NCBI GenBank assembly: GCA_963575745.1
Contig: CAUYUJ010000001.1
Location: 1,674,001-1,738,000 of the forward strand
Source: Prorocentrum cordatum
Taxonomy: Eukaryota
Direction: 5' to 3'
Length of the DNA: 64,000 bases
Position numbers and translations under genes: made by a program. Positions 1 to 64,000 of the stretch are shown in pieces. Position 1 is the first letter of the stretch; every line of letters starts with the position of its first letter. The notes below the pieces were generated by a model that saw only the letters and a list, made by a program, of their open reading frames with translations, was not told the DNA's origin and did not search any database.

Positions 1-1961
1 TGGTTTCAGAACGTCGCTACCAGGCCCCTTTGAAGCACGAGGAGTGGCAAAGCCAACGGCGGTGTGTTGGCATGCTGGTCTTAGTAGGTCGCCGTCCCCA
101 CTGGTCCAGTCGAGATGATGACATCGGTGGATATGTGCAGCTTGCCTCGCAGGATACAACAGCGCATGGGCCACATGTTGACTCGTTAAGGTTTGTGGTT
201 TGTGTGCTTCTAAGACGTTCGTGGGCTTGCCAGATTTAAAAAGGTTGATGGTTGGTATGTGAGTTGCCATTTCTAAGATTTGTTATGGAAAAGTTCTGGG
301 GCTGCCGCGTTCTCGCAGCGCGCAGGACGTTGAGCAGGAATTCCCGCACGAGGCAGACGGTGTGAAGGGCCAGCCGGAGGAGGAGCGGCACAAAGGCCTT
401 GTCCACAGAGGCCATCCTGAGGCTCCTTCAGACAGTCGACCGCACAAGGTGAATCGCAGCGCCTTTGCTTTGGACTTCTTGCACCGCGACTCAAGGTCCA
501 GGGCTTAACATCGGCCGTGAGGAAACCTTACTTCCCCTCCCGTCCCTGCCCCCCCCCTCTCCCCCCCTACTCGAGTGGAGAAAGGGGCGAACTGGGGATG
601 CAGGATGGGGGAAGAGGAGGGTTGGAGGAGGAGGAGGAGGAGGAGGGAAAGGAGGAGGACCAGAGTAAACCCGATATGAGTTCAAGATTGTACAACGCAC
701 TTTCCTGTCCCAAGTCCCTTTGTCACTGGGCCCATCAGTGTTTGAAATGCACCGCCCTCCATGCTTCGATCAATAAGGACTGCGACAAGTTGGGCTTCTC
801 AACGTACAGGAGGTGCCCAGCGACAGCCTCGCGTTGAAAAGGAATCGCCCTGCATACGTGTAGCTGTTGGGCGAAGCTTGACTTCCGGCAGTCATATCAC
901 ACGAGGTCTCGGGCGAGAACCCCGCATTGAAAGGAACCGCCCTCGACCGCCCGTAGAACAATTGCACAAGTTTGCATGTCTGGTATGCCTATCTATGTAT
1001 GTATGTGTATATATATGTATGTATGTATATATATATATATATGTATGTGTAGCTTTCTCTCTCTCTCTCTCTGTGGAGCCCCCACTGTCGAGACGATCGA
1101 AGCAGTCGTGATGGTTCATCACATGTAAAACACCGTTCGTGTGCTCCCGCCGCCGCCCAGGATGGGTGGGCGGATCAAGTTACTGAAATCCGACGAGCGG
1201 CATTCGCCCTCGTAGAGCTCACTAAGACGCCCGTGTAGGCCTCTGCGGATTCCGTGTGGACTCCTTCTGAGTACGAACGATATATATATATATACATATG
1301 TATACATATAGTTTTTCTCCCCCTCTCTCTATAAATAAATAAATATATATATATATATATGTGTATATATATATGTATATATATATATGTCTATATATAT
1401 ATATATATCGAAAGAGCCCCACGGGCGCCAGAGTTGGCCCCCCTCCCCCATCGCCAAGGGGACCCGTGGGGACGCAGGGGGGCTTCGAATTGGAACGCGC
1501 GAATTACACCTAGGCCCAGCGAGGAACAAATCAGCACAACGTTAGCTGAGAGGAGGAGGAGGCGGAGGAGGAGGAGGAGGAGGAGGAGGAGAGACGAGCG
1601 GCGCGTGCGGCAGCAGGGGCGGCCAGGCAAGGGAGAGGAAGGGAAGAAAGAAACGGACCAGGGGTGGGGGCGGTCGGCCGGCGGGGATCGTGGTGGTGGT
1701 GGTCATGGTCGGAATGGGCGTAGTGGTCGTGGGGGCGGTAGTCGTAGCGGTGGTCGTCGTAGTGGTCGTGGTGGTCGTAGTGGTATTGATGGTCGCGGCG
1801 GTCGCAGGAGCTCGTGGTGGTGGGTGAGCGAAGTGGCGGTGGGCTCGGTTGCCGTAGCGGTCGTGGGGCGGCTGCCGTGGTGGCGGTCGGCGGGCGCGCT
1901 AGTGGCCGAAGTGCTGGTGGCAGTGGTCGCGCTGGAGCTGGTGGTCGCTACAATGGGCCGC

Positions 1962-3251
1962 TCACGCTGCACTCAGCAGCATCTCAGCGTTGCCGAACGC
2001 GAGGCACCGCTGAATCTTTCTCCACGTGGTAGAGATCAAAGCAGACCGGTCGGCGTCCGGCAGGTCCCGGCCGCAGGAGCGCACGAAAGCGACCAGCTCG
2101 TCAGCCGGCTGGCCCCCAGACTCCAAGACGGCTGGGATGAGTTCCCCGCCGGCCGGAGAGTAGCGCGCCCGCTTTTTGTCGACTGCTTCAGCCGCCGCCA
2201 CCCCGTCCGCGCGGGCCCTGGCCTGCCTGCGAGCGTTGTTGTCGCTGTGTTCGCAGGTAACAGACCAGTCCACGTAGATCAAGGAGTTGGTGGCTGGGTC
2301 GCGCGTGGCCGCGTGGAGGGTGGCCTCCTCCCAGGCCCCGGTGTCGGGGTGCTGGCGGTCCCAAGCGGGGACTCGTTGCTCGGTCTCAGCCTTGTGACCC
2401 GTCTGAGCATAGTGCCAAGGCGCCCTCCAGTCGTGCAGGGAGTTGTGCCTGTAGTCCCTGCTGCCGCCGCACCCGCACTTCTGGGCGTGCCAGCCTTTGG
2501 TGTCCAGCGGCTCCCCGCAGAGCGAGCCGTCCTCCTGTCGGTGCTGGCAGCGCGCGCCCAGGGCGCACGTGTCGCAGCTGAGGCGCATGCGCAGGTTGGC
2601 CAGGAAGTGGGCGTCTGGGAGGGGCGCGTCGCCCTCCTCGCGCGGCAGGAGCCAGGCCCCCGCGCCGGGCCCTCCGCCCCCGCGTAGAGCGACCTGGCCG
2701 TCCTCGTCCAGCGTCCGGAGGAGCCGTTCTCTCTTGGCGGCGGAGCTCCTCTTGCCCCAGTGCCCCTGCTGCTTGGTCTTGGGCTCGGCCAGGAGAGCTG
2801 CCCAGCCCAAGGGCTCGGCCTTCGCCCCCTGCTGGTCGAGGTCCGCTTCGGCGCGGCGCCAAGCGTCTGCCGTCTGAGAGCAGCGGGTCCGAACGGCCTC
2901 CGCCGAGGTAGCTCCGAGGCAGGCTGCCACGCCCCGGAAGCAGAAAACCCAGCTTCCGAGGTAAGCTCGGGCGGCAGTCTCCCGGGCTGAGGGGAAGCCG
3001 TTGCCGCCGTCTTTGAGGCGGAGGGTGAGCCACTCCTTCTGCTCAATTCTCAAGGGCCCAGTCAGCTCAGCGTAGGCCCCGAAGAGCAAGTCGTCGAGCT
3101 CCCCCACCCAGGCGGTCTCGTAGCTCGCGCGCAGCAGGTGGGTGCAGCAGCCCCGGGCGCAAGTGCGGAGTAGCGCGTGTCCCCTTTCCGCCGAGAGCCC
3201 GTGGTGGCGCAGCGTTCTCCAGTGGGCCAGGAAGCGGCGCGTCTTTCCCAT
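1962..3251 (-). mobile_element. 5'-truncated non-LTR retrotransposon of the restriction-like endonuclease type (CRE/R2-like): RT thumb region, CCHC zinc knuckle, RLE domain
   Basis: 429-aa ORF with LRLKDGGNGF (post-RT GGxG), CQH..CGEPLD..GWHAQKC zinc knuckle, RHN motif, EQRVP..IYVDWSV, KKRARY and PAVLESGG motifs typical of RLE domains. The RT core is absent. The 3' UTR probably runs to about 1410, next to (TA)n. Confidence 0.85.
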
Positions 3252-3329
3252 GCCGCCGGCCCTCTCTTAGAATGGGACTTGCCAGAGCTATGTTGGGATG
3301 TCTGGGCGCTGACGCGAAGCACTGTCGGG

Positions 3330-3521
3330 ACTTCACGCGAGGGCCAACATTCATTTACGAGGGTTTATGGATTCGGTGGCGGGAATATTCGGCAACGCGT
3401 GATAGTTCATGGCTTCGGGGACGCGAGCGTTGCATATGTTACAAGGGTCTGTGGCCTCGGGGGCCCACATATTGCGTAATTTGTTGAGGTGTATGGCTTC
3501 GGGGGCGCAACTATTGCGTAA
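3330..3521. repeat. ~40-bp degenerate tandem repeat (TATGGCTTCGGGGCGCGAATATTGCGTAATTT-like), left part
   Basis: About 5 degenerate units. The same repeat resumes at 12964-13350. Confidence 0.75.
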
Positions 3522-3795
3522 TCCCACCAGCCCTCTGGGCGCAGGTGATCAAAATCCATTTTTCCCTATCGGGGAGGCTTTTTTTCTTTAAGTCTTATGA
3601 TTCAACACCCCCACATCCCCACGTAGCCCGCCCATAGCAACCCCGCCGTCCTAACGGACCAGAAATCTAGCACAAGCTGATGTTTTTTTCTCGCCAACAT
3701 GTCGTCGAGTTGCGACAAGTGTAGCAGGAATGGGAAGGAATGAACTTAGCTTGGGTAGCCCAAAGCGGATGGTCACGTCCTACCCATCCCAAAAC

Positions 3796-5817
3796 ATATC
3801 CTGGCGAATGACCCAACCATATGCAGTTGAGGGTACCGCAATTGTGAAAATCTTCTTCGGTGAATCTCTCTATGGGGCCACGAAGCGCTGCACTGGGTGG
3901 GGGGGAACGCTGTTCTGGGTGAGTGGTGTGTCAAGTAAGGCTTCCGGGGCGCATACGGACGGTCCCACTGGGGGCTTCGGTGGAGCTCCCTGTGGGGCCA
4001 CGAGGCGCTGTACCGGGTAAGTGAAAATGCCAAATTGGGCTTCTGGGACGCACGCGGGCGGTCCCACTGGAGGCTTCCGTGGGACTTCCTGTGGGGCCAC
4101 GAAACATTGTACTGGGTGGGTGAAAACGCCAAATTGGGTTTCCGGGACGCATGCGGACGGTCCCACTAGGGGGCTTCGGCGGAGCTCCCTAAAGGGCCAC
4201 GAAACGTTGTGTTGGGTGGGTAAAAATGCCACGTTGGGTTTTCGGGACGCACGCGGACGGTGGCACTGGGGCCTTCGGTGGAGTTCCCTACGGGGCCACG
4301 CAATTTTGGATTGGGTGGGTGAAGATGCCACAATGGGTGTTTCGGGGCGCTTGCGGACGATCCCACTGGGGCCTTCGGTGGAGCTCCCTGTGGGGCCACG
4401 AAATGCTGCACTGGGTGAGTGAAAATGCAACATTGGGTGCGCGGGACGCACGCGGACGGTGGCACTTGGGCCTTCGATGGAGTTCCCTGTGGGGCCACGA
4501 AACGCTGCAATGGGTGAGTGAAAATGCCAAATTGGGCGTTTCAGGACGCACTCGGACGGTCCCGCTGTGACCTTCGGTGGAGCTCCCTATGGGGCCACGA
4601 AGCGCTGTACTGAGTGGGGGGGGCGCATGTGTACGGTGGCACCGGGGCCCTTCGGTGGAGCTCCCGTATGGGGCCACGAAACGCTGTACTGAGTGGGGGG
4701 GGCGCATGTGGACGGTGGCACCGGGGCCTTCGGTGGAGCTCCCCATGGGGCCACGAAGCGCTGTACTGAGTGGGGGGGACGCATGTGGACGGTGGCACTG
4801 GGGCCTTCGGTGGAGCTCCCTATGGGGCCACGAAGCGCTGTAGTGAGTGGGGGGACGCATGTGGACGGTAGCGCTGTGACCCTCGGTGGGGCTCCCTATG
4901 GGGCCACGAAGCGCTGTACTGAGTGGGGGGGACGCATGTGGACGGTGGTACTGCGGCCTTCGGTGGAGCTCCCCATGGGGCCACGAAGCGCTGTACTGAG
5001 TGGGGGGATGTGGACGGTGGGGGGCCTTCGGTGGAGCTCCCTATGGGGCCACGTGTACTGAGTGGGGGGGACCGGCACTGGGGCCTTCGGTGGAGCGGTG
5101 GTGGACGCATGTGGACGGTGGGGGGCCTTCGGTGGAGCTCCCTATGGGGCCACGAAACGCAGCTGGTGGGGGGGGCGCGGTGGCACTGGGGCCTTCGGTG
5201 GAGCTCCCTATGGGGCCACGAAGCGCTGTACTGAGTGGGGGGGACGCATGTGGACGGTGGCACTGGGGCCTTCGGTGGAGCTCCCTATGGGGCCACGAAG
5301 CGCTGTAGTGAGTGGGGGGAGCATGTGGACGGTGGCACTGGGGCCTTCGGTGGAGCTCCCTATGGGGCCACGAAACGCTGTACTGGGTGGGGGGAACGCA
5401 TGTGGGGCCTTCGGTGGAGCTCCCTATGGGGCAACGAAGCGCTGTACTGAGCGGGGGGGCGCATGTGGACGGTGGCACTGGGGCCTTCGGTGGAGCTCCC
5501 TATTGGGCCACGAAGCGCTGTACTGAGTGGGGGGGGCGCATGTGGACGGTGGCACTGGGGCCTTCGGTGGAGCTCCCTATTGGGCCACGAAGCGCTGTGC
5601 TGAGTGGGGGGGGGGCGCACGTGGACGTTGGCACTGGGGCCTTCGGTGTGGCTCCCGATGGGGCTACGAAGCGTTGTTCTGGGTGGGTGAAACGAAGGGA
5701 AGAGGGGGAGGAGGGAGGAGGAGGGATGAGGGGGAGGAGGAGAGGAGAGGAGGAGGAGGAGGAACGCGGGGACCGTTTCTTCAAAACGAGGACCCAACAA
5801 CACAGGTTGGTTGGGAA
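3796..5817. mobile_element. Non-coding element with asymmetric inverted repeats carrying a ~63-80-bp minisatellite (GGGGCCTTCGGTGGAGCTCCCTATGGGGCCACGA core)
   Basis: Starts ATATCCTGGCGAA, then CCCAACCA (3812-3819). Ends TTCAAAACGAGGACCCAAC..TGGTTGGG(5808-5815)AA. The same ends and repeat core occur at 30958-32095. Confidence 0.75.
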
Positions 5818-6794
5818 CAAAACAGAGTCAACGTTTCTCTCGTCAACATTGACTTTCTTGCCGTCGACGCTGCGAAGAGTGCAGCAGGAATGGGACGCGG
5901 CGCACATCGCGCGCGGGCGCCTGGCCAACCCTACGCGGGACCCCCTGTCCGACTTGCCCAAAAACATAGCAACGTCGACTTTTTTGCCAGCATGTGTTTT
6001 CTCTTCGCTGGCGCTGCGAGTCGCGCAGCGGGCATGGGGCGCGGCGCACATCGCGCGGGGGCGTCTGCTCGTCAACATGGACTTTCTTGTCGTCGACGCT
6101 GCGGCCCGTCGGGTTGAGGAGCTGGGCGGGCGGCAAGTCATAATGCCTTGAGCGAGTGCGCTTCGAGCAAGTGCCTCAGGAGACCCCCAGGAGGTCAAAA
6201 AAAGGCGCCCAGGAGGCCTGGGGGGGGGGGGCAACGCAAATATTCATTTTCATTTGGTGTTTGAAGGATTGCGAGGTTAGCACCTACTTGCGTCGACAAT
6301 GTTCCAATCCAGAAGATATATCCAAGAGGCCCTCGGGCGCGTGCCAGAGAGCTCCAGGGACCCCCCGCGAATTCCCAAGGGGCATTTTCCTCATCCTCCT
6401 CAGTTCCCCCCCCCTCTCTCCCCCCCCGTCCTCCTTCCCTTCCTCCATGCGCGGCATGGGCGAAACGATTGGCGGTGCAGCGCGCGCTGAACGTCTGGCC
6501 GCCCGCGATATAAGAGTAGCGGCAGGCGTCGGGCGCGACGCACTTGCTCCGTAAGTTGTGGGAGGGCGGGTGGGAGTGGACGGAGCTCTCTGGCTCGTTC
6601 GAGCTGGCTAACTAGATCATTGTTCCCCATTAATAAACACCTCCTCCCCCAGGCGACCGGTGGCCAACCCGGGGCCACGGCGACACCCCCCCCCCCCCGC
6701 GCGCAATCCTCTGGAAAAAATAAGCAATGCAGAACACATTCGGCCTCCAAATTCGGAACATGCGCAGCCAAACCGACGCGTCCCCCCCCCCCCA

Positions 6795-6796
6795 CG

Positions 6797-6828
<32 letters not shown>

Positions 6829-7122
6829 CGCACACGCACACACGCACACGCACACGCACACGCACACGCACACGCACACGCACACGCACACGCACACGCA
6901 CACGCACACGCACACGCACACGCACACGCACACGCACACGCACACGCACACGCACACGCACACGCACACGCACACGCACACGCACACGCACACGCACACA
7001 CACACGCACACGCACACACACACACACGCACACGCACACGCACACGCACACGCACACGCACACACGCACACGCACACGCACACACACACACACACACACG
7101 CACGCACCACGCACGCACGCAC
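6795..7122. repeat. (CACACG)n/(CA)n microsatellite
   Basis: Directly visible. A (GGC)n tract follows at 7149-7287. Confidence 0.95.
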
Positions 7123-8328
7123 ATCCTTTAAAAAAACAAGGACACTTGGCGGAGGCGGCGGCGGCGGCGGCTGCGGGGGCGGCTGCGGCGGCGGCGGAGG
7201 CGGCGTCGGCGGCGGCGGCGGCTGCGGCGGCCGCGGCGGCGGCGGCGGCGGCGGCGGCGGAGGCGGCGGCGGCGGCGGCGGCGGCGGATTGGCCCCCAGT
7301 AGCTACCCATCCAAAGACGACGGCTGAATAGGCTGAGGCTCGGGCCAGACCCGGGCGCTACGTATGCGTTGGGAGGGCGGGCGGGGGCGAGCGAGACGGC
7401 TTGCGGACGGGGGGGGAGGGGGGTCTTGACCCCTCCCCCACCCCCTCCTTTGGACTTTTTGGGCTTCGGTCGCGGGCGGTTGGAGGGCCCCTTCTCTTCG
7501 GCCCCTGGGAGAGCCAATTTGCGATGTTCGCCGCGAGGATCGCGGCCCCCGACGGGGGGGGTGGCGGGGGGAGGGCGATCGGGGCCCTCCTTCCTTTGAT
7601 CGATAGCCTCGAAGATGGCCCCAAGAGGCGCCCCAGGCCCCCCGAGAGCGTCCCAAGGGAGCTCCAAGAGGGCCCCAAAAGGGCCCCAATGTGGCACCGA
7701 GAGGCCCCCGAGAGTCCCCCTAAGGGGCCACCTGGGCGGCTTCAGAGAGCCCAAGATGACCTCCAGGATGGCCCATATAGCCCAAGCTGGCTCAAGATGG
7801 CCCCCAAGATGCCCCAAACGGCCCCAGGGCCGCTCCAAGCGCGCCCAAGAGCGTTCCAAGAGAGCCCCAAGAAGCGGTTTGCCAGCCCCTGAAAGGGGGG
7901 CGGTGGGTTGCCCCCCCCCCCCCCCCCCCCCCCCTCCCCCTCCTTCCACCCATCCTGTAATCGATGGTTTCCAAGATGATCCCAAGAAGTTTCCCAGGGC
8001 TACCAAGAGGGTTCCAGGAGGGCCCCCAGCGCTCCCAGAGAACGCCAGCAGCAGAAGCAGCAGCAGCAGACGCAATCATACCCCTGAATGGTTCCACGGG
8101 TCGCCCTCGTCCGCGCCCTCCTCCCCCATCCCCTCCTTCCCCCCCCGATCCTCCTCCTCCCCCTCCTCTTCCCCTCGCCCCGCCATCCGTGGCCGTGTTG
8201 GCTCATGGCCCCAGGTTCCCCTGTGGGCCAAGTGAAGGCATCTGATCCGAGGACAGACCCCATGTTTTCTGCAACCACAGGGTTTCGCACCCCTTTCCAG
8301 TTGCCCAGAGTTTGTCCCGAGTTCAGAC

Positions 8329-11300
8329 GTGTCAGGCAGAGGCTCCGACAAAGGCGCGGCTGCCGCTAGCAGCAGCGCCCCGATCGAGGCAGACGAGGGG
8401 GCCACGCAGGTTGTCCCAGTCTCGCACCCGGAGAGGATCGCCTTGGCCATGGAGACGAGTGCGGAGTCGCCCAGGAAGATGGAGGCGACGATGGCGGCGC
8501 TCGTGGAGAACCATGAGCTCGCCATGAGCGAGGTCGTGAAGGTCAGATCTTTGGAGGCGCGAGCTGCAAGCAAGCGTCGAGGCGGCATCGGCGCAACTTC
8601 CGCAGGGCGCGGGTCAGTCCGACGCTGCGTTGCAGGCGCAGTTCAACACGTCCGCAGATGTCATCAAGCGTGATATGGTTGCGATGAAAAGTGAGGTGCA
8701 GGCGGCTACGACGGCTGCACCAGCTGGGTCGGTAGGTAGCACGCTTCGTCCAGCAAAGATCACGAGGGCGGCAAGTGCGGCGCCGACTGGTCTCCGGCGC
8801 ATGAAGATGCCCCTGACGATTGCAGGGGATGGGTGGGCGGTTTTCGAGGCCGCTCCCGGCGACGGCCCGCGCGGCGCAGTTCGAGAGGCTCAAAGAGCAC
8901 GTCGCCCAGCACATGTCCGAGAACATGGCGGCCAAGTTCGCCAGACAGCCATCTTTATAGCGTTCACTTCGACGCGCCGGCGCATGGTCGAGAGTTGTGC
9001 GATTCTATGACGGAGAATCCGATGTCTTGAGAAGATGTGCGCAGCAACTCTTTGCATGCTGCGCGAGCGCGCGCTGCCCTCCCTTCCTGGCGATCTTCGG
9101 AGTAGGCGAAGGCAGCTTGGCAGGATGTGGGTTCGCATGGGGGAGATGATGGTGCAGAAGGGTGCCTGGGCCTAGCCTGCCAAGGTGGGGGCGATCGGTT
9201 TCAGGGGCGTTCTATTTCATCCATCCAGAATGGCGACATATGGATCCACTTCCGCGGCGCGCTCGCCCCGCTGACGCGGATGACCTGCGCGGCAACAGAC
9301 GACCCGGGGAGCTTCGACTTCCGGCGAGCTGGCGTCGACGAGCTGCTGCTGGGGCCCCTCAACCAGTTGTACTTTCCGCCACCAGGGGATGCGTCTAATG
9401 CAGGCCCCGCAGGAAGGCGCGACCTGGCCGAGCAGCATGGCGACCAGGAGCTCCGACGGGTCGCTTGGTATTCCTTGTCGTCTTTGAGCTCTTGGGATTC
9501 TTTGGAAAGCGATCGTTCTTCGGAGGATGGGTCTGGTGGAGTGCGCGGTGGCGCGCGCATAGCTCTTCGCCCCTTCGCCCCCAAGAAGACGTTTGCGCAT
9601 GGCGACCTGGAACGCGCGCGCGCTCCTCGGTTCTTTCCGCCCTGTTCGGGCCCAGGCTCGCACGAGGGCTGCGGCCATCTCTTTGCGCGAGCGCGCCTGC
9701 GAAGTTGCGCCGCAGGGGTCTCGCGGATGACGCGAGGGCCTCATCCTGCTGGTCGCCGATGCCCAGTCGTTCCGAGGTTGGCGCACGTTTCTCCCCGACC
9801 GAGTTGCCGGGGGCCCAGTAATCCAGATGTTCCGAAGTTTTGTTATTTCCGAGCTCTTTTTGCACGCGAAGCATGAGGTGGTCGCCGAGGGGCGATGCCA
9901 TAACGTGCATCTCCGGGGGATATGGGCGCATGGCGATATGTAACATTCTCACACATCCGAGCCTTTCCTTTTTTATTGTTTTCAGAAATATGGGTGGGTT
10001 CGACGGATACCCTCTTGGGTAAAATCTGCCACCAAGCACGCTACCTGGATATTGGGAAATGCCACTTGTTCGGATCCTGGGGACCCCCGACTTTCTCTTC
10101 GAGCTGAGCCTGTGTCGCGTGCAACCGATGCGTCGGGCAGCTTCTTCGCTCGTACTTTTCCGTTACTGTGCGTGCTGGTGCAGCTCAGCCCGACCTTTCG
10201 AGTGAAGCAGGGGGAGCAGCTGCTGTCTGCGAGTCGTTTAGATCGCATTCGCACATCCCTGGACTCAGGCCGCCTGCTCGATTTGAAGCTGGAGGCAGGA
10301 CTGGCGTGGCCTGTGACCGCTCTCACCAGGCCGAGTGACCACGCCCCGCTCTACGCATGGTTGCACCCAGATTGGAGATCGCTTTTCCCTAGGATTCCTC
10401 CGCGGGTCGTTGAGAAGCCACAGTTTTCGGTGTCCGCCCAGGGCTTGTGGCCCGATGCGCCGACGTTCCAGGGCGTTTTTTTGGTTTCGGCTCCGCGGGC
10501 TAGAAGAAACATTCCGCGAAGCAGCTCGTCGTGTTAAGGGAGGTTTTTCGCTCGACGGCCCCTCCGCTACGCAAGAGCTGACGTCGCGGCACGTTGCTGC
10601 CCTGCGCGCGATGGCCCAGGACAACGCGCGCATTGACATTGTTGAGAAAGCTGTCAGAGCCGTGCCTGAGCTGGGCGATTGCGTGGATGGCGCAGGTGGA
10701 AATGGGCGGATTACGGAGGTTTTACGGCGGCGATGAGGAGCATGTCGGAGAAGCTTTTGGAGGAGGAGGTCAAGGAGATGTTTTCGACGCCGCAGTTGCG
10801 TGGAAGCTCCAGGCAGCCCCGTTCCATGCGCCGTTGACGGCAGCGCGGCGCTGCAGGCCGAGCACTGGGGCAGGGCTCGTTCTAGACAACCTAGGGATAG
10901 AGATCGCGGGCTACCCATCCAGCGCTTTATTTAGAGTGCCTCGGAACGCGTGTTTTGGGAGGTTACGTTTGAGCTGTTCCACCAGGGACTGGGGGTTTCG
11001 TTGCTCCGCTCCTGGCCCAGACGGGGCCCCGTTCAGCAGTTGCTCCTCCGTGGGGGGCCCAGGTGCAGAGGTGCTCTATCAAGCTTGCCGGGCGCCCCTC
11101 GCGGGCGAGGCAGGCGACGACAATTTTAACGAGCGCTTGGTGATGTCCCCTCCCAAGGGGGGGTCCCAGGTTCCATCGACGCTGATTTCCAGCCAGCCAG
11201 AGACTCCGAAATTCTTGGGGAAAACGGGTAGCATGATACATTCAGGCGCTTCTAGCGCGCGCTGAACCACGGCGTGGGTTCGTGCTCCGTAGCTGTTTGA

Positions 11301-12900
11301 TCTGCAATGTTTTAGAAGCCCCTTCGGAGCTGGCGGTCTGGCATTGCGTCTCGGGAGAGCGCGACGGTGGAAGTATTCTCCTGTAGATTCGGGATCCGCC
11401 CCTTCCCTCAACCACGGGTGGATCTGGTGGGTCCTGGAGACCCCTCAATGTATTATTCGGGCTCTGCGGTTTCTGCACTCGGGCAGTCGTGCTACGATTG
11501 CGCTGGGAGATGCCGTTTCCCTGGTTCCGACATCGCCTCGGGGATTGAACAGGGGTGTCCTGCGTCAGGTTCGATCTTTGCGCTCCCCCTAGATCCTGTA
11601 GTTTGCGCCCCTTTAATGTGCCGTTCCCCCGCCAGTCTCGTATCTGCGCGGCTTCGCGGGCGATGTAATGCATGGTTCGGGGACTTGTTTGCGACTGCCC
11701 CTGCGGTGCTGGCCGTCGTGGACCAGTGCGCGTTGGCCACGGGTTTCTACCTCAGCAGTAGTGCGATTATAATCGCGCTCATGGAAGATTATCCTGGGTC
11801 ATGTATTATAGATCGGTTCGACTGGATGGGGGTGGACCTTGGACGTATATCGGCGCGTCTGTCGGTCGTGATGGGAATGGGGTGGGCTGAAGGGGTCCCA
11901 TGACCAAGTCTGTAAGGTGGGCAAGGGATGTTCGCGGGCTCGGTCTCGGCCTCGTCGAAACAATCCTCGGCGACAAAATCCTCGCCATCCCTGTCGCGCA
12001 GTTCGTCGCCCAGTTGTTTGAGCCGCCGCGCGCCGCGTTCCGTCTGGGGGGCGAGCGTCTCCAGCTGCTCGTCAACGGCCCGCCGCGCGGAGTGCCAAGA
12101 GCAGTATTCTTTGATCTCGAGAGCTCGGGGATCAAGTTATACTCGCCGCAGGTGCGGCAGCTGCTCGCGGCGGCAGGGCGTCGTGCTGCGCGAAAAAAGT
12201 GAGACGCGCGCGAAGTTGATTCAGTGGTATAACGAGATAACCGACTCAGGCGAGTACGTTGGCGCTTACTCCTTCTCCTCCGTGTTCCAGCAGCCCCTGC
12301 TGTTCCAGCTCGACAGAGTTGTTCAGTTGTTGGACCAGGCCCCAAAGATGCCCGAGGGCCCCGAGAAACGTAACTTCCAGGCCGCCGTGTTGAAAGCCAT
12401 CCAGGGCGCGTTCCCCCTTCAAGCTTCGCGTGGAGCTTTTATTCCGAGGCTCCCGTATGTCCTCGGATCTGATGTTGTGAGGCCTGAGATGAGAACCCAG
12501 TTGTTCACTAAACTAGGTAGATTCGTCCAGAGGTTGCCAGCTCTTGCGATGTCTAGTCTTGCCATGTCGATGTGAATGCATGGTGCACTGCGCGAAGGCA
12601 ACACCAAGGCCCCGCGAGATGTTTTTTTTTGTTTCCCGGATGTATGAACGTCGGCGGGGACAATCTTATACATTGTGGTATCTGTCATATTTCCGATCCT
12701 GTCGTTGCCCGTCTCCTCCCTCTTTTGCCGACAGCATATGATGATTTGAGCGGGCCTGAAACATGTGTCCTTTGGTGTTTCCAGGTGATCTTGACGCTCA
12801 GGCAAATTGTGTAGTTGCTCTCGGTTTGTTTTTTCCATGCATAGAACAAGGTCAGGAATTCCCAGCGGAGGCTCAGCGTCTCCAGTCTGATTAAGGCGCG
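8329..12900 (+). mobile_element. Decayed LINE (APE endonuclease + RT + C-terminal zinc knuckle), multiply frameshifted; boundaries approximate
   Basis: Motifs in collinear order across broken ORFs: coiled-coil-like ORF1 remnant (8329-9010); SRLDRI..PSDHAPL (APE C-terminus, ORF 10052-10537); SAPGPDG (ORF 10594-11265); GIEQGCPASGSIFAL and degenerate WFGDL at the YADD position (ORF 11367-11903); NAWCTARR..CFF..GC..GDNLIHCGIC (ORF 12572-12814). Confidence 0.85.
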
Positions 12901-12963
12901 GGCCCAAGTGCCGGCCCAGAGGCATGCTGGGCTCAGACGGGTGCCGAAACGCGAAGCGTTCGG

Positions 12964-13350
12964 AATTTATTAGGATTTATGGGTTCGGGGTGCGAATATT
13001 ATTCAAATTGCGAGGGTTTGTGGCCTTGGGGGCGCAAGCCTGCTGTATTTTGCAATGGTTTATGGCACTGGGGACGCGAATCTCGAATCGTCTTCAAAGG
13101 TTTATGGTTTCGGGGGCGCGAGTATTGTGTCATTTACGTAGGTGTATGGTTTCGGGGGCGCGAATATGGAGTAATGCATAAGGTTTTTTTGGTTTCGGGG
13201 GCGCGAATACTGCGCAATTTGCAAAAAGGGGTATCGCTTTCGGGGACGAATATACTTTAATTTGCAAGGGTTTACGGCCTCGGGGGGCGCGATTACGCCG
13301 CAAATTATTTGAGATTATGGCCACGGCGACGCGAATTTCATGGATTATTA
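12964..13350. repeat. ~40-bp degenerate tandem repeat, right part of the array at 3330-3521
   Basis: Units GGTTTATGGTTTCGGGGGCGCGAATA.. match those at 3330-3521. Confidence 0.75.
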
Positions 13351-13585
13351 CGTGTCGCGCGCCCCCCCCCTCAGGAATTCAGACAACGCGACCTGGACGT
13401 GGTAAGGGTTGGTTTGGGGCTCTCCCCCGTCGCGCGTTCAGCAACAACTAACAGTAAGGAAGCAAAAATCAGGATTGTAACAATGGACGCTGGAAACTGC
13501 AACTGGAACACGGAGCTGCGCACCCTCGCAGCCTGGTGTCCCCGCAAGGGGGCCAGCGGATATGTACATGTATCTGTATGTATAC

Positions 13586-13616
<31 letters not shown>

Positions 13617-13626
13617 TGTATGTATG

Positions 13627-13662
<36 letters not shown>

Positions 13663-14065
13663 ATGGAAGTCTCTGGCAATAAGCCCATGCTGAAAACGTG
13701 CCGGATCCCCATCGGTGCAACCGCTGGAAACTCACAAACCAGATATGCGCGGCGCGAATGCGAGATCGTCGTTTTGAACACCATCCGCCGTCCATCAGTG
13801 TATTTGTTGGGAATATGAAACTTCGGGATAGTAGGTCGCAAGGAAGCGTCAAGCGAAACCCCCAGCCCAGCCTATGGACACGCCCAGTGGAGCAAGAAGT
13901 TGTTCAAAAAGAAGATGGATGGAGTCAGGGAATGTTTGGATGACATGAAGGATGGACGACATGGAGGCCGGACCAGCTAGAGGATGGAGGAAGGTAGACG
14001 GAGGGCTGCAGCGGGGATCGAGGAGGGCGGCCCCCGCCGCGGCCGATTTTGGGGATGTTGCGAAG

Positions 14066-14274
14066 GGCACTGAAGCTCCACCTCCAACAGCTGTCGCCGA
14101 TGCTGCAGCAGGACCCTGCGGCCCTGGGCATCCTCACCAACTGCAGCTACGGCGAGCGGCTGCCGGGCCAGAAGTCGCAGCGCCGCCTCCCGTTCTTCCT
14201 GGCGCTGGCGGAGGCTGGCTGGCTGCAGGGGCTGCGGGAGCTGGCGGGCTGGGACAGCAACCGGTCGGACGCAG
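14066..14274 (+). CDS. Candidate host exon, ankyrin-repeat protein (ALKLHLQQLSPMLQQDPAALGILTNCSYGE..LALAEAGWLQGLRELAGWDSNRSDA)
   Basis: Non-repetitive with GC3-rich codons. AAG|G acceptor and CAG|GC donor. Phase-compatible with the exon at 18402. Confidence 0.6.
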
Positions 14275-15171
14275 GCGGCGGGCAAATGAACATTGAGCCG
14301 CCCACTCCCCCTCATTCCCCCCCCATCCTCCTCCCCCTCCCCCTCCTCATCCTCCTCTCCTCGCCCTCTTCCTCCTCCCTCCCGTATTCCTCCCGCCTCC
14401 TCCCCTATTCCCCGTCCCCCTTCTCCCCAGCCCCCTCCTCATTTCTTCTCCTGGGGCTTGCCTGTCTGGAATCAGGTCAGTCTATATTCCATACAGTACG
14501 AACGCCAAATTTGAAATCGGCCCGTCAGCAGGGTCCCCACGGGACCAAAAATACCGCCTCTGCCGCCGACCCCACATCGGGGCCATGCGGTTCGGTTTTC
14601 GGTGTTCTGTCGCCACGGGGTGGTCGGTGCTTCGCAGGTTGTCGGTGTCACTTTGCCATTGGGATATAGTGAAGGAAATTAAGAAATGCAGACAGTTGGC
14701 GCGCGGTGCACCCCAGTGGTCAGACCACATGGGGCGGCATCTGGGAGTTCAGAATTGCGAGGATGTCTTAGGCGAAAGGGGTTGGACCACCTCAGGTCAC
14801 GGCATATGATCCCAGAGTTGTGAGGATGGCTCAGGCGAAACGGTCTCGACCACCTCAGGCCACGGCATCTGGGAGCTCAGAATTGCGAGGACCTCTCTTG
14901 CGAAAGGGGTCGGACAATCTCTACGGGTGGCCCCAGACACCCATGGCCAAAGACACTCAGAAGGCTGGCGGTGTCAGGCGTGGTGTCAGGCATAGTGCCA
15001 AGTGTGGCGGGGAGGTCCCGGGACGATTTTTGAATGGTATGTGGCCCCAGAAACTCATGCCCAGGCGCATCAGGGGGGACGCGGTGTCAGGCGTGGTGTC
15101 AGGTGTGGTGCCAGGCGTGGTGGGGGGGGATCCCGGGACGATTTTTGCATGATGGGTGGCCCTTGAAATTC

Positions 15172-16518
<1,347 letters not shown>

Positions 16519-17800
16519 ATTCATGGCCAGAGACCGTCAGGAGGCTGGCGGTGTCAGGCGTTGTGTCAGGCGTGGTGCCAGGCGTGGTGGGGGGGTCTCG
16601 GGACGATTTGTGATTGGTGGGTGGCCCCAGAAACCCATGGCCAGAGACCGTCAGGAGGATGGCAGTGTCAGGCGTGGTGTCAGGCGTGGTGCCAGGCGTG
16701 GTTGCGGGGTCCCGGGACGATTTAGATTTGTGATTGGTGGGTGGCCCCCAGAAACCTACGGCCAGACAGTCCCTGAGGATGCTGGCGGTGTCAGGCGTTG
16801 TGTCAGGCGTGGTGCCAGGAGTGGTGGGGGGGTCCTGGGAGGATTTTTGCATTGTGGGTGGCCCCAGAAGCCCATGGCAAGAGCCCTTTAGGAGGCTGCC
16901 CGTTTCAGTCGTGGTGTCAGTCGTGGTGCGAGGCGTGGTGTGGGGGTGGTCCCTGGACGATTTTTGCATGGTATGTGGCCCCAGCAACCCACGGCTAGAG
17001 ACCTTCAGGAGGCTGGCGGTGTCAGGCGTGTGTCGGGCGTGGTGCCAGGCATGGTGGGGGGGTCCATGGCGGGTGGCCCCCGACGCCCATGGCCAGAGAC
17101 ACTCAGGAGGCTGGCGGCGCCAGGCGTAGTGTTAGGCGTGGTGCCAGGCGTGGTGGTGGGGGGTCCCGGGACATTTTTGTTATTGTTTTTTCTATTCGGA
17201 TTGCCCCAGAAGCCCGTGGCCAGAGGCCCTGAGGAGGCTGGCGGTGTCAGGCGTGGTGTCAGGCGTGGTGCGAGGGGGGGTCCCGGGACGATTTGCGAAT
17301 GGTGGGTGGCCCCAGAAACCCATGCCCAGAGACCCTCAAGACGCTGCCGGTTCCAGTCGTGGTGTCAGCCGTGGTGCCAGGCGTGGTGGTTGGGGGGGGC
17401 CGGGGGGATTTTTGCATGATGGGCGGCCCCAGAAACCTATGGCCAGAGACCGTCAGGAGGCTGGCGGTGTCAGCCGTGGTGCCAGGCGTGGTGCGAGGCG
17501 TGATAGGGAGGGTCCCGGGACGATTTTTGCATGGTGGGTGGCCCCACCATTCCGAAGGGTTGCACAAAAAAACCCTTCCGAAGGGTTTTTTTTGTGCAAC
17601 CATTCCGAAGGGTTTTTTTGTGCAACCCTTCGGCCAGAGACCTTCAGGAGGCTGGCGGTGTCGGGCGTGGTGCCAGGCGTGGCGGGGGGGTCCCGGGGCG
17701 ATTTTTTGCATGGTGGGTGGCCCCAGAAGCCCACGGCCAGAGGCCGTCAGGAGGCTGGCGGTGTCAGGCGTAGTGTTAATTTGGCTTGGTGTGAGGCATG

Positions 17801-18006
17801 TCGGGGGAGCGTAAGACCCGGGTTTGCCAGGACTCGGGTTCGCCATCGTTTTTTGACGACCGCGCCTCGGATTTTGACGAGGAGGAGTTTCGTGGGATGT
17901 CTGCAGCGGGAGGCCTCGTCAAAATGCAGGCTCGGCCTCGTCATTTTTTTGACGACCTCGTCGGGGATTTCCGAGTCCCCCGTACACGGGTCTTACGTCT
18001 CCCCGA
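17801..18006. mobile_element. 206-bp MITE with ~36-bp imperfect TIRs and a 15-bp flanking direct repeat
   Basis: TTGGTGTGAGGCATG at 17786-17800 and 18007-18021. Ends are TCGGGGGAGCGTAAGACCCG and CGGGTCTTACGTCTCCCCGA. Confidence 0.8.
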
Positions 18007-18401
18007 TTGGTGTGAGGCATGGTGTGGGGGGACCCGGGACGATTTGTGGATAATTAGAAGATGGCCCCAGAAACCCGTGGCCAGAGTCCCTGAGGAGGCT
18101 GGCGGTGTCAGGTGTGGTGTCAGGCGTGGTGCGAGGCGTGGTGGGGGGGTCCCGGGACGATTTTTGCATGGTGGGTGGCCCCAGAAACCCATGGCCAGAG
18201 ACCTTCAGGAGGCTGGCGGTGTCAGGCGTGGCCACGCTTGGGGCCGAGAAATCAGCACCAGACCCGACTCGGCCGATACCCCTTCGCCCTCCCCGAAAAT
18301 TGCATGTGTGGGTGAAGGTTTCAGTGGCGTGGCGCCCCCGTCTTGCACAGTCCGCTCAGGCCCCAGGCTCGCCGTGGACAGCGCCAGCGATTCCTGCGAA
18401 G

Positions 18402-18633
18402 GGAATGAGACTGGACTTCGTCCCCTCGGCCTGGCAGTGGAGGCGGGGCACGAACAGGTGGTGCGCTATCTGGTGAGCCCTGGGCCTAACGCTCTGCGGA
18501 TCGCTGGGGCACGCGGTAAACATAGGAGCTCAACCTGGCATTAGGGGAGGGGGGCCGATCCTCGAAGCCCTCTGGGTTTGACAGACAAAGCCGTGGATTT
18601 GAAGCTCCGGAGCGGTTCCGTGAATATCCCGAG
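18402..18633 (+). CDS. Two candidate exons (18402-18472, 18545-18633) encoding an ankyrin repeat: GNETGLRPLGLAVEAGHEQVVRYL|GRGADP..
   Basis: Matches the ankyrin consensus G.xPL..A...GH..vV..L..GAD. A 72-nt GT..AG intron (18473-18544) keeps the frame. Confidence 0.7.
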
Positions 18634-18818
18634 GCTCTGACTCTCGCGGGCGTGATGGATCTCAGGGTCCATGATCAGCCGATCAGCGAGCCCGTGACAG
18701 CGCTGGCCCTCGGCCAGGCCACACTGGAATTGCAGATCGCGTGCCCAGCCTGCTGACACAGTCGATGGAGACCGCGTCGGATCAGCTCCGCGATCGGCGA
18801 GGAGGGCGCCGAGGCCAG

Positions 18819-18995
18819 GGTGCCTCGGCGGTCGCCCGCAGCCCCGGGGGGCCCACGCTGCTGGAGGCTGCCGTGCGGCGCTGCGACGGAAACCTGGCGG
18901 GCGCCCTGCTGGGGGACGGCTCGGTGCTCAAGGGCGGGCTCGCTCAGCTGCGGAAGCGACTCGCGCTGGAGGCCTGCAGCTCGGGAGATGAAAAG
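18819..18995 (+). CDS. Candidate exon, ankyrin-like (GASAVARSPGGPTLLEAAVRRCDGNLAGALLG..SSGDEK)
   Basis: CAG|G acceptor, AAG|GT donor, and a G.TLL.AA...L..LL pattern. Confidence 0.55.
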
Positions 18996-19839
18996 GTACC
19001 GACACCGCTGCTGATCCTGGAGAGCCATCGTCGCCCCCGCGGGATTCTCCTCGAAGTCCTGTTCAGAGCGAACCCCGCGAGAGGTCCAGGGATCCGCGCC
19101 GTCGGTACCTGTTTGTCCCTTCAGCACTGGCGGAGTTTGGGCGCTCGCCGTCGTTGAAGAGCAGACTTTCTGGACGCCTCTGGGGAGGCATGGGGGCTCG
19201 TGGTTCTCAGCCCTTCGCGGGGCCGTCGGGTCCGGGGGGCCCTGCGTCGGAGCTCGAGAGACGGGGGTCAATGCAAACGGGGGTCAGTCAGAGCGCCGGA
19301 CCTCGCAGGATCCTGCAGGGCCAGGGCTGCATTGACCCGGGCTTGGGTGCAGGATCCTGCAGGATCCTGCAGGATCCTGCAGGGCCCGACTGACCAGGGT
19401 TTGGATTGACCCAGGTCAGTAGAGCCCCGATTGCCAACGGCAAAGGCACGTCGTCGCGAAACGCTTGCATCTGGCGCGGGCGGTCTGGGGAACGCGATCC
19501 AAGCGTATGGTATGCAGAAAACTGGGCCCGTTCAGGGCGTTCGTAACTGCTTGTCCTTCAACGGTGCCTCGCTGGCGACGCGGTCAGATTGGCTCTCCCG
19601 CGCAGGTCTCCCGGGGGCCTGGCCTAGTTGCCGCCACTCGCTCCCGGCCTGGGGGGTGAGAGGAAGCAGCGCGACTGGGAGGTCGATCTGGCTGTGCTGA
19701 CAGGAGGCTGGCACGCAGCGCAGCCACCTCAGGCCGCGAAGTTGCCGCACTTGAACGGTCGGTGGCCTATAGGCCAGCAGAAGGGCGACGGACTGGACGG
19801 CATTCGGGCTCTGGTACCGCAGGAATTGCACCCAGTGGG

Positions 19840-20380
19840 TGCAGAGCAGGAGGTGATCGGCCAGAAGCCTTCTCTGTGGATCCTCTTCTACAAGACGCGC
19901 GTCATGTGTTCTTTAGCGAGCATGCGCCCTTGCGACAGTGCTGCGGCCAATAGGGTTGCACGAGTGCTTGCCGAGCACGGTTTCGACTCCTTCGCTCGTG
20001 ATTTCTTTGTCTCCGCGGTGATCTTGGCGTCGATCCTGGGCGGGTTCGGCCTCTTTGCCTACGTGGGATTCCGGATCAAGCTGTATGGTCCACTCGATGC
20101 CCCAGTGTCCATGGCTGAATTCATCCCAGGTGCCTTCAACCCGTCACGAATGTTGGACTCTGATTTTGATCCGTCGCGGCAGAAAGGCAAGTTGCCATAC
20201 CGCGCAGTAAAGGAGTATTTGGCGCCACAGGGCTCGTCATGTACATTTGGCATGGCTGCCTTCGGAAAGGCTCTCACGGGCATCTTCTCCTCATGGCTTC
20301 TGCAGTTTGTCAGGATTCCACCAGAGAAGGACCCGTATGATGAAGACTACCAGAGCGATGACGATGAGGACACCCGTACG
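19840..20380 (+). CDS. Candidate exon cluster with a hydrophobic (transmembrane-like) segment and an acidic patch; boundaries uncertain
   Basis: Within ORF 19628-20761: FFVSAVILASILGGFGLFAYVGF and EKDPYDEDYQSDDDE. Unique, non-repetitive sequence. Confidence 0.45.
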
Positions 20381-20811
20381 GCAGTCCGAGACCAGTGCAG
20401 AGCGCGTGCTGCTTGTGTTCAGAAGCTGGAGGTCTTCGGCCCTTCGGTTGATACAATTGTTCTTCACACTCTCCCTCGGCGTCTCCAAGTCTCGACCTGG
20501 GGGCATTGTGCAGGAAGGGCTAGGACGGTGGAGACTATGCGAACAGCTGGGAAGCAGAGCTTTTCCCATGCCTCTGAACCCCAGTGCCCCAAGAACAGCA
20601 TAAAACGTCTGACTCCCCCTTCCCCCAGACGGTATCGATGTGTGGTCCATTCTAGCGGTGAAACTCGCCCTCTTCTGGCACCTCTGCATTGCATTCGAGT
20701 TTCTATGTCTGCAAGGTCGCGATGCGCACCACGCTGCTCGTACAAGTTCTGTTCTGGCTGAGCTGGGGCGCTGGTCGCTGGCAGCGAGCGGATGCCAAAC
20801 ATGAGGGTTCA

Positions 20812-20963
20812 CCAGCCCGGAACATATCCCTATCCCTATGATTGGCATCGCCTCATCTCGATGCCGATTTTAGGGATTCCCTTCGTTTCTGAGGGCGCAT
20901 CCATAAGATTGTCGTCGACTTTTGGCTGGTTAATCTTAGGGATAGGGATACGTTCGAGGCTGG
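20812..20963. mobile_element. 152-bp MITE with CC..GG termini and TTCA/TTAA flanks (piggyBac-like)
   Basis: CCAGCCCGGAACATATCCCTATCCCTATGATT versus the reverse complement of the right end, CCAGCCTCGAACGTATCCCTATCCCTAAGATT. TTCA at 20808-20811, TTAA at 20964-20967. Confidence 0.7.
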
Positions 20964-21312
20964 TTAAGGGTAGGAAGAAATGCAGGAGGACGGATTCTCT
21001 CTCTTTCGCCCTTTCCCCTTATCCCTCTCTCACAGCCTCTCAGCCTCTCATCTCACCCCCTCTCCCCTTCATGGGCGGGTGGAGTGAGGCGACGACCCAG
21101 TCATCAGGCTTACTGTCTTGAGGCTCGCGCCGAGATCCATCTGCTGGGACGGGTCCCCGCCCTTCAGAGGGCGGCCGCGATTGCAGATGGAACCAGGAGC
21201 TCCGGGGGGTGCATGCCGCCCCAAACTCGTGACTGGCTGTCGCCGGCCACGGCGCCGACGACAGTGGCCACGACGACGATGCCGACGCCGACGCCGACGA
21301 CGCTGATGCCAG

Positions 21313-24300
21313 GGCAGTCGTCCGGGATTGCGTTTCCCATAACTTTAAATCATGGGAAACGCATTCCTGGACGATTGCCCCAAGCACACATTGCACGGGA
21401 AACACGATTTTCCCATAATTCGACTTCCGAATTATGGGAAACGCAATTTCCTTTGAAAAAACCCGCACTCGATGGGCCAGAACTGCGTTTCCCATAATTC
21501 TTTACGCTTCGCGTATCCCCACCAGCCCATCTCAAAACAGCAACTCTTGCGAAGCATGCCGACAGTCGTGTTTTTCAGGCGTGTTTCCGCCTGCCCCCGC
21601 ATATCTCCCCTGGTCCTCCTTCCTCCCGCCTCCTTGTACATCCTCCTTGTGGTGGGAGCGGGAGAAGGACGAGGCGGAGGAGGAGGGAGAGAAAGCGCTC
21701 CTCGTGGTTTGAGTCGTTTGGGGTTTCTTGTCCTGGTGTGAGTCGTTCGGGCCCTTCTTCCTGGTGTGAATCGTTCGGGCTCTTCGTGATGTGAGTCGTT
21801 CGGGCTCTTCGTCCTGGTGTGAGTCGTTCGGGCTTCTCGTGGTGTGAGTTGTTCGGGCCCCTCGTCGTCGTGTGAGTCGTTCGGGCCCCTCCTCCTGGTG
21901 TGACTCGTTCGGGCTCCTCGTGGTGTGAGTCGTTCGGGGCCCTCGTCGTGGTGTGAGTCGTTTTGGGAGCCTCTTGGAGGCCTTTTGGGGCGTCTTCGGG
22001 GCCTCTTGGCGGCCCCAGGGGCTTCTAGGAGGAGTCTTGGGTGCCTTGGGGGAGCCTCTTCGGGCCTCTTGGGAGCCTCTTGGATGTCGTTTGGGGCGTC
22101 TTGGGGGCCTCTTGGCGGCTCCAGGGGCTTCCAGGAGCGTCGTGGGTGCCTCGGGGGAGCCTCTTGGGGCCTCTTGGGGGCCTCTTGGGGGCATCTTGGG
22201 GGCCTCTTGGAGGCCTCGTGGGGCCTCGTGGGGCTCTCTGGGAGGGGTCTGGGAGGAATCTTGGGGCCATCTGTCGGGCGATCGATCACAGATGGGGCGA
22301 GCACTTTTCTGCCTCACCCCGTCGGGGCCAGAATCCTCGTGAGGGGTGTCGAATTTTAGCCCTCCCAGGAGTCGAAAAAGACCCCTCCAACCACCCGCGG
22401 GGCGCCCTCTCCAGGCCCAGGGGGAGGGGGTAGGGGGAGGGGTATACCCCTCCCCGAAGGGGAAGAAGAAGGGCTGAGAACAGAGCGGGTTCTCTAAACC
22501 ACTCACGCCCCAAGGGCTGGTGGGATTCCGAACTATGCGAAACGCAATTGTGGCTCATGGAGAGCGGTTTTTCTATGAAAATTGCATTCCTAGAATTCGG
22601 AATTCGAGCTCTGGGAATTCCGAATTATGGGAACCGCAATTTTCACATAAAAACAGCACTCAATGAGCCACACTTTCGTTTCCCACGATTCTGAATTATG
22701 GGAAACGCAATTGTGGCTCATTGAGCTCGGTTTTGTAAGGAAAACGCGCTTCCCATAATTCAGAATTCGACCCCTCGGGATTCCGAATTATGGGAAACGC
22801 AATCTTCTTCAAACACGGCACTCAATGGGCCACAATTGCGTTTCCCATAATTCCGAATTATGGGGGACGCAATTTTCTTCAAAAGCCGCACTCGATGAGC
22901 CACACTTGCGTTTCCAATAATACAACATCATGGGGAACGGAATTGTGGCTCACTGGGTGCGGCTTCTTGAGGAAAATTGTGTTTCACAGAATTCAGAATT
23001 CCGAAAATCCGAATTCTGAGTTATGGGAAACGCACTCTTCCAGCAAACAACGCACTCAATGAGCCACACTTGCGTTTCCCAGTTTTTTTGTTATTTTTCT
23101 TTTTTGTTTTAAATGGGAAACGCACTTGTGGCTCATTGAGTGCGTGTTCTTTAAGGAAAATTCGGTTCCCCATAATTCAGAATTCGAGCTCGCGGACTTC
23201 CGAATTATGGAAAACGCAATTTTCTTCAACAAAAACGGCATTCAATGAATGGGCGGCAGTTGCGTTTCCCACAATTCCGAATTATGGGAAACGCAATTGT
23301 TGCTCATCGAGTGCGGTTTTTGTTGAACATTGCGTTTCCCGTAACTCGGCATTCGAATTCTCAGAATTCTGAATTGTGGGGAGCACAATTCCCCCTTCTT
23401 ATACATACATACATAGATAGATATACACATGTATATATATATATATGTATATATGACCAAGGAGCCACACTTGTGCTTCCCATAACTCCGAATTATGGGA
23501 AACGCACGTAACCATTGCGTCTCTGGGAAAAGCAATTGTGGCTCTTTGGGAGTGGCTTGTTTGAGGAAAATTGCGTTTCCCATAATTCAGAATTCGAATT
23601 CTCGGAATTCCGAAGTATAGGAAACGCAATGCTCTTCAAAACAACCGCACTCAATGGACCAGAATTGCGTTTCCGATAACTCCGAATTATGGGAAACGCA
23701 ATTGTGGCTCATTGGGTGCGGTTTGTTGAGGCAAATTGCGCTTCACAGAATACAGGATTCGAATTCTCGGAATGCTGAATTATGGGATACGCAATTTTCC
23801 TCAACACACAGCACTCAACGAGGCACACTGGTGCTTCCCATAATTTCAATGTATGGGAAACGCAAGTGTGGCTCATTGGGTGCCGCTTGTTGAAGAGATT
23901 GCGTTTCCCATACTTCAGAATTCGAATACCCGGAATTCCGGATTATGGAAAGCACATTTCTTGTCAAAAGACCGCAGTCAATGGGCCACACTTGCATTGT
24001 CCATAATTCCGAATTGTGGGAAACGCAATTGTGGTTCATTGGGTACGGGTTGTTGAAGAAAATTGCGTTCCCCACGCTTCAGAATTCGAATTCTCAGAAT
24101 TCCGATTTATGGGAAACGCGAGTTTCTTCAAACAACAACATCCAATGCTCAGCGAGCGTTTTTTTCGGAAGCGCTTCCCGTAATTCAGAATTCGAATTCT
24201 CGGAATTCAGAATTATGGGAGACCCTTTTTGGTAAAAAAAGAAAAGAAATCAATTATATTCAATGGGCAACAATTGCGTCTCCCATAATTTCGAATTGAT

Positions 24301-27160
24301 GGGAACGCAATTGTGGCTCATTGGGTGCGTGTTTTTGAGGAGGTGAGGGGGGGAGTTGCGATTCCCATAATTCAGAATTCGAATTCGCGGAATTCCGAAT
24401 CATGAAAAACGCAATTGTCTCCAAACAACAGCATTCAATGGGCCACAATTGTGTGTCCCCATATTTTTTCAGTATGGGGAACTCAATTGTGGCTCATTGT
24501 GTGCGTTTTATATACGTATATACGTATACATGTATATATGTACGCCCATGTATATATGTATATACATATATATATATGTATGTATACATATATAGATGTA
24601 TACGTGTGTGTTTGTGTTTGTGTATGAATACACACATATATTCATATATATTCATATATATATATATATAGATATGTGTGTGTAGGAAAACTGCGTTTCC
24701 CATGATTCAGCATTCGAATATTCGGAATTCCTATCAATGTGAAACGCAATATTCTTCAAACAGCCGCACTCAATGGGCCAGAATTGCGTTTCCCACAACC
24801 CCAGATTATGGGGAACACGCGTGTGCCTCAATGCGTGCGTCTGTTTTGGTGGCAATTGCGTTTCCTATAATTCGGGATTCGAATTCTCAGAATTCCTAAA
24901 TTGGAGACGCGCAATTTTCTGGCAAACGACGCATTCAATGAGCCACACTCGCGTTTCCCCATAATTTTACATATGGGAAACGCAAGTGTGGCTCGTTGAA
25001 TGCGGTTTTTTGCTGAAGATCGCGTCTCCCATATATCAGAATTCTGATAATTCTCTGAATTCCGAATTTTGGGAAGCGCAATTCTCACAGAAAAACAGCG
25101 CTCAATGAGCCACAGGTGCGGTTCACATAATTTTCAATCGTGGGAAGCGCAACTGTGGCTCATTGAGTGCGGTTTTTGATGAACATTGCGTTTCCCATAC
25201 TTCAGGATTCGCGTTTTCGGATTTCTGATTTATGGGGCACGCAATTTTCATCAACAAACAGTATTCAATGGGACAGAATTGCGTTCCCCATAATTCCGAA
25301 TTATGTGGATTGCAATTGTGGCTCATTGAGTGCGTTGTTTGAGGGAACTCTCGGGATTCCGGAGTATGGGAAACTCAATGTTCTTTAAAAGCCGCACTCG
25401 ATGAGCAACATTTGCGCTGCCCATAATTCCGAATTTGGGGAAACGCAAGTCTGGCTCATTGAGAGCGTTTTTGTATGAAAATTGCGTTTCCCATAATTTT
25501 GAATTCGAGTTTTCGGAATCCCGATTTATGGTGCACGCAGTTCCCCCCCAAAAAAGCGCTCAATGCGCCACAATTGCGGCCCCCAGACTTAAGAATTATG
25601 GAAACGCAAGTGTGGCTTATCCAGTGCGGCGTGTGAGGAACATTGCGTTTCCCATAAATCAGAATTCGAATCTTCGGGATTCCGAATTGTGGGAAACGCA
25701 AAATTCATGAAACAACCGCACCCACCTGACCGCAATTGCGTTTCCCATAATTCCGAATGATGGGGAACGCAAGTGTGGCTCATTTGGTGCGGTTCTTTGA
25801 GGACAGTCGCATGTCCCATATTTTAGAATTCGAGTTCTCGGGATCCTGAATTATGGGAAACGCAATGTTCCACCAAAAACATGATTCAATGAGCCACACT
25901 TGCGTTGCCCATAATTTTAAGCATGGGAACGCAATTGTGGCTCATTGAGTGCGGTTGTTTGATGAAAAGTGCGCTTCCCACATTTCAGAATTCGAATTCC
26001 CGGAATTCCGAATTATGGGGGACGCAACTTTCACCAAACAAATGCACTTAATGGGCCAGAGCTGCGTTTCCCATAATTACGAACTATGGGAAACGAGCTT
26101 GTGGCTCATTGAGTGCGTGCTTTTCGGGAAAGATTGCGTCTCCCATAATTTGGAATTGTGAGCCACCGTTTCGCTTTCCGTAGTTTATAGCCATAGGAAA
26201 CGCAATTGTGGTTCCTTGAGTGCGTGGATTGTTGGAACATTCCGTTTCGCATAATTCAGAATGCGAATTCTCGGAGCTCCGAATTATGGGAAACGCAATT
26301 TTCCTGAACAGGCCGCGCTCATTACGCCAGAATTGCGTTTCCAATTGTACAGAACTATGTGAAACGCAACTGTGGCTCATTGAGTGCGGCTTGTTTGTAT
26401 GAAAATTGCGTTCCCCATAATTCAGAAATCGAATTCTCGGAATCCCGAATTATGCGAAACACATTTTCCAAAACAGCTACATCCAATTAGCCACAATTGC
26501 GATTCCCATAGTTAGAAATTATGGGACACGCAAGTGCGGCACATTGAATACATTAATACATTTGCTCAAGAAAATTGCGTTCCCCGTGATCCACAATTCG
26601 AATTTCCCAGCTTCCGAAGTATGGGAAACGCATTGTGTGCAAACCAAAGACCATTCAATCAGTCACAAGTGCGTTTCCCATAATTCGGAAGTGTGGGAAA
26701 CGCAACTGTGGCCCACTGAATGAAGTTGTTTTGAAGCAAATTGCGTTTCGCATCTTTCAGAGTTCGAACTCTCGGAGTTCCGACTTATGGGAAACCAATG
26801 TTCCAAACAAAAGCCGTGCCCAATGGGCCAGAATTACTAAATTATGGGAAACGCAATTGTGGTTCATTGAATGCGTTTTTTGATGAAAATTCTGTTCTCC
26901 ATAATTCAGAATTCGAATTCTCGGAATTCCGAATTATGGGAAACGCAATTTTCTTCAAAACAACCGCATTCAATGAGCCACACGTGCGCTTCACATAATC
27001 TTTCATTCTGGGAAGCGCAATTGTGGCCTATTGAATGTGTTTTTGTTGAGGGAATTCCGTATTTTGAATTATGGGAAACGTATTTGTTTGTTCTCTCTCT
27101 GTCTCTCTCTTTCATACATATATATTTACATTTACACACATATATATATAGGTATATATA

Positions 27161-27206
<46 letters not shown>

Positions 27207-29205
27207 TATATATAACCGCACTCCATGAGCCACACTTCGTTCCCCGTAATTCGTAATTCTGGGAAACAATTGTGGCCCGTTGAGTGCGGCTTTTCGAAGG
27301 AAATTGCGTTTCCCATAGTTAGGAATTCAGAGAATTTGAATTCTGAATTATGGTAAACGCAATTTTCCCATAAAAGAACCGCACTCAATGAGCAACAGTT
27401 GCGTTTCCCATAATAACGAAATCGTGGCTCATTGAGTGCTGTTTTGTTGGAGGAAATTGCGTTTCCCTTAGTTCTTCGTCGGGAAAAATTGCGTTTCCCA
27501 TAATTCGGAATTGTGAGCCACAGTTTCGCTTTCCGTAGTTTATAGCCATAGGAAACGCAATTGTGGTTCCTTGAGTGCGTGGATTGTTGGAACATTCCGT
27601 TTCACATAATTCAGAATGCGAATTCTCGGAGTTCCGAATTATGGGAAACGCAATTTTCTTCAACAGGCCGCGCTCATTATGCCAGAATTGCGTTTCCAAT
27701 TATACAGAACTGTGTGAAACGCAATTGTGGCTCATTGAGTGCGGCTTGTTTGTATGAAAATTGCGTTTCCCATAATTCAGAAATCGAATTCTCGGAATCC
27801 CGAATTATGCGAAACACATTTCCCAAAACAGCTACATCCAATTAGCCACAATTGCGATTCCTATAGTTTGAAATTATGGGACACGCAAGTGCGGCACATT
27901 GAATACATTTGCTCAAGAAAATTGCGTTCCCCGTGATTCACAATTCGAATTTCCCGGCTTCCGAAGCATGGGAAACGCATTTTGTGCAAACAAAAGACCA
28001 TTCAATCAGCCACAAGTGCGTTTCCCATAATTCGGAAGTGTGGGAAACGCAATTGTGGCCCACTGAGTGAAGTTGTTTTGTGGCAAATTGCAATTCGCAC
28101 CTTTCAGAGTTCGAACTCTCGGAGTTCCGACTTATGGGAAACCACTGTTCCAAACAAAAGCCGTACCCAATGGGCCAGAATTACGTTTCCCATAATTCAG
28201 AATTATGGGAAACGCAATTGTGGTTCATTGAGTGCGTTTTTTTGAGGAAGATTCTGTTCTCCATCACTCAGAATTCGAATTCTCGGAATTCCGAATTATG
28301 GGAAACGCAATTTTCTTCAAAACAACCGCATTCAATGAGCCACACGTGCGCTTCCCATAATCTTTCATTCTGGGAAGCGCAATTGTGGCCTATTGAATGT
28401 GTTTGTGTTGAGGAAATTTTGTATTCTGAATTATGGGAGACGCATTTTTTTTGTTCCCTCTCTCTCTCTCTCTTTCATATATATATATATATATATAACC
28501 GCACTCCATGAGCCACACTTCGTTCCCCATAATTCGGAATTCTGGGAAACCATTGTGGCCCAGTGAGTGCGGCTTTTCGAAGGAAATTGCGCTTCCCATA
28601 GTTAGGAATTCAGAGAATTTGAATTCTGAATTATGGGAAACGCAATTTTCCCATAAAAGAACCGCATTCAATGAGCAACAGTTGCGTTTCCCATAATAAC
28701 GAAATCGTGGCTCATTGAGTGCTGTTTTGTTGAAGAAAATTGCGTTTCCCTTAGTTCTTCGGAATTTCGAGAATTCGCATTCTGAATTATGGGAAGCGCA
28801 ATTCTGTTCAAAAAACAGCACTCGATGTGTCACAATTGCGTTTCGCCTAATTCGGACTAATGCGAAACGCAACTTTGACCCATTGAGTGTTGTTTTTTAA
28901 GGAACATTGCGTTTCCCATAATTCGGAATTCCGAGAATCCGTACTCCGAAATATGGGAAACGCGGTTTTCATCAACAAACCGCATTCAATGAGCCACAAT
29001 TGCGTTTCCCATAAGTAAAAATATGGGAAGCGCAATTGTGGCTCATTGAGTATTTTTTTTTGGGGGGGGGAATTGCGTTTCCCATAATCAGGGATTCGAA
29101 TGATGGGAAACGCGTTTCCCACGCAATGTGTCCTTGGGGCAGTCGTCTGGGGTTGCGTTTCCCATAATTGTTGAATTATGGGAAACGCGTGCCCAGACGG
29201 CAGCC
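21313..29205. mobile_element. 7.9-kb AT-rich non-coding foldback-like element with ~110-bp imperfect TIRs, terminal hairpins and 8-bp TSD
   Basis: GATGCCAG at 21305-21312 and 29206-29213. The ends are inverted copies of each other. The interior is built of ATTATGGGAAACGCAATT / CAATGAGCCAC / GAATTC modules in alternating orientation, with an internal ~1-kb direct duplication (~26150-27480 vs ~27500-28760). Confidence 0.85.
21501..22524. mobile_element. Copy 2 of the ATTC-flanked asymmetric-IR element, nested in the foldback element
   Basis: ATTC(21497-21500)|TTTACGCTTCGCGTATCCCCACCAGCCC ... GGGCTGGTGGG|ATTC(22525-22528). Removing it restores the host motif CCCATAATTCCGAA. Confidence 0.85.
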
Positions 29206-30957
29206 GATGCCAGCGGCCGCGACGACGTCGCCTCAGGCAGCCGTCATCGTTGTCGGCGTCGTCGTCGTCGTCATCGTCGTCGTCGTCGTCGTCGTAACTC
29301 CGCCAGGGGGGCGATCCGCCTCCCACACTTCCTTCCGCAAAGGCACGACGCCATGGTCTGCGCCCTCCTGTGCCTGTACCACTCCTGGTTCGCCGCCTGC
29401 GCCGCCTCGTGCGCCGAGCCGGCGCCGGAGCCCGAGAAGGCCTGCGGGGGGGTGCTCGTTCCCCGCCGCGTCCTGTCCTCGATTCAACTGGCTGGCGCGG
29501 CGTGTCGGTGATAATCCGATCGCCCTCAGGTTGCGCGTTGGCCCAGTGTGTGTGTGTGGTGTGTGTGTGTGTACCTGCATGTGCTGTGGAATCATGTTGC
29601 TCACCCGCTCGCCTAGCGCAGACCATATTTCTGCACCTGCCACCATCCAGTCTACCAACCTGCTCACGCCTGGTGTGAATTCGCTGAAACGTGTCGCGAC
29701 ATAGCGCTTCGCGACGGTGTCGTCACCGCGCCGCTGGAGGAAGCTGTATTCTGTGTATGTGCGTGTGTGTCAAAGGAGAGTAAGTTGAGACAACGGTAAT
29801 TGGCCTTCGGGGGGGGGGAACCTCGTCGCCATTGGACGCAGCTGTGAAAGCTTGGGCACAGCTCGGAAAACTTGTGCGCTTGGACCCTGGAAGGGGTGTG
29901 CATCTCCTTTCGTATCCACCGGCAACGCGAAGCCTGTGCCGACCCTCACGACAGAGCCCGCGTCGTTCCGATATTCTCTGGTGTACAAGCACACGCTGGT
30001 GCCAACACGCGTTCGGAGGATCATCGAGCAGCCGCCGATGACGGATCGGTTGGTTGAAGGACGTGTTTCCGCCTGCTTCGGTCCACTTGCAGCTTGTTGC
30101 CATTCTTTTCTGTTCCGGCCATTCCGTATCATCACCAAGCATGCCGCTCCAGTCAACCTCCTCCTTCCTCCCCTTTCCGATATTGTCTCACCTTCGCCGC
30201 CACCTTGTCCGCGGCGCACAACACGCTGACCTTGCGGCGCAACGCACCACGGCACGTCGTTCGCAAACCATTGGCGGAACCCAGTGGGCTGGACCCTATG
30301 CCACCCGACGTTCTGCGGCACGTTCTGCAACCTATGGGCGGGATCCCACTGGTGGGGCCGCCATTCGGCATGCCATGTGCAGCCGATTGGCACGGTCCTA
30401 TAGCACCCAAAGCTCTCCGCGGCACGCCATACGCAACTCATAGGCGGGGTGCTATGGATTGGCAATAGGGCACCCGACATCCTCTTGCACGTCATGCGCA
30501 GCTCACGTGCGGGACTCCATGGCACTCAAAGTTGTAGGGCACGTCATGCACCCAGTGCTGTGAAGAGGACAAGCCATAGCGGCCCAAGCAGTCACAACAG
30601 CAGCGGCCCACAAACAGCATCCGACTTGGTAAGAGAAGCCGTAACAGTCCAAGCAGCAGAAGCCATGTCGGTAGAAGCAGCACCGGCGATCTGGAAACAC
30701 AGACCCTAGACCATAGCGGACCAAACCGCCAAGTCAATTGCAGTCTCGGCAGCAGCGGCCGATTGAGCATCACAGGCTATAGGGCCATGGCGGCCCAAGC
30801 AGCCAAAGCGTTTACGCAGCAACGGTCGACTTGGCAATCCATGCCGTAGCGAAGCAGCCGCAGTCATACCAGTCCACGCAGCAACGGCCGACCTGGCAGC
30901 ACAGGCCACAGCGGCCCGAGCAGCCAGCGCTGTGCGTGACCGTCCAAGCGGCCAAAA

Positions 30958-32095
30958 TTATCCAGGCGAAGGACCCAACCACATGCAGCTGTGAGCACCG
31001 CGTTGTGGGTACCGCTCTCGGAGGACCCCCCTATGGGGCCACGATCCTCGTGAGGGGTGTGCCGAAATCGACTGGGGGACGCATGCAAACCCTGCCGCTG
31101 CGGCCTTCGGTGGAGCTCCAAACGGGCCACGATCCCCGTGAGGGATGTGCAGAAATCAGCGGGGGACGTGTGCAAACCTTGCCGCTGGGGCCTTCGGTGG
31201 AGCTGCCTATGGGGTCACGATCCTCGTGAGGGGTGTACGGACATGGGCGGGGGGGGCGCATGCAAACCCTGCTGCTGGGGCCTTTGGTGGAGCTGCCTAT
31301 GGGGCTGCGATCCCAGTGAGGGGTGTGCCGAAATGGGTGGGGGGACGCATGCAAACCCTGCCGCTGGGGCCTTCGGTGGAGCTCCCTATGGGGCCACGAT
31401 CCTCGTGAGGGGTGTGCCGAAATGGGTGGGGGGACGCATGCAAACCCTGCCGCTGCGTCTTCGGTGAAGCTCCCTACGGGGCCACGATCCTCGTGAGGGG
31501 TGTGCAGAGCTGGGCGGGTGGACGCATGCAAACCCTGCCGCTGAGGCCTTCGGTGGAGCTCCCTGCGGGGCCACGATCCTTGTGAGGGGTGTGCCGAAAT
31601 CAGCTGGGGGACGCATGCAAACCCTGCCGCAGGGGCCTTTGGTGGAGCTCCCTATGGGGCCGCGATCCTCGTGAGGGGTGTGCCGACATCGGCTGGGGGA
31701 CGCATGCAAACCCTGCCGCTGGAGCCTACGGTGAGCTCCTCATGGGGCCACGATCCTTGTGAGGGGTGTGCCACAATGGGCGGGGGGACGCATGCCAACC
31801 CTGCCGCTGGGGCGCTGGGGCCTTGGGTGGAGCTCCATATTGGGCCACGATCCTCGTGAGGGGTGTGCCGAAATGGGGGAGGACGCATGCAAACCCTGCC
31901 GCTGGGGCCTTCGGTGGAGCTCCCTATGGGGTCACGATCCTGGTGAGGGGTGTGCCGACATGGTGGACATGCGGCGAGCAGAAGCAGGAATGGGAGGAGG
32001 GAGGAGGGGGAGGAGGGGGGGGGCAGCGGGAGGAGGTGAGACGCGGGGCGCTGTCTCTTCAAAACGAGGACCCAACACCACAGGATGGTTGGGAA
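30958..32095. mobile_element. Second member of the 3796-5817 family, carrying ~80-85-bp tandem units
   Basis: TTATCCAGGCGAAGGA-CCCAACCA(30974-30981) ... TTCAAAACGAGGACCCAACACCACAGGA-TGGTTGGG(32086-32093)AA. A further right end occurs inverted at ~35497-35550, and repeat units at ~56866-56995. Confidence 0.75.
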
Positions 32096-35000
32096 CAATA
32101 GCTGTCTACGCAGCAGCAGTGGCCGACACAGCCATATCGGCCTATGCGGTTACGACCGGCCGCGCCATACAGGGCAGGGCCTTGAGAGCCCACGGCGCTC
32201 CAGCGCACGCACTGTTTTGAGGCTTTGGGCAACGGGGGCGAATCATTGAAGCAGTGCCCCGACGCAAATGTCGGCAACACAGCGTCCGCTCTTCAGCACA
32301 ACAGACAACTTCCTGGAGGAAACGTGATCGCAATCACGCCGAGTCATCGCTGCGGGGCGCAGCGAAGAAGGCCACGACCGTAATCAACTCGCGTACAATT
32401 CTTATCCAGAGAGACGCTAGGTGTGAAGAGCCCGCGTCGCTGACGCGACTCCTAGGAGTCAGGTGCCGTTGCGCAACATGGGCACAGTATGGAAGGGCCG
32501 CGCGGTGTTGCCATCCTCGAAGAGCGGGGAGGGCGAAGGAGGGCCGCCCCCCTCCCTGCCCCCTCTTGACTTAGACCAGCACTCAGCGGACAGCACTCCC
32601 AGCGTCACCGGCAGCAGCACCGGCGAGGATAGCATTACCAGCCTCGCCCTCACGATTGGGACTTGCACGGTGGCAAACATGCAGGGGAGTAGCGCGAGCG
32701 TGCGCACAGCAGTATCCATGCCAGGACGGCTGGGTCCAGCAGCGGCTCACCGAGCAACACGTTAGAGACCAGTGCTTGCAGCAATCCCAGCACGACGGAG
32801 AGCAGCAACGCCTCTCTTGCACAGTCCTGTTTTACCTGTGCTGAGTGGAGTTGTCATTTGTTTCGTTTGTCCTCTGACTCGGAGTCCACAGTCGCTTCGC
32901 CTCGAGCCCAGCACGCACGCTACGCAAAGACTCGCGAAGACTGCCCGTCTCTGCTCCTCCTCGTCTGAGACAGCCGCTGGGCCATCCTTGGCCTTAGACA
33001 CAGCACCAAAGATCGATAGTTGGTTGGCATCGATTCATAAGTGTACAAATATGTGTACATACGTATATATGTTAGCCAACGTAGACCGCAAACAGTGTGT
33101 TTCTAGCCACGTGTGCAGCATGCGATGTGCAACACATCTATAGTTACACACTTAGTTATACTTTTAGTGTGCAATCTATGTGGTTCAGTATATGTGGTAC
33201 AGTATTTACAGTGCGGTATATTTGTGTTGCAATATATATATATACATATACATATACATATATATATATATATGTTCATATACACATATATGGTGCACTA
33301 TATGCAATATAGTGCAGCCTTTATTGTGCCGTATATGCGGTGCAGTCTATGTTGTGCAATGTGTGTGCTGCAATATATGTTGTTCGATCTACTCTGTGCA
33401 ATCTCTGCAATGCAACCTGTGTGGTGCAATGTATGTTTTGCAATATAGGCGCCGACGGGGCGGCGACGGCGACAACATAGCCGCCAGACCGACGCTCAGG
33501 CCCAGACGACGGGTGGCGACGAGGCTGTGACGGGGCGGCGACGGCGACAACATAGCCGCCAGACCGGCGGTCAGACCCAGACGACGGGCGGCGACGGGGC
33601 GGCGACGGCGACAGCATCGCCGCCAGACCGGCGCTCCTCAGAACGGTAGGAAGAACCCCTAAGTGCAAGCATTGTTTGGGATACATGTTAGCCAGCGTGG
33701 GCCCCAATCTATGCGGCGCAATCTGGCTTTGCAATCAATGTGGTGCAATCTAGGTGGTGCAATCCATGTGGTTCAATCGATGTTGGATCACTTCCGTTCG
33801 CTCTTGAATTCCCCAGTGGCTCTCTTTGAACCTGTCTTTACCTGTGTTCTTCCTGGCTTGCAGCAGGAAGACAGATCTGCTAAGACATTGTTGACTGCGC
33901 TGACTTGTCATCAACGCACGCGTGCTACCGATCTTGGGACTGAATCCCTCATACAAAACTTGGCAGGTCCGTGCGACGGTATGATTCACTCGGCCAGGAG
34001 CTGACCTAGTGCCTGGGAGCAGGGCATGGGGCCCTCCCGTCTTACTTCTGTTCGCAATGGCGCGCGCGCAGCTGAATGCTAGCACACGTATAGTAAGACG
34101 CAATGTCGTACACAACAAAACGAGGAGGAACCCGAACTCACATTTCGAGCCCTCCGCCCGCGGTAGACCCCAAGGCCGTCAGCAGGCCCCAAAGAGGCCC
34201 CCAAGGGCGCCCAAAGAGGCCCCAAGAGGTCCCCAAACGGTCCCCGAGAGGCCCCGAGAAGCTTCAAAACTCGCTCCACGGGGCGCCCGACAATCACGCC
34301 AAGAGACCCGCCATTACAGATATCCCAGAAGCCGCTGGCCCAAAACTCAGGCACGGTGGCGGTATGGGCCGAAGGCCACACAGTGGAGACCCATGCCAAG
34401 AAACACCCTGCTTGCCTCCAGGGTGCCCTGGGTTTCTTGGGTTTCGACGGTTTTGCCATGGAGAGCGCGACGTTCCCACACCAGAAATCGATGGACGTCC
34501 TGGGATCTCGGGGTTGGGTTTCTTGTGGGAGGTCTCTTGTGGACTGGCCCCCACCGGATGTGCCCCTCGCCCCGTGGAGAAGCCACAACGGAAGACGGGC
34601 ACGTGCTGACCACATCCGGCCTTCCTGGGGGCCCAGGGGCCGCACCCTTCGGGACGAGCAGCCGGCCCCGGGGACGGTGTCCAGGGGTCCACTGTAGATC
34701 CGCCGCCCCCTGTGGCTTGCCACACGGGGTGCACGGCGTGCCACAGGTCCTGTTCTGAAGAGCTCCCCGCGGGGCTCCGGCTCAGCCCGCCGGCCGCGCC
34801 CAGAAGATGCACCTTCCGTCGCTTCTTTCGCTTGAGGCGGTTTCAAGATGGCCTCGAAGACGGCCAAGATGGCCCCCCAGACGTCCAAGATGGCCCTGAG
34901 AGGGCCCAAGATGGCCGACAAGTGTGGCCAAGGCGGCCCGAGATGCACCCACGACGGCCTACAGTGGCTTCAACATGACCCAAGGCGGCCCAAGAAGCTC

Positions 35001-37353
35001 CCAAGAGGCTTCCAAGACTGCCCAAGAGGCCTCCAAGAGGACTTACAGGAAGAACCGAAGAGGTCGCAAGTATTGTGGTTCCTTAGGTTTTTGAAGGATG
35101 TTGGCTTTCGCGCCTCTTCGGCTTTCCGACGGCTCCAGGCGGTCCGAATGATCCCAACGATCGCCACAAGATCGCCGCAGATGCCTTCAAGATGACCTCA
35201 TGACGGCCCAAGAAGCCCCCACGACCCAAAGACGGTCCCAGATGATTTTCAGGACGGCCAATATGGCCCCAAGAGAACCCAAGATGGTCGCAACATGTTT
35301 CCTAAATGGCCCAAGGTGTACACGCGATGGGCTAAGATGACCTAGGACGGTCCAAGAGGACCCAAGAGGGCCCCCAAAGGGCCCCAGAGGGCTTGAAGAG
35401 GGCCCAAGAGGCTTCCAATATGCCAAATTCATGGATTTCCCCTCAGGTGTTGGAACGATTCTGGTTTTCGCTGCTGGTATGTGTGCTGCATGATTGTTCC
35501 CAACCATCCTGCGATGCTGGGTTCTCGTTTTGAAGAGACTGCGCCCCGCGTCCTCTCGTCTCCTCCTCTGCCTTTGCCTGTGCTCTCCGCGCGTCACGAC
35601 CACGATGGACAGTCGGGGAAGGAAATGAATGAGGACATCTTTTGAAGTTTTGGGGTCACCAGTTTCGTGTTTTGGCGGGTTTCGGGCCCAGAAGGGGGCT
35701 CAGACTAGCGCGTTGGCCACTTCCTCCTGCCGCCTGTTTCCCCTGCTTTCCCCCTGCCTCCTCGTCTCCCCCCCCCTCCTCCCTCCCCCGGCAAACGAGT
35801 TGACTCAAGATGGGGCGAGAAATTCGCCATTGCCGCCGCCCTTCGCACCGCGCCGCGGCCGACCGTGTACCTACGGGGCCATTGGCCGCAGCCGTCACCG
35901 CTTCCAAGAAAAAGTAGTCAACTCAAGGGGGCGTCAGAAACCCGCGGCTGGGCTTCCAAGAAAAAATGGCTAACCCAAAATAATGTCCATTAACTAGTGA
36001 TTATCCCAAGAGGGCTTCCAAGAAAAAGTGGCTAACTCAAGATGGCCGCCACCTCGGAGTTAACTCAAGAAGGTTTCCAAGAAAACATGGTTAGTTCAAG
36101 ATGGGGCGAGACCGGTGCCGTCGCCGCCGCCCGACGCGCCGCGCCACGGGCGATCATATTATTAGGGGGCCGTCGATTGCAGCCAGCAATTTTGGCCCGC
36201 AACGACCACCACACGCCACTGACCAATCCATCGCCGACACCATCCACCAGCACCTCGACTCCCACCGCTAGCGCCCCGTGTACCACAACACCACAGCCGA
36301 ACGACCTTCCACTGACTGCTTACCCCGATGTTCGGGGGCCCCGTCCTGGCAACATATGTTCTGTCAAGAGGGTGGTGGACTTCAACCGCCAGCGCCGCCC
36401 TACCCACCACGTCGCAGCCATGCCACTAGGGAACCATCGCCCACAGCCAGCAATGTTGGCCCGCAGCGATCTCCACACGCCATCGCCACCACCTCTGGGG
36501 ATGCGACTTCAGCCACGAGTTCTAAGGAGTAGTCTAGTACCAGCGGCGTGGTAGTGGCTGAGCGGCACGGCCACAAAGGAGCTAACCTACTCATGCTTGT
36601 CACAGGACGCCGCTGCGCGGGGCAAGCTCCGCCCCAAGAGAGCGCGCGGCGCGGGGCAAGTTCCGTCCGGAGGAGCGCACTGCGCGTGCAAGCTCCGCCC
36701 CGCAGGAACGCGCTGCGGAGGCAAGAGTAATGGCGAGGGGCGCTGGGTGGTAATAGACGCTACTGGGCGCTAATGAGTGGCAGTGCGGCACCAAGGTGAC
36801 ACGCAAGGGCTCCATGGACTTGACACGCAGCACGCTGTTGTCAGTCGCGCTTTGTTCGCTGTGCCCCGCGCGGGCCTCCATGGGAGACACGGCCAGGACA
36901 TTGGAAACCAGGGGGGGGTACACTTTGGCTGCGAGTCGCGTACCCTTCTGCTTGGAGTTTGACTTGTTTTGCTTGTGAGCTTCCGACTCCACATGTTTAT
37001 TTGAAGCTCAGGCGATCCACGGAGAAGTGGTGGCAGCAGACATTATCCGATACGTAGCAGACGCGGCGTCGATGTGGTCGTGGCCGCGGAGCTGGTCGTG
37101 CCCTGTTTCGGCGACAGCACGGGGCAGGCCTTCTCAGACGGTGGCGGGGCTTCTCAGAAGCCCTCGCCACTTCTGACAGCTGTCTCCAAAGCCACAGACG
37201 GCGTCTCAGAAGGCATGAGGGCTTCCGAGAAGCCCCGCCGCCTTTGAGAAGGCCTGTCCCCTTTCATTTCCCCCCCTGGGCTCGCCACCGAGACGGGGTC
37301 GTGTCCGAGCTGGTCGTGCCTTGTCTCTTCGTATCCTGCCCTTGCCCCGGCAG

Positions 37354-37430
37354 GTGCCCGAGGAGTCCGAGGGCAACGTGGACGCCGCCAGCGTCGTCAG
37401 CGCCATCTTCTCGGTTCAGTACGGGCCGAG
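37354..37430 (+). CDS. Candidate short host exon (VPEESEGNVDAASVVSAIFSVQYGP)
   Basis: Pyrimidine-rich CAG|G acceptor, GAG|GT donor, GC3-rich codons. Confidence 0.45.
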
Positions 37431-37558
37431 GTCGCTGGCCACCCGATCCCAGGGCAATCTGAAGGGGAGACAGTCTGTGTTTATGACGTCTGTTGTTCCT
37501 AGAGACGTCGACGTGTACATCTCCGGTCCCGAGGTTTCCGGGGCGTCTCTGGAGGGGG

Positions 37559-37628
37559 TTTAGGGTTTAGGGTTTAGGGTTTAGGGTTTAGGGTTTAGGG
37601 TTTAGGGTTTAGGGTTTAGGGTTTAGGG
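37559..37628 (+). repeat. Interstitial telomeric repeat (TTTAGGG)10
   Basis: Ten perfect TTTAGGG units. Confidence 0.95.
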
Positions 37629-38625
37629 GTTCTCGTCGCCACGGCTGGGCGCAGCTCGAAGGACGATCGCCACTGTCGGCCCTGGGATGGCTCGAGGGTG
37701 GGCATTTTTGAGTGGCTTGTGGCTCCGCCCTCCCTCCCCCCCAGAACGCGGGGTGAGACGGGAACCAAGGGCTCCCACGAGGGCGCGAAGTTATTCGCGC
37801 TTCGCGCTTCGCGGTCCTCGTTCCTTCTCCCCCTCCTCCTCGTCCTCCTATTCTCCCTTTGGGAGGGCGGCGCGAGAGCGCGAAGTTATTCGCGCTTCGC
37901 GCTTCGCGCAGCGCGAAGCGCGAAGTTGGGAGCCCTAGGGAAGGTAGGGACAGCGCGCGCTGCGAGGGAAGAGAGGTGGGGAGTCGGAGGCGGGCGAGTA
38001 CGGTAGTTAGCCTTCGGGGGGTTCCCCTCGTCGCCATGGCCGAACGCAGCTCGGACAACTGATGCATTTGGGCGCAGTGAGGAGTGCGGGGACCGACTTG
38101 AGCCGTCGTTGTCTCAACTGGCCTTCTCCGCGGGAGGCAAAAAGAGGACGGGGGGTCGATCGCCGGTTCCTCATAGCCAGACGCTGGCGTAGCAAAGCGC
38201 TGCGCATCATGTTTTCTGTAGCTGTGGTTCGCCCTGCCTTTCGCAGTATTGTTCGATTCTGCGTCGCGTTGCATACCTGCAGACGTTCGACTGGATCTGA
38301 ATTGGGCCTCCTTTGTCGTCGTGTCAGTACTTGCGCTATGGGCTCCTATTCAAGCTCGCAGTAGAAGAGAAGCCACTGCCAAGAGACACCCTGCATGCCT
38401 CCAGGGTGCCTTGGGTTTCTTGGGTTTCGATGGCTTTTCTTCGGGAAGCGTGACGTTCCCACATCAGTTATCCCGGCAAAACAACCTAACAGCGATGTGT
38501 AGGAGCATATCTGGAAGCATTCCCCTTAAGATTCAGATGAGAACCCAGTTGTAGAATTCTGCTGTTCTCGCAGTCGTAGTCGCGTTCGCGATGACAGTCG
38601 CAGTGGCAACGGCAGTCGCAGTCAC

Positions 38626-40355
38626 AGCCTCAGCCTCAGCCTGCCTCAGCCTCAGCCTCAGCCTGCCTCAGCCTCAGCCTGCCTCAGCCTCAGCCTCAGC
38701 CTGCTTCAGCCTGCTTCAGCCTCAGCCTCAGTCTGCCTTCAGCCTCGGCCTCAGCCTCAGCCTGCCTCAGCCTCAGCCTGCATCAGCCTCAGCCTCAGCC
38801 TCAGCCTGCCTCAGCATCAGCCTGCCTCAGCCTCAGCCTCAGCCTGCCTCAGCCTCAGCCTCAGCCTGCTTCAGCCTCAGCCTCAGTCTGCCTTCAGCCT
38901 CGGCCTCAGCCTCAGCCTGCCTCAGCCTCAGCCTGCATCAGCCTCAGCCTCAGCCTCAGCCTGCCTCAGCATCAGCCTGCCTCAGCCTCAGCCTCAGCCT
39001 GCCTCAGCCTCAGCCTCAGCCTGCTTCAGCCTCAGCCTCAGTCTGCCTTCAGCCTCGGCCTCAGCCTCAGCCTGCCTCAGCCTCAGCCTGCATCAGCCTC
39101 AGCCTCAGCCTCAGCCTCAGCCTCAGCCTCAGCCTCAGCCTCAGCCTCAGCCTCAGCCTCAGCCTCAGCCTCAGCCTCAGCCTCAGCCTCAGCCTCAGCC
39201 TCAGCCTGCCTCAGCCTCAGCCTGCCTCAGCCTCAGCCTGCCTCAGCCTCAGCCTCAGCCTCAGCCTCAGCCTCAGCCTCAGCCTGCCTCAGCCTCAGCC
39301 TCAGCCTGCAGCCTCAGCCTGCTTCAGCCTCAGCCTCAGTCTGCCTTCAGCCTCGGCCTCAGCCTCAGCCTGCCTCAGCCTCAGCCTGCATCAGCCTCAG
39401 CCTCAGCCTCAGCCTGCCTCAGCATCAGCCTGCCTCAGCCTCAGCCTCAGCCTGCCTCAGCCTCAGCCTCAGCCTGCTTCAGCCTCAGCCTCAGTCTGCC
39501 TTCAGCCTCGCCTCAGCCTCAGCCTGCCTCAGCCTCAGCCTGCATCAGCCTCAGCCTCAGCCTCAGCCTGCCTCAGCATCAGCCTGCCTCAGCCTCAGCC
39601 TCAGCCTGCCTCAGCCTCAGCCTCAGCCTGCTTCAGCCTCAGCCTCAGTCTGCCTTCAGCCTCGGCCTCAGCCTCAGCCTGCCTCAGCCTCAGCCTGCAT
39701 CAGCCTCAGCCTCAGCCTCAGCCTGCCTCAGCATCAGCCTGCCTCAGCCTCAGCCTCAGCCTGCCTCAGCCTCAGCCTCAGCCTGCTTCAGCCTCAGCCT
39801 CAGTCTGCCTTCAGCCTCGGCCTCAGCCTCAGCCTGCCTCAGCCTCAGCCTGCATCAGCCTCAGCCTCAGCCTCAGCCTGCCTCAGCATCAGCCTGCCTC
39901 AGCCTCAGCCTCAGCCTGCCTCAGCCTCAGCCTCAGCCTCAGCCTCAGCCTCAGCCTGCTTCAGCCTCAGCCTCAGTCTGCCTTCAGCCTCGGCCTCAGC
40001 CTCAGCCTGCCTCAGCCTCAGCCTGCATCAGCCTCAGCCTCAGCCTCAGCCTGCCTCAGCATCAGCCTGCCTCAGCCTCAGCCTCAGCCTGCCTCAGCCT
40101 CAGCCTCAGCCTGCTTCAGCCTCAGCCTCAGTCTGCCTTCAGCCTCGGCCTCAGCCTCAGCCTCAGCCTCAGCCTGCATCAGCCTCAGCCTCAGCCTCAG
40201 CCTGCCTCAGCCTCAGCCTGCCTCAGCCTCAGCCTCAGCCTCAGCCTCAGCCTCAGCCTCAGCCTGCAGCCTCAGCCTCAGTCTGCCTTCAGCCTCGGCC
40301 TCAGCCTCAGCCTGCCTCAGCCTCAGCCTCAGCATCAGCATCAGCCTGCCTCAGC
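38626..40355. repeat. (GCCTCA)n hexamer satellite with recurring variant blocks
   Basis: Directly visible. The variant CAGTCTGCCTTCAGCCTCGG recurs as a higher-order unit. Confidence 0.95.
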
Positions 40356-40372
40356 ATTCAGAATGTGGCCCG

Positions 40373-40712
40373 GGAGTGGAGTTTTGGGAACTCGAAGAAC
40401 ACGAAGTGGCCTACAGTTGGCTCGGGGCATTCAAAATCATGCCCAGGAATGGAGTTCTGGGAACTCGAAGACCACGAAGTGGCCTACAGGTGGCTCGGGG
40501 CATTCAAAATCATGCCCAGGAATGGAATTCTGGGAACTCGAAGACCACGAAGTGGTCTACGGTTGGCTCCGGGCATTCAAAATCATGCCCAGGAATGGAG
40601 TTCTGGGAACTCGAAGAACACGAAGTGGCCTACAGTTTGCTCCGGGCATTCAAAATCATGCCCAGGCATGGAGTTCTGGGAACTCGAAGAACACGAAGTG
40701 GCCTACAGTTGG
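40373..40712. repeat. 73-bp tandem repeat, about 4.7 copies
   Basis: GG(A/C)ATGGA(G/A)TTCTGGGAACTCGAAG starts at 40446, 40519, 40592 and 40665. Confidence 0.9.
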
Positions 40713-42186
40713 TTAAAAAAGGAGTCCCCGGATTCCCGCGGCAGTCCCCGGATTCCCGCGGCACGTGTCCGGCATCTGCCCAGACCCCCCTGGGGAGTCA
40801 TGATGTTCTCTTTTGAGACCACTAGAAGCCTATCAGTCTTCGCTGTTAGGTAAAAATCGACGGACGCCCTGGGGTCTCAGAGTTGGATCTCTTGTGGAAG
40901 GTTTCTTGTGGTTGGTCTCCTGCGGTAATCGGCTGGATGTTCTCGGTTTTCGCCTCCTCGTGCGCTTGCAGGATCTCTCAGCCCAGACATCCGGCTGTTC
41001 CAATTTTTTCGATGCGTGGGCCCCACAGGTCCGGACAACTTCCCCAGGACAGGATTTTCGTCGCGAGTCGCTTTTTGACGCTCCCGAGGCCCAGGGATGA
41101 CCCCTGGAGGCCGAAAACTGACCAAATCCCGCAGATCCAACTTTTTTAGGAGCGTCGGATCTCTGGGTCGTGCGCCTGCTTGATCTCCCAGGTGTTCGGC
41201 CAGTGGCCGCCTCGTGGCCGCCTCCTTGCCGCCTTGTGCGCTGGCTGCGTCTTCTGCGCGCTCGGCCGGACGCCGCCCCCCTGGGCGCTTCGTGGCCCCT
41301 CCTGGTGCACCGGTCTTGACGGCTCCTGACGCGCACCTATAGGCCTTACGGCCGGCGCCGCCGATCCTAAACGACGACGACGCCGACGGCGGCGGCGGCG
41401 GTGGCGGCGGCGAAGACGACGAAGACGGCGACGCTGACGACAACGACGACGAGCATTTTGAGACTGTTCGCTCCTACTGGCACGCGTGTCTTGCATTCTG
41501 TATACCCCAACCCTCGATACCCGCCCACTTCGTCTTCGGTTGCACCCCCGTTCGGGGGGAACATCTTCTTTGTCGGCCACTAACTGACATGTGAAGAACT
41601 CTCGAGCGAGAGCGCCGTTCCTGAGTTCGGTGGCCTCTCTGACCAGAAGCTCGGAATACATATTGAGAAATCGAACGGGATCCCTTGTCGCCGTGTCTGG
41701 GCCTCCACCAACTTGCTTAAATGACGAAAAGGTCTTGAGCGAGAGCGCCACTCTTGGGTTCGGGGGCCTCTCTGGCAAGGGCCTCTGCGAATACATCTTG
41801 AGGAAGTATCGAGCAAGAGCCCTTGTCGTCGTAGTTGGGCGGGGGCCTTCCTGGTCAGAGTCTCTCGGAGTGAATCATGAGGAAGGACCTGGCAGGAACT
41901 ATTGTCGTCGTGGCTGGGCCTCCGCCAACTTGATTGGCTTGCGAGGAAGTCTCGAGCGAGAGCGCCGTTCCTGAGTTCGGGGGCCTCTCTGACCAGGGTG
42001 TCTCAGGGTGAATTGTGAGGAAGTATCGAGCGGGAGCCGTTGTCGCTGTAGCCGGGCCTCTAAGGGCACACATTTACACTCAAGCCATCGCTCGCGCGGG
42101 AGCCTCGTTCTCAGAGAAGATGTAGCCAGCGTCGAAGCGTGAGCGCGCGGCACCGTTTCCCGAGATCAACTCTAGAAATGAGTATT

Positions 42187-42356
42187 CGACGACGACGACG
42201 ACAACACCGACGACGACACTGACGACGACCACCCCAACAGCGGCGGCGGCGGCGACGACGACGACGACGTCACCGACGATGACGACGACACCGACGACGA
42301 CGACGTCACCGACGACAACGACGCCGACGTCGGAGGCGGCGGTGGCGGTGGCGAAC

Positions 42357-42391
<35 letters not shown>

Positions 42392-42613
42392 AACGACAAC
42401 GACAACGACGACGACCACACGGCGGCGGTGGCGGCGGCGGCAGCGGCAGCGGCGATGACGACGACGACGACGACGACGCCAGCGACAACGACGACGACGA
42501 CGACGTCACCGACGACGACGACGCCGACGGCGGCGGCGGTGGCGGTGGCGGGGGGCGAAGACGACGACGACGACACCGACGACCACCACACCGACGGCGG
42601 TGCCCGCGGCGGC

Positions 42614-42650
<37 letters not shown>

Positions 42651-42781
42651 TCACCGATGACGACGACGACGGCGGCGGCGGCGGCGGCGGTGGCCACGGG
42701 GAGGACGACGACGACGACGACGTCACCACCGACGACGACGACACCGACGAGGATCACACCGACGCCGGCGGCGGCAGCGGC

Positions 42782-42824
<43 letters not shown>

Positions 42825-43533
42825 TCACCGACGACGGCGACGCCGACGGTGGCGACGACGACGACAACGACGCCGAGGGCGGCTACGACGACGACGACGA
42901 CGACGACACCGACGACGACACCCACGACGATCACGCCGACGGCGGCGGCGGCAGCGGCGGCGGCGACGACGACGACGCCGTCGACGACGACGGCGGCGGC
43001 GACGACCACGACACCGACGACTACTAGACCGACGGCGGCGGCGGCGGTGGCGGCGGCGAAGACGACAACGACACCGACGCGGTAGCGGCGGCGAGGACGA
43101 CGACGACCACGACAAAGACGACGAAGACACCGACGACGGCGCGCACGACGATAGCACCGACGGCGGCGGCGGCGAAGACGACGACGAAGACGACGATGAC
43201 GACGACGACGTCAACGACGACGACGGCGCCGACTGCGGTGGCGGTGGCGGCGGCGAAGACGACGACGACGACGATGACAACCATACCGACGGCGGCGGCG
43301 GCGGCAGCGGCGACGACGACGACGCCGATGTCGGCGGCGGCGGTGGTGGCGGCGAAGACGACGACGACGACCATCTCTCCGACGGCGTTGGCGGCGGCGG
43401 CAGCTTCGGCGGCGGCGACGACGACGACGACGACAACGACGACGACGACGACGCCGACGGTGGCGACGACGACGACGACGTCGACGACGACACCGACGAC
43501 GACGACGACGATGGTGGTGGTGGCGGTGGCGAA

Positions 43534-43570
<37 letters not shown>

Positions 43571-44199
43571 TCACCGACGGCGACGACGCCGACTGTGGCG
43601 GCGGCGGCGGCTGCGACGACGACAACGACGCCGACGACGCCGACGGCGGCGACGACGACGACGTCGACGGCGACACCGACGACGACGACACCGACGACGA
43701 CGACGACGACGGTGGCGGCGGTGGCGGCGGCGAAAATGACGACGACGACGACGACGTCACCGACGGCGACCACACCGACGGCGACGGCGACGGCGGCGGC
43801 GGCGGTGACGACGACGACGACGTCGACGACGACGCCGGTGGCAGTGGCGGCCGTGGCGCCGACGACGCCGATCTCGCCGACGGCGGCGGCGGCGGGGGCG
43901 GCAGCGAAGACGTTGACGACGACGTCGACTACGACGACGATGACGACGGCGACACCGACGACGACGACGACGACGACGTCCACACCGACGGCGTCCACGC
44001 CGACGGCGTCGGCGGTGGCGGAGACGACGACGACGAAGACGACGACGACGACGTCACCAACGACGACGACACCCACGACGACCACGCCGACGGCGGCGGC
44101 GGCGGCGAAGACCACGACGACGACGACGACGACACCGACGACGACACCGCCGACGACCACATCGGTGGCGGTGGCGGCGGCGGTGTCGGTGGCGAAGAT

Positions 44200-44247
<48 letters not shown>

Positions 44248-44310
44248 CACACCGACGGCGGCGGCGGACGACGACGACGACAGCGTCGACGACGACGACG
44301 ACGATGACGA
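42187..44310. repeat. Degenerate (GAC)n/(GGC)n trinucleotide tract
   Basis: Directly visible. It is the source of the poly-T/D/V/S pseudo-ORFs. Confidence 0.95.
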
Positions 44311-44983
44311 GCTCTCTCGGGGGCCTCTTGATGGCAGTTTTGGGGCCTCTCTTGGGAGCCTCGAGGGGGTATCTTGGGGCTTCCTGGGGGTCCCTCTGAG
44401 GCCTCTTTGGGCCTCGTTTGGGCTTCTTGGGGGCATCTGGAGCCTCCTGGGAGCCTCCCAGGCCGAGGGCTCGAACTGTCCGTTCGGGTCCCACGTCTGG
44501 GCTTCCTCTTGGAGCCGTCTTGGGGGCCTCTTGATCTGGGTGGTCTTGGGGACTTCTTGGGTCGTTTAGGGGCCCTCTTGGGGGCCTCTTGGGCGATCTT
44601 GAGGGTCTCGTGGGCTGTCTTGAAGGCGTCGGGAAGCTGTAGGACAATCTGTGATGTTTGCTCCTCGGCCCCCCCCCCTGACCCCCCTGGGACCTCTTCC
44701 CCCCCCCGGCGGGGATGGGATCAAAGGGAAGGGGCTTCCCGTCGATTCAGCCACGACGTTGCTCAATGTCGGTTTGGCTGGCGCGCTTAAGGAAGAGGGC
44801 CCAGGGAAAGGAGATGGGGGACGACGTAAACGACGATTGACGGAGACGACGAGGAGACGACGGAGACGCAGACGTCGACGCAGACGACGAGGAGGCGACG
44901 GAGACGACTCGACGACGAGGGCCCAGGACGGGGGTCGACGGAGACGACGAGGAGACGACGGAGACTGAGACGACGACTGGGCG

Positions 44984-46574
44984 CCGGCGGTAAACCGTCA
45001 ACCTTTCTTACCGCCGGGGGACTCGTAGAGCTTCCTGCCATATACTATGTCCAAAGAATTGGCGGAGAACGAATAGTTTTTCGGCCTCCGCTGATAGCGG
45101 ACTCGAATACAAGACTTAGTTCAGAGCTCTAGGTGCAACAGACGCACGCGACTGATGATGCTGAATCGATTGATGTGCGTACGACTCTGTGGCCCTCCTA
45201 CATTTCGAGATGAGTGCAGAAAACCGACAGCATCTCTCAGGATGACTCGAATAATACGAATAGGTTCACGGACCTAGCTCGTAGCAGACCGAGTTCAGAC
45301 CTCTAGATGCAACAGACGCACGCGACTGATGATTTCGAATTGTTTTCTGTAAGTATCAGTTCTGTAGTTCTCCTACAGCTCGAGTTAAGTCCAGAAAACC
45401 GACAGCACCTGTCAAGATGACTCGAATAATACGAATAGCTTCGCGGACCTAACTCGGGTAGCAGAGCCAGTTCAGATTTCTAGGTGCAACAGATTAACGC
45501 GCCTGATGATTTCGAATTGGTTTCTGTAAGTATCAGTTCTGTAGTTCTCCTACAGCTCGAGTTAAGTCCAGAAAACCGACAGCACCTGTCAAGATGACTC
45601 GAATAATACGAATAGTTTCGCGGACCTAGCTCGGGTAGCAGAGCCAGTTCAGACCTCCAGGTGCAACAGATGAACGCGCCTGATGATTCTGGATGGGTTT
45701 ATGTTAATATCAGCTCTGTAGCTGCCTACAGCTCGAGTTAAGTACAGAAAACCGACAGCGCCTGTCAAGATGACTCGAACAATACGAATAGTTTCGCGGA
45801 CCTAGCTCGGGTAGCAGAGCCAGTTCAGACCTCCCGATGCAGCAGACGACGCGCCTGATCATTCTAAGAGGGTTTCTGTTAATATCAACTCTGTAGCTGT
45901 CCTACAGCTCAAGTTAAGTACAGAAAACCGACAGCGCTTGTCAAGATGACTCGAATAATACGAATAGGTTCGTGGACACAGCTCGAGTAGCAGACCGAGT
46001 TCAGACCTCTAGATGCAACAGATGAACGCGCCTGCTGGTTCTCGATGGGTTTCTGTTAATATCAGCTATGTAGCTGTCCTACAGCTCGGGTTAAGTACAG
46101 AAAACCGACAGCACCTGTCAAGATGACTCGAATAATACGAATAGTTTTGCAGACCTAGCTCGGGTAGCAGACCGAGTTCAGACCTCTAGATGCAAGAGAC
46201 GAACGCGCCTGATGATTCTAAGAGGGTTTCTGTTAATATCAGCTCTGTAGCTGTCCTACAGCTCGAATTAAGTACAGAAAACCGTTGCCACGTGTCAAGA
46301 TGACCCGAAACGGCCGATCCCGCCCCCTGCTTTTTGGCAGTAGTATCTACCCGATCGACCTGATATTAAGACGGCGAGCGGGAATAAGATCAAATATCAT
46401 AGGAAAAATATATCAGAGCTCTAACGAATGGTTGAATTTCGAGAACAAAATTTTCAACCGACCAAAAGTCACCAAAAGGTCCGTCGAGATTTTTCTTGTC
46501 AACTAGCTCTCCAGCGCCCCGGGATTACTCTTAAGCTTCCAGCAACTAGCTAAGGGAAGCTCTACGAGTTACGG
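44984..46574. mobile_element. Non-coding element with terminal hairpin, 15-bp asymmetric IR and ~177-bp tandem repeat (about 6.5 copies, ~45090-46305)
   Basis: Stem CCGGCGGTAA(44984-93)/TTACCGCCGG(45008-17). ACTCGTAGAGCTTCC(45021-35) versus GGAAGCTCTACGAGT(46555-69). The GACGAGGAGACGACGG host repeat is on both flanks, and GGGCG is on both sides. Confidence 0.75.
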
Positions 46575-47456
46575 GGGCGACGAGGAGACGACGGAAACGA
46601 CGCGACGACGACGACGGCGACCAATGGAAGAGCGTCTTCCACACTTATTGCACGGGCCAGAGGGTTAGCGGATCCCCCAGAATGGCGATTTCGCTTGAGA
46701 CATCCCCGCAACAATGAGATGACGGGAAACGTCTTCGAGGTACGAGAAGCGAGCTGGATGTTCTGGCTGAGTCTGCATCATATGTAATAAAATTCTCAAT
46801 CGAGGGTGGCGCGCTGCACGGGGTTGGGGGTTAGCGGAGTCGTCAGAATGGCGATTTCGCCTGAGACATATTCACAGAAATGGCATCTCCGCGACGTCGC
46901 GTTGAACAAAAACGAGCGTCTTGTTCGAGTCTTCTTCGAACAACTCATCGCCGCGAAATTAATTGAGCTGTAAACATGTGCGTTTCGCTTGAAACGTCCG
47001 CACGAACATGACATGTCGGCGAAGGTGTTCTATTGTCGCTTATGTTGAGGCCGTCGTTTTTTGCTAGGGACATCCTCAGAAAATACCAGGCAGCACGGCG
47101 GACCAGAAAAAAGAGCACGGCAGACCATGTGCATCTCTCTGGGGACATCCTCCAAAACATGAGATGGTGTCAACATTGTCTTGACATCGTTCTTGAAGTG
47201 CTTCAAGAGGAAGAAATGAGAGGCCCAACAGGACCTCAATATGGCTCCACGAGCGCCTTGCTGACTGCCGAAAATGGCGATTTCGCGAGGGGCATCTTCA
47301 AACAAAACAGCAGCATAGTTTTGAAAGCTGCTGTTCTAGCATCGTCTTGGGATCGCTCGTGAACAGGCTCCCAGACGGCCCAAGTCAGGCTTCTAAAAAC
47401 AACGATTTTGCCGGGGACATCCTCAAAACAGAAATGTGTGTGACATCGCACTGGCA

Positions 47457-47491
<35 letters not shown>

Positions 47492-47895
47492 TGGCGTCGG
47501 GGCAGCCCCAAACGAGCCCCAAACGAGGCTCATTCTCACCCCAAGAGCGCCCTCGAGATTCCTCAAATTTAGCATTTCGCTCGAGTCATCCTCACCAACA
47601 TGAGGTGTTCGCAACGCCGTCTTCTACAACAAAAGACTTTCGCCTGAGGCATCCACCAGAAAATTACAACCGCGAGTTTAACAAACATGTGGACATGGGG
47701 ATATTGTCTGAGACATCCTCGAAACTATGAGATGCCGAAAGGCTGATTTCAGACCATGCGCGTTGAAACTGAACTTTTCGCTTGGGACATCTTCAGAACA
47801 TGGGCAGGATCACGGCATCCCAACACGCAGAAGCACGGCAGAACGCGCGAGAGCACGGCAGAACACACAGGAGCACGGCATAACCCAAAGAACAC

Positions 47896-49457
47896 TCCGT
47901 AGCCATTTTGGTTCATGCCGTGCTCGGGCGCGCGCCGCGCGCGGGCGCTTGGGCAGAATGGTGCGGGAGGTGCTCGCCGGTGTCGCGGCGGCCCGCTGGG
48001 CGGCGGACAACCTGGCGAGACGACTTGAGAAGGGGCTGCGGGAGGCGAAGGAAGTCATCGCCTGCTCCCAGGCGCAGCTGGAGTGCGGTTCGGGCGGCGA
48101 CGCCCCGGAGGCGGAGGCCCGCCGCCGCGAAGCCATCGCGCGGCCCGCCTTGGTTGCGCGCGTCCGCGGACGCCGCGAAACCAGGGCGCAGCGGCTGCGG
48201 CGGCACGTCGCGTGGCATGCCGAGCGCTGCCCGTCGGCAGACGCCCCTCCGCAGGCATGGCGCAGGGCTCAACGCGGGCCGCGCCTCCCAGGAGGGCCCC
48301 TTCCTGGTGATGGGCACGGCTGTGTGGCGCAGAGTGCCAGCGTGTGTGAGGTGGAGACCTGCGTCTGCGAAGTGCAGCCGCCGATTGAGTGCGCATTGGA
48401 TGTCTGCGTGGCCGAAGCGCCAGCGCGGCTGCCCAGCGCCCGAGTGGCGGCCGCGAGGACCCCGCTGCGGTCTAGCGCCCAGCCGCGCCTCCCCGAGTGG
48501 GCGCGTTGGGCCGCGCTGCTGGAGGAGCTCGGCGTGGCGCAGCTGGCCGAGCAGGGCTGCAGCGAGGTCGGCGCCGAGAGCACCGAGGCGGAGGAGATCA
48601 TGGAGCCGCCCCTGGCCGCGGACAGCGTCGACTGCTCCGCGGGCGATGGCCACTCGAGCTCGGAGGGCGCGTTCGTTTCGTTCCTGGACGGCTTCTCGGT
48701 GGCGGCGGTGGCGCGTGCGGCCAAGGGGCCGAAGTCGGGAGTTGAGTCGCTCCTGGACTTGGCCGAGGCCCGCGCCCTCGGCGTCCGCCTCGGAGGTGCA
48801 GGTTGCGCAGATGCCGAGGAGCACGGCATGGGGCTCGCGGCGGCCTTGGCTGCGCGTGAGGTCGTCGCTGTCTACGGCTGCGAGCCCGAGGAGGATCGCG
48901 CCATGGCGGCGCGTTGCTCGGCGTGGCGGCCGAACCGCGCGGCGACTTCCGAGAGCGAGGACAGCTTCGTGGGGGACTCGGAGTTCGAGGATCTCGAGTC
49001 TGAGCACTGGCAGTTCCTGCGTGACGAGTTCTCGGACGGCAGCGAGCAGGCCGCGGAGCACGAGGTTGCGCGCGCTGCCTGGCTGGAGCGCACGGGCTCC
49101 AGGCGCGAGGACGCTGAAAGCAGCCTCGAGGCCGATGCCCCTGGCGCGCGTGCGCAGGGGCGGCTGGCTGCGGCCGAGGCGGCCCAGGCGGCAATCCTGA
49201 GCGGCATCTGGCCGAGGGGCTGCGGTTGCTCGAGGCGGCTCAGGACTTCGGCCAGGCTGAGCGAGGCGTGCAGTTGCATTCTGCACGCAGATCTGGCCTC
49301 GCCTCGGTGTGGGGGGGGGGTGGGGTGGGGTGGGGTGGGCGTCTGACGGGGTTCGGCCCTTCCGCCTGCCCAGGCCCGCAGGGGCCGCCCCGCATTGGTT
49401 TCGAAAGGGGTTTTCCTTGCCCTTTAGCCTTGAAGGCCCCGTCTTTAACTTTAACTT
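47896..49457 (+). mobile_element. Spliced-leader-headed retroposon, copy 1
   Basis: Relict SL TCCGTAGCCATTTTGGTTCATG (47896-47917, 2 mismatches). GCCTTGAAGGCCCC (49427-40) plus (CTTTAA)n tail. Perfect TSD TAACCCAAAGAACAC at 47881-95 and 49458-72. Confidence 0.9.
47958..49346 (+). CDS. ORF of SL-retroposon copy 1 (462 aa, Ala/Arg-rich helical N-terminus, acidic C-terminal part; function unknown)
   Basis: First ATG downstream of the SL, in frame with ORF 47727-49346. Shares blocks with the copy 2 and 3 ORFs. Confidence 0.55.
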   Translation: MVREVLAGVAAARWAADNLARRLEKGLREAKEVIACSQAQLECGSGGDAPEAEARRREAIARPALVARVRGRRETRAQRLRRHVAWHAERCPSADAPPQAWRRAQRGPRLPGGPLPGDGHGCVAQSASVCEVETCVCEVQPPIECALDVCVAEAPARLPSARVAAARTPLRSSAQPRLPEWARWAALLEELGVAQLAEQGCSEVGAESTEAEEIMEPPLAADSVDCSAGDGHSSSEGAFVSFLDGFSVAAVARAAKGPKSGVESLLDLAEARALGVRLGGAGCADAEEHGMGLAAALAAREVVAVYGCEPEEDRAMAARCSAWRPNRAATSESEDSFVGDSEFEDLESEHWQFLRDEFSDGSEQAAEHEVARAAWLERTGSRREDAESSLEADAPGARAQGRLAAAEAAQAAILSGIWPRGCGCSRRLRTSARLSEACSCILHADLASPRCGGGVGWGGVGV

Positions 49458-49774
49458 TAACCCAAAGAACACACGGAAGCACGGCAGAACAAGCAGGCAC
49501 ATAACATTCAGGAACACGGCAGAACACCAAGGAGCACGGCAGGACATACAGGAGCACGGCATCACACAGGAACAGGAGGAGCGCGGCAGAGCACGGCAGG
49601 ACAGACAGGAGCACGGCAGACCACGCAAAACACATAGGAGCACGGCAGAACAAGCAGGAGCGCGGCAGAACACACAGGAGCACGGCAGTACACACGGGAG
49701 CACGGCAGAACACATGGTGCGCGGCAGAATTGACGGCAGGACACGCAGGAGCACGGCAGAACACATAGGAACAC

Positions 49775-51361
49775 TCCGTAGCCATTTTGGCTCAAGCGAG
49801 CCTGGCTGGCGGCAGGCTCTCGGGCGCGCGCGCTCGCTAGCGGCCATGGGGCATTCTGGGTGCGGGGCGGCCTGGGCGGCAGCCTCCGCCCGCGCGCTTG
49901 CGCGGCGGCTGCGGCGGGAGCATCGGCATGCCATCGGGGAGTCGCGGGCGGCGGCGCTGGCGTGGCGCGCGGCTGCCCTCCGCCGTTCCCTGGAGGCTCA
50001 CTGGCAGCTCGCCAACCGCGCGGGCGCCCACGCTCCCAAGTTCGGGGAGGCGATCGCGGCCGCGCGGGTCTTCGGGGTCAGGGGCGGCCTCCAGGAGGCG
50101 CTGGAGGACCTCGCCTTGGGGAACTGGGCGCGGTGCGCCCCGCCGCCTGGGCAGGCGCGGCTGCGGCCCGTGCCCGAGGCGACGCAGCTGCTTCCTCCTG
50201 GTGCGATCCTGGCGATCGACCTCGAGGCGAAGTTGGCTGCAGGGGCTGTGCAGGTTTCGCCCGCGCCGAGCATTGGCGACGGCGAGGGCGACGGCGGCTC
50301 GGGCCTTTCTGCCTCCGAGCGGAGCCTGGCGGCGGAGCTCGGGGGCAAGAGGGGGCAGGACGAGCTGGAGAGCGTGGACGCGGTGTGGGAGAGCGACGTC
50401 GCTGTCGAGGTCTGCGTCGCCGAGCCCGCCGCGGAGCCCTGCCATCCCGCGGGGCCACGGGCGCGCCGGTGGTCAGGCGCCCTGCCGTGCAGGTCGCGGC
50501 GCACGCCGCTGCGGGGCGGGGCCGTGCCGTACGTCCCCATTCAGCTTGCGGAGCTGCGTGGCGACCGCCGAGTCGGTGGTCGAGGCGTTGGGCTGCGGGC
50601 CCCTGGCTCCTGCGGACAGGGTGGGCCGTGCGCCGCTGCCTCCCGTCTTGGGACATGCGAGTGCAGAGCGTGGTGCTAGCGGTCGTGCCAGCGTGGACGG
50701 CAGTGCTGATGCCAGCGACGTTGGCTCCTCGAGGCCGTCTACTCGTGGGCCAGTCGAGTATGCCGACGACGTCGTGCCGCACCTGGGCGGTTGCTGCGTC
50801 GGCAGCGACGACATCGTGGAGGGGCCCGCGGGGGGCTCGGCCAACGAGGACGCCGTCGGCATGGAGCCCCTGGTCGCGGACTCCGTCGGCTGCACGGCGG
50901 GCGATGGCCACGCGGGCTCGGAGTGCGGTTTCGTGTCATTCCTGGACGACTTCTCGGTGGCGGCGGTGGCGCGTGCGGCCCAGGGGCCGAAGTCGGGAGT
51001 TGAGTCACTCCTGGACTGGGCCGAGGCCCGCGCCCTCGGCGTCCGCCTCGGCAGTGCAGGTTGTCCAGATGCCGAGGAGCGCGCGCGGCTCCTCGATGGT
51101 CTCTTGGCCCGTGCGCGTTGCACGACGCGGCCTCAGAGTAGTGCGTGAGGCGGGCAGATGCATTCTGTATGTAGATCTGTTCTCGCCTTGTGGTGCGGCC
51201 GCGGTGGAGGCCCAAAGCGGCCCCCGCGGGGAGAGGCGGCCCTAGGCGGCCCCTCTCGGGAGGGCGTGTCTCGGGTGGCGCTCGGTGCCCCTGGAGGCCC
51301 CTCGGTTCCTTTTCCTCTCCTCCCCTACGCCTTGAAGGCCCCGTCTTTAACTTTGACTTTT
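49775..51361 (+). mobile_element. Spliced-leader-headed retroposon, copy 2
   Basis: Perfect dinoflagellate SL TCCGTAGCCATTTTGGCTCAAG (49775-49796). GCCTTGAAGGCCCC (51329-42) plus (CTTTAA)-type tail. TSD AACACATAGGAACAC (49760-74) / AACACATAGGAGCAC (51362-76). Confidence 0.9.
49846..51148 (+). pseudogene. Frameshifted ORF of SL-retroposon copy 2
   Basis: ATG 49846 is in the frame of ORF 49309-50679. The block homologous to copy 1 (FVSFLDDFSVAAVARAAQGPKSGVESLLD) lies in another frame (49898-51148), implying a shift near 50.55 kb. Confidence 0.55.
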
Positions 51362-51396
51362 AACACATAGGAGCACGGCAGAACACGCAGGATCAG

Positions 51397-52923
51397 TCCG
51401 TAACCATTCTGGCTCAAGGCCAGCCTCGGGCGCGCGCGGGCGGGCTCGAGCAGATGGCGCGGGCGGGATCGCCGCGTGGCGGTTCCTGGCATTCGGCGCA
51501 GCGGCGCTCGCGCGCCGAGCGGACCGCTGCGCGTCGGCGGGCGCAGGATGCATGCGACCGCGGGCTGGAGGCGGCGCGTGCGGAGGCAGAGGCCCTGAGT
51601 GCGGAGCTCGACGAGTGCCACTCGTGGCTCGACGCGCTCGGTCGGGCCCTGGGCGACGGGGCGGTGGCCCGGCGGCTTGCCGCAGTCGCTCCGGCCCTTG
51701 CTGCCCTGCTGGGGGGGTTCATGCCGACGGTGAGCGTCAAGTTAGGGCGCGACGTCGCGCTTCATTCGGCAGCCGAGGGGCTGGACGTCGTGAGCGCCAG
51801 CACGCGCCAGCTGCGCGCTGCGCGCCGAGGGCCTCGGCTGGGCGGGCCCGGGCGGGCTGCGCCGCAGGAGGGCAAGGCGATCGAGGTCGACATCTGCGTC
51901 GCCGCGCCTTTGGCGCGCCTTCTGCCGGCGCTGGCTGCGGAGGCCCCCCGGCCTGAGCGCGGGCCAGTGCAGATGCGGGCTGAGGCGGCCCCTTCCTGGC
52001 CGCGTCGGCCTGCGGGCTGCTGGGCCATGCTGGGGCCCGCCCGCGTCGACGTGCTCCTCGCTGCCCTCGGCGCCGCGCCGGCTGTCGAGGTCGCGGGCGG
52101 CACCGTGTGGCAGGTGACGGACGGCAGCGACCTACCAGCAGGCTCAGGGCACAAGCTGGAGGACGTGGCCGAGTGCACGCGCAAGTACTGCTCGGGTCTG
52201 GGCGAGGCGGAGCGCGGGGGCCTGTGCGAACACGCAGGCGGCACCAAGTGTCTGGCGACGGGAAGCCGCGGTTTGCTAGCAGGCTCCGTGGGCAATGCTG
52301 AGGCGGACCTCGAGGAGGAGGAGTTCGTCTCGGATGGCAGCGAGCGCGGCTCGGCCCTGGGAGAGGCGGAGCACGGGGGCACGGCAATGCACGGCAGCGA
52401 CGACGGCTTCGATGACGGCTACCCTGAAGCGGAGCAGGACTTCGACTTTCATGCCCGCATGAGGGCCAGCGACGAAGCTTGGCAGGCTGCCCTGGCAGCC
52501 CGACTGAGGGCCAGGGATGAAGCCTGGGAGGCCAGCCTCGAGGAGTCGATCGAGGTGGAGCCCCAGGATTTCTCTGAGTCGGGAGATCATTCATCGCCTC
52601 ATCTTGGAATGGAGATTGGGATCGTGAGTGTTCAGTGAGTGATGCCTCCTGCATTTGAATGTGCACGTCGTGTATTTGCAATGCAGTCGAGCTTGGGTTG
52701 TGATCCAGTGTCGCTTCTGTTCTCGCAGTGCTTGCATGATTGGCTTGGGCGGGTTGGGGGCCAGGGCCAGTGGCTTTGCCGTCCGCCTTCCCTGGCCCGT
52801 GTTGAGAGGCGGCCCTAGGTGGCCCCTCTTGGGAGGGCGTGTCTCGGGTGGCGCTGGAGGCCCCTGGAGGCCCCTCGGTCATTTTTTCCTGCCTTTAAGG
52901 CCCCTCCAACCAACCAACCAACC
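51397..52923 (+). mobile_element. Spliced-leader-headed retroposon, copy 3
   Basis: Relict SL TCCGTAACCATTCTGGCTCAAG (51397-51418, 2 mismatches). GCCTTTAAGGCCCC (52891-904) plus (CCAA)n tail. TSD AACACGCAGGATCAG (51382-96) / AACGCGCGGGATCGG (52924-38), differing by three A/G transitions. Confidence 0.85.
51454..52638 (+). CDS. ORF of SL-retroposon copy 3 (394 aa, coiled-coil-like N-terminus, acidic C-terminus; function unknown)
   Basis: First ATG after the SL. RDVALH..RRGPRL..VDICVAAP parallels RHVAWH..QRGPRL..LDVCVAEAP in copy 1. Confidence 0.55.
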   Translation: MARAGSPRGGSWHSAQRRSRAERTAARRRAQDACDRGLEAARAEAEALSAELDECHSWLDALGRALGDGAVARRLAAVAPALAALLGGFMPTVSVKLGRDVALHSAAEGLDVVSASTRQLRAARRGPRLGGPGRAAPQEGKAIEVDICVAAPLARLLPALAAEAPRPERGPVQMRAEAAPSWPRRPAGCWAMLGPARVDVLLAALGAAPAVEVAGGTVWQVTDGSDLPAGSGHKLEDVAECTRKYCSGLGEAERGGLCEHAGGTKCLATGSRGLLAGSVGNAEADLEEEEFVSDGSERGSALGEAEHGGTAMHGSDDGFDDGYPEAEQDFDFHARMRASDEAWQAALAARLRARDEAWEASLEESIEVEPQDFSESGDHSSPHLGMEIGIVSVQ

Positions 52924-54853
52924 AACGCGCGGGATCGGGGGGGGCACGGCCGAGCACACAGAGTACATAGGAGCACGGCAGAACACACAGGAGCACGGCA
53001 GAACACGCAGGAGCACGGCAGAACACAGAGGCACACGCACACAGGCATTCGCACACGCACACGCACACAGACACATAATCACCCGCACACACAGACACAC
53101 ACAGACACACACACGCACACACGCACACACAGAGAGGCAACAGACGTTCACGCAGATCGCAGGAGCGCGGCAGAGCAGCGCGGCATAACACAGCAGCGCC
53201 GCAGACCACCACGCACGGACACACATGCACATATTCCACGCACTCACGCGCACGCGCAAACGTACGCACGCCACGACATATCTGCGCGGCAGACCAACAA
53301 CATATCATAATTCATTCACCGAGTGGACAAAAGCGACGCTTCCCGTTCTTGTCTGGTCTGATTTGCATGACATAACTTGTATCACGCATATTGTAGTACA
53401 TAGTGCGCACCACGGAACTTGCACCACACAGCTTGTAGCAAATAGGTTGCACATTGCCAGCACGACACATATGCAACTTACACTTTCCCATTCTACATTC
53501 CTTGTCCTCTGAATATTTGAAACTGGTTCCCCTCCGAAGCTGGGCTCATTCGCTCACCTCCGTGTAGCGCGTGTTGTTCGTACGTACGCGCTAATGCACC
53601 ACAGTTTTTGTTGATTCTCTCTCCCTCTCGCTATCTGTCTCTCTCTATCTATACTTACACATTCGCCAGTCAAACAGATGTCTAGATGTACATAATATTG
53701 TGCTTAGCTGTGCACTCCACCTTATCCAACGCCAGCCAGGCGAGTATCGCTTCCCCCCTGACCTCGTGCCAAGGATGCGGTCGGGCACGGTCTGGGGTTG
53801 CCGGCCCAGTGCCCTTCGCCCCGAGAGGTGGGGGCGTGCTATCGTCTCAACGAGGAGCACGGCCACTGCCGTCACGCTGCGGAGGAGCCCCCCCCCTCTC
53901 GAGCTGACAGGGGCGATGCTGTGTCGGTGTCGAAAAAGCGAGTTGCGTGTCGAGTTGGGTGCGAGGCGGAGTGGAGGGATGAGTCTGGGAGGATGGAGGG
54001 TGGAAAAGAGGAGGAGGAGGGGCAACGAGTTAGGCCAGTTCATGTAATGATAGTACAGTGTGCGAGGGTAGGGTCCGATCGAACCGACTCGAAAGCCAGC
54101 CATGTTTTTATGGAGTGTCGGCTAATGGGATATGGACGACAATGAAGGAGAACGAGGACGTAGGAGGAGGGGACGAATGCGTTGGTGTTTGCATGGGGGT
54201 GAGGACGTGCGGGAACGAGGAGCAGGGAGGATATACATCACCCAGGCCAAGGCAGGGCATGCCCCCCCACGCCCCTGGGAACACCGACGCCTCAACTTCT
54301 GGTAGCAGCCCTGCCTCTCATCCCAGGCCTCTTTCGGGGACTCTCCTGCCACGCCCTTCGCTCTCCGGGAAGCCTGCTCGGCGCCACATTGGAATCGGGG
54401 GAGTTTTCGGGATCCTCCGTGGCCCCCGTTCCTTAAGAAGCCGCCTAGTGGCTGGAATGTTCGCAGACACCGAGCAAACCGGAAGCATATTTGGCCACAT
54501 TCATCGAGGAGTCGTCGGCCGTTTCAGGGCTGCCCATGGCGCCCAAGCAATCGTGGGCCCTTCGAGCGGATGGGAGCGTCGACCTACGCCAGCCATTTGT
54601 TCATATGCTGGGGCCAGCATTGACTCCTGGCTTATGGCGCACTTGATTCGAGCCCTTGTTGGCTCTCCTTGCACGATGTGGTATGGTGCTGCTAAGATGG
54701 GCACCTTCTCGCCTTGACACGTTCTTCCCGCTTGCGGTGCCCCATGCCCCCCCTTCGCAAGGAAGGGCCCCGTTGCCTGCCAGCGGGGCACACCTAACTA
54801 GTTATACGACGGTCTGGGTGTGTTCTTATAGCTTCGGAGAGCTCCAACCAATA

Positions 54854-54975
54854 CACCACCACCAGCCCTGGCCAGGCCCATCCTGGGCCCTGGACTGGTG
54901 TACAGGCCATCCTGGCCTAGGCCAGGAGGTCTAGTCCAGGGCCCAGAATGGGCCTGGCCAGGACTGGTGGTGGTG
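54854..54975. mobile_element. ~120-bp MITE with TA flanks and CA..TG ends (Tc1/mariner-like)
   Basis: TA|CACCACCACCAGCCCTGGCCAGGCCCATCCTGGGCCCTGGACT ... AGTCCAGGGCCCAGAATGGGCCTGGCCAGGACTGGTGGTGGTG|TA. Confidence 0.7.
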
Positions 54976-55142
54976 TATTGTTGGCGTCCCTCCGATAGCT
55001 TCTGGTGCCCCAGACCCCACCCCTCGCAAGGACCAGCCTCTTGGCTCGCCGGCGGAACCGCAAGCCGCGGCAGCGCCCCCAGGGCGGCCCCAGGGGCTGC
55101 GACAGCGACAACGAGTCGGGCAGCGAGGCGGCGGGCAGCCAG

Positions 55143-58100
55143 GTCCTTCTCCTTCCTTCGCCTCCACCTCGGCGGCGCCGTCGCCACAATCGTGGTTATC
55201 TCCCCAGCATACCCCGTCTTCTCGTCCATCGAAATCCGCGCGGAGCGCCTCAAGTTTATGTTTGTCCGTTTGTTATTATTCTTCTTCTAGTCCAGGGGCA
55301 GGATGCTGCACTACTCAATATCATAGGTTCAATCGCCCGTCGCTTCAGGCTTGTTTCGCACCCAGGGGGGAGGCGGGGCCCCCCCAGGTCTGGAGCGAGA
55401 CGGAGGTCGCGAGCTTCCTGGAGGCGTCTGCGGAGGATACCCCGTACAGCGATCGGTTCCAGAGGGCGCTCCTGCAGTCCGGTCTCTTGCACGTCAAGCA
55501 CAGGTAATCCGATGGAGAAACGGCCACGCTGTGATAGATACTCCGCTGTGGCCCCGAGTCTTCTGTGCGCATCGCAGCGCGCTGCACTTCGTATACTCGG
55601 CGATTCCTTTAGCAGTGCCCGGTTTGTGCAACATTGTTGTTGCCACGAAGCTTGAAACTCTGTCGAGCGATGGGGATATTTTCGTAGACGAGGTGAGTGC
55701 CCCCTCCACTTCGTAAGTTAGCGAACGAGCGGCGGGAGGTGGGGAAAGTTGGCTCTCAAGCTTAGCAAAGGGGTGTGGCAAGGAGGCTTTCGAAGGTCCC
55801 TCGAAGCTGTTTGAGTTCCAAAGAGGGGCTAACAACATGTACACCCCTCAATCCTTGATCTTCTTCCTCACCCCTGGCCGCAAGACCTTGCCAATACTTT
55901 TCTTTCCCGAGTACGATCGCACTGATGCTTTGACGATCAACTCGTCTGTCCTCGAGCCTCGTGGAATATCGAACGCCCTGCGACCCCTCGGCCTGCTCCC
56001 GTGGCATGGAGAGTGCGACTGAGGCGGTATAGGTGTGTGGCTCGCGGGGTAGCGTTCCTTGACCTCGACAGTTTGCGGCGGGACCGCAGGTGGCAGAGGC
56101 CTTCAGTGCAGGAGCTCTTCCTGGGCTCCACTGTTGCAAAGCTGCTGTTAAGAACGGACGAAAAGAGCAGGCATCTGTTCGGGGGCGTTGTGTATGTACC
56201 CACTGGGCTTGGGAGTGGTTATAATGTCACAGAGGCTCCCTGAATGCGACGCTACGTAATAGCAGCTGCGAGGTGCGCAGGAGACGCCTCGATCTACGTT
56301 CAAGTTCACTCTTGCCAGCAGTGGCCTTCCAGGTCGTCAAGATAGCCTCTCATCACGTTCTTAGGACCCCTCAAGGCCTTTATGATGCCCCGTTCCCAGG
56401 GCCCAGCATGACCACCACGGATGTCCCAAAACTTCTAAAGGCTTCTTTGAGTTTTTTTCCCAGAAGCCTGTTCATTTTGGACTCAAAGGTGCCACTTCAG
56501 AGTGTTCAAGGCCTCCTGGGATTCCCCAGGCACCTCCGAAGCCTTACTATGGACCCAAGGGTGCAAGGTCCTCGCCAGGACATCCCGAAGGAGGAGCGGC
56601 AGAAAGAAGCGGATCAGGAAGAGAAGGGGAAGCATGGGAGGGGAAGGAAGAGGAGGAGGAGGAGGAGAAGGATGAGGAGGACGAGCCCACCCCGTCAGTC
56701 CATCCGATGGTGTTCAAGAGTTTCTTACTTCAGCCAGCGCTCGGCGTGCAGAGTGCGAGCCATGGGGGGGAGCGTCTGGAGGCCACCAGTTTCCCGAGAT
56801 CGCTGGCCTTTCCAGGAGCACTCATCTCCCAAGCCCCGTCGCCTCACGTTGTCGCTTCTTGGCCTTTAGGTGGCGCTCCCCGTGGGCACGATCCGCGTGA
56901 CGGGGTGTGCTGCAATGGGAGGGGGGGGGGGGCGCAGTGCGAACTTTGCCTTTGGGGCCGTAGGTGGAGCTCCATGTGAGCCACGATCCGTGTAAGAGGT
57001 GGGCCTGTCTGTCTCTTCTCCTGCGCGTTGTCGCCTCTGGGCTTTCCGTCTTGTTCCCACTCGTCCGCCTTTCTCTGTCCGCCCGGGGGGGAGCGTCTGG
57101 GGGCCATCAGTTCCCAATATCGTTGGCCTTTTGAGGAGCACTCATCTCCCAAGCCCCGTCGCCTCCTTGTCTCTTCTCCTTCGCGCAGTCGCCCCTGGGC
57201 TTTCCGTCGTGTTCGATTTCGTCCTCCTTTCTTTGTCCTATCTGCCTGTGCTCGTGTATCTGGTGCAGCTTCGGCAGCAAGGGGTAGATACATATTCTGA
57301 CTGTTTTATTCGTTCGGTTGGCCTGGCATTTCCCCTCGAACTCGTCGCCGGCAGCTCGAGGAAATTACCTCGAGCAGACATCTCGCAAGCCCCACGGGGG
57401 GGGCTCGAACTCTGAGAGGTCGCTGCTCGAGCGCTCCGTCCTGAGCATGGTCACGATCTTCGTGCTCCTGCTGTGGCTCTTCCACCTGCGTCGGCCTCTG
57501 CGCGCATCCCCTGCGGCCTGTGTATAGCTCCGGCGCGCTCGACCTCCACCGTGCGGTCGTGCCTCGGCCACCCCGAGACGGTGCACTCGGAGGAGGGCGA
57601 GTCGAGACAGCGGTCATTGGCGTTTCGGTGGGCCCCCTCGTCGCCACGCTTGGACGCAGCGTTCGGTGGGCCCCCTCGTCGCCCTCGGTGGGCCCCCTCG
57701 TCACCCTCGGTGGGCCCCCTCGTTCGGTAATTGGCGTTCGGTGGGCCCCCTCGTCGCCCTCGGTGGGCCACCGGTGCGTGTGGACCCTGGGAGGGCTTTG
57801 TGGGGACCGATTTTGAACCGCCGTTGTCACAACTGGCCCTGCTTCGGGTGGGGCTGCGATCGGGATAGATCGTCCCAGAGCATTCCAGAGCGCTCGCAGA
57901 GCATTCCAGAGAGCTCTGAGATGGCCGCGGCGCTCGAGACATCCTCCAGAACCGCCGGATCGCAGAGATCCCCGATTTGTCCTGGTCGGATTCTGTCGCT
58001 GTCCTGGCTTCGTCTTGCTGCTCCGATAAACGTGGACAGTGGCAGCCACTGGCCAGAGGTGACCACGGGGAGGGCCGGGGGCGCGACCGACGCCTGCCGG

Positions 58101-58822
58101 GGGCCGGGCGGGTGGCAATGGGGAGCGGCTTACATGGGGGGTGAAGCCCATTCACCTCCCAGTTAGGTCACCCCCCGTTGCCAACCCCCCGAGGGTGGGG
58201 GCGGTTGCGATGTTGCGGTCGGGCTCTCATGCGACGGTGCGACGTTGGTGTGCGCTGTGGCGCGTCGCGGGCCCGAGGCGGTGGCTCTCGAAGGCGTCGC
58301 TCTTCCAAGTCTACGCGGGCAGGACGCCCGCCCAGATCTTCTCGGCCTACGGGGCACCCGGGACTTGGCGGCGCTTCGTGTTTCTGGTGCTCGGCCTAGC
58401 CGGGCCCGGTTGCCTATCTTGGGTGGTCACGCTGCATCTTCGGGGGGCATCGCTCGTCCCCCCAGCTGGTGTCTTCTCTTGTGCTCGCCGCGGGCTCAAT
58501 GCGGACTCGACGCGGCTTTGGCGTGGATTCGATGCGGAGCCGACGCAGATTCGACACGGATCCGACGCGTCCGACATGGATTCGACACACATATTCGACG
58601 CGGAGAGGGCCTCGACGGGGCAGCCAAGGTCCCCGAGGATGCAACATAATATTTGGGGGCGGGTGGGCGGTTTCAAAGGAGGAAAGATCTACCGATACTG
58701 CTGCTCGTCCTCGAGAGTCCTCGCCACCACGGCTGGATTCTCTTCAAAGTACCACGGCTGTCAGGACGCACACCAGGAGAGGTCCTTGGAGTACCAGTAT
58801 CGATACTTCTTTGTCCCCACAA
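55143..58822 (+). CDS. Cluster of candidate short host exons (e.g. 55143-~55244 SFSFLRLHLGGAVATIVVISPAYPVFSSIEIRAE; 55388-55503 VWSETEVASFLEASAEDTPYSDRFQRALLQSGLLHVKH; ~57419 SLLERSVLSMVTIFVLLLWLFHL; ~58294 ASLFQVYAGRTPAQIFSAYG; ~58781 SLEYQYRYFFVPT); product unknown, possibly a membrane protein
   Basis: Protein-like peptides, mostly bounded by AG|G acceptors and AG|GT or AG|GC donors. No family recognised; exon structure is not resolved. Confidence 0.4.
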
Positions 58823-60567
58823 GGTTGATGAGTGGAGACACGCTGGCGCTCGAAGGTCCTATTGCGTCGTGTTGCGCGGCCTCTCCAGGAACATGCAGTC
58901 ACCGCTGGCCGCCGTCCTTGGATACCAACCTGTCGCATCTGGCGCATTGTTGGGGCCATCTTGGTGGTGCTGGGGGGCATGTTGGACCGTTTTGGGGGTT
59001 CTTGGGTGCAAGTGTCGGAAATGAGGTGTGCACGTGTATCTTTCTGCGTCGCATGCTTGTTTTCTACAGGGCTGGGAGGGACTGGGAGGGGCTGGATAAT
59101 AGCGCGTTCATGTTCCTGGGAATTGAGCCCTAGACCTTCGCCGCATTAGACCTTCGCTTTAACCACTGAGCCATCGAAGACCCTAGCTCCATTCCAAGTT
59201 TCCCAAAACTCAGCCCGTGGAATCTCCTTGTAGCTGGAGGTCTCGTGCTCAATCCCCAAAGTCTGAACACGGCCTTTGCTCGGAGCCTTTTTAGGTCTTT
59301 GCTTCAACCACTGACCCATAGAGGACCCGTGCGAAATGTCAAGGGCGCACAAATAGAGCCCTCGGCATTCCCAGGCAGTTGCCAACAGGTTAAGTAGCAA
59401 GCTAGCACGGCGCTTTCCGGCGATGAGTTCCAAGGGCGCGAGAATCGAGGCCGCGGAGCTCCTCGGCTATTTCCAAAGGGTCGAATGGCGCGCTCGCTCG
59501 GCACTTTTCCAGCGATGGCCCAACAATCCAGCCCGCGGAATTCCCGGGCAGCTTCCAAAGGGTCGAATGGCGCGCTCGCTCGGCGCCCGCTCGCCGCTTT
59601 CCAGCGACAAGCTCCGAGGGTGAACAACACTGAGCCCGCGGAGCTTCTGGGCAGCTTCCCGAGGGTCGAGTGGCGCGTTCGCTCGGCGCCTCCTCGGCGA
59701 TGAACCCCAACGGTGCGAGAAGCAAGCCCGCGGAAGGTCCGCGCGCTTGTTCGGCGCTTCCCCAGCGATGCAGTCAGAAAGCAGGAAAATCGTGCCTTCG
59801 GAATTTCGGCGCAGCTTCCAAGTAGTCGCGTGGCGCTCGCTTGCGGGAAGTCCTTGGAAGAGACTTAGCAGTGAGGACTGCTACTAGTCTTAGTAGGGAG
59901 CGATGCTGAGAGTCCGGGTAGGGAGTCCTAGCTAGAGACCCATGAGTGGTGCGTGGGGAGGGGCCTCACTTTGAGAGTTTCGGTTAAGTGCTCAGCTATT
60001 GTTTCTAGTAGGGCGTCCTGCTGAAGAGGTCGAGCGGGGAGTGCGATTCAGACTCTTCGTAAGAAGTCGCATTAAGAGTCCTAGTCGGGAATGTATCCCG
60101 GAATGCCAGTCGCGAGTCTTGCTAGGAGTCTCGGTATGGGTCTCGCTAAGAATCCTTGCTCGGAGCCCCACTATAAGGAAGAGGCCCACTAAAAGTACTA
60201 CTATGGAGTTCCACGAAGTCACTAAGAGTCCTAGTGGGGGGTCATACCACGAGAGTATAAGTATGGATTTCGATCAAAAAGGTCCTGACACGGATCCCTG
60301 CGATGGTTCATTGTGGTGGGTCTGGATAGAAGCCGGAAAGGGAAGTCCGACCAGGGAGTCTTGCTGAGAGTCCGATCAGGGAGTCGCGCCAAGATGTCCA
60401 GCAGGGAACTCTACCAAGGGTTCGGGGGGACTTTCGTTCGAGTGTTAGAAGTGCGTCCTAATGAGGGCCCACGTAGGAGGTCAGATGAAGTATCCTCGCG
60501 ATGGAATCTTATGAAAAGTCCTGCGTCCTAGCATGGCGTCCGACCGATTTAAGATATAATTTGGGAG

Positions 60568-60669
60568 TCAACGATAACAACGATAACAACGATCAACGAT
60601 AACAACGATAACAACGATAACAACGATAACAACGATCGTTGTTATCGTTGTGATCGTTGTTATCGTTGA
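60568..60669. repeat. Inverted (AACGATAAC)n microsatellite palindrome
   Basis: (AACGATAAC)n flips at AACGATCGTT (60631-40) to (GTTATCGTT)n. Confidence 0.85.
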
Positions 60670-63084
60670 ACCCCTGTGGGGAGCCCTATGGTCAGGGGAC
60701 TCTTTTGCCTGCGAGTGTTCTGACGGACCGCGAGTGGGAGGAGGAGGAGGAGGAGGAGGAGGAGGAGGAGGAGGAGGAGGAGGAGGAGGAGGAGGAGGAG
60801 GAGGAGGAAGAGGAGGAAGAGGAGGAAGAGGAGGCGGAGGCGGCGTGGCCGGGGCGCGGAGCGCCCCCGCCGCCCTTTCAGACGACAGCCCGCCCTTTTC
60901 CTCGGCAGCACCTGCTGGGGCGACCTTCCCTCGCGGCAACTCGGCGCAGGGGCGGAGGAGGAGGAGGAGGAGGCGGAGGAGGAGGAGAAGGAGGAGGCGG
61001 AGGAGGAGGAGGAGAAGGAGGAGGAGGAGGAGGCGGAGGAGGAGGAGGCGGAGGAGGAGGCGGAGGAGGCGGAGGAGGAGGCGGAGGAGGAGGAGGCGGA
61101 GGAGGAGGCGGAGAAGGCACAGGCGGAGGAGGAGGCAATTCGGCATCGCAGGGGCCCGCGCCGCGGGCGGCTGGAACCGCTGCCCCTTGCAAGAGTTGGG
61201 CGCCGGCGCCCGCCCTTGTCGACGGCGCAACCTGCTGGGGCCGCTTTCCGGTGTGAGAATGCTGCGCTGGGGCCCGCGCCGCGGGCGGCTGGAACCGCTG
61301 GGTGCCCGCTGGAACCCGCCCTTCCTGATGGCATAATCTGGGGCCGCGCCCCGTTGAGGGTCTCCACGTTACGAGAAAAAACGCCTCGCTCTCAAACAGG
61401 TGCAGCGCTTGCGCGCGCGCGAGCGCGAGTCCGAGCCGAAGCCCAACCCCGACCCCAAGCGCGAGTGCGAGCTGGAGACTGAGCCCGAGCCTAAGCCTCA
61501 TCCCGAGCGCACGCGCGCGCGCCCCTCCGGCATGAGAACGCGCGGTCGACGACTTTACGACCAACCATTCGGTTAATCTTTTGCTGGTGAATGTTTCGAC
61601 GGACTGCAGGAGGGTTCGCGGCTGGAGCACGGGTCGCCCTTGCTGCCCTTTCAGCTGACAGCCCGCCATTCTAGTCGGCGCCATCTGCTGGGGCGATCTT
61701 CGCATGTCGAAAGTTGTCTCTGGAACCTTCCCCGCGGGCTGCTGGAACCGCTGCCCCTCCGTGAAGATGGGGGGCGCTGGAACCCCCTTCTTGGCGGCAT
61801 AATTTGCCGGGGCCATTCTCCCTCGCGAGACCTCGGTGCTGGAGTCCGTGCCGTTGGCTGCTGGAACAGCTTCCCCCTGTGAGCTCTGGGCGCTGGCACC
61901 CGCCCGTCTTGACGGCGTCATATGCTGGAATCTGTTTCCCTCGCAAGAATTTGGCGCGGGAGCCGCGCCCTGACTGCCCAGTTAGGTGAATATGTTGCTT
62001 GTGAATGTTTCGACGGGCTGTGAGAGGGTTGGCGGCCGGTGCGCGGATCGCCCTTGCTGCCCTTTCAGCTGACCGCCCGCCCTCGTGTTTGGCATTATCT
62101 GCTGGAACGATCTCCCCATGTCGAAAGCGGGCGCTGGAACCCGCTCCGCGGGCTGCCGGAACCACTGCCCCCCCGTGGAGATCGGGCGCTGGAGCCCGCA
62201 TTTCTTGGCGGCATAGTTTGCTGGGGTTATTTTCTCTCGCGGAACCTCGGCGACGGAGCCCGCGCCGCGGGCTGCTGCTGGAACAACTGCCCCTTGTGAA
62301 CTCCGGGCGCTAGAATCCGCCCGTCTCGACGGCAGAACATGCTTAAACCCGCCTCCCTCGCAAGAATTTGGCGCGGGAGCCGCGCCCTGACTGCCCAGTT
62401 ATGTGAATATGTTGCCGGTGAGTGTTTTGACGGGCTGCAGGAGGATTCGCGGCTGGTCAGCTGACGGCCCGCCCTTCTAGTCGGCGCCAGCTGCTAAGGC
62501 GATGTTCGCGCGTCGAGAGTTGTCTCTTGAACCCGCTCCGCGGGCTGCTGGAACCATTGCCCCCCGCGAAGACGCTGGGCGCTGGAGCCCGCCCTTCTGC
62601 CCCCTGTGAACTCTGGATGCTGGAGTTCGCCCCTTTTGGTGGAATAACCTGCTGGGGTCGCTTTCCCCTGCGAGAATTGGGCGCTGGAGCCGCGCCCCCG
62701 CGCGGGGCTTCAAAGTGCGCGTCAGGTCGCGGGGGGGGGGATGGGGCCAAGGGCGGGCGCCCTGCGCGGGAGTCGCGCCTCGCGCGCGCGCGCGCGCCAG
62801 CACGGGCGCGAGCGCGAGCCCGAACCCGAGCTCGACCCCAACCGCAACCCCGAGCGCGAATTGGAGTCCTGGCCCGAGCCCGAACCTCATCCCGAGCGCG
62901 CGCGCGCGCGCGTTCGCGCGCCCTTCCTGCGTGCTCACGCGCGGTCAAGAAAAATAGCACCAACAATATTCACCTGGCTGTAGCAAGGGTCCTCGCAGGG
63001 AGTCTTGCCGACCCAATGCAGATTTCAACTTGCATGCGCTCGTCTGGAACGCGCGGGCACCTGCGTCCCGAGGAAGTCGCGGGC

Positions 63085-63890
63085 TGCTTGGAACAGGGTC
63101 GAACGGCGCGCTCGCCCCGTGCGCTTCCGGCGAAAAGCTTCCAGGGATCGATCGTTGAGCCCGCGGAGTGTCCCAGCAGCTTCCAAGGGCCTGAGTGGCG
63201 CGCTCGCCCCGTGCGTTCCCGGCGAAAAGCTCCCAGGGATCAATCGTTGAGCCCGCGGAGTGTCCCGGCAGCTTCCAAGGGGGTCGAGTGGCGCGCTCGG
63301 CCCGTGCGTTTCGGGCGAAAAGCTTCCAGGGATCGATCGTTGAGCCCGCGGAGTGTCCTGGCAGCTTCCAAGGGGGTCGAGTGGCGCGCTCGCCCCGTGC
63401 GTTCCCGGCGAAAGGCTCCCAGGGATCAATCGTTGAGCCCGCGGAGTGTCCCAGCAGCTTCCAAGGGGGTCGAGTGGCGCGCTCGGCCCGTGCGTTTCCG
63501 GCGAAAAGCTTCCAGGGATCGATCGTTGAGCCCGCGGAGTGTCCTGGCAGCTTCCAAGGGGGTCGAGTGGCGCGCTCGGCCCGTGCGTTCCCGGCGAAAA
63601 GCTCCCAGGGATCAATCGTTGAGCCCGCGGAGTGCCCCGGCAGCAAGGGGGTCGAGTGGCGCGCTCGGCCCGTGCGTTTCCGGCGAAAAGCTTCCAGGGA
63701 TCGATCGTTGAGCCCGCGGAGTGTCCTGGCAGCTTCCAAGGGGGTCGAGTGGCGCGCTCGCCCCATGCGTTCCCGGCGAAAAGCTCCCAGGGATCGATCG
63801 TTGAGCCCGCGGAGTGTCCCGGCAGCTTCCAAGGGGGTCGAGTGGCGCGCTCGCCCCGTGCAATTCCCCGGCGATGAGTTCCAAGGGCGC
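63085..63890. repeat. 93-bp tandem repeat, about 8-9 copies; degenerate relatives at 59400-59830
   Basis: CTTCCAAGGGGGTCGAGTGGCGCGCTCG starts at 63272, 63365, 63458 and 63551. Confidence 0.92.
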
Positions 63891-64000
63891 GAGACATCCC
63901 CCCGTTTCATTTTCTGCGCATTTCCCAGGGGGTCGAATGGCGCGCTCGCTCGGCGCTTCCCCCAGCCATAAAAAAAGTCCAAGGGCGCGAAAAGCGAGCC

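Follow-up and report, generated by a model that had tools for sequence, protein, structure and literature searches.

Three units in the genome of Prorocentrum cordatum, the organism to which the protein hits also point, carry a DNA-encoded dinoflagellate spliced leader (SL) at their 5' end, lie in the same register of a 20-bp satellite, were inserted independently of one another and code for members of one protein family. We refer to them as U1, U2 and U3; they lie in the window, by which we mean the whole 64-kb stretch of DNA analysed here. With moderate confidence we take them to be processed retrocopies from a host gene family that has been recycled many times; a non-LTR machinery specific for the satellite would have inserted them in trans, by target-primed reverse transcription (TPRT).

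Anatomy of the three units and their target

The initial annotation had described three units of about 1.55 kb in one orientation, and this is borne out: all three lie on the + strand and begin at SL base 1. The window matches the SL 22-mer at three places, 47896 (2 mismatches), 49775 (0) and 51397 (2), each time on the + strand, against a chance expectation of 0 (100 shuffles), and all of them fall inside the satellite region. As in DinoSL-relic retrocopies, the 5' end of 3/3 units is therefore formed by a 22-nt DinoSL encoded in the genome. The first ATG follows the SL after 40, 49 and 35 nt in U1, U2 and U3, within the 50 nt claimed before. SL RNA genes were considered for these matches and rejected, because no intron GT follows the SL in any unit. 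The features of the locus are as follows.

47831..47895, + strand: satellite left of U1, 20-bp unit GCACGGCAGAACACACAGGA; 47881-47895 is the left copy of the U1 target-site duplication (TSD)
47896..47917, + strand: U1 SL relic, 2 mismatches
47918-47957, + strand: whole U1 5'UTR, as peptide 12/13 identical to the distant relative P0023
47923..47935, + strand: U1 5'UTR motif CTCGGGCGCGCGC, exact match
47958..49346, + strand: U1 ORF, 462 codons, family frame; the C-terminal reading after 49205 is one base off P0003 and P0015
49427..49460, + strand: U1 3' motif GCCTTGAAGGCCCC and GTC(TTTAAC)3 tail; its final 3-4 nt are shared with the TSD
49458..49472, + strand: U1 right TSD copy, 15/15
49473..49774, + strand: satellite between U1 and U2; the last 15 bp, 49760-49774, are the U2 left TSD copy
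49775..49796, + strand: U2 SL relic, perfect
49819..49831, + strand: U2 5'UTR motif, exact match
49846..51148, + strand: U2 coding region, broken; N-domain in the frame of 49846-50679, C-terminal block in the +1 frame
51329..51364, + strand: U2 3' motif and tail GTC TTTAAC TTTGAC TTTTAAC (motif search, blastn)
51362..51376, + strand: U2 right TSD copy, 14/15
51382..51396, + strand: U3 left TSD copy, starting at the AAC of the satellite unit next after the U2 site
51397..51418, + strand: U3 SL relic, 2 mismatches
51425..51437, + strand: U3 5'UTR motif, exact match
51454..52638, + strand: U3 ORF, 394 codons; 5'UTR included, collinear with P0012 (88% identity)
52891..52926, + strand: U3 3' motif GCCTTTAAGGCCCC and TC(CAAC)5 tail (motif search)
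52924..52938, + strand: U3 right TSD copy, 12/15, differences all A/G
52939..53031, + strand: satellite right of U3 (satellite unit matches)

The 5' motif, the 3' motif and a short-repeat tail in place of poly(A), all noted initially, are each present in 3/3 units. The 5' motif is exact at 47923, 49819 and 51425; allowing up to 1 mismatch gives six matches in the window, and the remaining three lie elsewhere with 1 mismatch each. The 3' motif, GCCTT[G/T]AAGGCCCC, is exact at 49427, 51329 and 52891 and has no other window match even at up to 2 mismatches. Both motifs are thus exact across the units although blastn cannot align their coding parts. The tail of U2 is of the U1 type with two changes, and no tail contains an A run (3/3). 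Both tail types are built of repeat units that end in AAC, the triplet that opens every TSD, and the terminal AAC is common to tail and TSD in 3/3 units, a short repeat overlapping the target as in TPRT. RNA folding of the three 3' ends (z -0.61, -0.36, 0.05) and of the three 5' ends (z -1.42, 0.01, -1.14) gave nothing significant and no common structure, and Rfam returned sub-threshold miRNA-like matches only (27-30 bits, gathering scores 84-100).

The satellite flanks all three insertions. A satellite 16-mer searched with up to 3 mismatches has 23 of its 24 window matches within about 47.1-53.2 kb. The insertions share one register, GCACGGCA[G/T]^AAC (3/3), and the U2 and U3 sites are 20 bp apart in consecutive satellite units. 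As claimed, each unit has a TSD of its own that abuts both its ends, within the range of about 7-20 bp known from non-LTR insertions; the length is 15 bp in all three, every TSD starts with AAC, and that of U1 reads TAACCCAAAGAACAC. Within the window, the U1 and U3 TSD cores have no occurrence besides the two copies of their own TSD. That of U2 is a frequent satellite variant, present at four places, which sequence alone cannot separate from satellite periodicity, and therefore the U2 TSD rests on the restored 20-bp period. When each unit is taken out together with one of its TSD copies, the satellite units thereby restored measure 29, 20 and 29 bp (U1, U2, U3), and both lengths occur elsewhere in the same array.

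Similarity between the units is limited to short blastn blocks: 227 bp at 89% and the 32-bp 3' end between U1 and U2, and 84 bp of 3'UTR at 90% between U2 and U3. The units are far from near-identical and too different for DNA duplication. Together with the individual TSDs and the restored satellite period, this supports the earlier claim that they are separate RNA-mediated insertions rather than tandem duplicates. Full length to SL base 1, 15-bp TSDs and tails other than poly(A) form a non-LTR/TPRT signature.

The coding regions and their protein family

The initial annotation gave each unit an ORF of about 400-460 codons. This holds for U1 (462) and U3 (394), but the 406-codon ORF of U2 begins 131 nt after the SL in a frame other than the family frame. 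In the family frame, U2 runs from its first ATG to a stop after 277 codons, and its FLDDFS...GPKSGVE block, ending at 51148, is in the +1 frame, with a frameshift near 50540; the one X1 contig at the U2 coding region is without a base at 50540. ORF length alone carries little weight here, because the GC content is 66-74% and the opposite strand bears an ORF of 673 codons. U3 is collinear with the predicted protein P0012 over the 5'UTR and 79% of the ORF, and it is missing the C-terminal family block. U2 is a decaying copy, now a pseudogene, and so perhaps is U1.

A profile search collected 269 clusters at E<=1e-3, of which 101 reach <=1e-10; the family is large, diverse and unannotated. Its members have a helical N-domain with one invariant and ten nearly invariant columns, a PAM2-like motif, a disordered middle and the C-terminal FLDDFS...GPKSGVE block. 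PAM2 motifs follow the consensus L-x3-A-x2-F-x-P and bind the MLLE domain of PABP. The PAM2-like motif stands at one position in 41/157 relatives, whereas 200 shuffles gave a mean of 2.1 and a maximum of 7. At the Phe position U1 has L, U2 has Y and U3 has S, and Pfam PAM2 was not reported in the unit ORFs or the relatives. A predicted complex of the P0016 motif with the MLLE domain of P0117 scored 0.46 (best control 0.02), weakly supporting such an interaction. Among the matches listed in our literature search for dinoflagellate PAM2 proteins, none was on such a family.

Searches for known domains gave no family for the unit ORFs in Pfam at E<=1 and nothing meaningful for the relatives. No RT, endonuclease or L1-ORF1 domain was found among the 155 relatives scanned (143+12), so the suggested analogy to HAL1, whose ORF would be homologous to LINE ORF1, has no support from Pfam in the unit ORFs or the 12+143 relatives. 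Nor was the contention upheld that the units are not ordinary retrogenes, given an ORF that belongs to a large, diverse family with conserved domains. The conserved N- and C-terminal domains and the PAM2-like motif indicate selection on a cellular protein function, as far as sequence comparison can tell. In the block shared by U1 and U2, dN/dS is 0.75, near-neutral on only 22 differences, which fall 8/7/7 by codon position over 74 codons, that is, with no codon-position bias; AlphaFold2 was confident for residues 1-110 alone, which are helical. A fold search matched the first helix only, to generic coiled coils (Z<=5.9), the best hit of the PDB profile search was a coiled coil (E 0.032), and the ESM Atlas had no usable match.

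Origin of the units

Further copies exist beyond the locus. The family has 12 predicted proteins in P. cordatum, on different contigs, and 646 X1 contigs match at at least 90%; four of these share the U1 3' end, following the window up to 49461 and then diverging. One X3 contig extends beyond the 3' motif by 185 nt that do not resemble the window. The same 3' terminus arose in independent events, as U1 and U2 share their 3' end yet their TSDs differ. Several relatives have a new SL and a truncated relic SL in tandem. P0012 starts with an SL, then a relic SL truncated by 7 nt and then the U3 5'UTR, in frame (LAQAILAQG...); P0016 has two SL relics; and an X4 contig has this tandem in its loose end, ahead of 51417. 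In contigs of X1, X3 and X4, 26 other letters stand between the SL and a U3-type ATG. SL peptides precede the Met in 7/159 family proteins. In P0023, upstream of the Met, a translation of the satellite (STADHTGAR) is followed by that of the SL (SVAILAQ) and by a U1-like 5'UTR, and its N-domain is only 55% identical to that of U1 despite the 12/13 match of the 5'UTR. Independent insertions at the same target nucleotide are thus seen in 3/3 units and at the satellite-SL junction of P0023, so that satellite targeting is judged from one locus with three insertions and one peptide-level case.

Other searches for relatives were negative within their scope: the metagenome scan gave 547 stretches with P0012 protein patterns and 0 confirmed relatives, and 0 matches to the 23-nt U1/U2 3' end; six candidate proteins reading through the U3 3'UTR frame included 0 significant ones, and read-through of the 3' motif or tails occurred in 0/159 family proteins. 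In X3 and X4, U3-like sequence has a high summed contig depth and the satellite a low one, with the reverse in X1 and X2; these depths are not usable as expression evidence.

Elements that move by TPRT on their own encode an RT and an endonuclease. The units have neither, and none was found among the 127 other window ORFs of at least 150 aa; therefore the units can only be passengers. The source would be SL-capped mRNAs of one fast-evolving, unannotated host gene family, each copy being inserted on its own. An endonuclease would nick the bottom strand at a constant position within the 20-bp satellite unit (top strand GCACGGCA[G/T]^AAC). The freed ...GTT-3' end could then pair with the RNA 3' end of AAC-ending repeats and prime the cDNA, and priming at these repeats would be the reason why no poly(A) is copied. 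Copying would continue to SL base 1, and a second nick 15 bp downstream would give the 15-bp TSD. It seems likely that the RT and the endonuclease are supplied in trans by a satellite-specific non-LTR element outside the window.

The initial annotation had favoured a dedicated non-autonomous, protein-coding retroposon family, with a 5' end set by trans-splicing, a 3' end (GCCTTKAAGGCCCC and AAC repeats) recognised by the RT of a partner LINE like a SINE tail, and copies that are re-transcribed, trans-spliced and re-inserted. We consider this unlikely, but it keeps some weight: conservation is higher at the termini than in the coding parts, and a single 3' end is common to independent copies. 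The units (3/3) have exact terminal motifs around interiors that blastn cannot align, the 5'UTR is far better conserved between U1 and P0023 than the coding sequence, no copy has poly(A), and the target register is identical in all three. The tandem SL relics would reflect repeated rounds of retroposition, the sole possible coding comparison is near-neutral, and block order among paralogues is mosaic, as template switching would give. However, the size and diversity of the family, its conserved terminal domains and its PAM2-like motif indicate a cellular function, neither the unit ORFs nor their relatives resemble LINE ORF1, RT or endonuclease, no partner LINE is seen in the window, the 3' ends have no significant or common RNA fold (z -0.6, -0.4, 0.05), and the predicted proteins reveal only about a dozen loci. 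In the available portions of PMC11453091 and PMC6050394, relic SLs and recycling are said to mark a fifth or more of dinoflagellate genes, as DinoSL-tagged retrogenes; relic SLs are therefore no mark of a parasite.

A further step along this line, which we rate as a somewhat longer shot, is as follows. A satellite-specific TPRT system in Prorocentrum would nick GCACGGCAG^AAC, and the PAM2-motif gene family would be its semi-parasitic, SL-capped protein-coding passenger, with the conserved 5'UTR and the GCCTTKAAGGCCCC-(AAC-repeat) 3' end as cis-signals for repeated transcription, trans-splicing and re-insertion. Exact termini on unalignable coding parts and a 5'UTR more conserved than the N-domain are the pattern expected of a retroposition-adapted element. 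On this reading, the protein might bind PABP and act on the RNA that encodes it.

It is very improbable that the units are an ordinary tandem gene array, with the satellite as intergenic spacer and an SL relic inherited from one ancestral retrogene. The units are of one family, close together and in one orientation, and such arrays are typical of dinoflagellates according to the part of PMC11453091 at hand, but a 15-bp duplication of its own abuts both ends of each unit, the satellite period is restored on their removal, the spacers measure 302 bp (U1-U2 TSD copies) and 5 bp (U2-U3), only short blocks are common to the units, and the U1/U2 tail differs from that of U3. Least probable is the capture of cDNA from another RT, such as an LTR-retrotransposon particle, by repair at breaks in a fragile satellite without a site-specific endonuclease; LTR elements are favoured as mediators of dinoflagellate retroposition in the accessible part of Song et al. 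2018 (PMC6050394), and AAC microhomology at the 3' junction also fits repair, but three 15-bp TSDs at one register fit a staggered enzymatic cut. Moreover, integrases give duplications of 4-6 bp, and break capture usually leaves deletions or no TSD.

In the portions available, the published accounts give the RT behind dinoflagellate retrogenes as unknown, with PMC6050394 favouring LTR elements and PMC12014239 leaving the matter open. The locus described here gives complete junctions, with 15-bp TSDs, AAC-repeat tails without poly(A) and one fixed satellite cut site, a set that is the signature of an endonuclease-driven, target-specific non-LTR mechanism. The RT question thus becomes a genome-wide test at GCACGGCAG^AAC sites in P. 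cordatum. The PAM2-like motif is a first functional handle on a large 'dark' protein family. The common satellite register, the sharing of AAC between tail and TSD, and the large unannotated ORF family go beyond the initial annotation.

Comparison with known systems

Slamovits and Keeling reportedly described DinoSL-relic retrogenes of dinoflagellates in 2008 as 'mRNA recycling'. The units resemble such retrogenes, as far as these are presented in the available parts of PMC5585692, PMC6050394 and PMC12014239, in the DNA-encoded SL that heads an apparently intronless copy, in relatives with a new SL and a truncated relic in tandem, and in an apparently multi-copy source family. In all three papers (Song et al. 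2017, Song et al. 2018 and Haro et al. 2025, in that order) the 5' relic is what identifies a retrogene; the same parts of these papers describe no TSDs, 3' ends or target sites and state the mediating RT class as unknown. A literature search for dinoflagellate SL and target site duplication surfaced only a paper on Amoebophrya introners (PMC7789003), and the dinoSL tables of PMC10666404 may list the present genes. The phrase 'target-primed reverse transcription' was absent from the related literature among the matches listed, and a search for site-specific non-LTR elements with satellite and dinoflagellate had nothing relevant among its listed matches. Unlike the retrogenes in those published portions, the present units have their full junction anatomy, which points to site-specific TPRT without poly(A).

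In mammals, LINE-1 acting in trans produces processed pseudogenes from full-length host mRNAs, with TSDs of 7-20 bp; most are non-functional from the start, and families with high expression are preferred. The present units are alike in being full-length mRNA copies with TSDs. L1 copies end in poly(A) and use loose TT/AAAA sites genome-wide; in the units the 3' end consists of AAC repeats and lacks poly(A), and the target is a single register of a single satellite. SINE/LINE pairs share a specifically recognised 3' end and a short-repeat tail, as in eel UnaSINE1/UnaL2 and the CR1/L2-type tails, and HAL1 is an ORF1-only element. The units likewise have a defined 3' terminus of short tandem repeats without poly(A) and would be mobilised in trans. 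In contrast to SINEs and HAL1, they derive from SL-capped mRNAs with a conserved, cellular-looking protein and not from pol III transcripts or deleted LINEs, and no ORF1 homology was found in them.

Target-specific non-LTR elements include TRAS/SART of the R1 clade at telomeric repeats and Waldo/Mino/Kibi at microsatellites. Utopia inserts at U2 snRNA genes, according to the part of PMC4640811 available. The units are similar: they too entered a tandem repeat at a constant nucleotide and in a single orientation, with microhomology between target and tail. The difference is that RT and endonuclease are encoded by those elements themselves, whereas here we see passengers only and a driver would act from elsewhere. 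A link between SL biology and non-LTR retrotransposition is also found in SLACS, CZAR and NeSL, which insert into the SL RNA genes of trypanosomes and nematodes. There, the SL gene is the target; in the present units, the inserted RNA begins with the SL, no SL-intron GT follows it, and the target is an unrelated satellite.

Insertion anatomy of the three units

The three SL-headed units of the window, here called U1, U2 and U3 and each about 1.55 kb long, all sit inside a single satellite array:

~47.1-53.2 kb: GCACGGCAGAACACACAGGA satellite; 23 of the 24 matches to its 16-mer fall here

The initial annotation had described units that start at the 22-nt dinoflagellate spliced leader (SL), share a 5' motif and a 3' motif, end in a short repeat tail and are flanked by target-site duplications (TSDs), and all of these features were recovered. 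The SL lies at 47896 (2 mismatches), 49775 (0) and 51397 (2), always on the + strand, and the 3 observed matches stand against 0 expected by chance in 64 kb (100 shuffles). CTCGGGCGCGCGC follows 6-23 nt downstream of the SL in all three units, and GCCTT[G/T]AAGGCCCC occurs exactly at three places, one near the 3' end of each unit. 3' of this motif U1 carries GTC(TTTAAC)3, U2 the same tail with two changes and U3 TC(CAAC)5; an A run was found in none of the three tails. Instead of such a run they consist of tandem short repeats, every repeat ending in AAC, and the final AAC is common to tail and TSD. The duplications were detected with a script that matched the 25 nt preceding each SL to the sequence surrounding each tail; they are 15 bp long and abut the units, with 15/15 matches for U1, 14/15 for U2 and 12/15 for U3. 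Those of U1 and U3 hold variants that are unique to them within the window, and that of U2 is a common satellite variant there.

If U1, U2 and U3 are deleted with one TSD copy each, satellite units re-form that are 29, 20 and 29 bp long, and units of these lengths are also present at other places in the array. AAC opens all three TSDs, immediately 3' of GCACGGCA[G/T], and the second cut lies 15 bp downstream in each insertion. U2 and U3 are found in consecutive 20-bp satellite units, and the right TSD of U2 is separated from the left TSD of U3 by GGCAG only. A further copy of the unit family is visible through a stored protein, P0023, one of the relatives of the unit ORFs. Upstream of its Met, satellite translation (STADHTGAR, compared with the satellite reading frames of the window) leads into the SL (SVAILAQ) and then into a U1-like 5'UTR, which as peptide matches that of U1 at 12/13 positions.

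This anatomy fits target-primed reverse transcription (TPRT) carried out in trans by a non-LTR element with its own endonuclease. The enzyme is one that we infer; no TPRT enzyme was found in the window. The bottom strand would be nicked at GTT^C(T/A)GCC, an RNA ending in AAC repeats would serve for priming, copying would run up to the capped 5' end, and a second nick 15 bp away would complete the TSD. The AAC repeats may be the true RNA end, may have stood just ahead of a poly(A) tail or may be a product of reverse transcriptase (RT) slippage. Insertion of the integrase type leaves duplications shorter than those seen here.

Repeats around the units

The window at 1-47000 and 53000-64000 consists of repeats almost throughout, and a gene is recognisable nowhere in it. 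Among the 127 stop-to-stop ORFs of at least 150 aa in the window (150 minus the 23 that overlap the units), none has a Pfam match above the family gathering cut-off.

Repeats of the window
3906-5687 and 31018-31963: 77-99-bp repeats with a common TCGGTGGAGCTCCCTATGGGGCCAC core
6793-7114: (CACGCA)n
15666-15953: (TAG)96
38625-40355: (CAGCCT)n
42187-43978: (CGA)n
44023-44310: (GAC)n
45118-46309: 177-bp repeat

An AT-rich island at 22616-29062 (GC 0.39-0.45 versus ~0.6 elsewhere) is built of ~164-bp tandem or inverted units with GGGAAACGCAATTGTGGCTCA. Two copies of a compound repeat lie ~6 kb apart (15368-16229 and 21698-22235); 28-bp TGGTGTGAGTCGTTCGGGC... units are followed by 11-bp TTGGGGCCTC units, the two parts being separated in the first copy by the (TAG)96 array. 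About 400 bp upstream of U1, at 47457-47492, ~16 T are followed directly by ~21 A. Repeated GGGACATCCTC...AAA units surround this site, also with GCACGGCAG pieces, and Rfam returned only a sub-threshold miRNA-like match there.

Protein family and state of the copies

Between the units, blastn aligned a 227-bp coding block (89%) and the last 32 bp of U1 and U2, an 84-bp 3'UTR block (90%) of U2 and U3, and nothing beyond these blocks. U1, U2 and U3 are not copies derived from one master. Long ORFs are cheap at a GC content of 66-74%, and a 673-codon ORF lies on the opposite strand; the coding frame of the units is established from homology, not from ORF length.

The closest relatives of the unit ORFs are unnamed Prorocentrum cordatum proteins from different contigs, together with short ENA and JGI contigs. 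With a limit of E<=1e-3, a profile built from 12 members and searched among 1.84 billion representatives gave a family of 269 clusters (50% identity); 101 remain when the limit is E<=1e-10. Common to the family is an N-domain of ~110 residues with the motifs R..A..PAL, RLRRNVALHA and AQRGPRL, in which 1 column is invariant and 10 are nearly so (92 sequences); AlphaFold2 models it as four helices (pLDDT 94-98) and the remainder as disorder. A C-terminal block, FLDDFSVAAV...GPKSGVE.LL..AEAR, is conserved and terminates many members. No RT, endonuclease or LINE ORF1 domain was found in the 143+12 relatives, in the 4 unit ORFs or in the 127 other window ORFs.

Unrelated Pfam domains (calpain, MORN, globin, MLLE) stand before or after the N-domain in 4/143 relatives, P0032, P0065, P0107 and P0117, which might represent true fusions or else gene models that run on over neighbouring tandem genes. 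Compared with U1-U3, the P. cordatum paralogues P0002, P0003, P0004, P0013 and P0015 vary in the order and combination of their conserved blocks (N-domain, CE(A/P)EEDRA...SAWRP, FLDDFS and the ...AEGLRLLEAAQ end), a mosaic that would fit template switching or family members recombining often, or else errors in the gene models. In the conserved U1-U2 block coding for FLDxFS...GPKSGVE (48700-48790 and 50958-51048), Rfam gave weak hairpin-like matches to mir-639, which at 29-30 bits versus a gathering score of 100 are probably chance.

The N-domain of U2 is in phase with the first ATG (49846), in a frame that meets a stop at 50679, whereas the +1 frame encodes the C-terminal block. The sole contig over 50540 from sequencing run X1 is a 92%-identical paralogue lacking one base there, which would unite the two frames. 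The reading of U1 diverges from P0003 and P0015 past 49205. An extra G at this position, giving the frame of the relatives, is present in one X1 contig and in two and one contigs of the runs X3 and X4; most depth at 49205 agrees with the window, and the break in U1 is therefore only possible. The ORF of U3 is open and without the C-terminal block. Over the 74 alignable codons of U1 and U2, a small sample, a dN/dS of 0.75 and the spread of differences over the codon positions (8/7/7) give no indication of constraint.

PAM2-like motif, recycling and classification

Just C-terminal of the N-domain, 41/157 members carry [LFMIV]xxxAxxFxP, such as LNPNAAEFFP or LSPLAKEFVP (200 shuffles: mean 2.1, maximum 7).

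U1, aa ~166-179; U2, aa ~220-231; U3, aa ~181-190: place of the PAM2-like motif
P0005-P0159: relatives among which the motif occurs

In U3, Ser replaces the Phe of the motif, which is kept in its three closest relatives. The motif resembles PAM2, which binds poly(A)-binding protein (PABP) at its MLLE domain. The relative P0117 joins the N-domain to an MLLE domain (Pfam E 1.9e-26) in place of the PAM2-like motif. The predicted complex of the P0016 motif region with this MLLE domain scored 0.46 versus 0.02 for the best control; at least 89% of contacts agree between runs, and partner pLDDT is at least 56. With scores of up to 0.60, no more than 5/78 solved complexes passed the mark, and so did all 4 mismatches that passed. 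The model lends weak support to the pairing, and its score may be memory, PAM2/MLLE being a textbook pair. The motif hints at a PABP-binding role for a large unannotated family.

P0012, 88% identical to U3, opens with a translated new SL, followed by a relic (genome-encoded) SL minus its first 7 nt and the U3 5'UTR. P0016 has two SL relics, and an X4 contig carries the same tandem as P0012 before 51417. In X1, X3 and X4 contigs the SL is linked via 26 other letters to a U3-type start codon. A tandem relic requires transcription and trans-splicing of a relic-bearing copy, and the family has therefore been retroposed in repeated rounds.

For U1, U2 and U3 the best-fitting class is that of processed retrocopies, with a host family as their source. 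The dedicated retroposon family of the initial annotation, which would be defined by a GCCTTKAAGGCCCC-(AAC)n 3' end, draws on termini that are more conserved than the coding sequence and on one 3' end common to independent insertions; we consider it unlikely. Retrogenes with SL relics are well known and have been put at >20% of genes (PMC11453091, PMC6050394, PMC5585692, PMC7245778, PMC12014239), and dinoSL is reported on transcripts of 20.1% of P. cordatum gene models (PMC10666404). These sources term the RT mediating SL-relic retroposition unknown. At the level of literature listings, nothing was found that describes dinoflagellate retrocopies in terms of their TSDs, tails or target sites. 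SL-relic retrocopies as such are known; the insertion anatomy of U1-U3 is new within them.
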